DNA of 64,000 nt from a bacterium (GTDB lineage Bacteria; Patescibacteriota; Minisyncoccia; Phycocordibacterales; UBA2100). How positions within the stretch are numbered: the first letter of the stretch is position 1; every line of letters begins with the position of its first letter. The position numbers and the translations under genes are program-made. The stretch covers positions 82,600-146,599 of the forward strand of contig JAEUQT010000003.1 in the NCBI GenBank assembly GCA_016789445.1, in the 5' to 3' direction. This document shows, one piece after another, positions 1-64,000 of the stretch. The notes beneath the pieces were generated by a model. That model made no database searches. It was not told the origin of the DNA and saw nothing but the letters and a program-made list of their open reading frames with translations.

Positions 1-292
1 CGTCGTACTCGTTTTCCGGAAGCGCATTCAAAACCGCGCCTCCCGTTTTCAGCGAGAGATCGTATTCGCTTGATGCGCCACCTCTTAGAACGCCAACAAC
101 CGTGCGAGCCATGAAAAACGCGCCAGAATTTCCCATCTACATCGTTGCGGGTCCCTCCAGGTTCGTCATCGTACATTTTGTACGCCTCCTCACCTGTCTT
201 CCCGCGCCTCGTATCTAGAAAATTCTGATCACGTTTTAAAGTATACCCCACAAAAAAGAAGGACCGGTCGAATGTCGACCGGTCCGTGATGC

Positions 293-487
293 TTAGTGCC
301 GCCGCACGGCGTGAGCATCGAACGCTTCGATCTGTGACGGCGACATCGCCATCAGCATACCGAGCCTGAATTTCGCTTGTTCGTAGAGCGGGGTGTTCGC
401 TTTGACGAGCGCCTTCTCCTCTTCGGTGAGGCGATCGAATGCGGTGCGAACTGCGATGTCATGCGTGGTTGCCATTACGGCCTCCAT
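293..487 (-). CDS. hypothetical small protein (64 aa)
   Basis: ORF-track ORF; no recognisable motif; lies just outside the left boundary of the IS-like unit. Confidence 0.3.
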   Translation of the reverse strand: MEAVMATTHDIAVRTAFDRLTEEEKALVKANTPLYEQAKFRLGMLMAMSPSQIEAFDAHAVRRH

Positions 488-564
488 TCACTGGATCCCT
501 GCCCTCAGTGGACATTAGGATAATTATACACCATTTCGGCGTATTTTGTCAATATCCTAGACGA

Positions 565-587
565 GGGAACTATATACCTATCTACCC
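565..587. repeat. left terminal inverted repeat of the IS-like unit, with 8-bp direct repeat ctagacga at 557-564
   Basis: Read from the sequence; reverse-complement match to 2585-2607. Confidence 0.5.
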
Positions 588-598
588 TAGACGATAAA

Positions 599-778
599 TT
601 ACTTACGTTCCTGCGTCCATTTATTGCCAAATTCGTCGTAGCCCTCTTTTGGCTTACTAAGCTTATCTATCTTCTCTTCCAGATCGTCTATCCGGTCAGA
701 AAGGCTGCCGAGCGCAGCGCGGTGCGCTAAGAAACCGATAAAAGCGACAATTGCAAAAATCCACAGTAGCCACTGCAT
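599..778 (-). CDS. small membrane/coiled-coil protein (59 aa), MQWLLWIFAIVAFIGF...DDLEEKIDKL
   Basis: Hand-translated, below the ORF-track cutoff. N-terminal TM helix then charged helix. Its start lies 1 nt after the stop of the upstream 44-aa ORF; the only purine-rich stretch upstream (aaggtaag) is within that ORF's 3' end. Confidence 0.35.
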   Translation of the reverse strand: MQWLLWIFAIVAFIGFLAHRAALGSLSDRIDDLEEKIDKLSKPKEGYDEFGNKWTQERK

Positions 779-779
779 A

Positions 780-914
780 TCATTTCTTCTTACCTTTTAA
801 TTGCTTCTTGCTCTTATAGCCTGACTTGGCGAGTGCGCCAAGCACCTCATCGAATGAGGCGGGAATGGGTTTATGGATTTTGGGCTTGCGGCCGCGTGTT
901 TCTTTCTTGCTCAT
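780..914 (-). CDS. small Lys-rich protein (44 aa), MSKKETRGRKPKIHKP...KGKKK, translationally coupled to the transposase
   Basis: Its ATG overlaps the transposase TGA stop (ATGA, 911-914). Hand-translated; not in the ORF track. Confidence 0.35.
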   Translation of the reverse strand: MSKKETRGRKPKIHKPIPASFDEVLGALAKSGYKSKKQLKGKKK

Positions 915-1795
915 GCCGTGAGTTTCCTCAAAGGCATTTTACCACTTTTGGCGATACGTCGTGTCGTATCCTCGAATATCGTCTGCATAGGGCTGGTGCG
1001 GTGGTTGAACCGGAACGCCACCTCATCGACGTATCGCTGGAGGTGCTTCTTGCTCATCGAATGATAGGTACCGTGATAGTTACGCTTGAAAAGCGCCCAG
1101 AATGACTCGATAGAGTTGGTGCTGACGGTGCCGCGTACCCAGTGCTTCTTCCCGTGCTTGATATATCCCCACTGATAGCCGAGCTTCGGCAGCTTCGAGT
1201 ACACGCGAGCCTCGTCGGACATAATCTTCGTCTTAGGATGGATGTGCTTGCGGATTGTCGGCAAAAGGGTTTCTGTCCCACGATCGGGAACGGCAACAAC
1301 GCGGATACGGCCACCGCGCTCTGTCATGCCCATAAGCACCTGCTTCTTGCGGAAGCCGTCTTTGCGCTTGTGCTTGCCTCCGAGGTACGTTTCGTCCACC
1401 TCGACAACGCCAAGGAGTTTAGCCTTGGACTGCTTAAAAGACGCGCGGATACGCATATCCATGAACCATGCCGTCTTCTGCGTAACGCCGACATGTGAGG
1501 CGAGTTCGATGCTGGAGATGCCCTTCTTGCGGGTTGTGAGGAGGTAGATGGCGATGAACCATGAACGCATCGGGATTTTGCTCTCTCCGAAGAGCGTACC
1601 GGTCTTGATGGTGAAGTCCTTACGACACTTGTGGCAGCGGTAGCGGATGCCATCGGAGAAGCGCATGATTTGGTTGTGCTTGCAGTGCGGGCAGTAGTCG
1701 CCCTTGGCAAAGCGCATACGTTCAAAGTAGGCGCGGCACGCCGCCTCGTCGGGGAAAGCTGCCATGAACTGGGCGAGGGTCTTAAAGTTATTCAT
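911..1795 (-). CDS. IS1595-family transposase (N-terminal zinc ribbon plus ISXO2-like DDE domain)
   Basis: N-terminal Cys pairs (CPHC...CHKC) and an ISXO2-like DDE core (~294 aa). Confidence 0.9.
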   Translation of the reverse strand: MNNFKTLAQFMAAFPDEAACRAYFERMRFAKGDYCPHCKHNQIMRFSDGIRYRCHKCRKDFTIKTGTLFGESKIPMRSWFIAIYLLTTRKKGISSIELASHVGVTQKTAWFMDMRIRASFKQSKAKLLGVVEVDETYLGGKHKRKDGFRKKQVLMGMTERGGRIRVVAVPDRGTETLLPTIRKHIHPKTKIMSDEARVYSKLPKLGYQWGYIKHGKKHWVRGTVSTNSIESFWALFKRNYHGTYHSMSKKHLQRYVDEVAFRFNHRTSPMQTIFEDTTRRIAKSGKMPLRKLTA

Positions 1796-2299
1796 AGCCC
1801 CATCCTATACTCCCGCTTTAGGGTTGTCAAGTGCTGGAAATAAATATCGCTTCTGCCTGTGGATAAACCCCCTCTATACAAGCGAAAGAGCCTTGCTACG
1901 ATATTGGTAGACAGCTGCGGAGCGGCTTGGTCGCCTACCTCCGTTGTCATAGCTTGCACCGAAACAGACAACCTGTTTCTTACTCTCGGCACAGGATCCA
2001 AAAGACCATGCGCCGATAAGGCGTAACCACCGAAAGGTGCAAGCGCCTGCGCCGGGAGTAAGGGATAGGTTTTTTGAATATCGGAAAAGCGAATACCCCC
2101 GAAGTGGGGGCATTAGCGTAGTTGGTCTGGATTGCCTCTCCTAAAAACGGATAGGGCGGGACGACATGAATCCCGGTACAGAACCTATTATTGCGACTTT
2201 AGGCCTAAAGTCTTCGAAAACAAGTACTTGTACGGCTGACACGTTTTATAGTGCCTCCCCCTCGCGGGCTTCCGCGATCACCTTCAAAAGGTGATACAT

Positions 2300-2384
2300 G
2301 CGTCCGTGGCGAAACTAGGTAAACGCAGTGGATTTGTAATCCACCATCCCCTCGGATTTGCGGGTTCAAGTCCCGTCGGACGCA
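2300..2384 (+). tRNA. class II tRNA (long variable arm, 3-bp D-stem, A73 discriminator); anticodon loop ttTGTaa reads UGU
   Basis: Manual cloverleaf: acceptor gcgtccg/cggacgc, D-stem gcg/cgc with GG in the loop, anticodon stem gtgga/tccac, variable arm atcc-cctc-ggat, T-stem gcggg/cccgt with T-loop ttcaagt. No encoded CCA. Confidence 0.7.
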
Positions 2385-2584
2385 AATATCAACTCTCAAA
2401 GACCATAAACAACAGCCAGTTATCTGACTGTCGCGCACGACTGCTAGTAATTGAACGATCCCGCGGTTCCCCCTTTCAAATCGTTTCCGATTACCACCAT
2501 TGTAGACGAAGGTGGTACATGCGGTAAATAGAGTTATCCACGCGGATTCGGACTATACAACAATCTTCATGCGATTGGAATTAA

Positions 2585-2607
2585 GGGTAGCTATCTATAT
2601 AGTTCCC
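2585..2607. repeat. right terminal inverted repeat of the IS-like unit, with 8-bp direct repeat ctagacga at 2608-2615
   Basis: Read from the sequence; the direct repeat includes the uvrC stop codon. Confidence 0.5.
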
Positions 2608-3867
2608 CTAGACGATGCTGGTCGCTTGTCGTCGCTTACGATGCCACGTAATCGCGAAACGATGCGCCTCAGAATTGGCGAGAAGGATGTCACGTTCAAA
2701 CGATTGTATGGCATTGAGATTGCCGATGAGACGTTCCGGACGATGGCGTTCGTTCTTTACGACACCCACCAGCGGAATGGTGATACCCGCTTTGGAGAGC
2801 ACTTTCTTGGCGGCATTCATCTGTGCCGTCGAGCCATCGACGACGATGACGCGCGGATACTGCCATTCAGGATGAAGTAATCGGCGCGACAAGACTTCAG
2901 TCAGAGCTCCCGGATCGTTGTTGGTGAATCCCTTCACTTTGAATTTGCGATAGGCGCTTTTGAGCGGTTCCCCTTCTTCGACGGCGACCATGACGCCGAC
3001 CGTTTCGGTGCCGGAGGTGTGGGCGACGTCGAATGCTTCGATACGTGCGCCGCGTTGCGGGATGTTGCCGCCGCTGGAGATGCGGGAATCATCCTTGATG
3101 AGCGCGATGTCGTTGATGTGGGTCAGCGCGCCGACCTGACGGCGTGCGCGTTCGGCATCTTCGAATCGTTCTTCTTTGGCAGCCACTTTCATTTCCTTCT
3201 CGAGCTCCTTCACGAGCGTTTTCTTCTTGCCGCTGAAAAGAAGGCAGATGTTGCGGATAGTGATTGCGTATTCCTGCGCATCGGTTTCTCCGGTGCAGAC
3301 GCCAGGGCACAGCCCTATTTGCCTGTTAAAACAGGGACGGCAATTGGCTTTGCCGGACTTGAGTTGTTCCGAGCATGGGGTGCACTTGTCATCGCGATAC
3401 GGGAAGATGCGACGCACGAGCTTCATCGCTTCGCGCAGCGCGAGGCCTTGCGGAAACGGGCCGAAAAGCTGCTTCACCTTCCCTCCCTGCCAGTTGGTGA
3501 AGTATTCACGACCACGCACGACGAGCAGGCGCGGGAATGCTTCTTCGGTCACCACGAGGTAGTTGAAGCTGCGGTTGTTCTTGTCGATGATGTTGTAGGG
3601 CGGCGTGTGCTTCTTGATGAGATTCGCTTCGAGGATCATCGCTTCGAGTACGGAATCCGCTTCTTCCCACGTGATGGTGTCGGCTTCCTGCACCATGGCC
3701 GCGATGGCGGTGGAACGCGATTCCTGAAGGCCGGCATTGAAATAGCTGCGCACGCGGTCGCGCAGCACCGTTGCCTTGCCGATATACAAAATCTTCCCGC
3801 CCTTCTGGAAGCGGTAGATGCCCGGTGTTTCCGGAAGGTCGAATTTTTGGAGGTCATCTTTCTGCAT
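2608..3867 (-). CDS. uvrC: excinuclease ABC subunit C (UvrC), short form of 419 aa that lacks the C-terminal (HhH)2 region
   Basis: N-terminal GIY-YIG (PGIYRF...ILYIGKA), UvrBC-interaction region, RNase H-like endonuclease domain. Confidence 0.9.
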   Translation of the reverse strand: MQKDDLQKFDLPETPGIYRFQKGGKILYIGKATVLRDRVRSYFNAGLQESRSTAIAAMVQEADTITWEEADSVLEAMILEANLIKKHTPPYNIIDKNNRSFNYLVVTEEAFPRLLVVRGREYFTNWQGGKVKQLFGPFPQGLALREAMKLVRRIFPYRDDKCTPCSEQLKSGKANCRPCFNRQIGLCPGVCTGETDAQEYAITIRNICLLFSGKKKTLVKELEKEMKVAAKEERFEDAERARRQVGALTHINDIALIKDDSRISSGGNIPQRGARIEAFDVAHTSGTETVGVMVAVEEGEPLKSAYRKFKVKGFTNNDPGALTEVLSRRLLHPEWQYPRVIVVDGSTAQMNAAKKVLSKAGITIPLVGVVKNERHRPERLIGNLNAIQSFERDILLANSEAHRFAITWHRKRRQATSIV

Positions 3868-4052
3868 GACGACTCAGTGTGCAACACTTGACGCCGCACA
3901 TCAAGCGTTACCTTATTTTTCAGAATCTTCATTTTCCGGCTCTAGCGCTCACCATCCACATCCCCCACTTGCCGCCAATCGCGTGCGGGCGTATATCTGC
4001 GGCAGAAGTCGTCCCGAAGTGGGAACGACCGTAAACGTCCAAGGAGATTGGA

Positions 4053-4406
4053 ATGGACCTACAGAAATGGCTGGTATGGGCGGTAACGCTCGTGGTGCTC
4101 GGCTTCGGTTACTCGATGTGGAGCGGCATGGGCTTTATGGCACTCCTCACGGATTGGTGGCTGGTCGCGCTCCTGAGCGCACTCGTCATCGCGTGGGCGC
4201 CGGACATGACGATCGAGTTCGAGACCGGATCGGCCGACTGGATCGCGTGGCTGCTCGTCATGTGCGTCCTCTTCGGCGCATACGGACTGCTCGCCGGCGG
4301 TGGTGTCCTTGCGCTCTTCACGATGTGGCACTGGGGCGTCGCGCTCGTAAGCGCGCTCGTCATGTACTTCGTCGCCCCGTGGGGCAAGCAGTACATACCG
4401 GCCTGA
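4053..4406 (+). CDS. hypothetical membrane protein (Trp-rich, 3-4 TM)
   Basis: aaggag RBS 7 nt upstream; hydrophobic composition; terminator follows. Confidence 0.55.
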   Translation: MDLQKWLVWAVTLVVLGFGYSMWSGMGFMALLTDWWLVALLSALVIAWAPDMTIEFETGSADWIAWLLVMCVLFGAYGLLAGGGVLALFTMWHWGVALVSALVMYFVAPWGKQYIPA

Positions 4407-4443
4407 AAAAGACGCGCCCGCAGCAGTGCTGCGGGCGTTTCTC
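4405..4443. terminator. bidirectional intrinsic terminator (gcgcccgcagcagtgctgcgggcg flanked by A and T tracts)
   Basis: GC-rich hairpin between convergent genes. Confidence 0.5.
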
Positions 4444-4681
4444 ATAGAGTCGCGAGCGGTACGTGCTTAAGATACTCGCACTGGACACTCGGCGGCAGAT
4501 ACGCGCATCCGCCGGCAACGAAGATACGGTATGCAGCGCGGCCTTCGGAGACCTGATTGTTCTCGAACGCCTTGATGAACACATCTTCGTCTGACACCGC
4601 GCTCAGTTCGCCTCGCAGGAACGCGAGGATTTCCGGGATCGGCGTCAAAAGCCGGGGGTCTTCAAGCGTGATTGCTGACAT
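4442..4681 (-). CDS. hypothetical protein (start taken at MSAITLEDPRLL, 79 aa)
   Basis: gggaaaggg RBS before the internal ATG; the ORF track gives a longer form to 4708. Confidence 0.4.
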   Translation of the reverse strand: MSAITLEDPRLLTPIPEILAFLRGELSAVSDEDVFIKAFENNQVSEGRAAYRIFVAGGCAYLPPSVQCEYLKHVPLATL

Positions 4682-4813
4682 CTGCGGTCCCTTTCCCTGT
4701 AGGAGCAATCTAAAAATGCACTATACCCGCTTGCAGTCATTTTTCAAGGTACCGCTGGACAACGGCTGCGCGAAGCATATGCTGCCAGCGGGACTAACCA
4801 ACGGAGGAAAAAG

Positions 4814-5068
4814 ATGAATAATCTGCTCGAAGGAGCGAGGGATGTCGCCATCGGACTCGTCGTGTACGCAACAGGCGTCTTCCTGGTGATACTCATCGGA
4901 CAGTTCCTGACGCCCAAGGGCGTCCTGTCGATGGCACCGGTCTACACCTGGCTCGCGTACATCAGCCGACCGGACATCCTCGTTACCATGATCGGTGCTG
5001 GGATCGCGGTCAAATACGCATCACAGCTCTCGTGGGCACACTCATCTGAACCTAATAGGAGGAAATAA
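4814..5068 (+). CDS. hypothetical small membrane protein (84 aa)
   Basis: ggagga RBS; two predicted TM helices. Confidence 0.5.
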   Translation: MNNLLEGARDVAIGLVVYATGVFLVILIGQFLTPKGVLSMAPVYTWLAYISRPDILVTMIGAGIAVKYASQLSWAHSSEPNRRK

Positions 5069-5074
5069 GTCCTA

Positions 5075-5110
5075 GGCCCGCGGCCCGCACGCTAGCGGGC
5101 CTTTTATTTT
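5075..5110. terminator. bidirectional intrinsic terminator (ggcccgc...gcgggcc followed by ttttattttt)
   Basis: Hairpin plus T-tract between the 4814 ORF (+) and uvrA (-). Confidence 0.6.
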
Positions 5111-7740
5111 TTCTTCTTCGTACGCTTCGCGAGCTCGCGCTTGAGGTACGTGCCAGTGTGGGAGCCTGTTTTTTCCGCGACTTGCTCCGGAGTGCCCTTC
5201 GCGACGATCCTGCCGCCATTGGAACCGCCTTCAGGACCGAAATCGACGAGATAGTCGGCGGATTTCAGGACATCGAGATTGTGTTCGATGACGACCACGG
5301 AATTACCCCGATCGACGAGACGCTGGAGGATCTCGATGAGCTTCGCGACGTCGTCGTAGTGCAATCCCACGGTAGGCTCGTCGAGGAGGTACATGGTCTT
5401 CGTCTGGTGCGGACGATACAGTTCCGACGCGATCTTCACGCGCTGCGCTTCTCCGCCGGAGAGCGTCGTCGCGCTCTGCCCGAGCTCGAGATACGAGAGG
5501 CCGACATCCATGAGGGTCTGCAGACGATCAGAGATTGCCGGGATGTCTTGGAAGAATTCGGTCGCTTCCTCCACCGTCATCTTCAAGACGTCGTGGATGC
5601 TCTTCTTCTTGAACTTCACATCGAGCGTCTCTTTCATGAATCGCTTGCCGTTGCAGACATCGCACGTGACGTAGACCGTCGGGAGGAAGTGCATTTCCAC
5701 CGCGACCATACCGTTCCCTTCGCACGCTTCGCAGCGGCCGCCTTTGCGGTTGAATGAGAATCGCGACGGACCCCATGCGCGTGCTTTTGCCTCCTCCGTC
5801 ATCGCGAAGAGATCGCGGATGTGCGTCCATGCGCCGGTGTAGGTAGCAGGGTTCGATCGCGGCGTGCGGCCGATCGGCGATTGATCTATCAAGATACTGC
5901 GGCCGAGGTACTCGGTGCCGGAAAACTCTGCAACGTTGTACTGCTTCGCGGTGCGGAAGCGCTTATCGAAACGGGCCTGCAGGTTGCGATGGAGGATCTC
6001 GTAGAGGAACGTGGATTTACCGGAGCCGGAGACGCCGGAGATGACGACGAGTTTGCCGAGCGGGATCTCGACATCCTGATTCTGGATGCTGAACTTCGTC
6101 GCGCCTTTTATCTTGATCTTTCCCTTATCCTGCGTGCGGCGCTCCTTCGGGACTTCGACGCGGACTTCGTCACGTAGGTATGCAAGCGTGCGCGAGCCGG
6201 ATTTGTTCGTCTTCGCGGTAAGGAGATCTTCCAGCCACCCATCGGCGACGATGTTGCCACCGTGCGTTCCGGCGCCGGGGCCGATATCCACGATGTAATC
6301 AGCGGCGAAAATGGTGTCTTCGTCGTGCTCGACGACAAGGACGGTGTTTCCTAAGTCGCGCAGACGCTTGAGTGTCTCGATAAGGCGATCGTTGTCTCTC
6401 TGATGGAGACCGATGGTCGGCTCATCCAAGACATAGAGCGCTCCCACGAGACCGGAGCCGAGCTGTGACGCAAGACGGATGCGCTGCGCTTCCCCGCCGG
6501 AGAGGGTGTTTGCCTTACGATCGAGGGTGAGGTACTCGATGCCGACGTTGAGCATGAATTGGACGCGGCTGGAGATCTCCTTGATGACCGCCTTCGAGAT
6601 CTCCATCTCTTTTTCACTCAACTGAAGCGCATCGAAAAACTTCTTTGCGTCCTCGATCGACATCGAGCTCACTTCGACGATGTTCTTACGGGATTCCTCC
6701 TTCCCCTTCGTGTACAGGTAGACGTGAAGCGCTTCGTTGCGCAGACGCGCGCCCTTGCAGGTCTCGCACGGCTCATCGCTCCAGATGTACTTGGTGCCGA
6801 TACCGTTACAGGTCGGGCACGCGCCGTACGGCGAGTTGAATGAAAAGAGACGCGGTTCGACTTCCGGAAATGAGAAGCCATCGTACGGGCACATGAACTT
6901 CGCGGAGACGATCTTGCCTTCGCCTCCCGGCTCATAGATCTTTACGAGCCCCTCGGCCTCGTGGAGCGCGCGCTCGATCGCTTCGGAGGCGCGTTCGCGG
7001 GTTCCCTTCGGATCGTCATTGAATTCGCTGACGAAGATCTCATCGACGATGATGTCGATGTCGTGCTTGAAGTTCTTTTTCAGTTCCACTCTCTGACGGA
7101 GAGAGTGCTCATTGCCGTCGATGATCGCTTTCTCAAAGCCCTTGTTGAGCATATCGTAAAGGAGCTGGTAGTACTCGCCCTTACGGCCGACGACCATCGG
7201 TGCGGCGATGCGGATTTTTGCCTTGGAAACTCCTGACGTAAGCGCTTCAGGATTCGCTTTCTTGAGTGCCTTCGAGGTCTTCTCGACGGATTTCAAGATG
7301 GAATCGAGGATTTCTTCATTCGTGAGCTTGCGGACCTCGCGATCACAGATCGGGCAGTGCGGATGACCCACGCGCGAGTAGAGGACGCGGAGGTAGTCGT
7401 AGATTTCGGTGATGGTCGCGACCGTGGATCGCGGGTTGTTGGAGCGGGACTTCTGGTCGATGGAAATCGCCGGTGAAAGGCCGCTGATCTCGTCGACATC
7501 CGGCTTCTGCATCTGGCGGAGGAATTGTCGCGCGTAGGCGGAGAGCGATTCGACGTACTTGCGCTGACCTTCCGCGAAGATGGTATCGAACGCGAGTGAT
7601 GACTTCCCCGAGCCCGAAAGGCCGGTGAATACGATCATTGTGCCGCGCGGCATCTCCACACTCACGTTCTTGAGATTGTGCGTGCGGGCGCCCTTCACGA
7701 TGATGCTGCCTTCCGTAGTGTGTTTCTTGTTCTTTTCCAT
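5104..7740 (-). CDS. uvrA: excinuclease ABC subunit A (UvrA); start reassigned to the internal Met (MEKNKK...)
   Basis: Two ABC ATPase modules (GLSGSGKSS, GVSGSGKST), zinc-finger Cys clusters, signature motifs. The N-terminal 58 codons of the track ORF are not UvrA-like. Confidence 0.95.
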   Translation of the reverse strand: MEKNKKHTTEGSIIVKGARTHNLKNVSVEMPRGTMIVFTGLSGSGKSSLAFDTIFAEGQRKYVESLSAYARQFLRQMQKPDVDEISGLSPAISIDQKSRSNNPRSTVATITEIYDYLRVLYSRVGHPHCPICDREVRKLTNEEILDSILKSVEKTSKALKKANPEALTSGVSKAKIRIAAPMVVGRKGEYYQLLYDMLNKGFEKAIIDGNEHSLRQRVELKKNFKHDIDIIVDEIFVSEFNDDPKGTRERASEAIERALHEAEGLVKIYEPGGEGKIVSAKFMCPYDGFSFPEVEPRLFSFNSPYGACPTCNGIGTKYIWSDEPCETCKGARLRNEALHVYLYTKGKEESRKNIVEVSSMSIEDAKKFFDALQLSEKEMEISKAVIKEISSRVQFMLNVGIEYLTLDRKANTLSGGEAQRIRLASQLGSGLVGALYVLDEPTIGLHQRDNDRLIETLKRLRDLGNTVLVVEHDEDTIFAADYIVDIGPGAGTHGGNIVADGWLEDLLTAKTNKSGSRTLAYLRDEVRVEVPKERRTQDKGKIKIKGATKFSIQNQDVEIPLGKLVVISGVSGSGKSTFLYEILHRNLQARFDKRFRTAKQYNVAEFSGTEYLGRSILIDQSPIGRTPRSNPATYTGAWTHIRDLFAMTEEAKARAWGPSRFSFNRKGGRCEACEGNGMVAVEMHFLPTVYVTCDVCNGKRFMKETLDVKFKKKSIHDVLKMTVEEATEFFQDIPAISDRLQTLMDVGLSYLELGQSATTLSGGEAQRVKIASELYRPHQTKTMYLLDEPTVGLHYDDVAKLIEILQRLVDRGNSVVVIEHNLDVLKSADYLVDFGPEGGSNGGRIVAKGTPEQVAEKTGSHTGTYLKRELAKRTKKKK

Positions 7741-7826
7741 ACCCGAAACGGCCCCCTGTCTGAGATAGGGGGTACGTGGGACCACTATAGCATACGAGGA
7801 CCCTTGGAAGAGTCCTCGCTGGTTTC

Positions 7827-8048
7827 CTAGGCGGCCTGTTCCTGAGTGCTCGCGATACATTCTGACGGGAGCCAGTGATTGATGATCGATCCCTCGAATC
7901 TGACGGCAAACCATTCTATGCCGTCAACATCCTCAGAATCGACCACCTCGACACGTGCTCCTACCTTGGCGACCTGCGGCATGCCGCGATGATGCTTCGC
8001 CAACGTACCACGCCTCGGGATCGTCGATCCGTCTGCGTTTTCGTCCAT
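7827..8048 (-). CDS. hypothetical small protein (73 aa) upstream of uvrA
   Basis: Strong aaaggagg RBS 7 nt before the ATG. Confidence 0.45.
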   Translation of the reverse strand: MDENADGSTIPRRGTLAKHHRGMPQVAKVGARVEVVDSEDVDGIEWFAVRFEGSIINHWLPSECIASTQEQAA

Positions 8049-8110
8049 GAAAGATCCTCCTTTCGAACGATGCGCGTACTATAACCGCCTGAGCGGTGCT
8101 TCATTTTGAT

Positions 8111-9034
8111 CTACCTGAGGATAACTGCTTCTTCTTCGAGCTCGACATCGAATTTCTCTTTCACTTCCCTTTTGATGCGATCGGCGAGTTCACGGACTTC
8201 GCTCGCTTTTGCGTTGCCGGTGTTTACGAGGTAGTTGGGATGCTGCTCACTCGATTGTGCACCACCGATCTGTGCTCCCTTGAGACCTACCTTCTCGATA
8301 AGCCAGCCTGCAGGTACTCTTCCTCCGCGGCTTTGGACACCCTTCTCTTCTTCAAACATGGAGACGATCGCCTGTGGTGCGATGGGATTCATGAAATAGG
8401 AACCTGCAGCGCGGACATTCTGGATGTGGCGCTTTTCACGCTCATGGATGGTCGCCTCAATGGCTGCAACGCTTTCGTTCGGATCGACTTTCTCAAGCTT
8501 CAGGTGCACCTTTGTGATGATCCACTCAGGGTTCTTCTTGAAATAACTTTGTCGGTACGCGAATTCGCACTCTGCATTCGCGAATTCGTGCGTGTCTTCG
8601 GTTTTAGTATTGATTGCGTGCGCATAGACGAGGAAGTCCTTTATCTCAGGACCGAAGGCTCCTGCGTTGCCGCGCACCGCACCGCCAAGGCTGCCTGGAA
8701 TGCCGGAGAGCTTCTCCCAGCCGCCGAGACCTTGTTCAGATGCTGAGCTGATGAGTGAGAGCAAATTGCATCCTGCGTCCGCTTCAAGAATGTCACCGGA
8801 AAATCCGAAATGGTTGCTCACGATGTGGATGACAAGGCCGTCGAAGCCTTCATCAGGAATGAGGAGATTACTTCCGCCGCCGAGGATGAAGAACGGAACG
8901 TCATGTTCACGTGCCCAACCGAGCGCGTCACGGATTTCCTCTTCGGTTTTCACCTCGACGTAGTGTTTTGCTGGCCCGCCGATCTCGAAGGTCGTGAGAC
9001 TAAAAAGTGGCTTATTATTAAGGATTTCTAACAT
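8111..9034 (-). CDS. murB: UDP-N-acetylenolpyruvoylglucosamine reductase (MurB); start reassigned to MLEILNNK
   Basis: FAD-binding PCMH domain (ILGGGSNLL) and MurB C-terminal region; length 308 aa from the internal Met. Confidence 0.9.
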   Translation of the reverse strand: MLEILNNKPLFSLTTFEIGGPAKHYVEVKTEEEIRDALGWAREHDVPFFILGGGSNLLIPDEGFDGLVIHIVSNHFGFSGDILEADAGCNLLSLISSASEQGLGGWEKLSGIPGSLGGAVRGNAGAFGPEIKDFLVYAHAINTKTEDTHEFANAECEFAYRQSYFKKNPEWIITKVHLKLEKVDPNESVAAIEATIHEREKRHIQNVRAAGSYFMNPIAPQAIVSMFEEEKGVQSRGGRVPAGWLIEKVGLKGAQIGGAQSSEQHPNYLVNTGNAKASEVRELADRIKREVKEKFDVELEEEAVILR

Positions 9035-9101
9035 ATTGACATTTACACGTTTTGATGCTATTATTATATCAGAAATCAGCCAAGGGACAAAGGAGTACGT
9101 G

Positions 9102-9299
9102 ATGGTAAAAAAAATCCCCATCGAAGTCTGGGTAGGAATGATGGTAACCTCTTCCATTGCAGCCATAATCGTCATGGTAACTGCCAGCTTTTATACGGAC
9201 TGGGTGACCACCATGAAAATCGCGGCATCTGTCTTGGTTATGCTGATCCTCCTAAAATACCTTGCATACACTTGGATACTGAATTCCAAGAAGCTCTAA
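9102..9299 (+). CDS. hypothetical small membrane protein (65 aa) in an AT-rich pocket
   Basis: aaggag RBS then ATG; two TM helices; local GC clearly below the flanks. Confidence 0.35.
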   Translation: MVKKIPIEVWVGMMVTSSIAAIIVMVTASFYTDWVTTMKIAASVLVMLILLKYLAYTWILNSKKL

Positions 9300-9345
9300 A
9301 TAATTACTGAACATCCTCAACTGGTTGCCCTCTTGGCAGCCAGTT

Positions 9346-11367
9346 TTATTTTTTACGCGTCTCCAGTTTCGATATTTCGTCACGGAGGAGTGCGGCAGTC
9401 TCAAAATCCAAGCGATCGGCTGCTTCGTGCATTTCTATACGCTTCTGCTTGATGAGTTTTTTGATGTCTCCCCCGGCCGCTGCCATGTCGCTCTCGGCGA
9501 GCGTCGCAACGGTACGATCACGCATCTTCTGGATGTCCCCGATGATGTCGTGGATCTTCTTGGCGACCGTCTTCGGCGTGATGCCGTGTTTTTTATTGTA
9601 CGCGATCTGGATTTCGCGACGACGGTTCGTCTCCCCTATCGCGCGCTCCATGGAGCCGGTCTGCATATCAGCATAGAGAAGGACGCGGCCGAGGACGTTG
9701 CGGGCGGCACGACCGATGGTCTGGATGAGTGACGTTTCCGAACGGAGGAAGCCTTCCTTATCGGCATCGAGGATGCCGACGAGTTCGACTTCAGGAAGAT
9801 CGAGTCCCTCGCGAAGCAGGTTCACGCCGACGAGGACATCGAACGCGCCTTTCCGGAAATCGGTGAGCGTCTCGATGCGATCGATGGTCTTCACATCGGA
9901 GTGGATGTAGCGCGTCTTGATGTCCTTCTCCTTCAGGAATTCCGTGAGATCTTCGGCCATCTTCTTGGTAAGGACGGTGACCATGGAGCGGCCGCCGCGC
10001 TTGGTGACGACTTCCGCTTCTTTGATGAAATCGCGTACCTGACCTTCGTAGCCGTCTTTCGCCACGATCGGGCGCACTTCGATCTCCGGATCGATGAGAC
10101 CGGTCGGGCGGATGATCATCTCGACCGGCTTCCCGCCTTCCTTGATCTCGAATTCACCTGGTGTCGCGGAGGTATAGATGGTCTGCCCTGTTTCTTTGCG
10201 GAACTCATCGAATTTCAACGGACGGTTATCGACCGCGCTGGGGAGGCGGAAGCCGTGCTCGATGAGCGTGAGCTTACGTGCACGATCACCTGCATACATC
10301 GCTCCCAACTGCGGCACGGTGACGTGGCTTTCATCGATGATGGTGAGGTAATCCGGCGTACCGTCGGCTTTGTGCGGGAAATACGAAAGGAGGGAATACG
10401 ATGGCTCGCCCGGTGCGCGGCGATCGAAGTGGCGCGAATAGTTTTCGATTCCCGAACAGAAACCGAACTCCTTGATCATCGCGAGATCCTGACGCGTGCG
10501 ACGCTTCAAACGTTCCGCCTCGAGGATCTTCCCTTCCTGATCGAGCTCCTTGAGGCGCTCTTTCAATTCGTGCTCGATATCCTTCACCGCCGCATCCATA
10601 ACATCCTTCGGCGTGACGTACTGTTTCGCCGGAAAGAGGAAAAGCTCAGGCAGTTCTTCGGTAATCGCGCGGGTGATGTGGTCCATCACCTCGATTTTCG
10701 AGACCTTTCCGCCCGCAAGATCGATGCGGTAGATGATGCGTTCCCCTGCGGGCATGAATTCGACGTAGGAACCGAGTGCACGGAAGGTCCCTGGGGAGAG
10801 ATCGCCCGTGGTGCGTTCGAAATACATTGCGATGAGTTTGCGGGTGAGATGGGCGCGCGTCATCGCTTCGCCTTTCTCCAATTTCACGATGTACTTCGCG
10901 TATTCCTGCGGATTACCGAGACCGTAGATGCACGAGACGGACGCCACGATGATGACGTCTTTACGCGTCAGGAGCGCTTGCGTCGCCGCATGGCGCAGAC
11001 GCTCGATGTCTTCGTTGATCATCGCCTCCTTCTCGATATAGGTGTCGGTGACCGGTACGTACGCTTCCGGCTGGTAGTAGTCGTAGTAGGAGACGAAGTA
11101 GTGGACCGCCGCGTCCGGGAAGAATTCGCGGTACTCGGCGGCGAGCTGCGCGGCGAGCGTCTTGTTGTGGGCGATGACCAGTGTGGCTTTTCCGTGCTTC
11201 GCGATGACGTTCGCCATCGTGTAGGTCTTTCCGGAACCGGTGACACCGAGGAGCGTCTGATCACGCTTTCCCTCCTGAAGCCCTTTCATCATGGCTGAAA
11301 TAGCCTGCGGCTGGTCGCCGGAGGGTTCGTAGTCGCTCGTGAGGGTGAACGGAGATTGATTTTTCAC
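9346..11367 (-). CDS. uvrB: excinuclease ABC subunit B (UvrB)
   Basis: Helicase motifs ([12 protein letters not shown]), UvrB beta-hairpin region, C-terminal UVR domain. Confidence 0.95.
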
Positions 11368-11414
11368 AGGTACATGGTATTATTTTTCGAGCTATTCTGC
11401 AAACGGAGGGACAC

Positions 11415-11621
11415 GTGACGACATTCATGCAGGAGCTTCGTAAGAACCAGAAGAAATTCGGGAAACGACTCAGTGTCGGCGAACTGCAGATGCGCATCCA
11501 GTCAGAGGAGAAATTCCGCGAGGATGACCCTGCAGAAGCCGCGGCCCAGCAGCGACTCATCGAGTCACTCAAAGCCCAGCGCGACAAGCGCTTGAAACGA
11601 CTATTCAACGGCAGCCGCTAG
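11415..11621 (+). CDS. hypothetical small basic protein (68 aa)
   Basis: acggaggg RBS; terminator follows directly. Confidence 0.4.
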   Translation: MTTFMQELRKNQKKFGKRLSVGELQMRIQSEEKFREDDPAEAAAQQRLIESLKAQRDKRLKRLFNGSR

Positions 11622-11638
11622 GCTGCCGTTTCTTTTTT
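11607..11638. terminator. bidirectional intrinsic terminator (aacggcagcc gcta ggctgccgtt tctttttt)
   Basis: Hairpin plus T-tract between the 11415 ORF (+) and tyrS (-). Confidence 0.6.
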
Positions 11639-12884
11639 AATCGAGCACCAAGACGGCGCTCTGGCGCTTCCCTCGCTTCAATATCGCGAGATTGTTCTGG
11701 AAATCCGATTCTTGGAGGACACGCGCGACATCGGTCACCTTTTCATCGCCGAGGGAGATGGCTCCGTCTTCGATGAATTGACGGGCCTCACGCTTCGAGG
11801 CCGCAAGATTGGCTGCGATCAGCGCATCAACGACCGGAAGACCGAGCTGGATGCCGGCATTCGGCGCTTCCTGCGCGAGGAGTTGTCTCGCATCGCGCGA
11901 GACTTCTGCGAGGGTTTTCTCTCCGAAGAGGACTGCCGAGACGTTTTCTGCATTCTCTGCTGCCTCGGCGCCATGCACGATCGTGGTGACGGCGCGTGCG
12001 AGCTCCTTCTGCGCGAGACGCGAGCCCGGCTCCCCTTTGTGGGCATTCATGATGCTCTCCACTTCGTGGAAATGCAGGAGCGTGAGCTTGAGGAGAAGCT
12101 CCTCGACCGCTTCGTCGTCGACATTGAGGAAGAACTGGTAGAAGGCATAGGGGGAGGTCTTTTTCGGATCGAGCCAGATCGCGCCCTGTTCGCTCTTGCC
12201 GAACTTCTTACCGGTGGATTTATTCACGATGAGCGGCCACGTAAGCGCATGGACTTCCTTCTCGCTCCTGCGGCGGATGAATTCGACGCCCGCGAGAAGA
12301 TTGGACCACTGATCGGAGCCGCCGACCTGCAGATCGACGCCGTAGGTGTCGTTGAGATGGAAATAATCGTAGCCCTGCAACAAGGAGTAGCTGAATTCCG
12401 TGAACGAGATCGGGGATTCGGCATCAAGACGGTTCTTCACGATATCCTTCTTGATCATCGCATTCACCGTGAAGTGTTTGCCGACATCGCGGAGGAATTC
12501 GAGGAGCTTCAGTTTCGAGAGCCACTCGGCGTTGTTCACTTCGATGAAATCCGAGGAGCCGAAGACCTGACGGATCTGCTTCGCGACCGCCTTCGTGTTG
12601 TGTTCGATCGTCGCTTCGTCGAGAAGATTGCGCTCGGCGCTCTTTCCTCCCGGATCGCCGATCATGCCGGTGCCACCGCCGGTAAGGATGACGATGCGGT
12701 GTCCTGCTTCGAGGAACCGACGAAGGACGATGAGCCCCATCAGGTTACCGACATGCAAGGAGTCCGCACTCGGATCGATGCCGAGGTAGAGCGTGCGCTT
12801 CTCACCGTCGGTGATCTCTTCGAGGGTTTCAGACGAATGCTGGTGGACATAGCCACGCTGGCGCAGGAGTTCTGAAAGCTTCAT
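11637..12884 (-). CDS. tyrS: tyrosine--tRNA ligase (TyrRS)
   Basis: Class I HIGH-like (SLHVGNL) and KMSKS-like (KFGKS) motifs; C-terminal S4 domain. Confidence 0.95.
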   Translation of the reverse strand: MKLSELLRQRGYVHQHSSETLEEITDGEKRTLYLGIDPSADSLHVGNLMGLIVLRRFLEAGHRIVILTGGGTGMIGDPGGKSAERNLLDEATIEHNTKAVAKQIRQVFGSSDFIEVNNAEWLSKLKLLEFLRDVGKHFTVNAMIKKDIVKNRLDAESPISFTEFSYSLLQGYDYFHLNDTYGVDLQVGGSDQWSNLLAGVEFIRRRSEKEVHALTWPLIVNKSTGKKFGKSEQGAIWLDPKKTSPYAFYQFFLNVDDEAVEELLLKLTLLHFHEVESIMNAHKGEPGSRLAQKELARAVTTIVHGAEAAENAENVSAVLFGEKTLAEVSRDARQLLAQEAPNAGIQLGLPVVDALIAANLAASKREARQFIEDGAISLGDEKVTDVARVLQESDFQNNLAILKRGKRQSAVLVLD

Positions 12885-13023
12885 CCCATTAGAAATAGAA
12901 CACGGACTACAAAGTTCCGCACTCTACTTCATTACGGCATATAAAACCGACCTGTATGAGAAGTTCAGATTTCGCGCGTCCGCGATTTCTAACGGGATAC
13001 ATGCAGCAGAATATAGCACGGAT

Positions 13024-13053
13024 TCAAAAAGCGGGTGTCCGGTAGGACACCCG
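13024..13053 (-). terminator. minus-strand hairpin plus T-tract (cgggtgtcc ggtag gacacccg) in the tyrS upstream region
   Basis: Read from the sequence; 140 nt upstream of the tyrS start. Confidence 0.4.
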
Positions 13054-13140
13054 AGGCTGCATTCGCGGATACGGGAGATGGGCAGGGCGCACCTCTGTTC
13101 CGTGTTCATTGCATCATGCGGCCAGCCGGTGTGGGTGGGA

Positions 13141-13171
13141 TGAAAAGAAAAGGCCTCGCTGACGCGAGGCC
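13141..13171 (-). terminator. minus-strand hairpin plus T-tract (ggcctcgc tgac gcgaggcc)
   Basis: Read from the sequence. Confidence 0.4.
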
Positions 13172-13277
13172 TGTAAGGTGCGAATGCGGCGAATGCCTCC
13201 ATAGTGGTGGCAGTTGACTTCAGAGACAGTCCCCCGATTCGTCCCGTGAATATACCACAGATTCATGATGTGTCCAT

Positions 13278-13303
13278 GAAAAAGGGCCATCGGAGGATGG
13301 CCC
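13278..13303 (-). terminator. minus-strand hairpin plus T-tract (gggccatc ggag gatggccc), about 95 nt downstream of the zincin gene
   Basis: Read from the sequence. Confidence 0.45.
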
Positions 13304-13395
13304 AAGTCACGTGGCTGTGCACTTGCAAACGCAGCGCCGTTTCCGAACTTCGGAGAAGCGCAACTACATACACTGTAGCAAGCCCCGCTAATGCG

Positions 13396-13788
13396 TCAAA
13401 TGCGGCCGTCGCGGATATTTTCGCGATGCCTTACTTCGTGCTCATCGAGGCCCATGTAGTGCCCGACTTCATGCCAGATTGTTTCCGCGACCACCTGCGC
13501 TACTGAGAGCTCATCTTCTTGAGCAGCATGCTCGATGGGCAGCTGGTAGAGCGTGATGGTATCCGGCATGGTGATCCCGACGCCGTAGTGATCGCCGCGC
13601 GCGGTAAGCGGGATGCCTTGGTAGTAGCCGAGGAGCGTTTCGTCTTCTTCGAGACCTTCGCGCACTCTCACTTCCTCAGACGGTTCATCTTCGATGAGAA
13701 TGGCGACGTTCTTGATCTTCGCGCGCACCCATTCCGGCAGCTTCTCGTAGCCTTCTTCGATCAGCTTCTCGAATTCCTCCCGTGACAT
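13396..13788 (-). CDS. zincin-like metallopeptidase family protein (HExxH: HEVGHYMGLDE)
   Basis: Small (~130 aa) HExxH protein of the 'possible zinc metallopeptidase' type; last gene of the lysS operon. Confidence 0.7.
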   Translation of the reverse strand: MSREEFEKLIEEGYEKLPEWVRAKIKNVAILIEDEPSEEVRVREGLEEDETLLGYYQGIPLTARGDHYGVGITMPDTITLYQLPIEHAAQEDELSVAQVVAETIWHEVGHYMGLDEHEVRHRENIRDGRI

Positions 13789-13803
13789 CAGCGCATCCTA
13801 GTA

Positions 13804-14340
13804 TCACACACCGGGATTCACAAGCTCGGCGAATCGTTTGCGGACTTTCTCGATCTTCGGCTCGATGACGAGCATGCAATACGGCGCTGATGTGTGGTTG
13901 GCGTAGTAGTTCCGGTGGTAATCCTCTGCGGGATAAAAGTCCGTTGCGGGAACGAGCTGCGTAACGACGCGCGTGCCGTCGTTGAGGGACTCATCCACTT
14001 CCTTGATGATGCGTTCGGCGGTCTTCTTCTCTTCCTCGTCGGCGTAGAAAATGATGGAGCGGTACTGTTCGCCGATGTCGTTCCCCTGCCGGTTCGGCGT
14101 CGTCGGATCGTGCGAGCCGAAAAAGACCGTGATGAGGTCTTCGTAGCTGACGAGCGAAGGATCGTACGTGATACGGATCACTTCCGCGTGACCGGTAGTT
14201 CCGGCACTCACTTCGGCGTACGTCGGATTCACGACGTGGCCACCGGCGTATCCCGGTTCGACTTTCGTCACGCCCTTCAGCATCAGGAATACCGCCTCCG
14301 TGCACCAGAAGCAACCGTTGCCGAAGACCACCTGCTTCAT
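13804..14340 (-). CDS. msrA: peptide-methionine (S)-S-oxide reductase MsrA
   Basis: GCFWC active-site motif. Confidence 0.9.
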   Translation of the reverse strand: MKQVVFGNGCFWCTEAVFLMLKGVTKVEPGYAGGHVVNPTYAEVSAGTTGHAEVIRITYDPSLVSYEDLITVFFGSHDPTTPNRQGNDIGEQYRSIIFYADEEEKKTAERIIKEVDESLNDGTRVVTQLVPATDFYPAEDYHRNYYANHTSAPYCMLVIEPKIEKVRKRFAELVNPGV

Positions 14341-15254
14341 ACCGCTTGGGCAACCGCTTCAGGCAGTTTGGGTGAATTGAGCTGCGCGACCTTGTACATG
14401 GCAAAAAGCAGGATCGCGGCGGCGAGGTATTGGGTCCAGATGAGCGTCGTGCCGTAGAGGAAGTAGTCGATGATGATGGCGGTCATCGGGAACGCGAGCT
14501 CCACGATCGCCGAGATACGCGCAGGAGTCGTTTTCAGGCCGCGATAATAGATCCACAGCGCGAGCATGCCGGTGGAGAGCGCGATGCCGAAGAGTGTGAG
14601 AAGTTGGATCCCCGTGACCGCGGTGACGGAATCAAGCTGGCCGAAACCGATCACGAATCCGAATGCCAAGGGAACGGTGAGGAGGAACCGCATACCGGTT
14701 ACCAAGGTATTGCTGTGTCCGATGAGCACGTAGCGCGAGAAGGCGGTGGAGGAACCCCACGCGATCGCCGCAGCGAGCGCCAGAAGCGCGGCGCTGACGT
14801 GTGCACCATCTCCCGACATATTCACGACGCCGTTCGGGAAGGTCATGAAGTATCCGGCGACCAAGGCGAGTGCGGCCCACGGCAGATACTTGGTACTCAC
14901 CTTTTCCCCGAGCACGAACCACGCCGTGATGATGGTGAAGATCGGCTGCAGCTTCTGGAGGAGGAAGACGACGCTGAAGGAGATGTAATTGACCTTCATC
15001 AGTGCCGTCGTGAAAAAAAGCGTCCCGAGGACGCCTGAAAGAAGCGAGACGAGGCCGAGCGCGGTGAGTTCGTTCTTGCTGAGCACTTCCTCCTTCCATG
15101 CTTTCCAGAGGAACGGCGCGATGAGGATGGCGCCGATGAGGTGTTCATAGAACACGATCGTTGCCGGCGGGAGACCGTAGAGCGAGCGTCGCAGGATGCC
15201 ATCCAGGCCCCACAAGACAGCGGCGATGAAGATAAGCAGAGGCCCGTACTGCAT
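14337..15254 (-). CDS. DMT superfamily transporter (EamA-like, 10 TM)
   Basis: Two EamA repeats; 4-nt overlap with msrA. Confidence 0.85.
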   Translation of the reverse strand: MQYGPLLIFIAAVLWGLDGILRRSLYGLPPATIVFYEHLIGAILIAPFLWKAWKEEVLSKNELTALGLVSLLSGVLGTLFFTTALMKVNYISFSVVFLLQKLQPIFTIITAWFVLGEKVSTKYLPWAALALVAGYFMTFPNGVVNMSGDGAHVSAALLALAAAIAWGSSTAFSRYVLIGHSNTLVTGMRFLLTVPLAFGFVIGFGQLDSVTAVTGIQLLTLFGIALSTGMLALWIYYRGLKTTPARISAIVELAFPMTAIIIDYFLYGTTLIWTQYLAAAILLFAMYKVAQLNSPKLPEAVAQAV

Positions 15255-15280
15255 AGCGGCAGTATACCGCGAAACGACGC

Positions 15281-16741
15281 CTATTCCGACTTCGGGCGAA
15301 GGAGCGGGAAGATCTGGGATTCGTGGGCGGGGCGATTCTCGAGAAACGCGAATAATCTCTCCGAGACGCCGAAGCCGAAGGCCGGCGGCATGCCGTATTC
15401 CATCGCTTTCACGTAATCCTCGTCGAGGCGCTGCGCTTCGTCATCGCCTGCATCGCGGAGTTGTTGTTGTTCTTCAAAGCGTGCGCGCTGATCCTGCGGG
15501 TCGTTGAGTTCGCTGAAGCCCTTGCCGACTTCGGAGCCGGCGATAAGAACCTGGAATCGTTCGACGACATTCGGATTCGTCTTCGAGCGTTTCGCGAGCG
15601 GTTCGAGATAGACCGGAACACCGACGAGGAATGCCGGGCCTGAAATCTTCTTGCGGAGCTGCTTCCAGAGATTATCGATGGCGCGTGCTTTGTTGGGCGA
15701 ATCGCCGAGGTCCACTTTCGCGTCGCGTGCGGCCTGGATGGCCTCCTCTTCGGTGCAGCTGATCGGATTCACGCCGAATGCCTTCTCGATCTCCTCGCAG
15801 AAATCGACGAGCGGCCATTCTTCAGCAAAATCGACGGTGTGCTCCCCTATTTCGAACGTGTATTTCGCATAGACCGCATTCACGATGTGACGATAGAGAT
15901 CCTTCGTGAACTCCATCCCCTTTTTCATGTCGCTGTAGGCCTCGTACGTCTCGAGCTGGACGTAATCCTGCAGGTGTTCGCGTGACTGGCCTTCGTTGCG
16001 GAAGATGCGGCCGATCTCGAAGACCTTCGGGAACCCCGCGACGAGAAGACGCTTCTGCCACAATTCCAGCGAGATACGGAGGTACACATCCATATCCAGC
16101 GAGTTGTGCTTCGTGATGAACGGACGCGCATCGGCGCCGCCGGGGGAATTCTCAAGGACCGGCGTCTCGACTTCGACGAAACCTTTCAGCGTGAGGAATT
16201 CGCGGATCGATCGCCAGAATGCGGCGCGGCGCTCGAACATGGCGCGGACATCTTCGTTGAGGAGGATGTCGAGGTATCGCTGGCGCAATATCGCTTCCTC
16301 GTCTTTGAGGCCGAACCACTGATCGGGGATCGGCATGAGGCTCTTCGCGAGCATCTTCCATTCCTTTACCTTGAGCGATTGGTGACCGCGCTGCGTCTTG
16401 AACGCGATGCCGCTTACCTGTATGAAATCACCGATATCCGCGGCCGAGGCGAAAAGATCGAACAGCGCATCATCGAATTCCCCTTTCTGGAAGACGGCCT
16501 GCGCCTTGCCGGTACCGTCGAAGAGATCGACGAACATGATGCCGCCTTGGCCGCGCTTGGACATGACACGGCCCGCGAGGGTGACGGGTGTCGCGGATGC
16601 TTCGAGATCATCGAAACGTAGGAGAAAATCTGCAGCGTCGGTGTCTTTTTCGGTTTGTGCCGGATACGGCTCCATTCCTGCGAGCTGGAGGAGCTCCAAT
16701 TTCTTCAACCGATCCTGCTTGAGGTCGTCGCCGCTTGCCAT
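15281..16741 (-). CDS. lysS: lysine--tRNA ligase, class II (LysRS)
   Basis: N-terminal OB anticodon-binding domain; class II motifs including FRNEG. Confidence 0.95.
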   Translation of the reverse strand: MASGDDLKQDRLKKLELLQLAGMEPYPAQTEKDTDAADFLLRFDDLEASATPVTLAGRVMSKRGQGGIMFVDLFDGTGKAQAVFQKGEFDDALFDLFASAADIGDFIQVSGIAFKTQRGHQSLKVKEWKMLAKSLMPIPDQWFGLKDEEAILRQRYLDILLNEDVRAMFERRAAFWRSIREFLTLKGFVEVETPVLENSPGGADARPFITKHNSLDMDVYLRISLELWQKRLLVAGFPKVFEIGRIFRNEGQSREHLQDYVQLETYEAYSDMKKGMEFTKDLYRHIVNAVYAKYTFEIGEHTVDFAEEWPLVDFCEEIEKAFGVNPISCTEEEAIQAARDAKVDLGDSPNKARAIDNLWKQLRKKISGPAFLVGVPVYLEPLAKRSKTNPNVVERFQVLIAGSEVGKGFSELNDPQDQRARFEEQQQLRDAGDDEAQRLDEDYVKAMEYGMPPAFGFGVSERLFAFLENRPAHESQIFPLLRPKSE

Positions 16742-16759
16742 GAGTGAGAATATAGCACG

Positions 16760-17185
16760 CTACTCGGCCGCTACGCAGTCGGCGTAGGTGATGCTCTCAC
16801 CCTCCTGCAGATACGCGTCGTTACCCTTGCCGCGGAATTCGATGGTCTCCGAACTGTTGGTGTAGCGGATGCCGCTGCCGGAGATGGCCTGATTGAGCGT
16901 GAGTTGTCGGCCGTCGGAGAGCGTGAGATCGACGAGGTCGCGTACGAAGACCGCGGTCATCGTCTTGCCGCCGCTGCAGGTGAAGGTCGCCAAGGCCTCT
17001 TCGCCGCCATGCGCGCTTACCTCGCTGCTCTCCGGTGGCGGGGATTCCTCATGGCCGCGTTGCTGCTGCGGTTTCGGCGGAAGCGCGTCGTTGTGCGCGG
17101 TCTCGATATTGAGCGACGTGTAGTACCACAGACTGCCCGAGAGGATGACGATGGCTGCAGCGATGAGTGCGTACATCTTATTCAT
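16760..17185 (-). CDS. MliC-family protein (membrane-bound lysozyme-inhibitor-like); start reassigned to MNKMYAL
   Basis: Signal/anchor segment, SGSGIRY motif, Cys pair spacing typical of MliC. Confidence 0.65.
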   Translation of the reverse strand: MNKMYALIAAAIVILSGSLWYYTSLNIETAHNDALPPKPQQQRGHEESPPPESSEVSAHGGEEALATFTCSGGKTMTAVFVRDLVDLTLSDGRQLTLNQAISGSGIRYTNSSETIEFRGKGNDAYLQEGESITYADCVAAE

Positions 17186-17192
17186 ACCGGAA

Positions 17193-18272
17193 TTATACCC
17201 CTTCCCGCTTGATGAGCATGCGTACCGCGACGGCCGTCGTGATAGGGACCGCAAGGACCAATCCGATGGATCCGACGAGGATACGGACGATTTCCGTCGC
17301 AAACATCTCGCGGTTGATGGTGAGACCGAGGTTGAGATCGCCCGTCTGGTAGAAAAGAAGGAGGAGCGGGAGGCCCGCGCCGAGATAGGCGATCGCAAGC
17401 GTGTTTACGAGTGCGCCGACATGCTCGCGGCCGATGCGGATGGCTCGCTGGTAGATCTCCTTGCGGGAAAGGTCCTTGCCGGCACGGCCGAGTTCTTCCA
17501 CGGCGACTGCCTGACCGATCGCTCCGTCGTAGAGGACGCCAAGGAGTCCGATAAGGATTCCTCCCAAGAGAAGACCGGCGAGATCGATGGCGCCGCGCGC
17601 ATTCAGGTTGAGATAGGTCACCTCTTCGCCGCTCCAGCCTTCGAGATGCGTGAGATAGATCGCTGCGTACGCAAGCAGGCCGGTGAGAATGATGGTGAAG
17701 ATCATGCCGACGACCGCCGCAGACGTCATCCTATTGAAGCCGTGGGTCACGTAGGAGCCGAGCGTGACGATGATCGCGGCGACGCCGATGGAGACGAGGA
17801 TCGGCGAATAGCCGTTGAGGATGCCCGGCAGAAGGAATGCGCCGATGAATACGAGGCTGCCGATGAGGGCAAGAAGACCGCGCGCGCCTTGTTTGCCGCC
17901 GAAAACCAGCGTGACGACGATAAAGAGGATGAGAAGCCCGAGCAGTGCGGGCGTGCGATCGCGCTCGAGGACCGAATAATAGTCGGTGCCGTCGTACGCG
18001 CTGGTCGTGTGGTTGAGGAAAAAGACATCTCCTTCTTCGAGCTCGAGATAATCATTCTCGATGATAACCTCTTTGCCCTCTTCGGGTGCTTCGAGGATGA
18101 CGGCACGGATAGTCTGATGCTTCGCCGTGAGATCCATGCCGGGGATCTGACGGATTTCCTCGGTAACGACCTGGATCACCTCCGCTTTCATCGTTACGAC
18201 GGTGTCAGCGACGAGTTCTTGGGCGCCAGCGAGACTCGGGATGAGAAGGATGGTGAAGAGAAGTGCTTTCAT
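17193..18272 (-). CDS. YibE/F family membrane protein
   Basis: Signal peptide, extracytoplasmic domain, then multi-TM YibE/F-like region. Confidence 0.8.
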   Translation of the reverse strand: MKALLFTILLIPSLAGAQELVADTVVTMKAEVIQVVTEEIRQIPGMDLTAKHQTIRAVILEAPEEGKEVIIENDYLELEEGDVFFLNHTTSAYDGTDYYSVLERDRTPALLGLLILFIVVTLVFGGKQGARGLLALIGSLVFIGAFLLPGILNGYSPILVSIGVAAIIVTLGSYVTHGFNRMTSAAVVGMIFTIILTGLLAYAAIYLTHLEGWSGEEVTYLNLNARGAIDLAGLLLGGILIGLLGVLYDGAIGQAVAVEELGRAGKDLSRKEIYQRAIRIGREHVGALVNTLAIAYLGAGLPLLLLFYQTGDLNLGLTINREMFATEIVRILVGSIGLVLAVPITTAVAVRMLIKREGV

Positions 18273-18287
18273 GGATTCAGTATAGCC

Positions 18288-18686
18288 CTAGGCGCAGGAG
18301 CGGCATATACCGAAGAATTCGAGCGCATGATCGTTGATGCGCGAGAATCGCGATGAGGCATGGAGCGCTTGATGCTCGAGTGGAGAATTCCTGCACCCTT
18401 CCAGCTCCTCGATGAGACCGCAGCTCGTGCAGACGATGTGGTGATGATGGCCGTGAGAGAGCTCGAAGCGCACCGCGGTGTCCTTGAAGCGCACTTCGTG
18501 GACGATACCCGCCTTCACGAGCGATTGGAGATTGCGGTAGATCGTGACCAGATCGGCATCGGCTTTCGCGTGCAATTCTTCCGCGGTCTGCGGACCTCTT
18601 GCCTTGCCGAGCGCATGCAGAAGCGCGAGGCGCTGGGGCGTCGCGCGCAGTCCTGCACCTCGCAATATGATGGCGTGATCCGACAT
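18288..18686 (-). CDS. Fur-family transcriptional regulator (Zur/PerR-like)
   Basis: N-terminal wHTH (TPQRLALLH), HHHH cluster, CxxC pairs. Confidence 0.85.
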   Translation of the reverse strand: MSDHAIILRGAGLRATPQRLALLHALGKARGPQTAEELHAKADADLVTIYRNLQSLVKAGIVHEVRFKDTAVRFELSHGHHHHIVCTSCGLIEELEGCRNSPLEHQALHASSRFSRINDHALEFFGICRSCA

Positions 18687-18703
18687 ATCCCCAGTATACT
18701 ACA

Positions 18704-18718
18704 TGCAAATGATTTGCA
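18704..18718. promoter_or_regulatory. perfect 7-1-7 palindrome TGCAAAT-G-ATTTGCA in the divergent Fur-family/ZIP intergenic region; candidate Zur/Fur-box operator
   Basis: Read from the sequence; sits between the regulator start and the ZIP transporter start. Confidence 0.5.
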
Positions 18719-18732
18719 AATAGCTAAAAGGC

Positions 18733-19575
18733 GTGTATGCTGCCCGCATGAGCATCACTTTCATATCATTTGCCGCCGCGTTCGCGGTCATGCTGATCTC
18801 GTTATCGGGCGTGCTGTTTGCCGCGGGCCCCTTGCATCGTTTCGCACAGCGACGCCTCCCCTATCTCGCATCGTTCGCGGGCGGTGTCTTCCTTATCGTC
18901 GTCTATCACCTCTTGGAGGAATCGCTGCATGAGGGATCTGTCGCGGTTGCGGCGGGCGCCATACTCTTCGGTGCGGCATTGATGGAAGCACTGCATCACA
19001 TCCTGCCGGATTCGCACCATCACCACGGCGTCGATCATGGGCACGCGTATACCTCCATCGATGGACGACGCGTACTGCTCTCTGATGCCTTACACAATGT
19101 CGGTGACGGCGTACTCATCGTCGCATCGTTTGCGGCGGACTTCCGTGTCGGTATCGCCGCGACGATCGGCATCCTCATCCACGAATTCGTGCAGGAGATC
19201 TCCGAGTTCTTCGTCTTGAAAGAGGCAGGATATTCGACTCGGGATGCTTTGCTGCGGAATTTCCTCGCGTCTTCGACCATCCTCATCGGCGTTGTTATCG
19301 CGCTCTACTTGGCTTCTGCTGCGGAAATAGCGCTCCTTTTCGCCGGACTTGCCGCAGGTGGATTCCTTGCAGTCATCCTTCGCGACATCATCCCACACAC
19401 CATCTCCTCGATACGTACCCGCGGCGGTGGCATCGTGCATCTTTTTGCGGTCGTGGCAGGTATCGCACTTATGGTGGGCGTGCAGATCGCGCTCCCGCAT
19501 CAGGAACACGAGGAGTCGGGCCTTGAAGACGTGGGCGCTACGACTGCGGTTCGAACTCCAGACACACTGAGTTGA
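18733..19575 (+). CDS. ZIP-family metal (zinc) transporter, ZupT-like
   Basis: HNVGDG and HEFVQE metal-binding motifs, His-rich loop, 8 TM; track start is GTG, an alternative ATG lies at 18748. Confidence 0.85.
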   Translation: MYAARMSITFISFAAAFAVMLISLSGVLFAAGPLHRFAQRRLPYLASFAGGVFLIVVYHLLEESLHEGSVAVAAGAILFGAALMEALHHILPDSHHHHGVDHGHAYTSIDGRRVLLSDALHNVGDGVLIVASFAADFRVGIAATIGILIHEFVQEISEFFVLKEAGYSTRDALLRNFLASSTILIGVVIALYLASAAEIALLFAGLAAGGFLAVILRDIIPHTISSIRTRGGGIVHLFAVVAGIALMVGVQIALPHQEHEESGLEDVGATTAVRTPDTLS

Positions 19576-19927
19576 TGCAATGACGCTTGCCCGTCTGCGT
19601 AGGACCGTCGTTGAAGACGTGGCCTAAGTGAGACTTGCACTTCGCGCAGACGACTTCGGTGCGGTGCATCCCATGCGAGGAATCCTCGACGAATTCGACG
19701 GCGCCCGGAAGCGCCTCATCGAAGGACGGCCAGCCGGTGCCGGAATCGAATTTCTTCGACGATTCGAAGAGCTGGTTGCCGCAGGCGGCGCATCTGAACA
19801 TCCCTTCGCGCTTCTCATTGAGGAGTTTCCCCGTGAACGGAGCTTCGGTCCCCTTTTCGCGCAGCACCGCGTATTGCTCAGGGGTGAGCTTCTGCTTGAA
19901 ATCCTCTTCGGTGGGCTGCGTATCCAT
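19538..19927 (-). CDS. msrB: peptide-methionine (R)-S-oxide reductase MsrB
   Basis: SelR domain with two CxxC pairs and the GWPSF...RTEVxC...HLGHVF core. Confidence 0.9.
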   Translation of the reverse strand: MDTQPTEEDFKQKLTPEQYAVLREKGTEAPFTGKLLNEKREGMFRCAACGNQLFESSKKFDSGTGWPSFDEALPGAVEFVEDSSHGMHRTEVVCAKCKSHLGHVFNDGPTQTGKRHCINSVCLEFEPQS

Positions 19928-20002
19928 GTAAGCAGTATACCCTTGCCTAGATGACGCTCCAGTGAGAGACTGCGGTCCTCTCGTTCTTTAGAGGAAGAAT
20001 GA

Positions 20003-20356
20003 ATGCGATTGATCCTTTGTGTGGTGGCGGTGCTTATGCTGAGCTCTGCCGCTGAAGCCCGCTGTATGGCACGGCTTTCAGAGCCGCAGGTGTATGTGGC
20101 TGATGAGTGCGACGAATGTGAACAGCTTCTCTTCTCACTTCGAGCGCTTCGGCTGAAGCCCGACGTATGCAATATAACCACCGATGCCGAATGCCGGTCG
20201 GTGTACGAGACATGGAAGGAAGGCGATGCTATGCCGCTCACCTTCGTGTGCAATACGCCGATATTCGGTAACAAACCGAAAGCGATCATGGATCAGATCG
20301 CGCAGGAGAAGAAAGAAATCCATCCCGATGACTACGACTACGGGGATTGGGATTGA
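20003..20356 (+). CDS. secreted glutaredoxin-like protein (signal peptide, CDEC motif)
   Basis: Signal peptide, CxxC, C-terminal PxTF/FG thioredoxin-fold signature; paralog of the next gene. Confidence 0.55.
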   Translation: MRLILCVVAVLMLSSAAEARCMARLSEPQVYVADECDECEQLLFSLRALRLKPDVCNITTDAECRSVYETWKEGDAMPLTFVCNTPIFGNKPKAIMDQIAQEKKEIHPDDYDYGDWD

Positions 20357-20461
20357 CTGCAGCCGCTCCGCAAGGGGCGGCTTTTTCTTGTCAGAACGGG
20401 CTCATTGCGTTCCGGTATGGAAGTGGCAGACTTGCGGCAGTCAGGGAGAAAGGAGGCAGAT

Positions 20462-20806
20462 ATGCCCATACGCCTGATGGGGACGAGCATGGCGATCGCC
20501 CTGCTCGTGTTCACTGCTCCGGCATACGCGGACTTCACGTGCGCGAATCCGAAACGGAAGCTTGATGCGAAGATCTTCGGTGTCGACGTCAGTTGTCCCG
20601 AATGCATCGAGGCACGGGTGTTCTTCTATCGCGAAGGCATCCCGTTCCGGGATTTCGATGCCGGCGATCCCGATGTGTGGAAACGCCTACGGGACGGGCC
20701 CGGACGCGGACAGATGCCCGCGATCCAAGTATGTGGCGAATGGTTCTTCGGATTCACCGAGGATACCGCCGCGCAGATACTGAGACTCTTCCCGCACACC
20801 GTCTGA
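20462..20806 (+). CDS. secreted glutaredoxin-like protein (signal peptide, CPEC motif); start at MPIRLMG
   Basis: aaggagg RBS; same architecture as the 20003 gene. Confidence 0.55.
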   Translation: MPIRLMGTSMAIALLVFTAPAYADFTCANPKRKLDAKIFGVDVSCPECIEARVFFYREGIPFRDFDAGDPDVWKRLRDGPGRGQMPAIQVCGEWFFGFTEDTAAQILRLFPHTV

Positions 20807-20840
20807 GAGCGGCCGCCCGAGAGGACGGCCGCTTGTTTTT
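20807..20840 (+). terminator. intrinsic terminator (gcggccgcccgagaggacggccgc ttgttttt)
   Basis: Hairpin plus T-tract. Confidence 0.6.
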
Positions 20841-20957
20841 ATGTTGTGGATAAGTCGCATTCTTTACAAATGAAGATGCGGGTGTACTTTTAGGAAAGCG
20901 ACGTTCGGAATCTCTCCGGAGGTCGCTTGTACTTTTTTGATACGAAAGGAGTAAACA

Positions 20958-21197
20958 ATGTTGGAACTCCTGCTTATTGTTGCCATGTGTGGACCGACTG
21001 ATCGCATCAACGATCATGCCCGCCAGATTCGCTGCAGAGAACGCGAGGTCTCTCTTATCGGAGCCGATGAGAACATGACCCAGATGCAGTGCTTGATGGT
21101 CGCACCGATGGTCATCGCGCAATGGATCGACGAGCATCCCAAGTGGGTGCAGCGTCGTTGGCTCTGCCGTCCGGCGGGACAAGTCGCGAAGATCTAG
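20958..21197 (+). CDS. hypothetical small protein (79 aa)
   Basis: aaaggag RBS; hairpins downstream. Confidence 0.4.
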   Translation: MLELLLIVAMCGPTDRINDHARQIRCREREVSLIGADENMTQMQCLMVAPMVIAQWIDEHPKWVQRRWLCRPAGQVAKI

Positions 21198-21320
21198 GCT
21201 GGAGGCCTACCATGGAGGAAACAACGACTTACGACTAAAGGGCCGCGACGCAACGACGCCACGGCCCTTTGGATTGAATCCCGCCTTCTGGCGGTTTTCT
21301 TATTTCAGACTAGAGAACGA

Positions 21321-22547
21321 CTATAAGACAAACTGGCCGTCGTCGTAGATGACTTTCGTGGAGCCATCCTTCAGATGTGCCGTTACGGTGCGCTTCGTCG
21401 TCGAGATGATGTCGGTGTGGACGGATGAATCGTTGTAGCCGAGTTTTTCCGCCATCTTCTTGGTGAAGGTCTTGTGGTTGCCGGCGTAGGTATCCTTGTA
21501 GCTCATGCCGACCGCGAGGTGCGTGTTGCCCTGACGGCCGCCCATGTTCTCGTCGAAGAGCGTCTCCGCCATGAACTTGGTGATGCGCGAGTGGCGTCGA
21601 TCGGTGAGCGAGTATTCGCCCATCTTGTCGGCGTCTTTCGTCGCGATCATCTGCTTGAGAAGCTTCTCATTGGTCTCGGCGGTCGCTTTGACGACCTTGC
21701 CGTTCTTCCACCAGAGTTGTATCCCGGTGATCTTCGCGCCATAGCGATAGAGCGGCTGGTTGAAACGGATCCAACCGTTGGTGCCGCGCCAATCCGGCGA
21801 GGTGAAGATCTCGAAAGACGGGATGTTGCGGCCTGAGCCTGCGAGCCACTGACGCTTCTCGCCGAGCGTGATCCAGAGATCAGCGTCCTCGCCTTGTACG
21901 TGGAGCTTATCGATCTTCGGTGAGAGCTTGTTGAGACGGCTGCGGTACTTCTCGATGTCCTTGTAGACGTTCTTCCATTCCTTGATCGGATCTGCCTTGT
22001 CGAGGAAGCAGGCCTTGATGATTTCTCCCCAGTATTCTTCTTCGGTCAGTCCCGCTTCTTTTGCCATTGCGGGCGTGCCGTAGAGCGCGATGGTCCAGAA
22101 GAACTTGCCCTGCATCTCCTTCGCGTTTTCCCAATCGCGGAACGGCTTCCACGCGACGCCGCGACGCATGATCTTCTTCGGATCGATGCCTTCGAGTTCC
22201 TTCTTATCGTTCTCCGCGATGATGTGGACCGCATGGGTGATGGTATCCACGATGCCGCGGACGTACTTCTCCGGGAACCAGTCGAGCTGATGATCCTTCG
22301 CGAGCTTGTAGTAGTCGCGCGAGAAGGAATCCTCGCCCGGATGCGCATCGGGGATGTAGTTCACGATGCAGTGACCGCCGCTCTTCAGGACCGCGTTGCG
22401 GACGGCAAGGAGGAGCGGCTTCGCGCTCTCCGGTGCCGTGATCTGGACGACTTCGTTCTTCTTGATGCCTTTGCCGCCGCCGAGGGCGAAATTCACGAGG
22501 ACATCTGCGTACTTATCAAGGATTTTCTTGTCGGGTGTGTAGGCCAT
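21321..22547 (-). CDS. aminopeptidase, M29 family (AmpS/PepS-like)
   Basis: Full-length similarity pattern to thermophilic metalloprotease M29 (~408 aa). Confidence 0.85.
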   Translation of the reverse strand: MAYTPDKKILDKYADVLVNFALGGGKGIKKNEVVQITAPESAKPLLLAVRNAVLKSGGHCIVNYIPDAHPGEDSFSRDYYKLAKDHQLDWFPEKYVRGIVDTITHAVHIIAENDKKELEGIDPKKIMRRGVAWKPFRDWENAKEMQGKFFWTIALYGTPAMAKEAGLTEEEYWGEIIKACFLDKADPIKEWKNVYKDIEKYRSRLNKLSPKIDKLHVQGEDADLWITLGEKRQWLAGSGRNIPSFEIFTSPDWRGTNGWIRFNQPLYRYGAKITGIQLWWKNGKVVKATAETNEKLLKQMIATKDADKMGEYSLTDRRHSRITKFMAETLFDENMGGRQGNTHLAVGMSYKDTYAGNHKTFTKKMAEKLGYNDSSVHTDIISTTKRTVTAHLKDGSTKVIYDDGQFVL

Positions 22548-22588
22548 TTCCAGAGCGTACTTCTGAATAGTGAATTTGTCGAGAAAGC

Positions 22589-23638
22589 CTACACGTTTCG
22601 TCGCTGTGCGATTTCGCTATAGATGGAAAGGAATGCGAAGAGAAGGCTGATGGAAAGGGGGCCGAGGAACAGGCCGATCGGACCGAAAAATGCGAGGCCG
22701 CCGAGGACTGAAAGCAGGACGAGGAGCGGGTGGAGATTCACTCCCCTGCCGATAAGCTGGGGACCCAAGAAGTTGTCGATCATGCCGACCGCTACGATAC
22801 CCCAGATGGTGAGGCCGAGCGCAGAACCCGTGTGTCCGGTGAAGTACATAAAGAGGACGGTCGGTATGAATACCAATCCGGTGCCAAGACCCGGGATCAA
22901 GGCGGCGATGGCCGTCACCGTGCCCCAGAGGATGCTGTTGGGAACGCCGAAGATGGTGAAGCCGATTGCCGTGAGCGAGCCTTGGATGAGCGCGATGGTG
23001 AGGTTCCCCTTGATGATGGAATTCACCGCGAGCTCGAGCTTGTCGGCGATGCTTTCATCGTAGGTGTCTTTGAGCGGTGAGAGATGGACGAGCGTATTTT
23101 TCAGTTTGCGGCCATCACGAAGAAGGTAGTAGAGCGCGATGAAGAAGAGGAATGCTTTGAGGAGGATGCTCGCGACGCCGGATGCCGCCGTACCGATGTG
23201 CTGGATGATCCATTGGAGTGCGCCCTCCGCGTACTGTGAGATATTCGCAGGGATATCCTGCGTGAATCCGCTTGCGGCAGGCACGTAGCGTGCGACGACT
23301 CTTTCGAGATCGTTGGCCGCGGTCTGGATTTCTGCACGAGTATCCCTATCGGAGATCTGCGTGTAGAGACTGCGTGCTTCGATGCCGACCTGCGTTCCGA
23401 TGATGGTGACGGGAACGAGAATGATGATGACGCTGATGAGGACCGTGATGAGCGAAGCGAGCGAGGGCCAGCGCGGGATGGTATGCAAAATGCGGCGATA
23501 GAGCGGATTCAGGATGACCGCGAAGACGAGGGCGAGGACCAAGGGCGCGAGGAACGGCTGGAAGATGAAATACGTGAGGACGAGCGCGCCGACAAGGAGC
23601 GCCAGAAGGAAGTACATGCCCAGATGCTGGGTGTGCAT
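22589..23638 (-). CDS. AI-2E family transporter (UPF0118/PerM-like)
   Basis: 8 TM helices with the characteristic conserved C-terminal half. Confidence 0.85.
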   Translation of the reverse strand: MHTQHLGMYFLLALLVGALVLTYFIFQPFLAPLVLALVFAVILNPLYRRILHTIPRWPSLASLITVLISVIIILVPVTIIGTQVGIEARSLYTQISDRDTRAEIQTAANDLERVVARYVPAASGFTQDIPANISQYAEGALQWIIQHIGTAASGVASILLKAFLFFIALYYLLRDGRKLKNTLVHLSPLKDTYDESIADKLELAVNSIIKGNLTIALIQGSLTAIGFTIFGVPNSILWGTVTAIAALIPGLGTGLVFIPTVLFMYFTGHTGSALGLTIWGIVAVGMIDNFLGPQLIGRGVNLHPLLVLLSVLGGLAFFGPIGLFLGPLSISLLFAFLSIYSEIAQRRNV

Positions 23639-23651
23639 GCCGGAAGTATAG

Positions 23652-23680
23652 CAAAAAACCCCGCTCGACGCGGGGTTTTC
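23652..23680 (-). terminator. intrinsic terminator (ccccgc tcgac gcgggg with A/T tracts) downstream of the GH18 gene
   Basis: Hairpin plus T-tract on the minus strand. Confidence 0.55.
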
Positions 23681-23690
23681 ATCATGGATG

Positions 23691-23779
23691 TTATTTCAAG
23701 ACGTCCCAGATCTTCGGGTCTTGGTCCCGATCTTGTTTCAGGAGCATTACTTCAAGACATCCCAAATCTTCGGATCCTG
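23691..23779. repeat. imperfect direct duplication of the last 33 nt of the GH18 gene (codons QDPKIWDVLK plus stop), 23691-23723 vs 23747-23779
   Basis: 28 of 33 nt identical, mostly synonymous differences; the downstream copy is out of frame. Confidence 0.5.
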
Positions 23780-24943
23780 GCCGCCATCGATCTTGAAGAC
23801 GGAGACGCCGCGGATGCCGAGCTTCTTGGCGAGCGCGACTTTGTCGGCGATCGCTTGGGAGTCCTGCCACGTCACCATGCGATAGGTCAGGTTGGTGTTG
23901 TTGGAAGTGGTGAGCGCGGCTGCTGCGGAGGCGACGGAGTTGTACGCCTGCGCGGACTGCGGACGCGGGACGTTCAGCGCGCTGTCCTTCGGGAAGTACG
24001 TGAAGCCTAATTCCCCTCCGGCATTGCGGCCCGGCGTGATGTTGTATTCGTTGGCGAGATCCCAGCCGTACTGCGGATTGAAGGTCCAGAGGAGGTCGTA
24101 CATGTGCTCGTTGTTCGCGTAGGTAGTGACGCTCCATTCGTAGCCGTAGGTCGGGATGCCGAGCATGATCTTATTCGCTGGAATGGTCTTCATCGCTTCC
24201 TTGATGGCTTTCTCTACCCACACGGTGTCGGAAACCGGACCGTAGGGCTCGGTGACTTCTGCCTCGCGTTTCTGGTCGATGGTCTGCTGGTCGTAGGTCA
24301 TGAAGCGGACGCGATCGCAGTATTTCTTGAGCGCCTCGAAGTCGTTGGCGTATTTGCCTGCGTCGGCCGGCGTGTCGGTGCCGTAGTAACGATCGCTGAG
24401 CGGCGTGCGGCTCTCGACGGTGCACTGCACCCACTTGTTGCCCATTGCCGCGTAGAGCTCTTTGAGGAATTGCGAGAAATACGGACGCGTCTTCTCGTAC
24501 TTACCCTCGTAGTCGATGTCGATGCCGTCGAAATTATTGACCTTCACCTCGTCGACGATCATGGCGATGTGCTTCTTGCGGAGCGTCGGATCGGAAAGGA
24601 CGGTATGCATCGCATCGGCGTTGGACCACATCACCGTCGGGATGTAGCGGATGTTCTTCTTCTTGGCCTCAGCCTGGAGCGTCGTCCATGGTTCCACTGA
24701 GATAGCGGCAGCATCCCAGAGCGTGCCGTCGTTCTGGACGGTATAGCCGAAGGGATTCACCTCTTTGAACGTATCAAGATGAGCGAGTGTCTCGCGGGTG
24801 GAGGTGGCTGCACGCCAGTATGGGAGCCAGCCGGAGATCTCGAATTTCGAGGACCACGTGGCGGCGGAGGCCGGTGTTGGAAGTACAACAAAGAGTGCCC
24901 CGATAAGGAGCATGGGAACCGAGGCGAGTGCGGTGTTCTTCAT
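23747..24943 (-). CDS. glycoside hydrolase family 18 (chitinase-like), secreted; start at MKNTALASV
   Basis: Signal peptide; catalytic motif FDGIDIDYE (DxxDxDxE). Confidence 0.85.
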   Translation of the reverse strand: MKNTALASVPMLLIGALFVVLPTPASAATWSSKFEISGWLPYWRAATSTRETLAHLDTFKEVNPFGYTVQNDGTLWDAAAISVEPWTTLQAEAKKKNIRYIPTVMWSNADAMHTVLSDPTLRKKHIAMIVDEVKVNNFDGIDIDYEGKYEKTRPYFSQFLKELYAAMGNKWVQCTVESRTPLSDRYYGTDTPADAGKYANDFEALKKYCDRVRFMTYDQQTIDQKREAEVTEPYGPVSDTVWVEKAIKEAMKTIPANKIMLGIPTYGYEWSVTTYANNEHMYDLLWTFNPQYGWDLANEYNITPGRNAGGELGFTYFPKDSALNVPRPQSAQAYNSVASAAAALTTSNNTNLTYRMVTWQDSQAIADKVALAKKLGIRGVSVFKIDGGQDPKIWDVLK

Positions 24944-25026
24944 AGTTGAAATCTTTACCCTACACTTCAAAAGACGCAGGAGATTCATTTACATTACCGG
25001 ATATTCCCAGATGAACAAGGAAGAAC

Positions 25027-25419
25027 GTGGAAAACGGCGATATAATCGCTCTAATGCTGTACAAATGGTGGCCGAATCTGCGGTATGCCGTTTTGGGGAT
25101 GGAGATCGCGTGGCGGAACGAGCCGCACTTCCGCTCGCACGTAATCGCAAGCGCCGCGCTCATCGTTCTTTCCTTCATCTTGAACATCTCAGCGTTGGAA
25201 TTCGCGGTCATCGTGCTCTCGTGCGGATTCGTGATCGCGATCGAGGTGTTGAATACCGCGCTGGAGGAACTCTGCGACAAGCATACGAAGGAACACGATC
25301 CGCATATCGCGCGTATCAAGGATCTGGCGGCGGCGGCGGTTTTGATTTCATCGATCTTCGCGGCAATCGCACAGGCGGTGATCTTCCTCCCGTACATCAT
25401 CCACTATGTTTCCCGTTGA
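25027..25419 (+). CDS. dgkA: diacylglycerol kinase (prokaryotic DgkA family)
   Basis: ~120-aa three-TM protein with DAGK_prokar conserved residues; GTG start after aaggaag. Confidence 0.8.
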   Translation: MENGDIIALMLYKWWPNLRYAVLGMEIAWRNEPHFRSHVIASAALIVLSFILNISALEFAVIVLSCGFVIAIEVLNTALEELCDKHTKEHDPHIARIKDLAAAAVLISSIFAAIAQAVIFLPYIIHYVSR

Positions 25420-25957
25420 TCTCTCCGTTGCGGCTTCCCTTGCAGCGGCGCGGACTGACGGGCTGACCGCGTTCTTCGCGACGATAACGAATCTCGGCGA
25501 GGTGTGGTTCTGCATCTTTGCCGCATCGCTGATCTGCCTCTTCCTGTATGCGGCGCGGCAGCAGAAATTCGTGCCGGAGCTGTTGGTCATATCGCTTGGA
25601 AGCGCGGCGACGGTGTGGGCACTCAAGATCTTCTTCGCGCTTCCGCGCCCATCTGATCCTATCGCGCTCATGACGATCGATTCGTTCTCATTCCCGAGCG
25701 GACACGCAGCTGCAGCGGCTACGCTCTACGGATTTCTCTTGTGGATGATGCTTGGCACGGGAACGACGGATCGCGTGCGTACGCTCGCTGCCGGTATCTT
25801 CTTCATGATCATCGTACTCGTCGGTTTCTCTCGTATGTATCTGGGCGTGCATTATCTCAGCGATGTCATCGCCGGATATGTGATCGGATTCGTGTGGGTC
25901 ATGATCGGCGTCTCACTCGCCCGATCGAAGAAGTTTACGCGGTTTTTCGCGCGTTAA
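25406..25957 (+). CDS. PAP2-family phosphatase (undecaprenyl-diphosphatase / PgpB-like)
   Basis: PSGH and SRMYLGVHYLSDV motifs; overlaps dgkA by 14 nt. Confidence 0.85.
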   Translation: MFPVDLSVAASLAAARTDGLTAFFATITNLGEVWFCIFAASLICLFLYAARQQKFVPELLVISLGSAATVWALKIFFALPRPSDPIALMTIDSFSFPSGHAAAAATLYGFLLWMMLGTGTTDRVRTLAAGIFFMIIVLVGFSRMYLGVHYLSDVIAGYVIGFVWVMIGVSLARSKKFTRFFAR

Positions 25958-27158
25958 AGAGTACGAACCACGCCGAGAGGACGAGGATGCTTCCGGCGAT
26001 GAACGGTGCGGCGATACCGATGACTCCGGATGCGACGCCGGCGATAAGCGGGATGGAGCCCTGCGCGAATGCCTGCAAAGAGCCGCTGATGCCGAGTGCG
26101 GCGCCTTGCCGGTCGACCGAGACGCTCTTGGAGACGAGTGACTGGAGATTCGCCATCGTGAAGCCGACCGGAATCGCGATGAACGGCATGATGAAATAGA
26201 ACGCAAGGAGCGAAGGCAGGAACGGGTATGCCGCTAGGACCGCGGCGATGGCGATGAAGGTCACGCGCAGGATCGAACGCTCGTTGAAGCGGGGAGCTAT
26301 GAGTCGCAACAGGACGAGCTGTGTGAAGACCATCCATGCGCCGATGGCACCGAAGTATGTCCCTACTGCGGCTTCCGAGACACCGAACCGCTGCACGAGA
26401 AGGACGCCGGTGAAGGAGGTCATGAACGCGAAGCCGGACATATAGAGAAGGACCGTGAGGTAGACCGGTCGCGCATCGACGTCATTGAATGCCGCGCGGA
26501 GGTTGCGGATGCCTTTGAGGAGGGAGAATCTGTGGCGCACTTCCGCGCTCACCTGACGCGTCTCCGGCAGCATGTAGGCGACGAAAAGCAGATTGATGAT
26601 ACCGAGCGCTCCGGCGAGCCAGAACGGCGAGGCGGCATCCTGCGTGACGCCGGCGATCCAGCCGCCGAGAACGGGTCCCAAGATGAATCCCGTGCCGAAT
26701 GCCGCGCCCATGAGACCGAAATTCTTTGCGCGGTCCTGTGGTTCCGTCACGTCGGCGATGGTCGCCTGTGCGATCGAGAAATTCGCCGCCGCGAGACCGG
26801 CGATGGCACGCGCGAAGAGGATGAGGCCGACGCTGGCGATCGCGATACCGAACCCGAAGACGACTTGGGAGATCGCGAGGACGCCCACGCCGAGCATGAG
26901 CAATCTCTTACGACCATAGACGTCGGAGAGTTCGCCCAAGACCGGTGCCGCGATGAATTGCATGAGGCCGAAAAGCGACGTGACGAGGCCGGCGATGAGG
27001 AACTGCATGCCCTGCGAATAGCCATGCAGCATGAACGAGTGCGATGCCGGATCGGTAAAGAGGATTGGGATGATCGGAAAGACCATACTGGTCCCGATCA
27101 TGTCGAGCAGCAAGGTGAAGAAAAGGATCGGGAGTACGTATTTGCGTCGCATATACAA
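25935..27158 (-). CDS. MFS transporter
   Basis: 12 TM; MFS signature between TM2 and TM3. Confidence 0.9.
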
Positions 27159-27387
27159 AGCCGGCAGCGCCGGCGAGAGTGCAGTATAGCAAACCGCCCT
27201 ACGCGAAGCGGCCGAGGCTTTCGCCTCGGCCGCTTCTTCGGCTTATTCAGCCGCCTTTTCCTCCGCGTCTTCCGACGGCGTCGGCTTCACTTCCGGATCG
27301 TCACTCATACTCATTATGCAAATTACGCTCTGCTAATGACGACCGTATCAATTGTCTGCCTCTCAGCAGATGAAGTCAAATCGAGGA

Positions 27388-28224
27388 CTACGGCGTGTAC
27401 ACTTCTTCGATCATGATCACCTGGTTGTTTTTCACTGTCACGTTGTAGGGAAGCTTGTTCCAGTGCTGGGAATGGTCGTTGATGAGTGCGGCGAATTCAT
27501 TCGTGCGGATCGACTGTCGTTTGATGCCGCTTTCCCCCGCATTCCACGTGAGCATGTAGATCGTGAGGTTCGGTGCGAGCGGGATGGTTACCGGCTTCGC
27601 ATCAGCGTTGCCGATGTAGAAATCGTTCGGGAGACACTCGCTGCGCGTCTCCTCGGTGCAAATACCTGCGGCGATCGCTGCATCTTCCCCTGCAGCTCCC
27701 GTCATCCACTGCGCATCATCGAACTGGAGTGTGCTGGACGCGGTATCGAACGAACGGATGTAGCCGAAGTCGATGGCGAAAAGGGTCTGGAAGTTGCCGC
27801 GGGATCCTCCGCCTTCAGCAGTTCCCTCTTCGATCTCACCTACTTTGATGAGTGCACGCCCCCCGTCGCTGAAGACACCGATCTCCGTGCCAGCGCCTGC
27901 CCACCAGCAGATCGCTCCCGCGAATTCGCCCTGATCGCTGAGGAGTTGCCATTCGGACGCCGTGATGTCGAAGCAGCTGCCGTCCATGGTGCCGATGACG
28001 TAGGAGGTGCCGCCATTATTGAGGGTGACGTTCGTCTTCGGGATGCCGTCACTCTCCCCCATCGGGTCGAATTGCCACTGCCACTGTGCGCTGCTATCGG
28101 TGGTGGTCGCGAAGACGTTTTCGGCGTCCACGTTGGAATCACGGGATTGCGGGACGACGACGAAGCCCCACCAGAGGCTGATTCCTATGATAAGAAGGCC
28201 GACAAAGCCCAGAAATCGATACAT
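27388..28224 (-). CDS. hypothetical membrane-anchored secreted protein (278 aa) with a conserved 2-Cys domain
   Basis: N-terminal TM; internal about 70-aa domain (GTS...DGSC...ICWWAGAG) shared with the 43168 gene. Confidence 0.55.
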   Translation of the reverse strand: MYRFLGFVGLLIIGISLWWGFVVVPQSRDSNVDAENVFATTTDSSAQWQWQFDPMGESDGIPKTNVTLNNGGTSYVIGTMDGSCFDITASEWQLLSDQGEFAGAICWWAGAGTEIGVFSDGGRALIKVGEIEEGTAEGGGSRGNFQTLFAIDFGYIRSFDTASSTLQFDDAQWMTGAAGEDAAIAAGICTEETRSECLPNDFYIGNADAKPVTIPLAPNLTIYMLTWNAGESGIKRQSIRTNEFAALINDHSQHWNKLPYNVTVKNNQVIMIEEVYTP

Positions 28225-28356
28225 AGGGGCATCCTAGGATAAAGCCGCTTCCGGCACAACCACACGTAGTTGCGTCTCCTGTCGCGCTGGTTATATACTT
28301 GCGCCACCTTCGTATTCCCTGCGAAGGTGACGTTGATCATAAGGGGCGTCTCCGAG

Positions 28357-28396
28357 GGGCACCGGTATATCTAATATCCGGTGCCCTTTTTCTTTT
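28357..28396 (+). terminator. plus-strand hairpin plus T-tract (gggcaccgg...ccggtgccc tttttctttt) with no annotated upstream plus-strand gene
   Basis: Read from the sequence. Confidence 0.45.
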
Positions 28397-28487
28397 GGTA
28401 CACTGTAGGGAGTCTTGGTCTTTCGCCGCTCGCATCCACACTGCGACGGCACGGTTGAGATTGATCAGCGGGTTTATTTCCCACTGA

Positions 28488-28524
28488 CAAAAGCGGACAC
28501 TTCCACGTGTCCGCTTTTCTTTTT
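28488..28524. terminator. bidirectional hairpin (gcggacac ttccac gtgtccgc) with A and T tracts
   Basis: Read from the sequence. Confidence 0.5.
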
Positions 28525-28743
28525 GTAGGCGGACTTGTGGTCACACATCATTTCCTGCTGGAAATGTGCGCGATCGCACGTAAATCGCTGCTGCGATTTC
28601 GTGCGATCCCGGCTCGGGCCAGCCCTGCGCCCTTGCGAAAGCGCACTGCGCTTTCTCACCCGCCTCGGCGCCGAGCGCCTCCGGCCTTGCGAAGCAACGC
28701 TTCGCTCGCTTCTCACGCTTTTTTTGTGCTCTTTGGAATCCTC

Positions 28744-29373
28744 TTATTTGCCCGCGAGCTTGATACCGGAGACCTGCTCGAGCTTCGTCATGAGGCCCGG
28801 CGTTGAGTTGAACACGATCGGAAAGGCGAAGAAGAAGAGCGCCGCAGGAATGGAGATGGTCGTGAGAAGAAGCCCGAAAAAGGTAATCATCGGCGTGAGA
28901 TAGATGCGGGCGCGCACGAGCGCGATCGTGTGTGCATCGTTGTGTCCGGTCTTCACCTCATTTGATGAGAGCGCGTACTCGAAGAGCGCGACCACGATGA
29001 TACCGAGAACGAGCACATTAAGACCGTAGAGCTGCGCAGCTATCGGGAATTCCATGTAGCGGCCGAGCATGTGGGCGGAAAACGGAATGAGCGCGAGGAA
29101 TCCGAGAAAGAGCGCGTTGATAAGGGCGAGCGGACGATTCACCGTCTTCACGAGTGTGCCAAAAAAGACGCTATGCGTGATCCAGAACATGATGATGACC
29201 GCGAACGAGATCGCGTAACCGATAAGCAGCGGTCCGAAATCGGAAAGGATGTGGATGAGTTCCGCTTCGGTGTTAGAGCTGATCTTGTCGGGAACGAGCA
29301 ATTCGATGACGAGAAGCGTGAGGATGATGGCAAATGTTCCGTCGGAGAGGGCTTCGATGCGGCTTTTCGTCAT
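28744..29373 (-). CDS. TMEM175/DUF1211-family potassium-channel-like protein; start at MTKSRIEALSDG
   Basis: Signature RxxxxSDG in TM1 plus 6 TM. Confidence 0.75.
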   Translation of the reverse strand: MTKSRIEALSDGTFAIILTLLVIELLVPDKISSNTEAELIHILSDFGPLLIGYAISFAVIIMFWITHSVFFGTLVKTVNRPLALINALFLGFLALIPFSAHMLGRYMEFPIAAQLYGLNVLVLGIIVVALFEYALSSNEVKTGHNDAHTIALVRARIYLTPMITFFGLLLTTISIPAALFFFAFPIVFNSTPGLMTKLEQVSGIKLAGK

Positions 29374-29527
29374 GCGGATATCGTACCGTGATGTTGCTCC
29401 AGGACCAGTCGGTATCCCCACATGCCTGTGCCGTCGCTGTCCGTGCCTGCTGGCACAGCGCTCACTCTCGGCCCGTCGGCCTGCGAGAGACGGCACATGC
29501 ATGCGGAGCTACCTCCTCCTTCGCGAT

Positions 29528-30052
29528 TTACCTAGGTAGATACTTCCGTAACTCAAGCCGCTGTTTTTTGTAGTTAGGAAGAGCTCTCTCGACGAGCGCC
29601 CAGAATTGCGGTCCGTGGTTGTGTTCCTTGAGATGACAGAGCTCGTGGACGACGACGTAATCGGCCAGTTCGCGAGGCAGAAAGAGAAGCGTGTACGAGA
29701 AATTGAGATTCCCCTTTCTTGAGCAGCTGCCCCACAAGCGCTTCGTGTTCTTTATCGAGACCCGCTGATACGGGTGATCGTAGAACTGGTTCCAATATTC
29801 GAGACGCTCATGGATGAAGGCGCGCGCTTCTTCTTTGTGTTTGAGATATGCCCTGCGGCCGCTCACGGGAAGAGATTTGAAATCACGCATCCGCGCAACG
29901 CTACGCTCGATCCATGATCGATGGCCGCTGAGAAAGCGGTTGATGGAACTCTGCGACATCCACAGCGGCGCTGTCAGGATGACAACGCCGCCTGGTTGGA
30001 CCTGGAGGCGCATGGTGCGGGCCCTGTTTGATCGCTTCAGCGTGATTTCCAC
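29528..30052 (-). CDS. YgjP/DUF45-family metal-dependent hydrolase (HExxH, WLM/SprT-like)
   Basis: HELCHLKEHNH motif in the C-terminal half. Confidence 0.75.
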   Translation of the reverse strand: MEITLKRSNRARTMRLQVQPGGVVILTAPLWMSQSSINRFLSGHRSWIERSVARMRDFKSLPVSGRRAYLKHKEEARAFIHERLEYWNQFYDHPYQRVSIKNTKRLWGSCSRKGNLNFSYTLLFLPRELADYVVVHELCHLKEHNHGPQFWALVERALPNYKKQRLELRKYLPR

Positions 30053-30126
30053 CTCTCTATTGTAGCTGATTGCCCCTCAGGGGCTTTCTTGCTAGGTTTC
30101 CTGCAGTCTGTACACAGGAGGAAAAC

Positions 30127-31527
30127 ATGTCAGACGCACTCACGGCGCTCTGTCCGTTGGACGGGCGCTATCAGAAGACTGGCGCGAAGCTCGCGAAATA
30201 CTTCAGTGAGCAGGCGCTCATCTTGTATCGCCTACGGGTGATGCATCGCTGGCTCGTAACGCTCGTCGGACAGAGAGGCGTTCCAACGCCGGAACTTACC
30301 GCCGAACAGCACGAGAAACTGACAGACCTCGGCAACTCGTTCGAGGCCGCGGACTGCGTGATCGTGAAGAAGATCGAGACCGAAGGCTACGGCGCCTACA
30401 AGCGCACGAACCACGACGTGAAAGCATGCGAGTTCTACCTTCGAATCCTCTTGGAAGATGCAGGGCTCGGTATGCTCTGCGAATGGGTGCACTTCAGCTG
30501 TACGTCGGAAGACGTGAACAACGTCGCGTACATGCTTATGCTGCACCGCGGCGTCAGTATCCTTGTGGATAGCACAACGGCTATCAGCGAGGAAATCACG
30601 ATCATGAGTTCGGACCATGCAGGGCTGGCAATGCTCGCCCGGACGCATGGGCAACCGGCGACGCCGACTACTTTCGGCAAGGAGATGAGCGTCTTCGAAC
30701 GACGTATCGACCTCCTTATCACCCGCCTCATGGACGTGCGTATCAGCGTCAAATGGAACGGCGCCAGCGGCAATTACAATGCGGCGAACGCTGCACTTCC
30801 ACATATCGCGTGGCAGACGCTCGCGGAAGGCTTCTGCACGATGATCGTCGAGAAAAATGAGCGCATCGACTTCAATACTCACACGACGCAGATCGAACCG
30901 CATGACAGCTATGCGGAGTTGTTCGATCTCCTGACGCAACTCAACACGGTCCTCATCGGTTTCAACCAGGACATCTGGCGGTATGTAAGCGATGACTGGC
31001 TCGTGCAGAAAGCAGTCGAGGGCGAAGTGGGATCATCGGCGATGCCACACAAGGTGAACCCCATCGACTTCGAGAATGCCGAGGGTAACCTCGGTATCGC
31101 GAACGCGCTCTTGGGACACATGGCGCGCAAGCTTCCGATATCGCGCCTCCAGCGCGATCTCTCGGACTCGACGGTGGAGCGGAACTTCGGTATGGCGTTG
31201 GGCTACTGCCTCCTGGGATACGAAGCTATCCTGCGGGGGTTACGTAAACTATCTCCCAACGAGGCGAAGATTGGTGCGGCGCTTGCGGAACATCCGGAGG
31301 TGCTGACCGAGGCCTACCAGACGATCCTACGGAGCGTGAACTATCCGAATGCGTACGATGCCCTCAAAGGACTCGCCCGCGGAAAGAAGATCACACTCGA
31401 GGATCTGCATGCTTTCGTGCATTCACTGGATGTACCGCAATTCGTGAAGCAGCAAATGCTTGCGCTGACGCCCGAAACATATCTCGGGATCGCACCCGAA
31501 CTGGCGAGACAGAAGTTGTTCACCTAG
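30127..31527 (+). CDS. purB: adenylosuccinate lyase
   Basis: Fumarate-lyase signature GSSAMPHKVNP; start MSDALTAL after ggagga RBS. Confidence 0.9.
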   Translation: MSDALTALCPLDGRYQKTGAKLAKYFSEQALILYRLRVMHRWLVTLVGQRGVPTPELTAEQHEKLTDLGNSFEAADCVIVKKIETEGYGAYKRTNHDVKACEFYLRILLEDAGLGMLCEWVHFSCTSEDVNNVAYMLMLHRGVSILVDSTTAISEEITIMSSDHAGLAMLARTHGQPATPTTFGKEMSVFERRIDLLITRLMDVRISVKWNGASGNYNAANAALPHIAWQTLAEGFCTMIVEKNERIDFNTHTTQIEPHDSYAELFDLLTQLNTVLIGFNQDIWRYVSDDWLVQKAVEGEVGSSAMPHKVNPIDFENAEGNLGIANALLGHMARKLPISRLQRDLSDSTVERNFGMALGYCLLGYEAILRGLRKLSPNEAKIGAALAEHPEVLTEAYQTILRSVNYPNAYDALKGLARGKKITLEDLHAFVHSLDVPQFVKQQMLALTPETYLGIAPELARQKLFT

Positions 31528-31546
31528 AAAATGACCCGCGGCCAGA

Positions 31547-31885
31547 CTATCGGCTGCGGGTTTTCTTTTTCGCTTTCTTCTTCGGTGTGGGGACGTGTTC
31601 GGCAGTGATGCGGATGAGATCGGAAAGCCACTCGCGGTCATCAAGAAGGTCTTCATCGATGCGCATCGAGGGTTTCGCGCCGGGATACGCGGCGTCTTCT
31701 TCATAGTAGGTGCCGACGAATTTCTTCCCTTCGACGGTGATCTTCACGAACAGCGTGTCATCACACACAAGGGCGATGACTTTGCCTTTTGCATAGAGTG
31801 CATATTCACCGAACATCTTACGCGCGGTTACATTCTCGCCGACTTGGTCGAGAATATAATCTACGGTGGATTGTTTGGTAGCCAT
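31547..31885 (-). CDS. TfoX/Sxy N-terminal domain protein
   Basis: MFGEYALY...VIALVCDDTLFVK pattern typical of TfoX_N; Lys-rich tail. Confidence 0.7.
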   Translation of the reverse strand: MATKQSTVDYILDQVGENVTARKMFGEYALYAKGKVIALVCDDTLFVKITVEGKKFVGTYYEEDAAYPGAKPSMRIDEDLLDDREWLSDLIRITAEHVPTPKKKAKKKTRSR

Positions 31886-31899
31886 ACCGGCCTGCTTCG

Positions 31900-32601
31900 C
31901 TACTTCACCGAGATGCTTTCGATGATCATCGGCTGGACCGGGCGGTCGTTGGCACCCGTCTGCGCTGCTTCGATCTTCGCGACGACGTCCATGCCGGCCG
32001 TCACTTTGCCGAAGACGGTGTGTTTGCCGTCGAGGAAGTTGTTGGCGGCCACGTTGATGAAGAACTGGCTGCCGTTGGTGTTCGGGCCCGCGTTCGCCAT
32101 CGAGATGGTGCCGATTTCGTTCTTGTTGTTGGCATGGATCTCATCCGCGAACTGGTAGCCTGGGCCGCCGGTTCCCCAGCGTGCCTGCATCGCCTCATCC
32201 TTTGAAAGCGGATCGCCGCCCTGGATCATGAACCCTTTGATGACGCGGTGGAACTTAGTGCCGTTATAAAAACCTTCCTGCGCGAGCTTGGTGAAGTTCG
32301 CGACCGTGTTCGGTGCGTCGGTACCGAGGAATTCGATGGTAATGTCGCCCTGATTCGTGTGAAGCGTTGCCTGCATAGCTTTCTGGATATTAGTACTAGT
32401 AGTAGATGTGCTGGTAACCGGCTGCGTTCCAGCCGCTGCGCCCGTCTGCGCGCCGCGTGCGGCTGCGAACTGATCCATAAAACTCGCAGTCATCGAATCG
32501 ACGTTCCCGCCCGTGGCCGTGGCATCCGAGCCCGAAAAGAGCCAGACGCCGCCTGCCGCGAGAGCGACGACGAAGACGCCCGCTACGATCGCATTCTGCA
32601 T
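31900..32601 (-). CDS. ppiB: peptidyl-prolyl cis-trans isomerase, cyclophilin type, with N-terminal signal/anchor
   Basis: FHRVIKGFMIQGGDP core. Confidence 0.9.
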   Translation of the reverse strand: MQNAIVAGVFVVALAAGGVWLFSGSDATATGGNVDSMTASFMDQFAAARGAQTGAAAGTQPVTSTSTTSTNIQKAMQATLHTNQGDITIEFLGTDAPNTVANFTKLAQEGFYNGTKFHRVIKGFMIQGGDPLSKDEAMQARWGTGGPGYQFADEIHANNKNEIGTISMANAGPNTNGSQFFINVAANNFLDGKHTVFGKVTAGMDVVAKIEAAQTGANDRPVQPMIIESISVK

Positions 32602-32628
32602 TGCGGGAGTATATCAAACGTGAACGGA

Positions 32629-32793
32629 CTAGCCCAAAAGCGGACTCACGTGTACGCCCAGATAATAGGGCCACACGATAAGCGCCAAGACTCCCTTCCA
32701 GAACGAAAGCTGGAGGTAGCCGATGGTAAACAGCCAACCCGCGAACCAGACGCCGCCCGAGAACGTGTGATTCTCGATCTTTATCTTTTCCAT
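32629..32793 (-). CDS. small membrane protein (54 aa), MEKIKIENHTFSGGVWFAGW...
   Basis: Hand-translated, below the track cutoff; two hydrophobic helices. Confidence 0.3.
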   Translation of the reverse strand: MEKIKIENHTFSGGVWFAGWLFTIGYLQLSFWKGVLALIVWPYYLGVHVSPLLG

Positions 32794-32828
32794 CTATCAA
32801 GTATACGCCTGCCTGCAGGCGAGCAAGA

Positions 32829-33671
32829 CTACGCGGTGCGTAACTCGCTATGCTGTGGAATGCAGTCTCTGCAGCAGATGACTTTAAGTGACGGCTTCTG
32901 GCTGTCGTCGCTGTAGAAATCCTCGCTCGCTGTGCCGCAGTAGGTGCACTTCCCGACGACTTCGCGCTTGGCGACGGAGACGACGTCGGTCGTCATGCGG
33001 TTGTCGAAAACGAAAAGCGTGCCCTTGAAGCGTGCCCCAGGATACTTCTGCATGTAGGTGTGGATACCGTCTTTCAATTGATGGATGTCCTCGAAGCCTT
33101 CTTTCTTGAGAAGACAGGTCGCCTTCTCGCAGCGGATGCCACCGGTGCAGACGGCGACGACTTTCTTTTTCTTGAGATGCTTGATCGCGTCGATCTTCTC
33201 CGGCAGGTCGCGGAAGTTGCGCAGGTTCGGGTGTTCGGTCTTCTCGAAATATCCTGCTTCGATCTCGTAGTCGTTGCGCAGATCCAAGACGACGAAATCT
33301 TCGCCGCTCTCGTAGAGCTGGTGCAGTTCGTCGGCGGACATCTGCGCGGCGGTTTCCTTGGCGACGTCGAATTTTCCGGCACCGAGGGTGACGATCTCGT
33401 TGCGGACGCGGATGTCGAGCGAACGGAATGCCTGGCCTGTACCAGCGCTTTCCTTGAACGGCATGTTTTTGAAAAGTTCGCTCTCGCCCATCGCCTTCTT
33501 GTAGGCGCTGATAGCATCGTTGGTGCCTTCGAGCGTGCCGTTGATACCTTCGGTGGCAATGAGGATGCGGCCCTTGAGGCCGAGCTGTTCGCAGAGAGAT
33601 CGCTGTGCATCGCGAACCACTTCCGGATTCGCGATGTCGACGAAGCTATAGAAAAGGATGACCGTATGCAT
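32829..33671 (-). CDS. trhO: rhodanese-domain protein of the UPF0176/TrhO family (tRNA U34 hydroxylase-like)
   Basis: Rhodanese active-site Cys (CTGGIRCEKA) and C-terminal Cys cluster. Confidence 0.8.
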   Translation of the reverse strand: MHTVILFYSFVDIANPEVVRDAQRSLCEQLGLKGRILIATEGINGTLEGTNDAISAYKKAMGESELFKNMPFKESAGTGQAFRSLDIRVRNEIVTLGAGKFDVAKETAAQMSADELHQLYESGEDFVVLDLRNDYEIEAGYFEKTEHPNLRNFRDLPEKIDAIKHLKKKKVVAVCTGGIRCEKATCLLKKEGFEDIHQLKDGIHTYMQKYPGARFKGTLFVFDNRMTTDVVSVAKREVVGKCTYCGTASEDFYSDDSQKPSLKVICCRDCIPQHSELRTA

Positions 33672-33984
33672 GGGATTTCAGACTAGCACTATTTGGCGGG
33701 AGTAAAAAGAAATACCCCTTGGCGCGCGTACGGGGTGTCGCTACGCCAAGGGGCCCGTGCTCCTCCACATACGTGGGCTAGACGCAAACTCGCGGAGGGA
33801 CGCCCACTCTAGCTCTGGCCGCTGTGGGATGCAAGGCTACCTACCGCACGAGGCTGACGATGGAATTCGCGAACGAAAGAATGAGATTCAGGATGGTGAT
33901 GAAGAAATTGATGGTGAGCGTAAGAAGCTGCATCAGGAAGTCGATGATCATCTGGATGAGGGCCATAGCGGAAGTGTAGCATTA

Positions 33985-34013
33985 TTGCTATTGGATAGTA
34001 CATGTGGTATAAT
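33985..34013 (+). promoter_or_regulatory. sigma70-like promoter with extended -10: TTGCTA, 17-bp spacer, TGgTATAAT
   Basis: Read from the sequence about 33 nt upstream of the 34046 ORF. Confidence 0.4.
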
Positions 34014-34045
34014 GATGCCAGTGTGAACAACTCAGTAGGTGTGAA

Positions 34046-34333
34046 ATGGCAGAAATCAAGACGGGCGCGGAGAATGTCGGCTCCCTCCTTCTTCAGTACG
34101 AGAAACGCCGCGGAGTCGTCATCGACTCCCTTCCCGAGCCCGTACGAGAAGCAGTCGTGAGACAGATCGCTCGCAACCTCATCATCCTCGCGGACATGCA
34201 ACTCATCGCGCTCGAGAGCCCCAGTCCTATGGAGACCCTCAAGAAGATCGATTCGATCATGGATCAGATGAAGCAAGAGATCGGCCCCCTGCAACGACCG
34301 TCGTCCCGACCGACCAACAAGAAGCATCACTGA
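34046..34333 (+). CDS. hypothetical small protein (95 aa)
   Basis: Own promoter-like element and own terminator. Confidence 0.45.
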   Translation: MAEIKTGAENVGSLLLQYEKRRGVVIDSLPEPVREAVVRQIARNLIILADMQLIALESPSPMETLKKIDSIMDQMKQEIGPLQRPSSRPTNKKHH

Positions 34334-34335
34334 AT

Positions 34336-34371
34336 CGCGGCCGCGCCCGTTGGGACGCGGCCGCTTTTTTT
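34336..34371 (+). terminator. intrinsic terminator (gcggccgcg...cgcggccgc ttttttt)
   Basis: Hairpin plus T-tract. Confidence 0.6.
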
Positions 34372-34432
34372 CGGATCCGCTTGTGTTCTTCTGCTGCTTC
34401 GGTTCAAATGAATGCAGACGAAGGAGGTATCC

Positions 34433-34624
34433 ATGGAAAAGATACAGGAATCGGCATTAGTCGGCGTGAAGATCTATCCTCACGCCACCTATATCGGCAT
34501 CTATCGTCGCGAGACCTATGATGACGGCACGATCAGCAGTCTCGAGATGAAAGACAGCAGGGAGCACCGCTGGATCCATCGAGGCAATCCTGAAAAGATA
34601 ATCTCTCGTCTCTCGCGTCGCTGA
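34433..34624 (+). CDS. hypothetical small protein (63 aa), start at MEKIQESAL
   Basis: aaggagg RBS; own terminator. Confidence 0.45.
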   Translation: MEKIQESALVGVKIYPHATYIGIYRRETYDDGTISSLEMKDSREHRWIHRGNPEKIISRLSRR

Positions 34625-34629
34625 CGCGC

Positions 34630-34663
34630 TGCGGCCTCGCTTTCGCGAGGCCGCTTTTCTTTT
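34630..34663 (+). terminator. intrinsic terminator (gcggcctcgc tttc gcgaggccgc ttttctttt)
   Basis: Hairpin plus T-tract. Confidence 0.6.
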
Positions 34664-34725
34664 GACTTGCAGATACTGGAGACATAGGCCAATCTACAGC
34701 CAGACGTGAAATGGAGGAGGAACGC

Positions 34726-34923
34726 ATGTTCACGCGTATACGCAATCTCTGGAAGCGCCTCGAAGACTACCGGAATACGCCCCGCACGATCGGATCGGAG
34801 TACACGTCGCACATCCTCGGGGTGAGCGGCAACTTATGGACGGTTGAGTTGTGTCGGGACGGCGTCCCCTACCGTCGGATGCAGGTGCATTCGATCTCGA
34901 ACCTCCTGCGGCGATATGAATGA
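34726..34923 (+). CDS. hypothetical small protein (65 aa), start at MFTRIRNLW
   Basis: ggaggagg RBS; own terminator. Confidence 0.4.
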   Translation: MFTRIRNLWKRLEDYRNTPRTIGSEYTSHILGVSGNLWTVELCRDGVPYRRMQVHSISNLLRRYE

Positions 34924-34931
34924 AAGACCGA

Positions 34932-34962
34932 GCGGCGGCCCTCCGGGCCGCCGCCTTTTTTA
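34932..34962. terminator. intrinsic terminator (gcggcggccc tcc gggccgccgc ctttttt)
   Basis: Hairpin plus T-tract between convergent genes. Confidence 0.6.
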
Positions 34963-35418
34963 TTGCTCTGAAATGCGTTTGAGTTCCGCGAGTGCCTTCT
35001 GCCACATCTCCGCGAACATCGCCGCGTATTCTTCCGCGATATCCATCGATACCTCGAACTCGGTACCCCCGTCTTTCTCGGTGAGCGTGTATGCCTCGAT
35101 TGCGGGAGTCCATTTTTTTACCTCTTCGCTCGTCGTATCTTCGACACCGTCTTTGATCATGCCGAAGTGTTCGAACGCGATGTGTTCCGGCTTGCGGCTT
35201 TCCTTCACATGCGAGAGCATGCCGCCTTCCTTGCCGGTCTCCGGATCAGGACCGGTGAATTTCACGACGGAACCGACCGCGTTCCAATCTCCCTCATATC
35301 GTGAGCCACCCTCGTTAAACGGCTTCGTCCATGCGGTATAGGTCGCCGGGGTACTCATTACCTCCCACACCTTTTCGCGCGGTGCGTTGATGTGAATGGA
35401 TTGTTGCAGTTTTTGCAT
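34960..35418 (-). CDS. SRPBCC-family protein (AHSA1-like)
   Basis: Bet v1-like fold pattern; paralog at 52691. Confidence 0.75.
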   Translation of the reverse strand: MQKLQQSIHINAPREKVWEVMSTPATYTAWTKPFNEGGSRYEGDWNAVGSVVKFTGPDPETGKEGGMLSHVKESRKPEHIAFEHFGMIKDGVEDTTSEEVKKWTPAIEAYTLTEKDGGTEFEVSMDIAEEYAAMFAEMWQKALAELKRISEQ

Positions 35419-35842
35419 ACGCTAAAAAATGATGAGCGGTTATTTTTTAAGGATACGTACAATGTAGCAAAGCCGTATGAAGAACACCCTTCCGCACGGG
35501 CGGAAGGGTGTCGGTTACGCGTGTTCGACGAGCGTATCCACCAGGAGCTTCTGGAGCTCCTCGGGGGAAACTTCGCGTATCTCCATGTGCTGCGCCGGCC
35601 ATCTGAATCCTCTGATCCGCGGACGGATATGTTGGTTCCAGAAAATATCCTTAGCCGCAGATTCACTCTTGGCGCCGATAAGGCGTGCGAGTGAGATGGT
35701 ATGCAGTGCGGGCACCGTGAAGATATAGAACGAGCGGCGGCTGCGCATACGGCATACCGATCCGCTGCAGAGATAGATCGGCATGTAGCACCTCGCTTTC
35801 TGCCGCATTGATTAGACGGCCAAGCGGGACCGGTGTCAACGC

Positions 35843-36349
35843 TTACGATGTATACACGCCGCCGCTTCCCGATGCCGCTGCCTGATTGATATAGAGCTGC
35901 AAGTAGTACATCGCAAAGATGAGAAGCGGTAGTAATTCTTTTTCGCTGCCTTCGAATATCTCGATCGTGCCCGGCTTGAAGTAGCCGCCGAGGCGGACGT
36001 GCGCGATTTTCCTCTCTCCTTTTGAGAGCGTGAATCCGGAATACCATGTCTGTGGCTTCCATGCGTATTCAGCACCACCGTAGGAAAGCGTGGTGTTGCC
36101 CCACCAATCTTTCGGCTCGGCGCTGCCGACGCTCTGCCCTGAGGCGTCCGTCATGACGGCGCGGCGCAGATCCCACATGCTTTTCGGCGCGAAAAGGTAT
36201 TTCTTTCCGTACACCTCGCCTTCCGCCTTGTTGGACCATGCGCTTACCATCACGAGATTGCCCGCCTTCCCGTGCGACGCGTCACGAAGTTCGCGGCGTG
36301 GATTCCAGAACGATGGCTTCTCGATCGTGAACGCCGGTCGGGAGTTCAT
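35843..36349 (-). CDS. hypothetical protein (168 aa) with a C-terminal hydrophobic anchor
   Basis: ORF-track ORF with protein-like composition. Confidence 0.5.
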   Translation of the reverse strand: MNSRPAFTIEKPSFWNPRRELRDASHGKAGNLVMVSAWSNKAEGEVYGKKYLFAPKSMWDLRRAVMTDASGQSVGSAEPKDWWGNTTLSYGGAEYAWKPQTWYSGFTLSKGERKIAHVRLGGYFKPGTIEIFEGSEKELLPLLIFAMYYLQLYINQAAASGSGGVYTS

Positions 36350-36383
36350 GCATTCATCCTAGCACCTCGCTTTGTTTTGACTA

Positions 36384-36875
36384 TCAGTCGTCGGCATCGA
36401 TGAATTGCACCGGATCTTCCCCGTTCTGTGCGGCTTCCTGTTTGAATTCCTTGCGCTTTTTCGGGTGGAAATGCGGGATACGCGGGATGGCGATGGAGGC
36501 GAGGCCTGCGATGATCGCGATCACGTGATAGCCGAAGCCGAGCGACATGCCAATGGCTCCCGCAAACCAGATGCTCGCGGCAGTGGTGAGGTTCTTCACG
36601 TTGGCACCGTCTTTGAGGATGAGACCTGCCCCGAGGAAGCCGATGCCCGAGACGATCTGCGCCGCGATGCGGGATTTCGATGCAGGATCCACCATCATCG
36701 AGAGGAAGGTGAAGAGCATCGCCCCGCAGATGACGAACGTGTGCGTGCTGATACCAGCATCTTTACCGCGTGATTCACGTTCAGCGCCAATGATGAATCC
36801 CATTGTGACCGCCACAGCGAGATTGAAGAGGAATTGGATCTCCGTCGGGCCGATAAGCGCTGAAAACATATCCAT
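36384..36875 (-). CDS. MgtC/SapB-family membrane protein
   Basis: N-terminal MgtC TM core. Confidence 0.85.
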   Translation of the reverse strand: MDMFSALIGPTEIQFLFNLAVAVTMGFIIGAERESRGKDAGISTHTFVICGAMLFTFLSMMVDPASKSRIAAQIVSGIGFLGAGLILKDGANVKNLTTAASIWFAGAIGMSLGFGYHVIAIIAGLASIAIPRIPHFHPKKRKEFKQEAAQNGEDPVQFIDADD

Positions 36876-36900
36876 CTTTTATAGCATATGACGCTCACGC

Positions 36901-36931
36901 AAAAGAAAAGCGGGCATGCTTCGCATGCCCG
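36901..36931 (-). terminator. intrinsic terminator downstream of the ParB-like gene (gcgggcatg cttcg catgcccgc)
   Basis: Hairpin plus T-tract on the minus strand. Confidence 0.5.
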
Positions 36932-36941
36932 CGTGAGTTTC

Positions 36942-37982
36942 CTACCTCCGACGCGTCTTTTTGCGCCTGAGTTCCTTCCGCATCGCGGCTACTGCCGAGA
37001 CGTTCCGCCCGATCTGCTCCGCGATGTCCTCATCGCTGAGGGATTTGTCCTCGAGGAGCTTCACGTGACCAGCCGGCCACTCAGTACCGTGGCTTCGTGC
37101 CGTCGGCACGTTGCCGCTGCTCTTGCGGATGTTGATACCGAGCGAGACACGTCCACCGGCAGAAATCCGATCGCGGATTCGCCGCGAGGCTTCTTCCAGT
37201 TCGAGATGCACCTGCATCAGCCGTCCACGTTCTTCAGGCGTCATCTCTGCACTCTCGATGAGAGCGAACGCCTGCTCGACGCTTTGGCGGATGCCTGCAA
37301 CACGCAGACGGTACTTCTGCACCGTCATCTCGCGCGGCTTCCCTGCCTGGCCGACATAGCGAGCCTGCCGTTCACGGATAAGCTGCGTTGTCTCACCGGC
37401 AGCAAGCCCTTGTCGCACGACTTCCTGTGCGACCGCGACCTGCTCTTCGCCGACGATGATGTTCGCGAGAACGACCGCCGTACTTGGCGCAAGAGAACCT
37501 TCCGCGACAAGATGCTGGACACTCGGAGCGAGATCGAGAAGCTTGAGCCGATTCCGAATATGCGAGACGTTTTTACTTAACCGCTTCGCGATATCCGACG
37601 GCTGCAACCCGTACTCCTGGAAGAGCCAGAGGTACGCATTCGCTTCTTCGAGAGGATCGAGTTCTTCACGCTGCACGTTTTCCGCAAGCGCGAGAACGAC
37701 GATATCGCACGGACTTGAGACGTCGACGATCACGCACGGGATCACGGTGAAGCCGCCGGCTCTCGCAGCCCGAAGGCGTCGAGAACCTGCAACGAGGGTG
37801 TAGTACCCGTCACCACGCTCCGACACGATCACGGCCTGCATGAGGCCGTCGCGCATCGATCCTGCCAGCTCGAGAAGCGCCTCTTCCGAGTACTTCTTGC
37901 GCGGCAGGTACGGATCTTCGATGATCCGATCGAGCGCGATGTCACGTAAGTTCCTGCCGACGAACGGCACGATTTCCGCCAT
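36942..37982 (-). CDS. ParB/Srx-fold N-terminal domain protein with a C-terminal HTH (orphan ParB-like); start at MAEIVPFVG
   Basis: ParB N-domain with GxRR box (AGSRRLRAA); C-terminal LSDEDIAEQIGRNVSAVAAMRKEL HTH. Confidence 0.75.
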   Translation of the reverse strand: MAEIVPFVGRNLRDIALDRIIEDPYLPRKKYSEEALLELAGSMRDGLMQAVIVSERGDGYYTLVAGSRRLRAARAGGFTVIPCVIVDVSSPCDIVVLALAENVQREELDPLEEANAYLWLFQEYGLQPSDIAKRLSKNVSHIRNRLKLLDLAPSVQHLVAEGSLAPSTAVVLANIIVGEEQVAVAQEVVRQGLAAGETTQLIRERQARYVGQAGKPREMTVQKYRLRVAGIRQSVEQAFALIESAEMTPEERGRLMQVHLELEEASRRIRDRISAGGRVSLGINIRKSSGNVPTARSHGTEWPAGHVKLLEDKSLSDEDIAEQIGRNVSAVAAMRKELRRKKTRRR

Positions 37983-38087
37983 TAGTTCCTCCTTTCTGTG
38001 CTGAAGGTGACCAAAGACCTTCTGTTTGCATACAACCATTACACTATAGGCGTGTCAAACAAAAGACCGCACCTCGAAAGGTGCGGT

Positions 38088-38945
38088 CTAATTCTCCTGA
38101 TCCGAGCTCCTCAGGAAGGGTCGAAGGTGCTTGATGCGACGCTTGGTCTGCCAGACTTTGATGACGGTATCGTAGGGTATGCCCGCTTTCTCGACGGCAT
38201 TCTCCCAGGTCCCGAAATAACGATACCCGGCCTCCAGCAAGGGACTATCCTCTATCTCCATGTCTCCATGACTCAGAGAATAGCCCGCACGCGCACGCGC
38301 ACGAATGGAAACGATAACGAGCTTCTTAGACCAATACCGCACGATCCATCCTTTCTTGACGCGATCATACGTAAATCCAGTAGCTTCGATCACCGCCTTC
38401 CAACTGCCTTTGAAATGCCGCATCCCCGCCAGATAGAGCGCCTCGTCATCTTTGCGTACCGCGCCGATGTTGAGATCACGACCTGACGCTGCGCGCTCAC
38501 GCATACGCTCGACGACAAGGGCTTTCGACCAGTACGGCTTCGGTTTTGGAAGTCTTTTTCGTACCTCCGCATACGAAAAGCCGCTCGCCTCGATTGCCTT
38601 TTCCAAACTGCCTTCGAACTGACGAAGCGCCATCGATAACAGCGCAGGCTCCTCTCGACGCAGGTCTTTCGAACTGATCGACTTGCCGCTTGCGTGTCGA
38701 TCTTGGATGCGTCGGATGACTTCAGCTCGACGATCGATTGGCCTTTTGACTTTTCTTCGTCGAGGAAGATCAGTGGCACGCGTAATACGCACAGCTTTCT
38801 TCCATCCTTCCGGAAAGAATCGCTGTACGGTCTTCAGCAGTGCAGGATCGCTATTGAGCACATCCAGATACCGCATGGAGAGCCCTGTCTCGATTCGTCG
38901 CCGAATGCGATTCATCGCGACCCGACGCGTGATTCGTCGTGTCAT
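38088..38945 (-). CDS. hypothetical basic protein built from four tandem repeats of roughly 60 aa (F-x-G-[ST]-W-x-x-A-[IV]-E-x-[AS]-G-[FI]-x-Y)
   Basis: Repeats read directly: FPEGWKKAVRITRAT / FEGSLEKAIEASGFSY / FKGSWKAVIEATGFTY / FGTWENAVEKAGIPY. Confidence 0.55.
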   Translation of the reverse strand: MTRRITRRVAMNRIRRRIETGLSMRYLDVLNSDPALLKTVQRFFPEGWKKAVRITRATDLPRRRKVKRPIDRRAEVIRRIQDRHASGKSISSKDLRREEPALLSMALRQFEGSLEKAIEASGFSYAEVRKRLPKPKPYWSKALVVERMRERAASGRDLNIGAVRKDDEALYLAGMRHFKGSWKAVIEATGFTYDRVKKGWIVRYWSKKLVIVSIRARARAGYSLSHGDMEIEDSPLLEAGYRYFGTWENAVEKAGIPYDTVIKVWQTKRRIKHLRPFLRSSDQEN

Positions 38946-39053
38946 TTCCTACCTCCTTTCTTTTGGCTTTCGCCTCTGATCGGACAATACAACGATTCGA
39001 GATGGACGTCAAAACATGAAAAAAGCGGGCATCCGGAGGATGCCCGCAGGTAT

Positions 39054-39428
39054 TCATTCTTCTTCAACGCCGCAGATCGCGATGTACTCCTTGAGGATGG
39101 CGCGCATCTCGGTGGCCGGATAGCCGCCGACCTTGGTCGATCCATCGTCGCTTTTGCAGACGCGCGCTGCCCTGTCGTTCTTCGCGATGATGCCTTCGAC
39201 CAGCGTCAGTCGTTTGCGGGCGATCGGCAGCATCTTCGTGCATTCGACGAAGTAGTTGAAGTCGAAGCTCGTCGCATCCGCGCCGAGCACCGTCTTCACT
39301 TCCGCGGCAAACCAGTGCCGCTCTTGGTCCTGCGCATCATGTACGCGCGCGATCGCATCCGTACAATCGTCGGCCCATGCGGTCGTGATCATGAGCGAGA
39401 CCGCCGCCGCTACTGCCATGCGAATCAT
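39054..39428 (-). CDS. hypothetical secreted protein (signal peptide, 4 Cys)
   Basis: N-terminal signal peptide ...TTAWA. Confidence 0.5.
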   Translation of the reverse strand: MIRMAVAAAVSLMITTAWADDCTDAIARVHDAQDQERHWFAAEVKTVLGADATSFDFNYFVECTKMLPIARKRLTLVEGIIAKNDRAARVCKSDDGSTKVGGYPATEMRAILKEYIAICGVEEE

Positions 39429-39489
39429 GTCCGTACCTCCGTGTGGTTGAACCGAGGTGATTCAACCACGCCTGCATAGGCGGAGCAAG

Positions 39490-39888
39490 CTATCCGCGCT
39501 TGGCGATGAGTTCGTCGACCGCCGCGACGATCTCCGAGGGGATGTACTGCGCTTTCTGCAGATACGCATCCATACCCAACTCGGCGAGACGTTCTTTCGC
39601 ACCTTCGCGGCCTTCGTTGGTGAGCGCGACTTTGATCGCTCGCTTGGCCAGGCCCTCTTTGGTGACGGCTTCGACGAATTCGTAGCCACTGCGACTATCC
39701 GGCATGGTGACGTCGAAAAGAATCACATCTGGTTCGTACTGGCCGCTGCGCAGCAAGTCGAGCGCGTTGTCAGCTTTGTAGTAGGTGGCCACTTCATACC
39801 CGCGCTTCTCGAATGCGAGTTTGTACATCTCGAGGAGGAACGCTTCATCGTCGAGCATCAGGACTTTGGGCTTCATTTCTCCATTCAT
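39490..39888 (-). CDS. single-domain response regulator (REC/CheY-like)
   Basis: Acidic pocket LMLDDE, phospho-acceptor D in ILFDVTMP, conserved T/K positions. Confidence 0.8.
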   Translation of the reverse strand: MNGEMKPKVLMLDDEAFLLEMYKLAFEKRGYEVATYYKADNALDLLRSGQYEPDVILFDVTMPDSRSGYEFVEAVTKEGLAKRAIKVALTNEGREGAKERLAELGMDAYLQKAQYIPSEIVAAVDELIAKRG

Positions 39889-39990
39889 GTACCAAATTAT
39901 ATATTGTCAGATGCTTTTTTCGATACAGTCCGGAATTGACATATGCTATAAATCGAAGTATAAAATATACAGGTTGCACGGAGTGAACAA

Positions 39991-40233
39991 ATGACACAGC
40001 AATCGGTGGATCCCGAACGGAAAGCGACTCCTATCGCATCGGGATCAATGGCCATCGCTTTAGCTTCAATTCGCAATGCAGAAGCATATTTGCGCTGGCA
40101 AGGAGCACAGTGGGTTATTGCACTCAATCTCTCGGCATTCGTCGCTCTTCTCTATCGCCTTTTAGCTAAGCCCGATATTGCAGAGATAATCGTACTTGCT
40201 ATAGGCTGTATAGGCGTCGCATCACTCGATTAG
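39991..40233 (+). CDS. small membrane protein (80 aa), first gene of a three-gene plus-strand unit
   Basis: ggagtg RBS; two TM helices; AT-rich region. Confidence 0.4.
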   Translation: MTQQSVDPERKATPIASGSMAIALASIRNAEAYLRWQGAQWVIALNLSAFVALLYRLLAKPDIAEIIVLAIGCIGVASLD

Positions 40234-40245
40234 GAGTGGTATAGC

Positions 40246-40491
40246 GTGGTGCGAAGAAACGGCCGTCTCTTCGATTTCTGGAATCGGAAATTTGAAGAGC
40301 ACGAACGACTGAACGGAATCGATGGAGGAATTACGGTGTTTACAGCACCGGAATACCATAATCTTTCAGGTTCGCGTGAACGTCTGCAAAGACGACTTGA
40401 ACGGATCTCGGTAATATTCGTTGTTGGGTGGTCTGCTGGTGCTATAGTGTTTATAACTCTTGCATTCGTCGCCTTGAAAGGAGGTTCATGA
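40246..40491 (+). CDS. small membrane protein (81 aa, GTG start)
   Basis: taggagtgg RBS; C-terminal TM helix. Confidence 0.4.
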   Translation: MVRRNGRLFDFWNRKFEEHERLNGIDGGITVFTAPEYHNLSGSRERLQRRLERISVIFVVGWSAGAIVFITLAFVALKGGS

Positions 40492-40607
40492 TGAAATCGC
40501 ATGAGATCTTTGCGGTTACGGTCGGAACAATTGGCGTTCTTCTGATGTTTGTGACCCCTGCGCTAATCAGCGCATGGAATCAGTGGAAGGAACGCAAGGA
40601 TCGTTAA
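40488..40607 (+). CDS. small membrane protein (about 39 aa); start overlaps the previous stop (ATGATGA)
   Basis: Hand-translated MMKSHEIFAVTVGTIGVLLMFVTPALISAWNQWKERKDR; terminator follows. Confidence 0.3.
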   Translation: MMKSHEIFAVTVGTIGVLLMFVTPALISAWNQWKERKDR

Positions 40608-40617
40608 CCCACTTCTT

Positions 40618-40648
40618 CAGCCAGCTTCAATCGAAGCTGGCTTTTTTC
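40618..40648. terminator. intrinsic terminator (agccagcttc aatc gaagctggct tttttctt)
   Basis: Hairpin plus T-tract. Confidence 0.6.
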
Positions 40649-41344
40649 TTATCCAAGAAGTCCCCAGCCAGTTGATTCGCCTCGATCTTTCGCGCAGAGG
40701 AGCTTGAGGGTCCTCCCTTCCTTTACAAATCGGAGGCCGCTTTGGATTTTGCACTTCGCGCAGCGGCCTTTGGCCTTCTCCCATGCCGCCGCTTTGGCGG
40801 CGGCCCCGAGGTAGCGTTCTTCTTCAAGCGCCGCGTCTTTGTCGCGGCGCGCTCGGTCGGCGGGCAGTAGAGAGAATTTGAAAATCTTGCGGCCGTTTTC
40901 GGTCACACCCGCCGCATCCACGAGATCAAAGATGCCTTTGTCGAACCACACGCCTGGATCGAGCTTCTCATACACCTGTATCTGGAGCGGCTCTTTGCGT
41001 ACGCCGTCCTTGAAGGCGTTCGCCGCTTTATAGAATTTCCCGTTCTCGGTCAGCTTGTCGCCGCCATACATGAGGAGCTGGTCGTTCGATTTCCCTTGCG
41101 TTTCTTTCGTCGTCGAATCGTGTCCCTCGAAGGAATAGATCTGCTTTTTCGGATTCCATTCGTCGCGGAACTCGCCATCGTCTTTCTGCAGGACGAGGAA
41201 GACGCTCAGGAGTTCTCCCTGATGGCGGAAGTTCATGCTCTTCTGCAGCATGATGCCCTCGCGCTCCATCAGCTCGTTGGCCGAGAGGATAGACGTCGCG
41301 CGTTGTGGCATGTGCACATCGCCTAAGAAATTGGACATCGGCAC
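40649..41344 (-). CDS. hypothetical protein with a possible SRA/YDG-like (PUA-fold) N-terminal region and a C-terminal Cys4 zinc-ribbon-like segment lacking His
   Basis: Weak motif resemblance only (LSVFLVL..DDG, MYGGDK, FDKGIFDL resembling the SRA YDG region); C-terminal CAKCK...LC. Confidence 0.35.
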   Translation of the reverse strand: MPMSNFLGDVHMPQRATSILSANELMEREGIMLQKSMNFRHQGELLSVFLVLQKDDGEFRDEWNPKKQIYSFEGHDSTTKETQGKSNDQLLMYGGDKLTENGKFYKAANAFKDGVRKEPLQIQVYEKLDPGVWFDKGIFDLVDAAGVTENGRKIFKFSLLPADRARRDKDAALEEERYLGAAAKAAAWEKAKGRCAKCKIQSGLRFVKEGRTLKLLCAKDRGESTGWGLLG

Positions 41345-41419
41345 AGCGTATCACTCATGTAAGCATGTTGCTAAAACAATCTTTCATTGTATAATGATTA
41401 CAGATGAAAGGAGGTTCCT

Positions 41420-42058
41420 ATGCGTCATCTTACGAAACACGCGCGTGAGCGCATCCTGCTTCGTACGGAATTGAAGCCTGAGAATGTATTGCAGCTAATC
41501 AATGACAGTGCCGCAATCAGTTTGGGCAAAGGTGAAATCTTCGAATACCTGCTCTTTTTCTCCCCTTTCGACCTCTGCTGCAAGATCGCGGTTGTGAGTC
41601 ATGATTGGGGAAATATCGTGTCTGTTTGGGACGAAGATTTCGATCTACCTGAAGGGATACTTGTGCCGACCGAACGCGACCGTTACAAGGCCAAGAAACT
41701 CTATCAAGCATTCACGTTCCGCCGTATCGGTGAAAGACAGCAAACGGCGGAAGGTCTGCCTTATTATTCGGCAACGATCGATGTCGTAGTCGAGGCCAAG
41801 ACTGTCTATTCGCACGCTGCCGGTGAAATCACGCGTTCTCAAGGCACATTCAAGAAAGAATGCATCAAAGCAATCTGGAAAGAATTGTCGACGCTTGCTA
41901 GCATCACTGAAGAGAATCGCGACAAGCTCCACGGATTCGTGCAATACCAGATCTCACTTAAGGCATTGAACGGCATTCAGGACTTCAAGCGCTACGCTAT
42001 CTCTCATAAAAAGGTCCTCCGAAAAGGAAGACCGATCACTCGACAGGCTGCCGAATAG
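41420..42058 (+). CDS. hypothetical protein (212 aa) with a DUF4258-like N-terminus (LTKHARERI...)
   Basis: aaaggagg RBS and a TATAAT -10 element upstream; lower GC than the flanks. Confidence 0.5.
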   Translation: MRHLTKHARERILLRTELKPENVLQLINDSAAISLGKGEIFEYLLFFSPFDLCCKIAVVSHDWGNIVSVWDEDFDLPEGILVPTERDRYKAKKLYQAFTFRRIGERQQTAEGLPYYSATIDVVVEAKTVYSHAAGEITRSQGTFKKECIKAIWKELSTLASITEENRDKLHGFVQYQISLKALNGIQDFKRYAISHKKVLRKGRPITRQAAE

Positions 42059-42072
42059 GCAGCCTGTTTTCT

Positions 42073-42555
42073 TTAAAACTCTGCGTCGGCTTCGGCCAAA
42101 AGTGCATCCAGATCCAAGGGGAGCGAGGTCATCTCCACCATACCGTCGTTGGATACCTTCCACTCACCTTTCGGGCGGTCGGCATATATCTCCACGCCGT
42201 TATTGTCCGGATCACGCAGATAGATGGCTTCGGAGACGCCGTGGTCGGCTGCGCCTTCGATCGGATAGCCCGCATTGGCGATGCGCTTCAGCGTGTTCGC
42301 GAGGGATTTCCGGTCGGGATACAGGAACGCGACGTGATACATGCCCGCGTATCCCGGCGGCGCCGGCTTCACGCCTTCTCCGTTCCACGTGTTCAGTCCG
42401 ATGTGATGGTGGTAGCCGCCGGCGGAGAGGAAGACGGCGCTCGTGCCATACTTCGCCGTAACCGCGAACCCCAAGAGGTCGCGATAGAACGCTACCGAGC
42501 GTTCGAGGTCGGCGACCGTGAGATGGATGTGTCCGACGATGGGGTGGGTGCTCAT
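42073..42555 (-). CDS. VOC-family protein (glyoxalase / extradiol-dioxygenase fold); start at MSTHPIVGHIHL
   Basis: Two beta-alpha-beta-beta-beta modules with conserved metal-binding His and Glu. Confidence 0.8.
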   Translation of the reverse strand: MSTHPIVGHIHLTVADLERSVAFYRDLLGFAVTAKYGTSAVFLSAGGYHHHIGLNTWNGEGVKPAPPGYAGMYHVAFLYPDRKSLANTLKRIANAGYPIEGAADHGVSEAIYLRDPDNNGVEIYADRPKGEWKVSNDGMVEMTSLPLDLDALLAEADAEF

Positions 42556-42565
42556 ATTCTTAAGA

Positions 42566-42853
42566 TTATCCGAAAAGTTCTGAATGGCTGCCAATGTCTA
42601 TGAGCACCAATATCAAGACTTCGTTTCTCACTTCGTACACCAACAAGAGATCACCTTTGATATGACATTCGCGATATCGCTTTACATCCCCAGTCAGCTG
42701 ATGGTCTCGATACGATGCCGGCAGCGACTTGCGCGCAGCGAGAGACAGAATCACATCTTCGAGCTTTTTCATCAGGGCAGGTTTCAATGTCCCGGATTTC
42801 TTCAGTTTCCGGAACGATCGTTCGAACTGTTGCGTTCTGACGACGCCGTACAT
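42566..42853 (-). CDS. yafQ: type II toxin, YafQ/RelE-ParE family
   Basis: DHQLTGDVKRYRECHIKGDLLLVY core typical of YafQ. Confidence 0.8.
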   Translation of the reverse strand: MYGVVRTQQFERSFRKLKKSGTLKPALMKKLEDVILSLAARKSLPASYRDHQLTGDVKRYRECHIKGDLLLVYEVRNEVLILVLIDIGSHSELFG

Positions 42854-42860
42854 GCGAGCA

Positions 42861-43109
42861 TTATAGCCCCTTCAACGCATCGCGCGCGCTATACACTTTC
42901 CCCTTCTTCAGAGCATCAGCAACTTCCTTGTCCCATTTCGCTGCTATCGAAGCCATGTTTTTCGTAGGAGTGAATGGCAATCCTTTTTCAAGAGCGACCT
43001 GATGGAGAAATATTTTCACACCCGATGACAAATCGAGACCGACATCACGCAATACCTTGCTTGCCGCTTTCTTGGTTTTCTCTTCGATCCGAATGTTAAG
43101 CGTAGTCAT
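42861..43109 (-). CDS. dinJ: type II antitoxin, DinJ/RelB family; start at MTTLNIRI
   Basis: Ribbon-helix-helix N-terminus (TTLNIRIEEKTKKAASKVL). Confidence 0.8.
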   Translation of the reverse strand: MTTLNIRIEEKTKKAASKVLRDVGLDLSSGVKIFLHQVALEKGLPFTPTKNMASIAAKWDKEVADALKKGKVYSARDALKGL

Positions 43110-43167
43110 ATGTAGAAAGTATATACATTGTATACACATTGTCAATACACTCACATATTACATACGA

Positions 43168-43641
43168 CTAGAATACCACTATCGTTTCAAAATTGGTGAC
43201 GGGCGGCGTGTAATCGGGAGAGGTTTCTTCGAAGGTGCGCTTTTGGACGAGATACTTCCCATCCTGCGCGACGATCTTAAAATAGTGCCCGAGACCTGCG
43301 TAGTAGCAGATGATCTGATCGGATTTCGGATACACGTCGTCGTCCGGTGATGGATACGTATTGCAGGTGCCATCGACGGTGTCGATCTCCTTCGTGCGCG
43401 AAGTGCCGTCGAAATACATGGCGCGCAGCGTGATCTTCGTGCGCGGGATCTCCCCGCTCTCGTCGGTCGAGTAGCTCCAACTGAATGTCGGCTCCCCGTG
43501 CGGCACTTCCTCTCCCTGAATCACCGGCTCAACCGCCACATCCACCACAGGCCAGAACGCGTTATATCCCGCAATCACGACAACTGCAGCAACCACGAAT
43601 GCGAGGAGGTATCTGAGTGCTGTGGGCATATGGAGGCTCAT
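43168..43641 (-). CDS. hypothetical membrane-anchored secreted protein (157 aa) sharing the 2-Cys domain of the 27388 gene
   Basis: FDGTS...VDGTC...ICYYAGLG aligns with GTS...MDGSC...ICWWAGAG. Confidence 0.5.
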   Translation of the reverse strand: MSLHMPTALRYLLAFVVAAVVVIAGYNAFWPVVDVAVEPVIQGEEVPHGEPTFSWSYSTDESGEIPRTKITLRAMYFDGTSRTKEIDTVDGTCNTYPSPDDDVYPKSDQIICYYAGLGHYFKIVAQDGKYLVQKRTFEETSPDYTPPVTNFETIVVF

Positions 43642-43893
43642 TTAATCACCTTTCTCACCAAGCTGCTCATCGATGCTGGTCGCGGCCTCCTTAACGTCTT
43701 CCAATTCCGAACGTATATCCTCCATCTGGCTGCTTAGCTCACCCTCCTCCTGTTCGATCTTAGCTTCAATCAATTCGAGCTTTTCCATCACATCCGCATG
43801 TTGCGATTCTTGCGCGTCAATCAGCTTTTCCATGAGCTCGGAGAGCGCGTCAACATCCTGACGGAGCTTCTTGATCTCGGGATTATCGAACAT
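43642..43893 (-). CDS. hypothetical acidic coiled-coil protein (83 aa), abuts the 43168 gene (TAA then ATG)
   Basis: Heptad-like E/L/I pattern. Confidence 0.45.
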   Translation of the reverse strand: MFDNPEIKKLRQDVDALSELMEKLIDAQESQHADVMEKLELIEAKIEQEEGELSSQMEDIRSELEDVKEAATSIDEQLGEKGD

Positions 43894-43926
43894 GGCTATA
43901 GTATGTACCTTTTATAATTTAAAGTC

Positions 43927-44262
43927 TTATTTTTGCTCCCCTCCATCTTCGCCGAATAAATGATCCCCAAAAATTGGTCTCGTACGTGGATTCTTAAAAA
44001 CGGACGTTGGATCTTTATCCTCTTCTACAGTTAGGAGAAAGAGGCCTCCGGTATCGAGAAGAAAACCATTCATGTGCTCCTCGATTACTCTCTTACCTAC
44101 AGCATCAGATGCCGTCTTTTTGTCGGGAGCTTCGAGAAAATAGTGCCATAGCACCGTTCCTTCAGTCGGGTGAATGATTTCGGCATAGAATTTCATAAGT
44201 TCATGCTGGCACAAATGCTTGGAAAGTATTGTATGCTCAGATTGCGGCAATAAACCTGCCAA
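43927..44262 (-). CDS. hypothetical protein (111 aa) immediately downstream of hsdR
   Basis: ORF-track ORF; low GC like the R-M island. Confidence 0.4.
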   Translation of the reverse strand: MAGLLPQSEHTILSKHLCQHELMKFYAEIIHPTEGTVLWHYFLEAPDKKTASDAVGKRVIEEHMNGFLLDTGGLFLLTVEEDKDPTSVFKNPRTRPIFGDHLFGEDGGEQK

Positions 44263-44291
44263 TTTTTCCGCTCAGTTGCAAATATAGAACC

Positions 44292-47200
44292 TTAACGTCG
44301 AAGTATTGAACCTTCAGAAATGCCAATGAATCTCTCGAAGAAGCTCGTCAATTTATTCAAGACACTATCACGTTTCCGCGAGCGCTCTCCACTTGGGGAG
44401 AAGCGAGAAACTGGTGGCAGCACCTTTGTGAGTGCTGTCCCCGTTATGGCGACTGCGCCGTCGCGAAAGGCATTTTGAACGAAATTATAGGTGGCATCAG
44501 GATCCAGATTTTCATCCTTGATGATTTGGTCCAATTCTTCCACTTTCTTTTCCTCCACATACTTCTGCCAATCCTCGTCCACGACCGAATTCGCATCGAG
44601 CGATGAAATGAATTTGTTGATGAGGTCTTTCTTGTTGCGCAATTCAACGCTCGAATCGATTGCCTTGTTGATGTCAATCAAGAGCTCTTTGTTCTTAGTA
44701 TGGTCTTCGTGGTACTTCTTGATGAGGGCAAGGATGTAATCGATATTGATCTCGATCTGCTTAATGAGCTCCATCTCAAACACCAGATCGTCGTTGATGT
44801 TCTCTTTCTCCTTGTCGATGCTGGTACGGAACTCGTTGTACAGATCAATGTACATGCTGTGGTAGTCCTGCAGATCTCGCGCAGAAAGTATTTCGTTTCC
44901 CGTGAACTGGTCGAAGGTCACCAAGATATTGCGCAACCGCAATACAGCGCCGTACAGCTTTATGAAGTCCTTTTGGCTCTGTTCACCCATAATGCGCTCG
45001 CCCACAGGAAACTTTTCCAGAAGTTCGTCTACCAAGCTCTTGTAGCCCCGCACCTCCTTGTTACGTTCCGTGTAGCCGTTGTAGTAGTCCTCGTATGCTT
45101 TGAGAAGCACGATGCCGCTCGCTTCCTTGTCTCCGAAAAGAGCGATTGCTTCGTTGGTAGCTTTCTCTAAATTGCGGAAGCAGACGATATTGCCGAAGGT
45201 CTTCACGCTGTTAAGGATGCGATTCGTACGGGAATATGCCTGCAGTAGCCCGTGGAGTCGGAGATTCTTGTCCACCCACAGCGTGTTGAGTGTGGTGGCA
45301 TCAAAACCGGTCAGAAACATATTGACCACAATGAGAATATCAATCTCGCGACTCTTTACGCGCTCACTCACGTCTTTATAGTAGTTTTGGAACTTATCTG
45401 ACGAAGTATCGTACGATGTGCCGAACATCGCATTGTAGTCGGCGATAGCACTCTCTAAGAACTCACGCGAACTAGCATCAAGTCCGCTAGTGTCTTCCGA
45501 GTTTTCATCAACCATCCCGTCGGCATCCTCGTCGTTGACGCCAAAACTGAAGATTGTGGCGACCTTCAATTTTTTGTCACTGGGAACGTCCGCGAGCTGT
45601 TTTTTGAACTCGGCATAATACTTCTTTGCGACATCAATGGAAGACACCGCGAATATTGAATTGAAACCGGCAAGGCGTCTGTCTTTCAGCTTGTAAAAGC
45701 TATTGCGCTTTGTCTTTTGGTCGAAGTGTTCGCGTATATAACGCACGATATTCTCGAGTCGTTCAGGCGAAGCGAGAGCTGCCTCACGATCTATACCGCT
45801 CACTTGCTTGTCCTCGATGTCTTCCGCTTCGCGGATTGTGGAGACGTAATCAACCTTGAAGGGCAACACGTTCTTGTCCGCAATCGCGTCCACAATCGTA
45901 TACGTATGGAGCTTGGTGCCGAATGCCTGCTCGGTGGTCTTTAGGTCTGGACGACCACCAGACGAGGCGTTTGCGGCAAATATTGGCGTACCCGTGAAGC
46001 CAAATAGGTGGTAGTTATTAAATGCCTTGGTGATAGCGGCATGCATGTCGCCGAACTGCGAACGATGACACTCATCAAAAATAAGCGCTACATGCCCATC
46101 AAATATGGTGTGTCCGCTGTTGCGCGCTATGAAGCGGTCGAGCTTTTGGATGGTGGTAACGATGATGCGAGCCTTAGAGTCTTCAAGCTGCTTTTTCAAT
46201 ATTGATGTCGAGGTGTTGCTGTTCGCCGCTCCTTTCTCAAACTTGTCATACTCACGCATTGTCTGATAGTCGAGATCCTTGCGGTCTACGATGAAAAGGA
46301 CCTTGTCGATGTACGACAATTTGCTGGCAAGTTGTGCTGCCTTGAAGCTGGTGAGCGTTTTACCCGATCCAGTGGTATGCCAGATGTATCCACCTGCCTC
46401 TACCGTGCCTAGCTTTTTATAGTTGGTACTTACCTCGATGCGGTTCAAAATGCGCTCTGTAGCCACTATTTGATACGGGCGCATAACCAGCAGTTGGTGG
46501 TCGGTCGTGAACACGCAATAGCGTGTGAGGACATTGAGGAGCGTATGCTTGGCAAAAAACGTCTTAGCAAAGTCCATGAGGTCAGCAATCGGCTTGTTGG
46601 TCGCATCTGCCCACCAACTGGTAAACTCAAAGCTGCTGCTCGAACGCTTACCACGCTTTGCTGCGCCTTCGTTTGCTTCCTTGATATGCTGCCAGCGAGT
46701 CGTATTGCTGTAATACTTCGTATGCGTGCCATTCGAGATAACAAAAAGCTGGATGTATTCATAAAGCCCCGAAGCCGCCCAGAAGCTCTCGCGCTGATAG
46801 CGATTAATTTGGTTGAATGCTTCTTGAATAGCCACCCCACGACGTTTGAGTTCAATGTGGACTAACGGCAAGCCGTTCACGAGGATGGTCACGTCATAGC
46901 GATTCGCGCGCGCACCATCCTCGGTCGCGTACTGATTTATGACCTGTAACGTGTTGTCATGCACGTTGTCTTTACGGAGTAGGTAGATGTTCTTTGTGGA
47001 GCCATCATCCCGTGTGAGATTTTTTATGTAGTCCTCTTGAATGGTTGCTGTCTTTTCTTCAATGCTCTGGTTAGGGTTGGCTATTTCACCCTTAAAGAAC
47101 CGTTCCCACTCCTTGTCGGTAAAGATGTAATCGTTGAGCTTCTCAAGCTGGGTGCGGAGGTTTGCAATGAGGTCGTCTTCGCTTGTGATGGGGAGGCAAC

Positions 47201-47354
47201 CATAGGCCTGGGATTCGAGCTGCTCGATAAACGCACGTTCAAGCTCCGCTTCGCTCTGATAGTGTTCCGCGCGGTTCTTGTCCGGCGTGTATTCAGCTAC
47301 GACGGTGCTCTGCGCGTTCTCGGCAACTAAATTGTATTTGTTATTAACTGACAT
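44292..47354 (-). CDS. hsdR: type I restriction enzyme R subunit (HsdR)
   Basis: N-terminal nuclease region, SF2 helicase motifs (TGSGKT, DECH), C-terminal domain; 1020 aa. Confidence 0.95.
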   Translation of the reverse strand: MSVNNKYNLVAENAQSTVVAEYTPDKNRAEHYQSEAELERAFIEQLESQAYGCLPITSEDDLIANLRTQLEKLNDYIFTDKEWERFFKGEIANPNQSIEEKTATIQEDYIKNLTRDDGSTKNIYLLRKDNVHDNTLQVINQYATEDGARANRYDVTILVNGLPLVHIELKRRGVAIQEAFNQINRYQRESFWAASGLYEYIQLFVISNGTHTKYYSNTTRWQHIKEANEGAAKRGKRSSSSFEFTSWWADATNKPIADLMDFAKTFFAKHTLLNVLTRYCVFTTDHQLLVMRPYQIVATERILNRIEVSTNYKKLGTVEAGGYIWHTTGSGKTLTSFKAAQLASKLSYIDKVLFIVDRKDLDYQTMREYDKFEKGAANSNTSTSILKKQLEDSKARIIVTTIQKLDRFIARNSGHTIFDGHVALIFDECHRSQFGDMHAAITKAFNNYHLFGFTGTPIFAANASSGGRPDLKTTEQAFGTKLHTYTIVDAIADKNVLPFKVDYVSTIREAEDIEDKQVSGIDREAALASPERLENIVRYIREHFDQKTKRNSFYKLKDRRLAGFNSIFAVSSIDVAKKYYAEFKKQLADVPSDKKLKVATIFSFGVNDEDADGMVDENSEDTSGLDASSREFLESAIADYNAMFGTSYDTSSDKFQNYYKDVSERVKSREIDILIVVNMFLTGFDATTLNTLWVDKNLRLHGLLQAYSRTNRILNSVKTFGNIVCFRNLEKATNEAIALFGDKEASGIVLLKAYEDYYNGYTERNKEVRGYKSLVDELLEKFPVGERIMGEQSQKDFIKLYGAVLRLRNILVTFDQFTGNEILSARDLQDYHSMYIDLYNEFRTSIDKEKENINDDLVFEMELIKQIEINIDYILALIKKYHEDHTKNKELLIDINKAIDSSVELRNKKDLINKFISSLDANSVVDEDWQKYVEEKKVEELDQIIKDENLDPDATYNFVQNAFRDGAVAITGTALTKVLPPVSRFSPSGERSRKRDSVLNKLTSFFERFIGISEGSILRR

Positions 47355-48552
47355 ATTCGGGGAAGGTTAAGAGCTTGCCTCGATAGTATTCGTACTGTTT
47401 GCGCCGTGCCGAGATTTCCGCCGGGAGACCTTCGGATTTGTCATTCACAAGCGCATCAAACTTGTCCAGAATTGACACAATATGTTCTTGCTCTTCCTCT
47501 GACGGAACTGGTACGGGTATCTTGTTGAGGTTTGTTTTGTTGAGCTTTGGTTGTGCTCCTCCGCTGACATAAGATCGTAAATCGATAGAATTCAAATAGA
47601 TCTCAATCAGACGTCGCATTGCATAACTCTCAAACTTAAGAACATGAGCGTGGTTATTGACCCAGGTCTTTCCTGAAATCGAAAAAGCGATTGGCGTCGT
47701 TCTTGCAAGAAGATTGGCTCCATCTTCTGAAACAAGTAAGTAGTCACCCTCAAATATGTAGTCGCTAACATAGTCAACAATGCCGGACGCCCCATAGTAA
47801 GGAACGTTTCCAGCCGTCCGTGCTGATCGCGTGACTGGTTTACGCTTTGAGTCTAAGTTGATGGAAATTCTATCGAGCGTCGTCCATCTTACTCTCTCAC
47901 TCTCGTTAAACGTCAAGAGCTCAGAACGATAATGCTCGTATTGCTTCCCTCTCGCTTCTAACTCTGCTTCTAACTCTGCTTCTAACTCTGTAAAAGCATC
48001 GAGGATGCTTGCAATCTCCTGCTGGATTTCAAGTGGCGGAACGGGAATTTTGATTGATGCCAATGTTGCCATTCGTACTCCTTTAAGCGTACTGCCGACC
48101 GATTGACTTTGATACTGGTCCTTTGCGATGTCTGAACCAAGGATATACATCAAATACCTTGGCAATATTGTTTCTTGCTTGGGTTTTATGATGAAGACAC
48201 TTTCACTGCAATTCCAGTTGTTTGTCGGAATATCTGCCAATGCAACTTTTCCAATAGTTCCAATACCAGAAAACAGCACGTCGTTCAATTCCAAGTCAGA
48301 GCGGTTCTGAATTATTCTTACAGCTTCATCATTAATCTTATCTGTCTTGTCACTGAACTGAACCTTACCAGAAGTAATCTCCTTGACCGTTACATAAAAA
48401 TTGGTTGCGTCGGGCGTATTCAATCTGAAATTCTGGCGCGGATTCAATCCTGTCTTAATTGATTTTGTGATAACTCCCAACTCCCTAAACTCCACACCTT
48501 TCGAGCATTTTTCAGCAATCAACTTTTCAATTTGACTCTGGTGTTTGGTCAT
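47344..48552 (-). CDS. hsdS: type I restriction-modification specificity subunit (HsdS)
   Basis: Two target-recognition domains separated by a central conserved helical region; overlaps hsdR by 11 nt. Confidence 0.9.
   Translation of the reverse strand: MTKHQSQIEKLIAEKCSKGVEFRELGVITKSIKTGLNPRQNFRLNTPDATNFYVTVKEITSGKVQFSDKTDKINDEAVRIIQNRSDLELNDVLFSGIGTIGKVALADIPTNNWNCSESVFIIKPKQETILPRYLMYILGSDIAKDQYQSQSVGSTLKGVRMATLASIKIPVPPLEIQQEIASILDAFTELEAELEAELEARGKQYEHYRSELLTFNESERVRWTTLDRISINLDSKRKPVTRSARTAGNVPYYGASGIVDYVSDYIFEGDYLLVSEDGANLLARTTPIAFSISGKTWVNNHAHVLKFESYAMRRLIEIYLNSIDLRSYVSGGAQPKLNKTNLNKIPVPVPSEEEQEHIVSILDKFDALVNDKSEGLPAEISARRKQYEYYRGKLLTFPEYVS
47953..47988. repeat. 3 x 12-bp tandem repeat (tgcttctaactc) encoding ELEAELEAELEA in the HsdS central spacer
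   Basis: Copies 2 and 3 identical, copy 1 differs at its first base (3 x 12 nt); in frame. Confidence 0.7.
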
Positions 48553-48554
48553 GG

Positions 48555-50156
48555 TTATTTTTTACCTTCAATATCAGCAACGATAGCGTCGATAGCGTTA
48601 CGGAGTTCGTTTTGGCGAGCGACAATGTTCGCAATACTCTCGTTCAGCTCCTTGATATCAACTACCTCACGAGTGTCTTTTCCGTCCACATAGCTTGAGA
48701 CCGAGATATTGTAGTCGTTCTCCGCAATATCATTGTTGTTCACCAGCGCGGCAAAGTGCTCAACGTCTTCTCGGTCAATAAAGGCATCGAGGATCTTTTT
48801 GCGATTTGTTTCGCTGAGTTTGTTCTTATTGCCACTGCGAACGAACTCGGTCGATGCGTCAATGAAAAACGTCTTATTGTCTTTCTTACTCTTTTTCAGA
48901 ACAATTACGCAGGTCGCAATAGTTGTGCCGAAGAAGAGATCCGGCGGCAGCTGGATTACAGAGTCGATGTAGTTGTTGTCTATGAGATACTTGCGGATCT
49001 TCTGCTCTGCACCACCGCGATAGAGCACGCCAGGGAACTCGACGATGGCTGCCGTGCCGTTCGTCGCAAGCCACGAGAGCATGTGCATTGTGAATGCGAG
49101 ATCCGCTTTGCTCTTAGGCGCGAGTACACCTGCCGGAGAGAAACGGGGGTCGTTGATGAGAATGGGATTAGCGTCACCCTCCCATCGGATTGAGTAGGGA
49201 GGGTTCGATACGATGGCCTCAAATGGCTCATCGTCCCAGTGCTTAGGGTCTGTGAGAGTATCACCATGCGCGATATTGAACTTCTCGTAGTTGATATCGT
49301 GCAAGAACATGTTGATGCGGCATAGATTGAACGTGGTGAGATTGATTTCCTGTCCGAAAAACCCCTGACGTACTTTGTCTTTACTCAGTACCTTGGCGAA
49401 TTTGAGCAACAGCGAACCGGAGCCGCACGCAGGGTCATACACTTTATTGACTTCCTTTTTGCCTACCGTAGTTATCTCTGCCAGTAGCTCGCTTACTTCC
49501 TGTGGCGTAAAGAACTCGCCGCCGGACTTACCGGCGTTGGAGGCGTACATGGTCATGAGGAACTCGTATGCATCGCCGAAAGCATCTATTGAGTTGTCGG
49601 CATAGTCGCCAAAGCGCAAACCCCCTATTGCCTCAAGGAGCTTTGCGAGCTTCTGATTGCGTCTTTCTACGGTGTTGCCCAGCTTGCCGGAGTTAACGTC
49701 GAGGTCGTCGAAAAGTCCCTTGAGGTCATCCTCGCTATCTGCGCCCTTCGCGGAGCTCTCTATGTTGTTGAAGACGCGCTCAAGTGTTTCGTTGAGGTTC
49801 GCGTCATTCCGAGCGTTTTTTGTGACGTTTACGAACAGCTCGCTTGGCAGTATGTAAAAACCTTTCTCTTTTACCGTATCGGCGCGACCAAATTCAGCTT
49901 GTTTATCTGAAAGTGATGCGTAATCAAAATCCTTTTTTCCAGCACGCTGCTCCTCTTCATTGATGTAGCTCTCGAGGTTCTCGCTAATGAAGCGATAGAA
50001 GAGCATTCCAAGCACGTACTGCTTAAAATCCCACCCGTCCACACTGCCACGAAGATCGTTGGCAATCTGCCAAATGGCACGATGCAATTCTGACCGCTCT
50101 TGGTCTTTCGTGACTGCTGAACCTTGTTTGTTCACCATATAGTCGATCTTGATCAT
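48555..50156 (-). CDS. hsdM: type I restriction-modification methyltransferase subunit (HsdM)
   Basis: N-terminal HsdM helical domain (LHRAIWQIANDLRG), N6-adenine MTase motifs including NPPY (VSNPPYS). Start is probably MIKIDY (50156) or MVNKQ (50138); the track extension to 50255 is unlikely. Confidence 0.9.
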   Translation of the reverse strand: MIKIDYMVNKQGSAVTKDQERSELHRAIWQIANDLRGSVDGWDFKQYVLGMLFYRFISENLESYINEEEQRAGKKDFDYASLSDKQAEFGRADTVKEKGFYILPSELFVNVTKNARNDANLNETLERVFNNIESSAKGADSEDDLKGLFDDLDVNSGKLGNTVERRNQKLAKLLEAIGGLRFGDYADNSIDAFGDAYEFLMTMYASNAGKSGGEFFTPQEVSELLAEITTVGKKEVNKVYDPACGSGSLLLKFAKVLSKDKVRQGFFGQEINLTTFNLCRINMFLHDINYEKFNIAHGDTLTDPKHWDDEPFEAIVSNPPYSIRWEGDANPILINDPRFSPAGVLAPKSKADLAFTMHMLSWLATNGTAAIVEFPGVLYRGGAEQKIRKYLIDNNYIDSVIQLPPDLFFGTTIATCVIVLKKSKKDNKTFFIDASTEFVRSGNKNKLSETNRKKILDAFIDREDVEHFAALVNNNDIAENDYNISVSSYVDGKDTREVVDIKELNESIANIVARQNELRNAIDAIVADIEGKK

Positions 50157-50500
50157 TCTAACGCACAAGACTGATTCCCCACCCCAGAATGCTGAGAAAA
50201 AGAACCCAGCTGAGAAATTGCACAAAATGCCCATATGCCCCATGTACAACAGCACTCGCCAAGCGCCACAACGGATATAGCAAAAAGAAAGCTGCCCTCA
50301 GAACTGCATTGAGCAAATATTCCCACCATCGCTGTCTGTACATTGGGGAATCCTACGCCCAAAATGAAGAAACGCCACTGCTTGTGGGCTTGTGCACACC
50401 CCTTGAATTCACTTGATTTTAACGAGGCGCTCGGTTATAATACATGCAAGATCACCACGGAAAACGCCCTTCAAGGCTCGTCCTTGCGGGGTTTTTTCTT

Positions 50501-50986
50501 TCAGCCCCGCTTGGTATATTCGAGTTTCTTACGCAAATCTGACACAAAGGCCAGATAACCCGAATCGAACTTCTTAAGCAAAGCAGAATATTTTGCTTGG
50601 TTCGGGATAAGTAATTTCTCAAACTTCTGCTGCTTGACCAGGTAGTCGACAAGACAATAAAAATCCCCGTCGCCAGTGACGATGACCGCTTTAGAATACT
50701 CATCACGATCGATCATTGCCTGTAGCACAAGCTCTGCGTCACAATTACCCTTTGTAGTCCCGTCCTTATAACGTAATGTGGGTTTGAAAATGAGAATATA
50801 GCCCTTCTCTTGTAGCGATTTATACAAGTCGGCATGTTTCTCGACAAAACCGATGAAAAGATATGCCTTTTCGACCTTATATTTGTCCTTCAAATACCGT
50901 CGGAACCTCAACCAATCAATCTTCCACCCAAGACCCTGGACGGCAAGATTGAGGTTCTGACTGTCGATAAAGGCGTAATTCGCCAT
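50501..50986 (-). CDS. NYN-domain protein (LabA-like); start at MANYAFIDSQN
   Basis: Conserved acidic residues (FIDSQN, DAELV, VIVTGDGDF). Confidence 0.75.
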   Translation of the reverse strand: MANYAFIDSQNLNLAVQGLGWKIDWLRFRRYLKDKYKVEKAYLFIGFVEKHADLYKSLQEKGYILIFKPTLRYKDGTTKGNCDAELVLQAMIDRDEYSKAVIVTGDGDFYCLVDYLVKQQKFEKLLIPNQAKYSALLKKFDSGYLAFVSDLRKKLEYTKRG

Positions 50987-51052
50987 ACGAATTAATCCTA
51001 CGCTCAAAATGAAGAAAATCCACTGTTTTCAGGCTAAAGCCCGAGCCAAGAC

Positions 51053-51080
51053 TTGGCTAAAATGGCGCCATTTTAGCCAA
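51053..51080. promoter_or_regulatory. 28-bp perfect palindrome ttggctaaaatggc/gccattttagccaa between the NYN gene start and the stop of the 51088 gene
   Basis: Read from the sequence; operator or terminator-like. Confidence 0.4.
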
Positions 51081-51087
51081 GGGCGCC

Positions 51088-51666
51088 CTAAACTAGCTCG
51101 TAGACTGTCCCCGCACGGATTCCTGACCTTTTGAGCTTTCCTTCGCGCACGAGCTGGCTTAGGTAGTTAGTCGCAGTCGCATCGCTCACCCGGAGCAGCT
51201 TTTCGACGTCGTCGTTTTTGATGGAGCGCTTGGCTTTGGCGAGGACAATGATTTTCTCCAATTTGGCTCGCTTTCGGAACTGCACTTTCTCGAGGGCGGC
51301 GTAGAGGCGATCTTTGATGTTTACCCCGTAGGATGCCGCGGGAGCGGCTATCGTATCGGGGGTGATTGCTGTCGGATTGGTTGGCGGTGAGACAGGGTCG
51401 GGCCCCTGTCGCAAGGCCGGACCAGCTTGGCTGGGAGGCGGGGTCGCGGAAAATCGTTCCGACGATTTATCTGTGACCGGGTTAGACGGCGGCCGTGAGG
51501 GTTGCGGCACTTCTGGTGCGGGAGTTTCCACCGGTGGGATTTCGGGAGATGGCTGGACAGCTTCGGGAACGGGAGGCGGCGGCGAAGCCGCCGCCGGGCT
51601 CTCGACAACAGGCGCGGTCGAAGTCGGAGTCTCTACGCTTACGCCTGCATCCGCGACGTCGCTCAT
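51088..51666 (-). CDS. hypothetical protein with a Pro/Ala/Ser-rich N-terminal half and a C-terminal winged-helix-like domain
   Basis: Low-complexity PPPPVPEAVQPSPEIPPV...; C-terminal LLRVSDATATNYLSQLVREGKLKR resembles a wHTH. Confidence 0.5.
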   Translation of the reverse strand: MSDVADAGVSVETPTSTAPVVESPAAASPPPPVPEAVQPSPEIPPVETPAPEVPQPSRPPSNPVTDKSSERFSATPPPSQAGPALRQGPDPVSPPTNPTAITPDTIAAPAASYGVNIKDRLYAALEKVQFRKRAKLEKIIVLAKAKRSIKNDDVEKLLRVSDATATNYLSQLVREGKLKRSGIRAGTVYELV

Positions 51667-51730
51667 ATATGGATTATACGCCTCATATAAAAAACCGCCG
51701 CAGATATTCTCTGCGACGGGGAAAGAGCGG

Positions 51731-52003
51731 TTAGGCTAGTTTCGCGCGATGGATGGCTTCGGCGAGCTTCGGATCAGCCTCGTTGCAGATGCTGTCGAAG
51801 TAATTGTTCTGCACCATGTTCTGATGCTGGTGCAAAACGACCTGCTGTGCGAAATGGACGCTGTTTGCGTGTTCGCAGCTACGGCAAAGCCATGGCCCGA
51901 GCGCGACGCCGTTGCGAACGGACTTCGCGACCTGGCTTTCCTCGACCGGTTTACTACATTCGTCGCATCGAGGATCAGGAACGGGAACAAAGTAATCAGC
52001 CAT
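51731..52003 (-). CDS. hypothetical small zinc-ribbon protein (CxxC...CxxC)
   Basis: CDEC...CRSC pairs. Confidence 0.4.
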   Translation of the reverse strand: MADYFVPVPDPRCDECSKPVEESQVAKSVRNGVALGPWLCRSCEHANSVHFAQQVVLHQHQNMVQNNYFDSICNEADPKLAEAIHRAKLA

Positions 52004-52126
52004 AACAACCTCCTGTTTTCCTGGAGCATCCTATCTTCAAATAGAATAAAAGCCACCCCCGCATTGCTCCCGTGTGGTAGCTGTGGTTTAGTGCCCCCAG
52101 CCTGAACCTTAGGAAAGGATGAGGAC

Positions 52127-52654
52127 ATGGGCTGGTTTCCATTATTCCTACGTCGTAGCGCGCTCGGGAGCATCTGCGGACATCCGACGAAGCTCAAAGG
52201 AACGCTCTCGGCATTCGGCGAGACCATCAAGATGAAGATCAATCTGAGGGAGGACGGCTCGACGCCGTACTGCCTCGATTGCCTCGCGAAGATGTCCATC
52301 CGGTGCGGATGGTGCGGCAAGCCGATATTCATCGCCGACGTCGTCACGCTCTACTCGCCGACAACCACCGAGGAGTTCAATGCCCGATGGAAGGAGGATC
52401 TTCCCTTCACGCTCGTCGAGGATGCCGCGACCGGATTACGGCTGCCGGAGACGGCCGTCGTGTATCAACCGACACAGGGTCGCACGCGACCAACGATCGT
52501 CGGGTGCGGGCGCACCAGCTGTGCCGAGAGCGGCGCCGATTACGCCGGCACTTGGCTTCCGGGGAAATTCGGCAAGGGATACGCGCAACGTATCCGGACG
52601 CCGTATGAGCAATTGCTCAACGCCGAAGCCGGGACGATCACGAACGTACGATAA
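52127..52654 (+). CDS. hypothetical Cys-rich protein (175 aa)
   Basis: aaaggatgagg RBS; CLDC, CGWCG and GCGRTSC clusters; terminator follows. Confidence 0.45.
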   Translation: MGWFPLFLRRSALGSICGHPTKLKGTLSAFGETIKMKINLREDGSTPYCLDCLAKMSIRCGWCGKPIFIADVVTLYSPTTTEEFNARWKEDLPFTLVEDAATGLRLPETAVVYQPTQGRTRPTIVGCGRTSCAESGADYAGTWLPGKFGKGYAQRIRTPYEQLLNAEAGTITNVR

Positions 52655-52657
52655 GGC

Positions 52658-52692
52658 ATGCGGCCGCGCTCCAGCGCGGCCGCTTCTTTTTT
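52658..52692. terminator. bidirectional intrinsic terminator (gcggccgcgct ccag cgcggccgc ttctttttt)
   Basis: Hairpin plus T-tract. Confidence 0.6.
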
Positions 52693-53101
52693 ACAAACTT
52701 TCAGCGAGCGTCTTGAAGTTATTTAAAATCGCCTGCCAGCCACCGATCTGGAATTCGTGCGGATTCTCGCTCTCCGGATCAAAGGAAACGCGGACATGGG
52801 TGCTATTGCCGAGCTCTTCAAACACGACCAGCGCTTTGCGGCCGTCGCTCATGGTGTACGCGATGCGCTCCGGCGCAACAACTTCGTCATACACACCGGT
52901 GAAATCAAAGCCCTCGGAGCCATCCTTGGCTTCCATGCGGGTGAGGAACTTCCCTCCTTCTTTAAGATCATTCTCGGCGCGCGGCGCGTGCCAGGTATCG
53001 TCAGCATGCGCCCACTTCGTGATGAACTTCGGATTCGTGTAGGCCTCCCACACCTTCTCGCGCTCGTTATTCACGATCGCTTCTACCGTAAGCTGCGCCA
53101 T
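52691..53101 (-). CDS. SRPBCC-family protein (AHSA1-like), second paralog
   Basis: Same fold pattern as the 34960 gene. Confidence 0.75.
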   Translation of the reverse strand: MAQLTVEAIVNNEREKVWEAYTNPKFITKWAHADDTWHAPRAENDLKEGGKFLTRMEAKDGSEGFDFTGVYDEVVAPERIAYTMSDGRKALVVFEELGNSTHVRVSFDPESENPHEFQIGGWQAILNNFKTLAESL

Positions 53102-53110
53102 AGTGCGATC

Positions 53111-53785
53111 TTACTGCTTCACGAGCGACTGGCGGATCGAGTCGAATTCGCCGAGAAGCGCTGGCATATTGAACTCACGCACCGTGCCTTCTGGGTAATT
53201 GCCGATCGCCGTCGAATGGATGTGGTAGCGCACCGCGGTGCACGGCTTGCTGCCCGTGAGGGCGAAGACGTACTCGTCGTAGCGATTGCCTGCACCGGCA
53301 TCGCTCGAAGTCGCGACGGAGTACGAAACGGCACCATCAGTGACCGGTACCGCCTTCACGTTGGCCGCAAGGAAGATGTCTCCCGTGCATGCATTCGCGC
53401 GCGGAAGCTGTTCGACGGAAATAAAGCTATCGGCGGAGAGATTCGTACCCGTGGCAACCTGCGCCGGAATGGTGAACTTCACGCCGAGGATCGGCTTGGT
53501 CGGCGAGACCGAGGTGTTGGCGAATTTGTCATCGACGGTGTAGCCCTGCGGATACTTGATCGAGATACCCATGGTCGTAGAAGCGAATTCACCGCGCTCG
53601 TCGGTGACGACGGGAGCCTGTTCTACCGGCGCGGGAGCCGGTTCTTCCGCGGGAGCACTGTTGGAAATCGCCTTCCAGGCGAGGAAACCGCCCACTACTA
53701 ATACAAGAAGGATGGCACCGGCGGCGATCGGCGACATGTTGCGGCCGCGGCGCGGGTTGCGTTCCTGTCCGAATTCATCTGGCAT
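53111..53785 (-). CDS. hypothetical membrane-anchored extracytoplasmic protein (224 aa)
   Basis: N-terminal TM then Ala/Pro linker and a beta-rich domain. Confidence 0.5.
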   Translation of the reverse strand: MPDEFGQERNPRRGRNMSPIAAGAILLVLVVGGFLAWKAISNSAPAEEPAPAPVEQAPVVTDERGEFASTTMGISIKYPQGYTVDDKFANTSVSPTKPILGVKFTIPAQVATGTNLSADSFISVEQLPRANACTGDIFLAANVKAVPVTDGAVSYSVATSSDAGAGNRYDEYVFALTGSKPCTAVRYHIHSTAIGNYPEGTVREFNMPALLGEFDSIRQSLVKQ

Positions 53786-53880
53786 GGCTTCAGTATCTCA
53801 CTCCCACTCCGGGCCGCAACCCTTTTGAGTCTTGACGCTTCATCTCGGCGTTGTACGCTAGCCGGAGAAAGGAGACGAAC

Positions 53881-54237
53881 ATGAATCGTTCTGAGTGCCG
53901 TAAGGCGATTATCGCGCATCTGCCGGTAGGAAGCTGGATGCGCGCGACCGAACTGCGTGCGTATATCGCGCACGAACTCGATACCGACGACGTGCCGCTC
54001 TCGATCTTTTCCCTGATGAACGACCGTGCCCGGCTCGCCGCGCTCGATGTCCCGTCGATCTGGAAGATCTGGCGGGAATTGCGGCGGATGCAGAAGGAAG
54101 GGCTCGTAGTATCGCGCCGGACCACCCGTTACCGGCTGAATCTGCCGGTGGGATACGTGCGGGAATGGAAGCTCCAGCGCGTCTGCCAGAAGCGGATGGT
54201 GCTCGAGACGCCGCCGCGCTACTCGGTCGTCCAATGA
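53881..54237 (+). CDS. hypothetical winged-helix-like small protein; start at MNRSECRKAI
   Basis: aaaggag RBS; paralog of the next gene; own terminator. Confidence 0.45.
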   Translation: MNRSECRKAIIAHLPVGSWMRATELRAYIAHELDTDDVPLSIFSLMNDRARLAALDVPSIWKIWRELRRMQKEGLVVSRRTTRYRLNLPVGYVREWKLQRVCQKRMVLETPPRYSVVQ

Positions 54238-54241
54238 ATAC

Positions 54242-54275
54242 TGCCCGCCGTCGAAGACGGCGGGCATTTCTTTTT
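54242..54275 (+). terminator. intrinsic terminator gcccgccgtcgaagacggcgggc plus T-tract
   Basis: Hairpin plus T-tract. Confidence 0.6.
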
Positions 54276-54335
54276 CATTTGACAATCACCCGTCGCACCC
54301 TACTCTTGGCAGAGGACTTTGAGAAAGGACATCCG

Positions 54336-54695
54336 ATGTCAGAAGCCGAAGTTCTTGAGAGCGAGTTGGAGAGATTCATCCTGCCGCATCTTCACCGGTT
54401 CCGCTCGACCACTATCGCAGAATTGCGGCAATGGATGGCGGAATGCAGGAAAAGCTGTAACACGTGGCCGCTGTCGGCCTCCATCGTCGAGAAGCTTTTC
54501 GGCGAAGACGCCGCCCTCGCGTGGGTCGGCATCCCGAGCGAAGATCATCTGCAGAAAGCACTCGACACGCTGCGCGATCGCGGCGAAGTCGAGAAGATCA
54601 GCGGTTCGTGGCGGCTCACCCGGATCGGCGCGCTCATGCGCCGGCTCGAACAGGTCGAACACGAGATGGATGAATGCAAGCCGCCGACTCGATAG
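54336..54695 (+). CDS. hypothetical winged-helix-like small protein; start at MSEAEVLESE
   Basis: gaaagga RBS; C-terminal GEVEKISGSWRLTRIG wing-like segment. Confidence 0.45.
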   Translation: MSEAEVLESELERFILPHLHRFRSTTIAELRQWMAECRKSCNTWPLSASIVEKLFGEDAALAWVGIPSEDHLQKALDTLRDRGEVEKISGSWRLTRIGALMRRLEQVEHEMDECKPPTR

Positions 54696-54699
54696 CCAC

Positions 54700-54730
54700 C
54701 GCCCGCCGTCTTCGACGGCGGGCTTTTTTT
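54700..54730. terminator. intrinsic terminator gcccgccgtcttcgacggcgggc plus T-tract (exact reverse complement of the 54243 hairpin)
   Basis: Hairpin plus T-tract. Confidence 0.6.
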
Positions 54731-55058
54731 AGAGATACTGCTTCGCGTATTCGATCATCGCCTTCTCGATGATGCGCAACCCTGCGCCTTTTTCGGTGGC
54801 TTCATACACCCCTTCGTCTGACTTCGCGATAAGCCCGCGTTTCTTGAGCGTGTCTAATTTGAGGGTCAGCGTGCGCGAGGAGATGCCGTTGAGCCACTTT
54901 TCAAGCTCGGAAAAGCGCTTCGGACCCTCCGTGAGAGAGCGCATGATGAGCATCGTCCAGGTATCCGAGAGGATCTCGGCGACTTTCGTCGTGGGACAAT
55001 CGCTGCGCGAGGTGCTGCAATCGTCGGCGCGCTTTTTCATCGGGGCTTTCGTCGTCAT
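54729..55058 (-). CDS. HxlR-family (DUF24) transcriptional regulator; start at MTTKAPMKK
   Basis: CPxxxxxxxxxxKWTxLIxRxL-like N-terminus (CPTTKVAEILSDTWTMLIMRSL) and wHTH. Confidence 0.8.
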   Translation of the reverse strand: MTTKAPMKKRADDCSTSRSDCPTTKVAEILSDTWTMLIMRSLTEGPKRFSELEKWLNGISSRTLTLKLDTLKKRGLIAKSDEGVYEATEKGAGLRIIEKAMIEYAKQYL

Positions 55059-55180
55059 GGAGAGAATATAGCACGTCGAAGGTGCTTTACAAAGTACAGT
55101 AAATGACGCCGAACGCGATATACACTTTACATTGTAAAGCATACGCGCATACTTACCTTCTATCACTAACCCTACGCACC

Positions 55181-55798
55181 ATGGATTATGCAACGCTCGC
55201 CTCTGAGGCAACTATCACGAAGACGGCTGAGAACATCACGCCGCGAAATTTCATCCCTCATGTCGTCGCCGATCGCGCGGCAGCACTTACCCTCATCAAG
55301 GAACTGATCCCTCAGGGTGCATCGGTGCAGACCGGCACCTCGCGCACGCTCGAGGAGATCGGCTTCATCGATTATTTGAAAGACGGTGAACATGGATGGG
55401 ACAATCTCAAGGGTACAGTCGCCAACGAGAAGGACCCTGCTACGCAGACAAGGCTTCGCAAGGAAGCGACGATGAGCGATTTCTACCTCGGCAGCGCACA
55501 CGCACTCACGGAAGACGGCGAGATCTACATCGCCTCGAATACCGGCAGCCAGCTGCCGAATGTGGTCTTCAACTCCCCGAACGTCATTCTGGTGATTGGC
55601 GCACAAAAGATTGTCCCCGACAGGGCGCATGCCTTTGACCGCATCGAGAAACACGTCGTCCCGCTTGAAGACGAGCGCATGATGCAGGCGATGAACGCCC
55701 ATACCCAGTGGTCCAAGACCTTCGTCTTCAGCAAGGAGCCGGCCTTCAACCAGCGCCAGATCCACGTCGTGATCGTGAAGGAAAAGCTAGGGTTCTAG
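55181..55798 (+). CDS. LUD-domain protein (LutC/YkgG-like, DUF162); start at MDYATLASE
   Basis: Divergent from the HxlR regulator; LUD-domain pattern. Confidence 0.75.
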   Translation: MDYATLASEATITKTAENITPRNFIPHVVADRAAALTLIKELIPQGASVQTGTSRTLEEIGFIDYLKDGEHGWDNLKGTVANEKDPATQTRLRKEATMSDFYLGSAHALTEDGEIYIASNTGSQLPNVVFNSPNVILVIGAQKIVPDRAHAFDRIEKHVVPLEDERMMQAMNAHTQWSKTFVFSKEPAFNQRQIHVVIVKEKLGF

Positions 55799-56524
55799 CT
55801 CCATCATTTCCGGCATCGGTCCGCGCGGCGGGCCACCTCCTTCTTTGCGCACCCCGAACGCTTCAATGACGCCGTCATCTTCCCTGCCAGCAATGAATAC
55901 GATGTCTCCCACCCTGAGGCCCGTGGTCGTCGCGCGGCGATCATCCATTGGCAGAATGATTTCGAGGGTCGTCGTCGCGTTGCGGGTATCTTCGACGGTA
56001 ATCACGTTTCCCTCGATAGCCAGGATAGTGCAGCGACAGATCCCGCTTCCGCGCGGATGCGGCCGATGCGCATCATCATAGAATCCGCGCATCGGCGGCG
56101 GCAGGTGTTCGCGACGCTCCTGGAGCGCCTCATTGAATTGGGCACGGTCGAGCACGAATCCGAAGGCGAGTGATGCTACCAGAAGCACCGCAAGCAGGTG
56201 GAGTATCGGCACACGATAGCCGAAGCGGAAGTATCGCAAGAGCCACTGCAATACGGCGATGAACGCGATATCCAGGATCAAGAGCAACCACGGGAAGAAG
56301 GTAAGGAACGCACGTACGCCCTGCGGCCCGAATGAGAGTAGCGCCGTCTCGTTGCCGATGCGGATCGAGAAGAATATGAAATTGAAGATGAATACCGTGA
56401 CCGCGACGATCGCGACCGACACCACGGCGAGAGCGGCGACTTTGAGCGAGAAATATACACGCGGCGTCATCCCCACGTTGCCCGCATGGATCTCTTTGAG
56501 AAGCCTGTCTTTTAGATCGCTCAT
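55787..56524 (-). CDS. putative anti-sigma factor-like membrane protein
   Basis: Directly downstream of the ECF sigma gene with a 4-nt overlap; multi-TM, then a C-terminal soluble region. Confidence 0.5.
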   Translation of the reverse strand: MSDLKDRLLKEIHAGNVGMTPRVYFSLKVAALAVVSVAIVAVTVFIFNFIFFSIRIGNETALLSFGPQGVRAFLTFFPWLLLILDIAFIAVLQWLLRYFRFGYRVPILHLLAVLLVASLAFGFVLDRAQFNEALQERREHLPPPMRGFYDDAHRPHPRGSGICRCTILAIEGNVITVEDTRNATTTLEIILPMDDRRATTTGLRVGDIVFIAGREDDGVIEAFGVRKEGGGPPRGPMPEMMELEP

Positions 56525-57114
56525 ATGATGTCTCGTAGCGGTTCTCGTAATGCCTCCCGCAATGCCTCCTTCGCGCGGCGCATGCGGATTCCCACCGTTC
56601 CCATCGGGATCTGCAGCACATCCGCCATGTCCTTGTAGGACAGCTCTTCGTAGTAATGCAGCACCAATACCTCGCGGTACTTCGGGCTCAACTTCTCCAG
56701 TCCGGTATCAATCATAGCGCGTATTTCCTTCAATTCGCGTTCCGTCTCCGCCGATTCGTCGACCACGTGATGTGCAAGAAATGTATCGAAATCGATATCA
56801 ACTGGGCCATGCTGATTCTTTCGCAGATGATTAGCAAATGCATTGTGTGCGATGCGATATATCCACGGAGAGAATCGTAGTGACGCATCGAAGCCCTGGA
56901 TACTGCGGTAGACACTGATGAAGACATCTTGGACGACGTCGGTGATGTCGTCGGCGCGTGCGATGAATTTGGTGCCATAACGGTGCAATTTCTTCTCGTA
57001 GCGGTCGACCAACTCGCCGAACGCGTCGATATCCCCGCGCTGCACGCGGATCGCTATCTCTTCGTCGGTGAGGGGTGTCTGGTCCACCACGCTATAGTAC
57101 ACGCGAACCTTCAT
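56521..57114 (-). CDS. RNA polymerase sigma-70 factor, ECF subfamily
   Basis: Region 2 (VQDVFISVY...) and region 4 HTH (SYKDMADVLQIPMGTVGIRMRRA). Confidence 0.9.
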   Translation of the reverse strand: MKVRVYYSVVDQTPLTDEEIAIRVQRGDIDAFGELVDRYEKKLHRYGTKFIARADDITDVVQDVFISVYRSIQGFDASLRFSPWIYRIAHNAFANHLRKNQHGPVDIDFDTFLAHHVVDESAETERELKEIRAMIDTGLEKLSPKYREVLVLHYYEELSYKDMADVLQIPMGTVGIRMRRAKEALREALREPLRDII

Positions 57115-57179
57115 TTTTCTTTCACCTATCTTTCAAAGGGAAAAGCCCCCGATCGGGGGCTTTTCGCATGAGAGAACCC

Positions 57180-57824
57180 TTACTGTTGTGCCGGTGGCTC
57201 CGGAAGATCATCCATGATCTGTGTCGCCGTCACCGAATTGCCCGAGACCGTTCCCTGGACGCCGATGCGATCCCCGACCGCGATGTCTGAGATGCTGCCC
57301 GCAACCATTTTCTGGACCGTCGCGCTACCGGCGTTCACCGTGTAGCTCTGGCCGTCCTTGCCCGTCACCGTGATGGTATTCCCATCGACCGCCGTGACCT
57401 GGCCCATGACGCCATGTCCGCGCCCGCCTGGGCCGCCGAAGCCATGTCCGCCTTTCGGCATGCCACTCATGACTTTCGTCGCGGTGAGTGTCGTGCCATC
57501 AAGCGTGCCTTCTGCCATCACATGACCGCCGACCGTGACGCTCGAGATGTCCGACGAAGCGCCATCTTTTATGAACGTCGCACCGCTGGCATCAATGGTG
57601 TAGGTGCCGCCTTTGCGCATATCGTTCACCGTGATCGTGGTGCCACTCACCGCCGTGACCTCGCCGCCGACGTGCGGCGTCGATTCATCGAACATGTGGC
57701 GTTCCTGATTCGTGTTGGTAGAAGTGTCGGCGGAAACCATGCCGACGTATCCCGCGATACCGCCACCGAGGAGCATGAGACCGCCAAGGATGGGGAGCGT
57801 GATGAATTTCTGAGAGTTCGTCAT
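57180..57824 (-). CDS. DUF5666-domain secreted protein (two internal G-x-V-T-A-V-x-G-T-I-T-V repeats)
   Basis: Signal/anchor; repeats GEVTAVSGTTITVND and GQVTAVDGNTITVTG. Confidence 0.7.
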   Translation of the reverse strand: MTNSQKFITLPILGGLMLLGGGIAGYVGMVSADTSTNTNQERHMFDESTPHVGGEVTAVSGTTITVNDMRKGGTYTIDASGATFIKDGASSDISSVTVGGHVMAEGTLDGTTLTATKVMSGMPKGGHGFGGPGGRGHGVMGQVTAVDGNTITVTGKDGQSYTVNAGSATVQKMVAGSISDIAVGDRIGVQGTVSGNSVTATQIMDDLPEPPAQQ

Positions 57825-57894
57825 AATCGAATGTACTAGTTTTCTAATGTGGAGGCGTCCCCCGCACGTATCTAGTACACCCCTTCTCGCCGGT

Positions 57895-59247
57895 TTATTT
57901 CACCTGAGCCACCGCCGGCAAGACGATGACGAACGTCGTCCCCGCGCCAAGGATCGATTCGACGCGGATGGTGCCGTTGTGGGCTTTCAGTGCCTCCTTG
58001 GTGAGGAAAAGGCCGAGACCCGTCCCCTCCTTCTTGGAAGCCGCAGCGGCAGCAGTGCGCTCGTATCCCTTGAAAATGCGTTCCTGATCCTCCTTCGCAA
58101 TGCCGTTGCCTTGATCACTGATGCTGATCTCGTGCATGCCGTCTTTGAGCATGTACGCCACCAAGACGCGGGTGTTCTCTTTCGTGTATTTCACCGCGTT
58201 GACGATGATATTGAAGAGGATCTGGCGCAGGTACTCCTGATTCGCATGCACCGTGATGCCTTCGTGGAGCTGTGCATCCATTTCCAGCCGCACGTTGCGC
58301 GCGGCGGCCGTGAGCGCGAGATCGTCGAAAACCTCCTTCACTGCCTTGCGCAGCGGCACTTCATCGCGGCGCAGTTCATTCGCCTTCCCTTCGAGCGCAT
58401 TCACCGAGAGGAAGTTGGAGATGCGGTAGATGAGATCGACGGTGTTCGCGTAGGATTTGAGCACCATCCCTTTCTCTTCTTCCGGTATCGGATTCTTCGA
58501 GGTGAGGACGCTGCCGAGCGCCCAACGGATGCCGGTGAGCGGCGAGCGGATCTCATGCGAGGCGATGGCGAGGAATTCCCCCTTCTTGCGGACGTATTTC
58601 AATTCCTGCTCACGCGTATACCACGCGAAGCCGATGAGGAGCGCGATGAGGAACGAGACGATGAACGGGATGCTCGCGTAGAAGAGCGCATTGCGCAGAT
58701 ATTCGTCGGCCGGCACATCGACGCCCAAGAGCCCGACCACCTGCCCGTACTGATCATAGATAGGCGCCGAGCCCGAGACCCACGTGCCCCAGCGATCGGT
58801 GGTCTGTTCCGAGTAACTCTTCCCCGTCTGGAAGACGCGATGCATCATCTCCGACGCTTCGTCGTAGGTCTGTCCGGGCGGCGAGTAATCCTCCGAATCG
58901 GAACGTTCGGAATCCATATAGAAGAAGAGCATGCCGTCCGGCCGCTGCCCGACGATATAGATGAACCGCACATCAGGGTTCGCGAGGCGCACCAGCTGGA
59001 GCGTGGCCTTCATCGCGCGATAGCGCGTGTCGTAGAGATCCGCTTCGGTTCCGCTCAATTGCTTCAGGTTCTCGTAATCCACCATGAGCGCGATGGTGTT
59101 GGTGCGATCAAGGATGTGCTTCTGGAGGTTCTGATCGACGCGTTCATACACGTAGAAGCCGCCGGCCGCGCCGATGATAAGCAGCACCGCCATGATAGAG
59201 AGGTAGGGCAGGAACGGCATCGTGCGGACGTTCGAGGGCGTCATCAT
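57895..59247 (-). CDS. sensor histidine kinase (extracytoplasmic sensor domain, HisKA, HATPase_c)
   Basis: H-box IASHEIRSPLTGI; N, G1 and G2 boxes; two TM segments flank the periplasmic domain. Confidence 0.9.
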   Translation of the reverse strand: MMTPSNVRTMPFLPYLSIMAVLLIIGAAGGFYVYERVDQNLQKHILDRTNTIALMVDYENLKQLSGTEADLYDTRYRAMKATLQLVRLANPDVRFIYIVGQRPDGMLFFYMDSERSDSEDYSPPGQTYDEASEMMHRVFQTGKSYSEQTTDRWGTWVSGSAPIYDQYGQVVGLLGVDVPADEYLRNALFYASIPFIVSFLIALLIGFAWYTREQELKYVRKKGEFLAIASHEIRSPLTGIRWALGSVLTSKNPIPEEEKGMVLKSYANTVDLIYRISNFLSVNALEGKANELRRDEVPLRKAVKEVFDDLALTAAARNVRLEMDAQLHEGITVHANQEYLRQILFNIIVNAVKYTKENTRVLVAYMLKDGMHEISISDQGNGIAKEDQERIFKGYERTAAAAASKKEGTGLGLFLTKEALKAHNGTIRVESILGAGTTFVIVLPAVAQVK

Positions 59248-59375
59248 TACGGGAAGTATAGCGCCGCTTCATGCACGCCAGCCGGGTTATCAAGGCATGC
59301 CTTCGCACATCTCGTTGACTTTTCCTCGTGAGACGTTTTAATACGCAGCGACTGCAACAACCGAAAGGAACGACT

Positions 59376-59609
59376 GTGACAGTCAGAACGATTCCGCTTC
59401 CCTTACCTCCCCTGAAGAAAGGTCTTCGCTATCGGCTTTCAAAGCCGGTACAGTCGAGCTTCAAGTGGTACAAGGAAGTGATCTACGACGGACGGGTCGA
59501 CGGTCGCGATGCCATGTGGGTACGCGGCACACCTGATAGCGGCGGGCCGGAGAACCGGATTCTCCTGTTCGGCCCGCAGATCAAGGACATCGAATTCCAT
59601 CCCGTTTGA
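59376..59609 (+). CDS. hypothetical small protein (GTG start after aaagga; the track ORF begins at 59328)
   Basis: RBS-guided start; terminator hairpin at about 59610-59655. Confidence 0.35.
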   Translation: MTVRTIPLPLPPLKKGLRYRLSKPVQSSFKWYKEVIYDGRVDGRDAMWVRGTPDSGGPENRILLFGPQIKDIEFHPV

Positions 59610-59721
59610 ACGCGGCCGCCCCGGAAACAACTGTTTCCGCGGGCGGTTTTTTCTCATACTTTGACACTTTTCTATTACAATGGCATTTTAATGCCAGCTT
59701 GATCTTGCAAAGGAGGTAGGC

Positions 59722-60342
59722 ATGCATCGGCTGTTCCTGCTGGCGCTTATCGTCAGCACACTTTCAGTAACCCCTGCGCAGAGTGTGAATCTTCACCGCA
59801 AGCATGGTCCGGGTTGGGATTGTTCCTACATCACGACGGGAACACCCTACAAGGAAGCATGCCTCGCGTGCGAAGCACAGGGCAAGCAATTCGACCAACG
59901 AGGAGATGGCGGCATCTGCGTCGGCGGAGGTACTCCGAATTTCCCATCGCCCCGCGATGCGGATTACGGAAAGCGGGAGAGTCCCCGCCAACCGCAGTAC
60001 TCGAGTCCGCAACGGCAAACCACGAAAAAAAGACTCTGGGGTGCGATAGCGGGATCAGTCGATCGCCAAACAAACGGCGGCGTCAGATACTCGATTGCTT
60101 CCTCGTTAAACTACAACTCGGAATCTGAAGCTTCTGCAGCAGCACTACAAGGCTGCCGGAGCAAAGGCGGCAAGAACTGCGAAGTCTCTACGTTCAACAA
60201 CGGTTGCGCGTACATCGCCGGCGGCACTTCCAATACGGGTGCCGGGTATGGTGGTTCCAGCACTCGTGCAGCAGCAATATCCAAGTGCCAAAGCCAAGGA
60301 CTTTCGTGCAGCGATGTAGTCGGTGGCTGTGTAAACCAGTGA
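59722..60342 (+). CDS. secreted DUF4189-domain protein
   Basis: aaggagg RBS; signal peptide; C-terminal GCAYIAGG...GYGGS...C...C pattern of DUF4189. Confidence 0.7.
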   Translation: MHRLFLLALIVSTLSVTPAQSVNLHRKHGPGWDCSYITTGTPYKEACLACEAQGKQFDQRGDGGICVGGGTPNFPSPRDADYGKRESPRQPQYSSPQRQTTKKRLWGAIAGSVDRQTNGGVRYSIASSLNYNSESEASAAALQGCRSKGGKNCEVSTFNNGCAYIAGGTSNTGAGYGGSSTRAAAISKCQSQGLSCSDVVGGCVNQ

Positions 60343-60347
60343 CAGAG

Positions 60348-60381
60348 GCCCCGCGGAACTATTCCGCGGGGTTTTTATTTT
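60348..60381 (+). terminator. intrinsic terminator (ccccgcggaa ctat tccgcgggg tttttatttt)
   Basis: Hairpin plus T-tract. Confidence 0.6.
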
Positions 60382-60631
60382 GAAAACCCCTTGGGCATCG
60401 GAGCGGTGTATTTGACGCGCCATGCGAAGGCGGAGCGCTACGGCAGGACCACATTCTGGACACCGATCGACTACGTCGTTGATTTCGATTCCGAAGAAGA
60501 GGTCGAGATTATCGAGGAATGAGCGGCCGGAAGCGAAAGCTTCCGGCCGCTTCTTTTTCGCGGGTTTGACATATGGTGTGGAAATGTTTTAATCCATCCG
60601 GACTGAGAACCTTAACTGGAAAGGCACAACG

Positions 60632-61597
60632 ATGGAAAATCAGAAGTCATCTCGATGGCTGACGACGTTCCTCATCCTCATGGCGAAGTCCAAATACATC
60701 GCCGTCGCCGCGAAGACGGTCAAGATGATGAAGGTCGCGAAGCCGTTGGTGACGGTGATAACGGTACTCCTCTCCGTACTCGCGTACGGCTGGGCGTATG
60801 GCTCGTGGTATTTCGCCGCGGGTCTCGTCATCATGATCCTGATCCACGAGTTCGGGCATGTCATCGCGATCCGACAGCAGGGTCTGCCGCCGGCACCGAT
60901 GGTCTTCATCCCCTTCTTGGGCGCGGCGATCTTCGTCCCGCCCCTGAAGACGCGACACACCGAAGCGGTCGTCGGCATCGGCGGCCCCCTCTTGGGGACC
61001 GCGGGAGCCGTCGCCGCGTTCGCGCTCTGGGCGATTCTCCCGGGCGAAAACCCGATGCTGCTTTTGACGAGCTACGTCGGCATGGTGCTGAATCTGTTCA
61101 ATATGATCCCCCTCAGTCCGTTGGATGGAGGAAGGATCACGCAGATCTGCGGACCATGGTTCAAAGCGGTGGGCTTTATCGCTCTCTTCGCGTTCACCCT
61201 GATGGCGGCGCAGCCTGCGCTGCTTCTCATCTGGATCCTGGTCTTGGATGGATTCGATCGCATGCCCGGGCATACACGCCCGATCATCGCTTCGATCCTT
61301 CTCGTGACCATGAGCGGACTGATGCTCGCCGGATTCGGCCACCAGCCGTGGTGGCTGGACTGCATCGATATCGTGCTTGCTCTTTCGTTCACCGCCGGAT
61401 TCTACTTCCGTGCGCGAAACCCCGGGCTGTTCACGCCTCAGACCTATGAGGATGAACGCACGATAACGTCGCAGGACAGAACGCGATGGGCTGCGGCATG
61501 GATCGCCTTGGTGATCTTCCTCAGCGGCATGATGGCGGTTCAGATACCGTTCATGCCGAAGGAGATCAAGCAATCGATCGAAGCCAGTGAGCAGTGA
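60632..61597 (+). CDS. site-2 protease family (M50) metalloprotease
   Basis: HEFGH zinc motif and NMIPLSPLDGG motif; multi-TM. Confidence 0.85.
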   Translation: MENQKSSRWLTTFLILMAKSKYIAVAAKTVKMMKVAKPLVTVITVLLSVLAYGWAYGSWYFAAGLVIMILIHEFGHVIAIRQQGLPPAPMVFIPFLGAAIFVPPLKTRHTEAVVGIGGPLLGTAGAVAAFALWAILPGENPMLLLTSYVGMVLNLFNMIPLSPLDGGRITQICGPWFKAVGFIALFAFTLMAAQPALLLIWILVLDGFDRMPGHTRPIIASILLVTMSGLMLAGFGHQPWWLDCIDIVLALSFTAGFYFRARNPGLFTPQTYEDERTITSQDRTRWAAAWIALVIFLSGMMAVQIPFMPKEIKQSIEASEQ

Positions 61598-61603
61598 CTC
61601 CAT

Positions 61604-61640
61604 GAAGCCCCGGATTCAACCCCGGGGCTTCTTCTTTTTA
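61604..61640. terminator. bidirectional intrinsic terminator (aagccccgg attcaa ccccggggctt cttcttttt)
   Basis: Hairpin plus T-tract between convergent genes. Confidence 0.6.
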
Positions 61641-62321
61641 TCCAAACACTGCGGGCGGCGGCGCTTCGAACATCAGGCGCACCCCGGATGGCAACGTGAG
61701 TGCAATCGAATGCGCATGCAGCATGACGCGATCGAATCCATGCGTCGGCATTCCGGCGCCGTAGATACTGTCTCCCACGATCGGGTGGCCGATGTGCGCG
61801 AAGTGCACACGCAGCTGATGCGTGCGTCCGGTACGCGGCATGGCTTCGATGAGCGTCATGCCGTCACGCACTTCAAGTGATTTCCAATCCGTAATCGCCG
61901 CTCGCTTCGAATCAGGCGGGCACTCCTTCGCAAACCACTTTTTAGGATTCCCTCCTTTATCTATCTCTGCACTGATGCGTCCCTCGCCCTCGAGTTTTCC
62001 GTGCACCAGCGCGAGATACTTCTTCTCGACCCTGCGCGCCCTGAATTCAGCCCGCAGGTATTCCCACGCCTCCTCTGTCTTCGCAACGATCATAACCCCC
62101 GAAGTAGTCCGATCCAATCGATGTACAATTCCCGGCCGCGGGATCGATTCGCCCTGCGGCGAGAGCCACGGCTCGCCCACGTCTTTGAGCTGCGGCCATC
62201 GTTCAAGCAACCAATCGACGAGCGTCGGCTCGTCGGTGCGCCCATCGGAATGAACGATCAGGCCCGCCGGTTTATCCAGCGCGATCAGCAATTCATTCTC
62301 CTCGATGATGCGCGGTTCCAT
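61638..62321 (-). CDS. RluA-family pseudouridine synthase
   Basis: Catalytic HRLDRTTSG motif. Confidence 0.9.
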   Translation of the reverse strand: MEPRIIEENELLIALDKPAGLIVHSDGRTDEPTLVDWLLERWPQLKDVGEPWLSPQGESIPRPGIVHRLDRTTSGVMIVAKTEEAWEYLRAEFRARRVEKKYLALVHGKLEGEGRISAEIDKGGNPKKWFAKECPPDSKRAAITDWKSLEVRDGMTLIEAMPRTGRTHQLRVHFAHIGHPIVGDSIYGAGMPTHGFDRVMLHAHSIALTLPSGVRLMFEAPPPAVFG

Positions 62322-62420
62322 GACCTGAGCATATACAAAGATGCCGTCGAACGCGATGCGAGGCGTTCTTGACGCTCAACCAGGAGAGGCGCATCATTGT
62401 GCCCAGAAAGGCAGGTGCCC

Positions 62421-62696
62421 ATGGATACGATCATGCTGTTCGCGATACTTGCGCCGGACGAGACCCCGGACGAAGCGGTTCCTCTGTGCGTGTATTCAGA
62501 AGTGCTCTGGAATTGGATACCGAAGGAGAGGACGCTGACCTGGATTCCGGAAATCCGTGAGTTCGTACGGGTCGCATCGCTTCGCTATCCGCGAGGAGAC
62601 TACGGCCCCGAAGCCCCGTTGGCGGAAATCGAATTCTTCGTGACCGCCGCTCAGATACGGGAACTCGCGACGATCGAGAACTGGGAAATAGGCTGA
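62421..62696 (+). CDS. hypothetical small protein (91 aa), start at MDTIMLFAIL
   Basis: aaaggcagg RBS; terminator at 62698-62730. Confidence 0.4.
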   Translation: MDTIMLFAILAPDETPDEAVPLCVYSEVLWNWIPKERTLTWIPEIREFVRVASLRYPRGDYGPEAPLAEIEFFVTAAQIRELATIENWEIG

Positions 62697-62786
62697 ATGC
62701 CCGCCGGTGCAAACCGGCGGGCGATTTTTCGTAAAAAACAAGGCCGCAGCAAGCTGCGGCCTTTCGAGCATAGAAACGTGTTGACG

Positions 62787-62948
62787 CTAGTCTTCGTCCC
62801 TCCGCCGACGCTGTTGGCTGGCGTGATGTACGGCATAGCCGTCATCATCGTCATCTGAACGGACCTTGATGCACGGTAGCATCACCGGCTCATCCATTCC
62901 CTGTTGCATCTGCGGTGCCGAAAGATCAGACTTCCCTTCATGCTGCAT
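62787..62948 (-). CDS. small acidic protein (53 aa), MQHEGKSDLSAPQMQQGMDEPVMLPCIKVRSDDDDDGYAVHHASQQRRRRDED
   Basis: Strong gggagga RBS 6 nt upstream; minus-strand hairpin plus T-tract at about 62733-62761; below the track cutoff. Confidence 0.3.
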   Translation of the reverse strand: MQHEGKSDLSAPQMQQGMDEPVMLPCIKVRSDDDDDGYAVHHASQQRRRRDED

Positions 62949-63067
62949 GAATTCCTCCCTGAATGCAGCCTCACGTCAAACGCCACGAGCATACTCTGCC
63001 CGTCCGAGCCCGTCAATCAAGCTATCCCCGGTGCATGAATCCTGCATGAGCACAAAAAAGGCGGGCC

Positions 63068-63376
63068 CTACGGGCCCGCCATGGTTATCATCCTCCACAC
63101 CTGGATCACGCTCTCCGTAACGCCGATGTTGTACGCCAACACCAGACTGATGACGGTCGCGAAGAATCCCGCGGCCAGACCCTGCATCGGATCATTGGTC
63201 ACGAAGGCGATGAGGAAACCGAGTGCGTAGAGGTTGAACGCCACCAGCGCCAGCTGACCATTGATGGTCTCCAGACATCCGGCTTCGATCTTCGGCATGT
63301 CGACGTAGACAAGGATCGCCGCAGCGAACATCGCCGAGACGATCACGCGTGAGTAACTTGCCATTACACCCTCCAA
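63068..63376 (-). CDS. hypothetical small membrane protein (3 TM)
   Basis: ORF-track ORF; hydrophobic. Confidence 0.4.
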   Translation of the reverse strand: MEGVMASYSRVIVSAMFAAAILVYVDMPKIEAGCLETINGQLALVAFNLYALGFLIAFVTNDPMQGLAAGFFATVISLVLAYNIGVTESVIQVWRMITMAGP

Positions 63377-63421
63377 AAGAACGAGACGGCCATTCTGCCT
63401 GCCCCGAAGGCCTGCGTCAAA

Positions 63422-64000
63422 CTACTTCCCGTCCTTGATCGCATTGAGTATCTTTTTCACTTCCTCCATCTTCGCGTCATCGATGACCGAAATCGCGATC
63501 ACGTTTGTGTTCTTTTTCTTGAGCTTCTTCAGCTGATCCTTGAGATCCGCTTCGGAGACCATGTCCATCTTCGAGAGGAAGAGCTGCTCCGGCTTATCCA
63601 GAAGCTCGGGATTGAACGCTTCGAGTTCTTTGCGGACGATGTCGTAGTCGCGCACCACATCATCGCTCTCCGCGGATACGAGATGGAAGATGCTCTTGGT
63701 GCGCTCGATGTGGCGGAGGAACTTGTCTCCCAACCCTTTTCCTTCCGAAGCGCCTTCGATAAGCCCCGGCACGTCGGCAAGAATCAAACCGTAGTAGGCA
63801 CCGAGGTGCGGCTCGAGCGTGGTGAACGCGTAATTGCCGATCTTCGAGTGCGCGCCGGTGAGTGCATTGAGGAGCGATGATTTCCCCGCATTCGGCAAGC
63901 CGATGAGTCCCACATCCGCGATCATCTTCAATTCCAAGCGGAATTCGAAGCTCTCGCCGGGCTTTCCTTCCTCCATGTTCATCGGCGTGGTGTTCGTCGA
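63422..64000 (-). CDS. obg: GTPase Obg (CgtA), C-terminal part only; N-terminus lies beyond the window end
   Basis: G1 box GLPNAGKSSLL; FTTL, DVPGLIEGA and FLRHIERT motifs. Confidence 0.9.
   Translation of the reverse strand, partial: STNTTPMNMEEGKPGESFEFRLELKMIADVGLIGLPNAGKSSLLNALTGAHSKIGNYAFTTLEPHLGAYYGLILADVPGLIEGASEGKGLGDKFLRHIERTKSIFHLVSAESDDVVRDYDIVRKELEAFNPELLDKPEQLFLSKMDMVSEADLKDQLKKLKKKNTNVIAISVIDDAKMEEVKKILNAIKDGK

Follow-up and report, generated by a model that had tools for sequence, protein, structure and literature searches.

A candidate nuclease-dead SRA-like protein in Patescibacteria and a solitary two-domain gene beside it

Gene A of the locus described here probably encodes a nuclease-dead descendant of a type IV, modification-dependent SRA-like-HNH restriction endonuclease, and its divergently transcribed neighbour, gene B, is probably a separate, recent and solitary insert. 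The probability of this reading is put at about 0.6. It draws on the predicted fold of A, on relatives of A in which the HNH region is intact, on the pattern of selection on A, and on the way B is distributed among strains and species.

Locus layout and neighbourhood

The window is the whole 64,000-nucleotide stretch of DNA that was analysed, and the features of the locus within it are given in Table 1. A and B are both real genes. An earlier note on this DNA had described them as divergent ORFs of 231 aa and 212 aa, and both ORFs are present. The ORF of A (40649..41344, minus strand) reaches the GTG at 41344; homologues and independent gene calls on identical contigs favour the ATG two codons downstream (MSNFLG) as the start. 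The TATAAT box and ribosome binding site that the note had assigned to B are found upstream of its ATG.

Table 1. Positions of the features of the locus in the window
Feature	Position	Strand	Remarks
GC-rich hairpin	40619..40642	+	Terminator-like, from scan; directly past the stop codon of A, before convergent small membrane-protein genes
Gene A	40649..41338	-	229 aa from ATG; predicted SRA-like domain and putative decayed-HNH zinc ribbon
Gene A, C-terminal part	40679..40834	-	Residues ~171-222; two helices and beta-hairpin zinc ribbon (predicted), putative HNH remnant
Gene A, SRA-like (PUA-superfamily) domain	40850..41296	-	Residues ~17-165 in 231-aa numbering; predicted
Promoter-like site for B, TTGCTA-16-TATAAT	41368..41395	+	Scan, 10/12 matches (chance alone would give 0.8 sites of this quality over the region scanned); lies in the 81 bp that separate A from B
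Shine-Dalgarno AAAGGAGG	41407..41414	+	5 nt upstream of the B ATG; read from the sequence
Gene B	41420..42058	+	212 aa; solitary two-domain protein
Gene B, N-terminal domain	41420..41734	+	Residues ~1-105; family alignment, N-only homologues, sub-threshold DUF4258 matches
Gene B, C-terminal domain	41735..42034	+	Residues ~106-205; family alignment; similar to no known family
Intrinsic-terminator-like hairpin, 11 pairs	42042..42068	+	Scan and inverted repeat; overlaps the stop codon of B

To the right of the pair lie YafQ/RelB, a glyoxalase-family gene and a type I restriction-modification (R-M) system. YafQ/RelB is 0.5 kb and HsdR 2.2 kb from the pair, in agreement with the toxin-antitoxin and type I R-M neighbours named in the note. 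The GC content is 0.487 across 40-51 kb of the window, compared with 0.565-0.576 outside. The placement of the pair in a low-GC island is correct for B (GC 0.490, GC3 0.554), which is island-like and lies between host-like genes (0.56-0.61), but not for A (GC 0.564, GC3 0.709), whose composition is that of the genome (0.565) and of the response-regulator and glyoxalase genes on its two sides.

Comparison with loci L001-L008 shows a defence hot spot to the right of the glyoxalase gene, from 42560 to 51000, which is hypervariable between strains of one species. Its content by strain includes two different type I R-M systems, GmrSD_N-HNH, DUF2779, an EcoRI-type methylase and a GNAT gene, and DinJ-YafQ is present or absent depending on the strain. 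Between the response regulator and A are three small overlapping ORFs (59-81 aa; 39991-40607, plus strand) with hydrophobic segments, one of which has a weak match to 8xMP (octameric membrane protein family) of 16.9 bits, under its cut-off. Just left of the studied region, a 285-aa protein with internal repeats (38088-38945, minus strand) matches the homing-endonuclease-associated HNH_repeat (PF18780, 26.9 bits). It adjoins a 365-aa ParB_N/HTH_ParB protein (36942-38039, minus strand), which is an unusual pairing.

Gene A: family, predicted fold and HNH region

The A family contains 189-248 proteins, all of ~220-250 aa and without a precomputed Pfam domain, which align over their full length with an identity of at least ~48% among the members listed. 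The family sample draws on a listing of the best 120 of 248 matches and is biased to close relatives of the window protein. The homologues are labelled Minisyncoccia, Paceibacterota or Kaiserbacteria, and the 21 family loci in GTDB species representatives all come from Patescibacteria MAGs. No relatives were found by tblastn in annotated phage or plasmid records. In the alignment, D61 (137 of 139 members), W63, G74-H75-D76, Q89, Y93, N101-G102, Y125-E126-K127, G131, W133 and K136 are invariant or near-invariant in the N-terminal domain, as are K184, W188, G193, C195, C198 and C217 in the C-terminal part.

The N-terminal ~150 residues of A are predicted to take the SRA fold, a twisted beta pseudobarrel with flanking helices. 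The figures listed with this fold are 9.6 for KYP, 9.5 for UHRF1, 9.5 for TagI, 9.2 for ScoMcrA, 8.9 for LpnPI, 7.9 for MspJI, 6.6 for SauUSI, 6.5 for AspBHI and 5.6 for AbaSI. The sequence comparisons gave no such signal. SAD_SRA (PF02182) does not match the window protein or any of 47 family members at E<=10, and A has no match in Pfam (even at E<=10), NCBIfam or PADLOC. The family profile finds chance matches only among PDB sequences, and hhalign of the family alignment against the UHRF1 SRA domain returns a probability of 0.1%. As a positive control, the same UHRF1 sequence (100% identical to 3dwh) finds SUVH5 at E 1e-23 and TagI at E 1e-20. Since no sequence method detects the relationship, the protein is SRA-like by fold only, as far as the model goes.

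The resemblance to SRA domains had been proposed from the order of short motifs. These motifs are present (FLVLQKDDG, MYGGDK, WFDKGIF and CAKCK...LLC), and the predicted structure agrees with the SRA assignment. The motif-by-motif correspondence was dropped as evidence, as neither hhalign nor a shuffle-controlled Smith-Waterman comparison with the UHRF1 SRA domain gave a signal (z 1.3 for the latter, with the proposed register not recovered). The pocket that holds the flipped base in SRA domains has two aromatic walls and a carboxylate (Y466, D469 and Y478 in UHRF1; Y55, D58 and Y67 in TagI). The candidate pocket residues in the A family are F/Y59, D61 and F/Y72, a register to which sequence alignment gives no support. 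Next to this presumed pocket is the invariant G-H-D, which would be compatible with the active site of an enzyme as well.

The C-terminal part of A appears to be what is left of an HNH nuclease domain. The note had pointed to a cysteine finger at the place of the HNH domain without its catalytic His, and relatives with an intact HNH region now support this assignment. These relatives (L031-L034) are the four most divergent members in the species-representative genomes, with 42-44% identity to A over residues 3-219 (tblastn E 1e-50 to 1e-57) and with the N-domain invariants in common. In these proteins a canonical HNH follows the SRA-like domain directly. After the CxxC they read GLHYDHILPFSRGGRS..N.Q.LCARHNLQK, and Pfam HNH (PF01844) matches the three that were scanned (L031, L032 and L034) with ~30 bits, above its 21.4-bit cut-off. 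The window protein has GLRF-VKEGRTLKLLCAKDRGES at that place. An 11-residue deletion in the window protein and most of the family has removed the strand with the general-base His (DH) and the GG loop, and the helix with the HN motif is replaced in the HNH-dead forms by a short [H/D]RGE..GLLG tail. The catalytic Asn is absent from the window protein, and the predicted structure has two helices and a beta-hairpin here with no helix after the hairpin. HNH profiles match neither the window protein nor any of 47 members, with a limit as loose as E<=10.

The three invariant cysteines (C195, C198 and C217) and a fourth position are kept as putative zinc ligands. At the fourth, position 220, 96 of 139 members have H, 34 have D and 8 have C; the window protein has D. 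The former catalytic position, 205, varies among the 139 members (R 87, H 40, Y 6 and K 3), with Arg in the window protein. A spacing census classed 137 of the 142 unique sampled sequences as HNH-dead, in a sample biased to close relatives of the window protein, so that the HNH-intact share may differ in the family. One protein, P0090, is an intermediate: it reads GLHYGH...N.QMLCAEH and scores 18.7 bits for HNH, just under the threshold. In a tree of the N-domain only, the midpoint root parts the HNH-intact clade from the rest, and P0090 nests inside the dead clade. The tree therefore suggests that the direction was decay from an SRA-like-HNH ancestor. The identity to L031-L034, the intermediate P0090 and the tree support a shared descent of A with enzymes of reader-HNH architecture.

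Both ends of A carry conserved peptides that are predicted to be disordered. The N-terminal MSNFLGD (residues 1-13 region; pLDDT below 50) occurs in both clades, and the C-terminal GLLG (residues 227-231 region) in the HNH-dead clade only. These peptides may be partner-binding motifs.

The dN/dS of A against four orthologues is 0.05-0.18, with dS saturated, and differences within the species are 18-28 synonymous and 4-8 non-synonymous. In relatives with an 89-92% identical A, the side with the response regulator and AHSA1 is syntenic and the other side is wholly different. This places A at the border of a variable region. Across the 21 loci, A has no gene family as a constant neighbour. A YgjP-like peptidase, cyclophilin, MazG-like and NYN genes are the commonest nearby, each in at most 6 of 21 loci and at varying distances; they look like lineage synteny and were rejected as conserved partners.

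Gene B and its adjacency to gene A

A word-indexed search matched B to itself only, and its 90% cluster is a single sequence. The status of B as an orphan was overturned by an exhaustive HMMER search of 1.84 billion cluster representatives, with 141 relatives, of which 92 have E<=1e-10. Most relatives have ~200-215 aa and align over their full length, and some of ~100-118 aa match residues 3-105 only. The full-length relatives and the N-only proteins therefore indicate, at the level of sequence, that B belongs to a real two-domain family.

In the family alignment, H7 and R15 at the start of the N-terminal domain do not vary, and R11 and T16 hardly do. DUF4258 (PF14076) is the only Pfam family matched by several members (6 of 56, best E 0.008, with weak matches that are collinear with the 71-position model), and P0222 and P0228 cover model positions 1-69 of 71 with 13-14 bits compared with a cut-off of 25 bits. 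B itself and the family consensus do not match DUF4258, B even at E<=10. The DUF4258-like start claimed earlier thus stands for the H-x3-R-x3-R signature and the weak family matches, but the profile threshold is not reached. Searches of B against Pfam, NCBIfam and PADLOC gave a GemA noise match only. The C-terminal domain has no match in Pfam, PDB or PHROG, with chance matches only in the PDB profile search, and the single-sequence AF2 model of B has a pLDDT of 34.

The N-terminal domain of B is possibly a DUF4258/BECR-type RNase-toxin fold, fused to a C-terminal domain of no known family. DUF4258 is a BECR-fold (barnase-EndoU-colicin E5/D-RelE) toxin family of the RelE/ParE superfamily with unknown activity, of which fused single-gene toxin-antitoxin forms are known (PMC11980606). 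B resembles it in the N-terminal signature followed by a beta-rich core. It differs in its sub-threshold scores, in the absence of an adjacent antitoxin gene, and in the extra C-terminal domain of ~100 aa, which is unlike MqsA or any known family. No adjacent co-oriented gene is present as a type II toxin-antitoxin partner; B is monocistronic with its own promoter-like site and terminator-like hairpin, and the relatives that were examined are solitary as well. An origin of B by fusion of a split toxin/antitoxin pair was rejected: the C-only protein P0278 seems to be a fragment that comes after a 53-aa ORF, and no C-domain gene follows the N-only genes.

B is most readily explained as foreign DNA that was inserted recently and spread through the species, and it looks like a very recent single-gene insertion or sweep. 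The 720 bp that hold B and the A-B intergenic region (41339-42058) have 0 SNPs in nine same-species contigs from different samples, whereas among the same contigs A has 28-39 SNPs in five and the glyoxalase gene has 8-28 SNPs in several. A tenth strain, which carries P0001, also has B (the loci compared were L001-L009 and L045). No direct or inverted repeats flank the insert, and tblastn of the N-domain consensus found no match in annotated phage and plasmid records.

The adjacency of A and B is incidental, an accident of insertion, and the two genes are not a module. A joint defence or regulatory role had been suggested in the note. In a two-gene modification-sensing defence module, A would read modified DNA, B would be the toxin effector, and the two would share a divergent control region. 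Such a module would be consistent with the divergent arrangement across an 81-bp spacer, the position of the pair at the edge of the hypervariable hot spot, the finding that all strains of this species that were sampled have B next to A, and the weakly toxin-like N-domain of B. However, none of the 21 A-family loci of other species has a B relative (tblastn and HMM), and strains with an 89-92% identical A have other genes at the position of B. The B relatives examined also have no A-family neighbour; one, on a 960-kb contig, has an IS integrase next to it, and another is near rpsJ. Composition and polymorphism are discordant too: A is host-like and varies among strains, whereas B is foreign and invariant. 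The lack of co-occurrence, with no linkage of the two genes in the other genomes examined, largely refutes the two-gene module and makes it very unlikely. The case calls for caution with guilt by association in defence islands, since the toxin-like neighbour here is unrelated to A and was inserted recently.

Proposed role of gene A and comparison with known systems

If A is a nuclease-dead descendant of a type IV enzyme, the ancestral SRA-like-HNH protein would have lost its catalytic segment by the 11-residue deletion, with a tail taking the place of the helix. A would flip a modified base into its SRA-like pocket. The base would most likely be a 5-substituted cytosine because of the analogy with all characterised SRA and SRA-like readers, which to our knowledge recognise 5-substituted cytosine. 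A would bind DNA, and the zinc-ribbon remnant would probably join two molecules into a dimer; its role may be structural, dimerising or DNA-contacting, on the pattern of TagI (PMC6212794). Since the protein would not be able to cut, it would act by occupancy. This could occlude or silence modified foreign DNA, or could serve to read the methylation marks of the cell itself. The SRA domain of ScoA3IV alone partially attenuates T4gt infection (data not shown there; PMC6765204), which is a precedent for reader-only interference. It is possible, as a tentative reading, that A is a domesticated restriction enzyme which has become a host-native epigenetic reader of 5-substituted cytosines in its own or its host organism's DNA and regulates or partitions that DNA instead of destroying it. 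If true, bacteria would have repeated independently the step thought to lie behind the eukaryotic SRA readers UHRF1 and SUVH.

A could instead still be an active type IV nuclease or nickase whose catalytic residues, a non-canonical set, would lie in the shortened beta-hairpin and the zinc site. The zinc ligands and the basic residues K184, R194 and R/H205 are conserved, the strong purifying selection reaches the C-terminal part, and the His at position 205 in 40 of the 139 members leaves residual or alternative catalysis possible in some of them. Activity of this kind is unlikely given the deletion of the DH general-base segment and GG loop, the missing Asn and HN..K helix motif, and a model without an alpha-helix after the hairpin. 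The 47 members scanned lack an HNH profile match at E<=10 while the intact relatives pass the threshold, and position 205 is variable, with Arg in the window protein. The opposite extreme, that A is a functionless decaying remnant of a restriction enzyme, would account for the loss of the catalytic core, but it is refuted by the selection and conservation data and is extremely improbable. The low dN/dS and the mostly synonymous polymorphism within the species do not fit a pseudogene; neither do the 137 dead members, which are full-length and keep invariant residues in each domain as well as a newly conserved C-terminal GLLG tail.

The density of invariant polar residues in the N-domain bears on another alternative. 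It is unusually high and common to the HNH-intact and HNH-dead clades, and with the very high family identity (at least ~48% among the members listed) it would suit a domain that is itself an enzyme on the flipped base, a glycosylase or hydrolase using G74-H75-D76, Q89, Y93, E126 and K127, for which the HNH region is dispensable. However, the HNH-intact relatives, for which a plain reader function is explanation enough, conserve these residues too, and the non-enzymatic SRA domains of UHRF1 and SUVH also have strongly conserved pocket motifs. There is also no structural match of A to any glycosylase or hydrolase, and a base-modifying enzyme seems quite improbable. Other PUA-superfamily domains (YTH, EVE and ASCH) bind RNA or nucleotide, and the N-domain of A might likewise bind one of these instead of modified DNA, as part of a housekeeping factor of reduced genomes. 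The host-like composition of A, the location of some loci amid translation genes (L012, between tuf and rpsJ) and the lack of a conserved defence partner are consistent with this role, which is considered unlikely.

The preferred reading, a nuclease-dead descendant, places A nearest to the SRA-HNH type IV enzymes (TagI, ScoA3IV/Sco5333, TbiR51I and ScoMcrA, the last with SBD-SRA-HNH architecture), which it would resemble in architecture and ancestry. Unlike these enzymes, A has an N-domain that cannot be detected as SRA by sequence, whereas UHRF1 readily finds TagI, and the window protein and most of its family are without the catalytic His, Asn and His and the alpha-helix of the beta-beta-alpha-Me motif. 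A is also compact (229 aa), and its family is restricted to Patescibacteria. Like A, the readers MspJI, LpnPI, AspBHI, SauUSI, AbaSI and PvuRts1I are SRA-like at the level of structure only. They are fused to active PD-(D/E)XK or helicase-nuclease modules, whereas the partner domain of A is HNH-derived and predicted to be inactive. The eukaryotic SRA readers (UHRF1/2 and plant SUVH4/5/6/9) are fused to chromatin-modifying RING or SET domains; A has only the zinc-ribbon remnant and no sequence similarity to them. No description of the A family or of naturally nuclease-dead bacterial SRA-HNH derivatives was found in the limited literature searched.

A would thus add to the SRA-like proteins a predicted new family in Patescibacteria, which are tiny uncultured bacteria, that is undetectable by sequence. 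Most of this family is predicted to be naturally nuclease-dead yet is strongly conserved, and would be a natural experiment on a reader-only SRA protein in a bacterium; the dead clade poses the question of whether such a protein acts in defence by occlusion or in the reading of methylation. The series from intact members through the half-decayed P0090 to dead ones offers living intermediates for the proposed reader-domestication route of the eukaryotic SRA proteins.

The HNH-intact members are candidate new type IV enzymes, possibly with a new modification specificity, and would be useful as epigenetic reagents. Three of them (L031, L032 and L034) lie immediately downstream of, and co-oriented with, a gene of 620-770 aa for an SLFN group-3 (DUF2075-type) helicase with a C-terminal S24 peptidase (L031:700-3452, L032:3656-6708 and L034:1526-4114). 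The helicase/S24 gene and the HNH-intact member could form a two-gene defence unit. In a Paceibacterota genome (L012:3943-8801), the A homologue occupies the gap between tuf and rpsJ, and P0140, a relative of B in another genome, adjoins rpsJ. In these reduced genomes, insertions may be favoured at the tuf-rpsJ gap.

What the first reader, a model, noticed from the sequence alone, without database searches (positions are those of the whole stretch)
43900..51100. Low-GC island carrying a complete type I R-M system (hsdM-hsdS-hsdR) with a 3 x 12-bp tandem repeat in the hsdS spacer that could switch specificity
From about 43.9 to 51.1 kb the base composition drops markedly relative to the flanks. 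The island encodes HsdM (NPPY), HsdS (two TRDs) and HsdR (1020 aa) with 3- and 11-nt junctions, plus a NYN-domain gene and a 111-aa unknown. In hsdS the central conserved helix contains tgcttctaactc x3 (47953-47988) encoding ELEAELEAELEA. In EcoR124I versus EcoR124II, copy number of an analogous 12-bp (TAEL) repeat changes the spacer between half-sites and thus the recognised sequence, so slipped-strand gain or loss here would change specificity by one helical repeat.
Basis: partly seen in the sequence, partly recalled or inferred. Interest (0 to 1): 0.6.

Follow-up and report, generated by a model that had tools for sequence, protein, structure and literature searches.

The report
Type IC restriction system with spacer repeat
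This is an intact EcoR124-type (type IC) restriction-modification system on a horizontally acquired island in an uncultivated Kaiserbacteria-like bacterium, and the 12-bp triplet in its specificity gene is the family's well-known repeat that sets the gap in the DNA target, so it is a correct but ordinary finding.

Summary
A segment of about 7.4 kb (window ~43,630-50,999) has 47.2% GC against 56.4% for the rest of the window. On its minus strand it carries a NYN gene, hsdM, hsdS, hsdR and two small unknown ORFs. HsdM and HsdR are close relatives of EcoR124I, so this is a type IC system.

The only strong tandem repeat in the 64 kb is GAGTTAGAAGCA x2 plus GAGTTAGAAGCG (47,953-47,988). It encodes ELEAx3 (HsdS residues 189-200) inside the long central helix. 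It aligns without gaps to the TAEL repeats of EcoR124I.

How copy number sets the target gap is textbook type IC biology (EcoR124I/II, EcoDXXI, NgoAV). By helix length, the window's three DNA units equal the two-TAEL, N6 state of EcoR124I.

- **For repeat turnover:** two relatives' contigs are 99.8% identical over 8.3 kb and differ by exactly one 12-bp unit. Codons are uniform within each gene but differ between genes.
- **Against an active switch here:** all three assemblies of this strain and the three closest cassettes carry the same length.

Verdict: a new member of a known kind. A specificity change is possible but not shown at this locus.

The parts
43630..50999 (.). Low-GC, strain-variable island that carries the R-M cassette. 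The right border is good to about 5 nt, the left to about 20 nt.
   Evidence: GC is 0.472 against 0.564 elsewhere, about 9.8 sd below equally long windows. JGI contig L008 is 98.6% identical to window 60,682-50,995 and then diverges into a different methyltransferase gene. Against Logan contig L001 there are 0 differences in 43,614-50,999 but 96 in 40.0-43.6 kb.
50501..50986 (-). NYN-domain (LabA-like predicted nuclease) gene, 161 aa from the ATG at 50,986. It is the first gene of the island, and its link to the R-M system is not conserved.
   Evidence: Pfam NYN E=1.5e-11. PADLOC NYN E=1.5e-5. It is absent upstream of hsdM in the closest cassettes L096 and L097.
50349..50390 (.). 42-nt direct repeat, copy 1, upstream of hsdM. 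Copy 2 lies at 50,994-51,035, on the island/host junction. Together they bracket the NYN gene.
   Evidence: 83% identity between copies. The 24-nt core occurs only twice in the window and 0 times in shuffles. Among fetched loci it occurs only in this strain's contigs and in L008.
48555..50138 (-). hsdM, the N6-adenine methyltransferase subunit. The likely start is MVNKQ at 50,138; Logan calls MIKIDY at 50,156.
   Evidence: TIGR00497 hsdM E=1.3e-232. 57% identical to EcoR124 HsdM over 512 columns. NPPY at residue 312.
47344..48552 (-). hsdS, the specificity subunit, 402 aa. Layout: TRD1, D1 helix, TRD2, D2 helices.
   Evidence: Pfam Methylase_S with 2 stretches. Best solved relative is EcoR124 HsdS 7bst_A, E=1.7e-29. 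AlphaFold model pLDDT 88.6 with helices 174-212, 352-370 and 375-394. Foldseek hits HsdS structures.
47917..48033 (-). Central conserved helix D1 (HsdS residues 174-212).
   Evidence: One continuous predicted helix. Gap-free alignment to the EcoR124I central region.
47953..47988 (-). 12-bp tandem repeat: GAGTTAGAAGCA x2 plus GAGTTAGAAGCG. It encodes ELEAELEAELEA, residues 189-200.
   Evidence: It aligns to [12 protein letters not shown] of EcoR124I.
47892..47904 (-). Interrupted GA tract GAGAGTGAGAGAG (codons E217-V221), in frame. It sits where the closest relatives carry a frameshift-prone (GA)n or poly-G tract.
   Evidence: L095 has (GA)6G in frame. L096 has (GA)8G out of frame, splitting hsdS into 206 + 165 aa. 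L097 has G9 out of frame, giving 214 + 165 aa. L098 and L099 begin in the poly-G tract.
44292..47354 (-). hsdR, the restriction and translocase subunit, 1020 aa. Its start overlaps hsdS by 11 nt.
   Evidence: Pfam HSDR_N, SWI2_SNF2, T1R_D3-like and EcoR124_C. E~1e-259 to EcoR124I HsdR. Nuclease and motor motifs present.
43927..44262 (-). 111-aa ORF (89 aa in Logan gene calls, 43,927-44,196), function unknown, inside the island.
   Evidence: No Pfam, PADLOC or NCBIfam match. GC 0.438.
43642..43893 (-). 83-aa predicted coiled-coil ORF, function unknown, the last gene inside the identical segment.
   Evidence: Only weak coiled-coil-type matches. It lies within the segment that is 100% identical between strains.
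51052..51081 (.). Perfect 15+15-nt palindrome after the host 192-aa gene, just outside the island. It is probably that gene's terminator hairpin.
   Evidence: Inverted repeat I3, 100% complementary. It is conserved in L008.

Best explanation
The region is an intact type IC (EcoR124-family) restriction-modification cassette, hsdM-hsdS-hsdR. It sits on a horizontally acquired, strain-variable segment of about 7.4 kb in the chromosome of a Kaiserbacteria-like (Patescibacteria/CPR) bacterium.

**How it works (inferred from the family).** M2S methylates a bipartite target, and R2M2S translocates and cuts unmodified DNA. The 12-bp x3 repeat encodes part of helix D1, which pairs with helix D2 and holds the two target-recognition domains apart. 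D1 length therefore sets the distance between the two half-sites.

**Present state.** The stretch between ILDxF and RxKQY is 13 aa in D1 and 17 aa in D2. That equals EcoR124I, whose target is GAA N6 RTCG with the methylated adenines 7 nt apart.

**Expected changes.** Gain of one unit by slippage or unequal crossing-over would give the EcoR124II/EcoDXXI-like length, with a gap 1 bp longer. Loss of one unit would shorten the gap by 1 bp.

**Timescale.** Such changes happen in this family over short evolutionary times. In this lineage the length looks stably held, so the repeat is an occasional diversification device and not a fast phase-variation switch.

**Shown here:** gene identities, intact motifs, repeat position and length equivalence, island borders, polymorphism in relatives.

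**Inferred:** enzymatic activity, the recognition sequence, the effect of copy number in this enzyme, and the rate of change.
For: **Family**
- HsdM matches EcoR124 HsdM at E=2.5e-190, 57% identity.
- HsdR matches EcoR124 HsdR at E~1e-259 and has the EcoR124_C domain.
- Catalytic motifs are intact.

**Repeat position and length**
- FT-ELEAELEAELEA-RGKQY aligns without gaps to [19 protein letters not shown] of EcoR124I HsdS.
- The repeat lies in predicted helix 174-212.
- The D2 linker is 17 aa, as in EcoR124I.

**Documented mechanism**
- EcoR124I/II, EcoDXXI and EcoPrrI (PMC3874165).
- NgoAV LEAT repeats, N6 against N7 in methylomes (PMC6789123).
- Tetra-amino-acid repeats are characteristic of type IC HsdS (PMC10030836).

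**Turnover in relatives**
- The nearest full-length HsdS relatives, P0005 and P0016, are identical except for one AELQ unit.
- Their contigs are 99.8% identical over 8.3 kb, with 4 substitutions and a single 12-bp gap in the repeat.
- P0071 and P0076 are 98% identical apart from one 4-aa indel.
- D1 linker lengths in 90 homologues are 13 aa (81), 17 (6), 9 (2) and 5 (1), all steps of 4.
- Codons are uniform within each gene but differ between genes: Leu is TTAx3, CTGx3 or CTAx3.

**Island**
- GC shift.
- Different cargo at the same site in L008.
- HsdR is 84-96% identical across Uhrbacteria, Moranbacteria, other Patescibacteria and Chlorobium records, whereas host UvrB is only about 80% identical to other Kaiserbacteria.
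Against: - No copy-number variant of this allele was seen. The window and Logan contigs from SRR17233805 and SRR17233806 encode the identical HsdS, with 0 differences across the island.
- The three closest cassettes (HsdR 92-96% identical) also have a 13-aa linker.
- A pattern scan of JGI metagenome contigs for this allele with 1-5 units found nothing.
- Three 12-bp units is a short tract, so the mutation rate is probably low.
- Activity, recognition sequence and expression are untested. The promoter and terminator scan gave nothing above chance.
- How a 4-aa change in one helix is accommodated structurally is unresolved even for EcoR124 (PMC3874165).
Confidence: 0.85

Rival explanations
1. 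The 12-bp repeat is a fast contingency locus. Slipped-strand mispairing would change the unit number at high frequency within the population, giving co-existing cells with different target gaps (a phase-variable specificity switch, phasevarion-like).
For: - The DNA tract is nearly perfect, 35 of 36 bases.
- Near-identical relatives differ by one unit.
- Codons are homogenised within each gene.
- Sister cassettes carry true hypermutable tracts, (GA)n or poly-G, next to D1, in on and off frames. This cassette family is therefore under selection for hsdS variability.
Against: - Only 3 units of 12 bp are present.
- Three assemblies of the strain carry the same count.
- Four of the four closest cassettes have the same length, and 81 of 90 homologues do. 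This points to stabilising selection on length.
- The window's own GA tract is interrupted and in frame.
- Assemblies report consensus sequence and cannot show minority alleles, so this evidence is weak in both directions.
Confidence: 0.1
2. The system is a decaying or silent remnant, and the repeat has no present function.
For: No expression or methylation data exist. No recognisable promoter stands out above chance. Sister cassettes have a frameshifted hsdS.
Against: - All three genes are full length with intact motifs.
- The tight junctions, a 2-nt gap and an 11-nt overlap, are preserved.
- There are 0 substitutions across 7.4 kb between strains, and HsdR is 84-96% conserved over more than 120 clusters.
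Confidence: 0.04
3. The low-GC stretch is native compositional heterogeneity and not an acquired island.
For: The neighbouring 39.6-43.6 kb is also patchy in GC. GC3 of hsdM and hsdR (0.60, 0.61) is close to host values.
Against: - A sister strain, 98.6% identical in the flank, has different cargo starting at the same nucleotide position.
- HsdR is nearly identical in distant phyla.
- The GC deviation is about 9.8 sd.
Confidence: 0.03

Closest known systems
EcoR124I / EcoR124II (type IC, plasmid R124, E. coli)
   Same: - Similar subunits: HsdM 57% identical, HsdR E~1e-259.
- Same hsdM-hsdS-hsdR order. That this order is typical of type IC is from my own knowledge.
- HsdS has a 12-bp, 4-aa tandem repeat at the same place in helix D1, and the alignment is gap-free.
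- The D1 linker is 13 aa and the D2 linker 17 aa, identical to EcoR124I.
   Different: - The unit is ELEA (GAGTTAGAAGCA), not TAEL. Here the periodicity fills all 12 residues, so there are three DNA units where EcoR124I has two plus partial flanks.
- Both TRDs differ, so the target sequence is unknown.
- The location is a chromosomal island in a CPR bacterium, not an enterobacterial plasmid.
- No alternative-length allele has been observed.
EcoDXXI and EcoPrrI (type IC, three TAEL repeats, N7 gap)
   Same: Same family and the same D1 repeat principle (PMC3874165).
   Different: They carry the longer, 17-aa-type D1. The window is one unit shorter. The +1 variant of the window's gene would match their length.
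NgoAV of Neisseria gonorrhoeae (type IC; LEAT repeats plus a poly-G tract in hsdS)
   Same: A tetra-amino-acid repeat in the central region whose number correlates with N6 or N7 targets in natural strains (PMC6789123). A homopolymer downstream truncates HsdS. The window's sister cassettes L096 and L097 have exactly this second feature.
   Different: In the window the frameshift-prone tract is interrupted (GAGAGTGAGAGAG), so HsdS is full length. The host is an environmental CPR bacterium, not a host-adapted pathogen.
Phase-variable type I hsdS genes with simple sequence repeats between the TRDs (Atack et al. 2019, PMC7383803)
   Same: Sister cassettes carry (GA)n or G(n) immediately after the coiled-coil repeat, the position that paper describes.
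   Different: The window's copy lacks a long uninterrupted tract. Only the in-frame 12-bp repeat remains as a potential source of variation.

Membership tests
Type I restriction-modification system | Three separate subunit genes hsdM, hsdS and hsdR, adjacent and co-oriented | tested here: met
   There is a 2-nt gap and an 11-nt overlap between the genes.
Type I restriction-modification system | HsdM gamma-class N6-adenine methyltransferase motifs (AdoMet-binding DxAxGSG and catalytic NPPY) | tested here: met
   DPACGSG at residue 235 and NPPY at residue 312. TIGR00497 E=1.3e-232.
Type I restriction-modification system | HsdR with a PD-(D/E)xK nuclease and SF2 motor motifs | tested here: met
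   D154...E168-L-K170, GSGKT at 329 and DECH at 427. Pfam HSDR_N and SWI2_SNF2.
Type I restriction-modification system | HsdS fold: two TRDs joined by two long antiparallel helices | tested here: met
   AlphaFold model pLDDT 88.6. Foldseek top hits are 1yf2, 1ydx, 5ybb_D, 7vru_C and 7bst_A, all with probability 1.00.
Type IC family (EcoR124-like) | HsdM and HsdR closely similar to the EcoR124I subunits, including the EcoR124-type C-terminal domain of HsdR | tested here: met
   HsdM 57% identity, E=2.5e-190. HsdR E~1e-259. PF12008 EcoR124_C E=2.6e-67.
Type IC family (EcoR124-like) | [quoted passage not shown] | tested here: met
   ELEA x3 at residues 189-200, aligned without gaps to the TAEL region of EcoR124I. 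The criterion is as stated in PMC10030836.
Type IC family (EcoR124-like) | Subunit complementation or antibody cross-reaction with EcoR124I (the original operational definition) | not testable with these tools
   Needs genetics or biochemistry.
Type IC family (EcoR124-like) | Methylated adenines 7-8 nt apart in a bipartite target | not testable with these tools
   Needs methylome data. The prediction from helix length is 7 nt.
Specificity switching by D1 repeat number (EcoR124I/II type) | Alleles of the same hsdS that differ only in the number of 12-bp units | tested here: not met
   For this allele, three assemblies are identical and the metagenome pattern scan was empty. The feature is met in relatives: L004 against L005 and P0071 against P0076.
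Phase-variable (simple-sequence-repeat) type I system | A long uninterrupted hypermutable tract in hsdS or hsdM, with on and off frames in the population | tested here: not met
   The window's GA tract is interrupted (GAGAGTGAGAGAG) and in frame. Sister cassettes L096, L097, L098 and L099 do meet the feature. There is no second hsdS copy and no inverted repeats suggesting a shufflon.

The most novel reading that the evidence does not exclude
This cassette may belong to a highly conserved, widely transferred type IC lineage. HsdR is 84-96% identical across Kaiserbacteria, Uhrbacteria, Moranbacteria and Chlorobium records.

Its hsdS would carry two stacked repeat devices:
1. The in-frame 12-bp D1 repeat, which sets gap length.
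2. An adjacent (GA)n or poly-G tract, which toggles between full-length HsdS with a bipartite target and truncated HsdS with a palindromic target.

If both vary within populations, uncultivated CPR episymbionts would run phasevarion-like, specificity-switching R-M systems of the sort so far described mainly in host-adapted pathogens. The window's copy would then be a locked-on variant that can still change gap length.
Probability: 0.2. Interest if true: 0.5.

Novelty: new member of a known kind. Interest (0 to 1): 0.3.

Why it matters
Type I specificity subunits decide which foreign DNA a cell destroys and which methylation pattern its own genome carries.

- **What it adds.** It shows an EcoR124-type system with the family's gap-setting repeat in a Candidate Phyla Radiation bacterium. 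It also shows the cassette moving almost unchanged between distant lineages. Both add to the picture of how these small-genome bacteria, which mostly lack CRISPR, defend themselves and exchange defence genes.
- **What it does not add.** There is no new mechanism. Control of target gap by repeat number has been known since 1989 and has been seen in natural Neisseria strains.
- **Practical value.** It gives a testable methylome prediction: one bipartite m6A motif with the methylated adenines 7 nt apart. It also points to sister cassettes with real frameshift tracts, which would be better subjects for studying phase variation in CPR bacteria.

Tried and rejected
- **ParB scan of genome contigs.** The aim was to name the organism and find island-free relatives.
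- **DNA pattern scan of metagenome contigs.** It searched for this hsdS allele with 1-5 repeat units and found no hits.
- **The listing of cluster members for the window's HsdS and three variants.** The window's sequence is not in that table and the other clusters are singletons, so no extra alleles emerged.
- **Exact look-up of the left-flank 153-aa protein.** It is not on record, so the left border rests on the divergence profile and GC only.
- **Scan with the 192-aa flank protein.** It found 80 loci, all distant (72% identity or less). L013 has the flank gene and a glyoxalase homologue 4.4 kb apart with no type I genes. It is a different organism at ~49% GC, so it gives only weak support for an empty site.
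- **Promoter and terminator scan.** Counts equalled the shuffled expectation, so nothing was claimed from it.
- **Second hsdS copy or invertible segments, i.e. a shufflon-type switch.** None was found, so this idea was rejected.
- **PADLOC, NCBIfam and Pfam on the 111-aa, 83-aa and 153-aa ORFs.** No meaningful matches.
- **Predicting the recognition sequence from TRD similarity.** Not possible with the libraries available.

Full report
**1. The observation**

The window has GC of 0.55-0.60 over most of its length and 0.43-0.51 between about 43.6 and 51.0 kb. For 43,630-50,999 the value is 0.472, against 0.564 for the rest. Equally long windows elsewhere give 0.5675 +/- 0.0098 with a minimum of 0.540, so the deviation is about 9.8 sd.

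On the minus strand the segment holds these genes:
- a NYN-domain gene (50,501-50,986);
- hsdM (48,555-50,138 or 50,156);
- hsdS (47,344-48,552, 402 aa);
- hsdR (44,292-47,354, 1020 aa);
- a 111-aa ORF (89 aa in independent gene calls);
- an 83-aa coiled-coil ORF.

The catalytic motifs are intact. HsdM has DPACGSG and NPPY. HsdR has D154...E168-x-K170, GSGKT and DECH. The hsdM/hsdS junction is a 2-nt spacer, not 3.

The repeat is at the stated coordinates. On the coding strand it reads GAGTTAGAAGCA, GAGTTAGAAGCA, GAGTTAGAAGCG, so one of 36 bases deviates. It is the only tandem array with TRF score >=50 in the 64 kb. Nothing comparable arose in 200 shuffles.

**2. What it is**

HsdM matches EcoR124 HsdM at E=2.5e-190, with 57% identity over 512 columns. 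HsdR matches EcoR124I HsdR at about 1e-259 and has the EcoR124_C domain. The best solved relative of HsdS is the EcoR124 specificity subunit. This is a type IC system.

The central region aligns without a gap. Window ILDAFT-ELEAELEAELEA-RGKQYEHYR lines up with EcoR124I [27 protein letters not shown]. An AlphaFold model (pLDDT 88.6) places residues 189-200 inside one continuous helix, 174-212. The second connecting helix runs 352-394, and the model matches solved HsdS structures.

One nuance matters. The stretch between ILDxF and RxKQY is 13 aa in D1 and 17 aa in D2, exactly as in the two-TAEL form of EcoR124I in 7bst. So three DNA units here correspond in length to the N6-type EcoR124I state, not to the three-TAEL EcoR124II/EcoDXXI state.

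**3. What is already known**

- EcoR124I has two TAEL repeats and recognises GAA N6 RTCG.
- EcoR124II has three and recognises GAA N7 RTCG.
- EcoDXXI and EcoPrrI have three.
- Engineered changes in repeat number shift the gap as predicted.

Natural Neisseria gonorrhoeae strains with different numbers of LEAT repeats in NgoAV hsdS show N6 or N7 motifs in methylomes (PMC6789123). Tandem tetra-amino-acid repeats are described as characteristic of type IC HsdS (PMC10030836; also PMC7383803).

**4. Evidence from relatives**

*Linker lengths.* Among the 120 best HsdS homologues, 90 had a recognisable D1. Their linker lengths were 13 aa (81), 17 (6), 9 (2) and 5 (1), always in steps of four.

*Natural pairs.* The nearest full-length relatives of the window's HsdS are about 62% identical with both TRDs related. 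They include a natural pair, P0005 (398 aa) and P0016 (394 aa), that differ only by one AELQ unit. Their contigs come from different metagenome assemblies. They are 99.8% identical over 8.3 kb, with four substitutions and one 12-bp gap (GCGGAGCTGCAA x2 against x1). A second pair, P0071 and P0076, is 98% identical apart from one 4-aa indel.

*Codon usage.* In seven genes read at DNA level, the units use the same synonymous codons within a gene but different ones between genes. Leu is TTAx3 in the window, CTGx3 in L095 and L096, and CTAx3 in L097. Mean unit identity is 10.8 of 12 within genes and 9.6 of 12 between genes. This is the pattern expected from repeated contraction and expansion or gene conversion.

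Together these results show that the repeat turns over in this family in nature.

**5. Evidence about this locus itself**

The identical HsdS is encoded on two Logan contigs, from SRR17233805 and SRR17233806. Contig L001 differs from the window at 149 positions over 21 kb, but at none between 43,614 and 50,999.

The three closest cassettes, with HsdR 96, 94 and 92% identical, have different TRDs. They share the hsdS N-terminus, and all have a 13-aa D1 linker made of three units. A pattern scan of JGI metagenome contigs allowing 1-5 units found nothing.

There is thus no sign of copy-number polymorphism at this allele, and the length looks selected. Assemblies report consensus sequence, so minority alleles cannot be excluded.

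**6. The island**

*Host.* The host is chromosomal Patescibacteria. The window carries uvrA, uvrB, uvrC, murB, aminoacyl-tRNA synthetases and parB. UvrB is 79-84% identical to named Kaiserbacteria and Parcubacteria genomes.

*Right border.* A JGI contig (L008) is 98.6% identical to window 60,682-50,995. It then diverges, about 9 nt before the NYN start codon, into a 572-aa N6_N4 methyltransferase gene. This fixes the right border and shows that the site holds alternative defence cargo.

*Left border.* It is inferred at about 43.61-43.64 kb. There the inter-strain divergence jumps from 0 to several per cent and GC rises.

*Transfer.* HsdR has more than 120 database clusters at 84-96% identity. 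Named records come from Uhrbacteria, Moranbacteria, other Patescibacteria and Chlorobium phaeovibrioides. The cassette therefore moves between distant lineages.

*Unresolved detail.* GC3 of hsdM and hsdR (about 0.60) is near host values, while hsdS (0.45) and the small ORFs are lower. That fits a mosaic origin, but I did not resolve it.

**7. A second repeat device in the sister cassettes**

Directly after D1, following LLTF, the relatives carry a frameshift-prone tract:
- L095 has (GA)6G, in frame.
- L096 has (GA)8G, out of frame, so hsdS is split into 206- and 165-aa ORFs.
- L097 has G9, out of frame, giving 214 + 165 aa.
- Two JGI contigs, L098 and L099, start inside that poly-G run.

This is the class of hsdS simple-sequence repeat described by Atack et al. 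and known from NgoAV.

The window has GAGAGTGAGAGAG at 47,892-47,904. The tract is interrupted and in frame, so its HsdS is full length and this device appears disabled.

**8. Verdict**

This is a new member of a well-known kind, type IC R-M with the D1 gap-setting repeat. It sits on an acquired island in a CPR bacterium, in the EcoR124I-length state.

Specificity change by gain or loss of a unit is mechanistically credible and occurs in close relatives, but it is not demonstrated here. A specialist would not be surprised.

The modest points of interest are the cross-phylum spread of a nearly invariant cassette and the presence of phase-variation-type tracts in CPR-associated sister cassettes.

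Noticed in passing
window 50349-50390 and 50994-51035: A 42-nt direct repeat (83% identical) brackets the NYN gene. One copy lies exactly on the island/host junction and the other just upstream of hsdM. Each copy ends in an AGGA-type ribosome-binding sequence 5-7 nt before an ATG. The motif is specific to this host lineage and is absent from the other cassettes. It may mark a separate insertion of the NYN module or a duplicated promoter/leader.
   Followed up: partly
L096 2780-2810; L097 2600-2625; L098 and L099 position 1; window 47892-47904: The closest sister cassettes carry a (GA)n or poly-G tract right after the D1 repeat. It splits hsdS into two ORFs when out of frame. Two JGI contigs begin in the poly-G run. 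The window's tract is interrupted and in frame.
   Followed up: yes
proteins P0022-P0030, P0069, P0070 and P0098-P0120 (not in the window): HsdS homologues of about 600 aa with three TRDs have lengths stepping by 5 aa (584 to 624). The cause is (SRAEQ)n or (NGTER)n runs of 1-8 copies between the second and third TRD, that is, pentanucleotide repeats read in frame. This resembles the 'extended HsdS' class of Atack et al. 2019.
   Followed up: partly
L008 9686-11606 (JGI 3300028486, Ga0307786_1005289): A sister strain has a 572-aa N6_N4 methyltransferase gene at the very position where the window has NYN-hsdMSR. The site is therefore a hotspot for exchangeable defence cargo.
   Followed up: partly
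window 39600-43610 and 57000-58550: Against Logan contig L001 these two stretches carry 96 and 47 differences. The island and most of 51-57 kb carry 0-3. The left stretch is patchy in GC and holds a RelB/YafQ toxin-antitoxin pair (42,566-43,109), a glyoxalase and several unknown ORFs. It looks like a recombination-prone variable region next to parB.
   Followed up: no
window 50158-50343 (minus strand): An uncalled 61-aa hydrophobic ORF (MYRQRWWEYLL...) lies between NYN and hsdM. It starts 5 nt after the 42-nt repeat and ends 1 nt before the alternative hsdM start at 50,156. It may be spurious or a small leader or membrane peptide.
   Followed up: no
L095 5050-6701; L096 6401-8052; L097 6225-9906: The genes downstream of hsdR differ between near-identical cassettes. 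L095 and L096 have Peptidase_M78 plus DUF4411. L097-L099 have an 816-aa protein plus 232- and 175-aa unknowns. The window has 111-aa and 83-aa ORFs. L096 has a 68-aa HTH_3 (controller-like) gene upstream of hsdM where the window has NYN.
   Followed up: no
L090-L092 (P0063 loci): Another type IC locus with an LEAELEAELEA D1 has a Fic-domain gene between hsdS and hsdR, and an HsdR with an N-terminal GIY-YIG domain.
   Followed up: no
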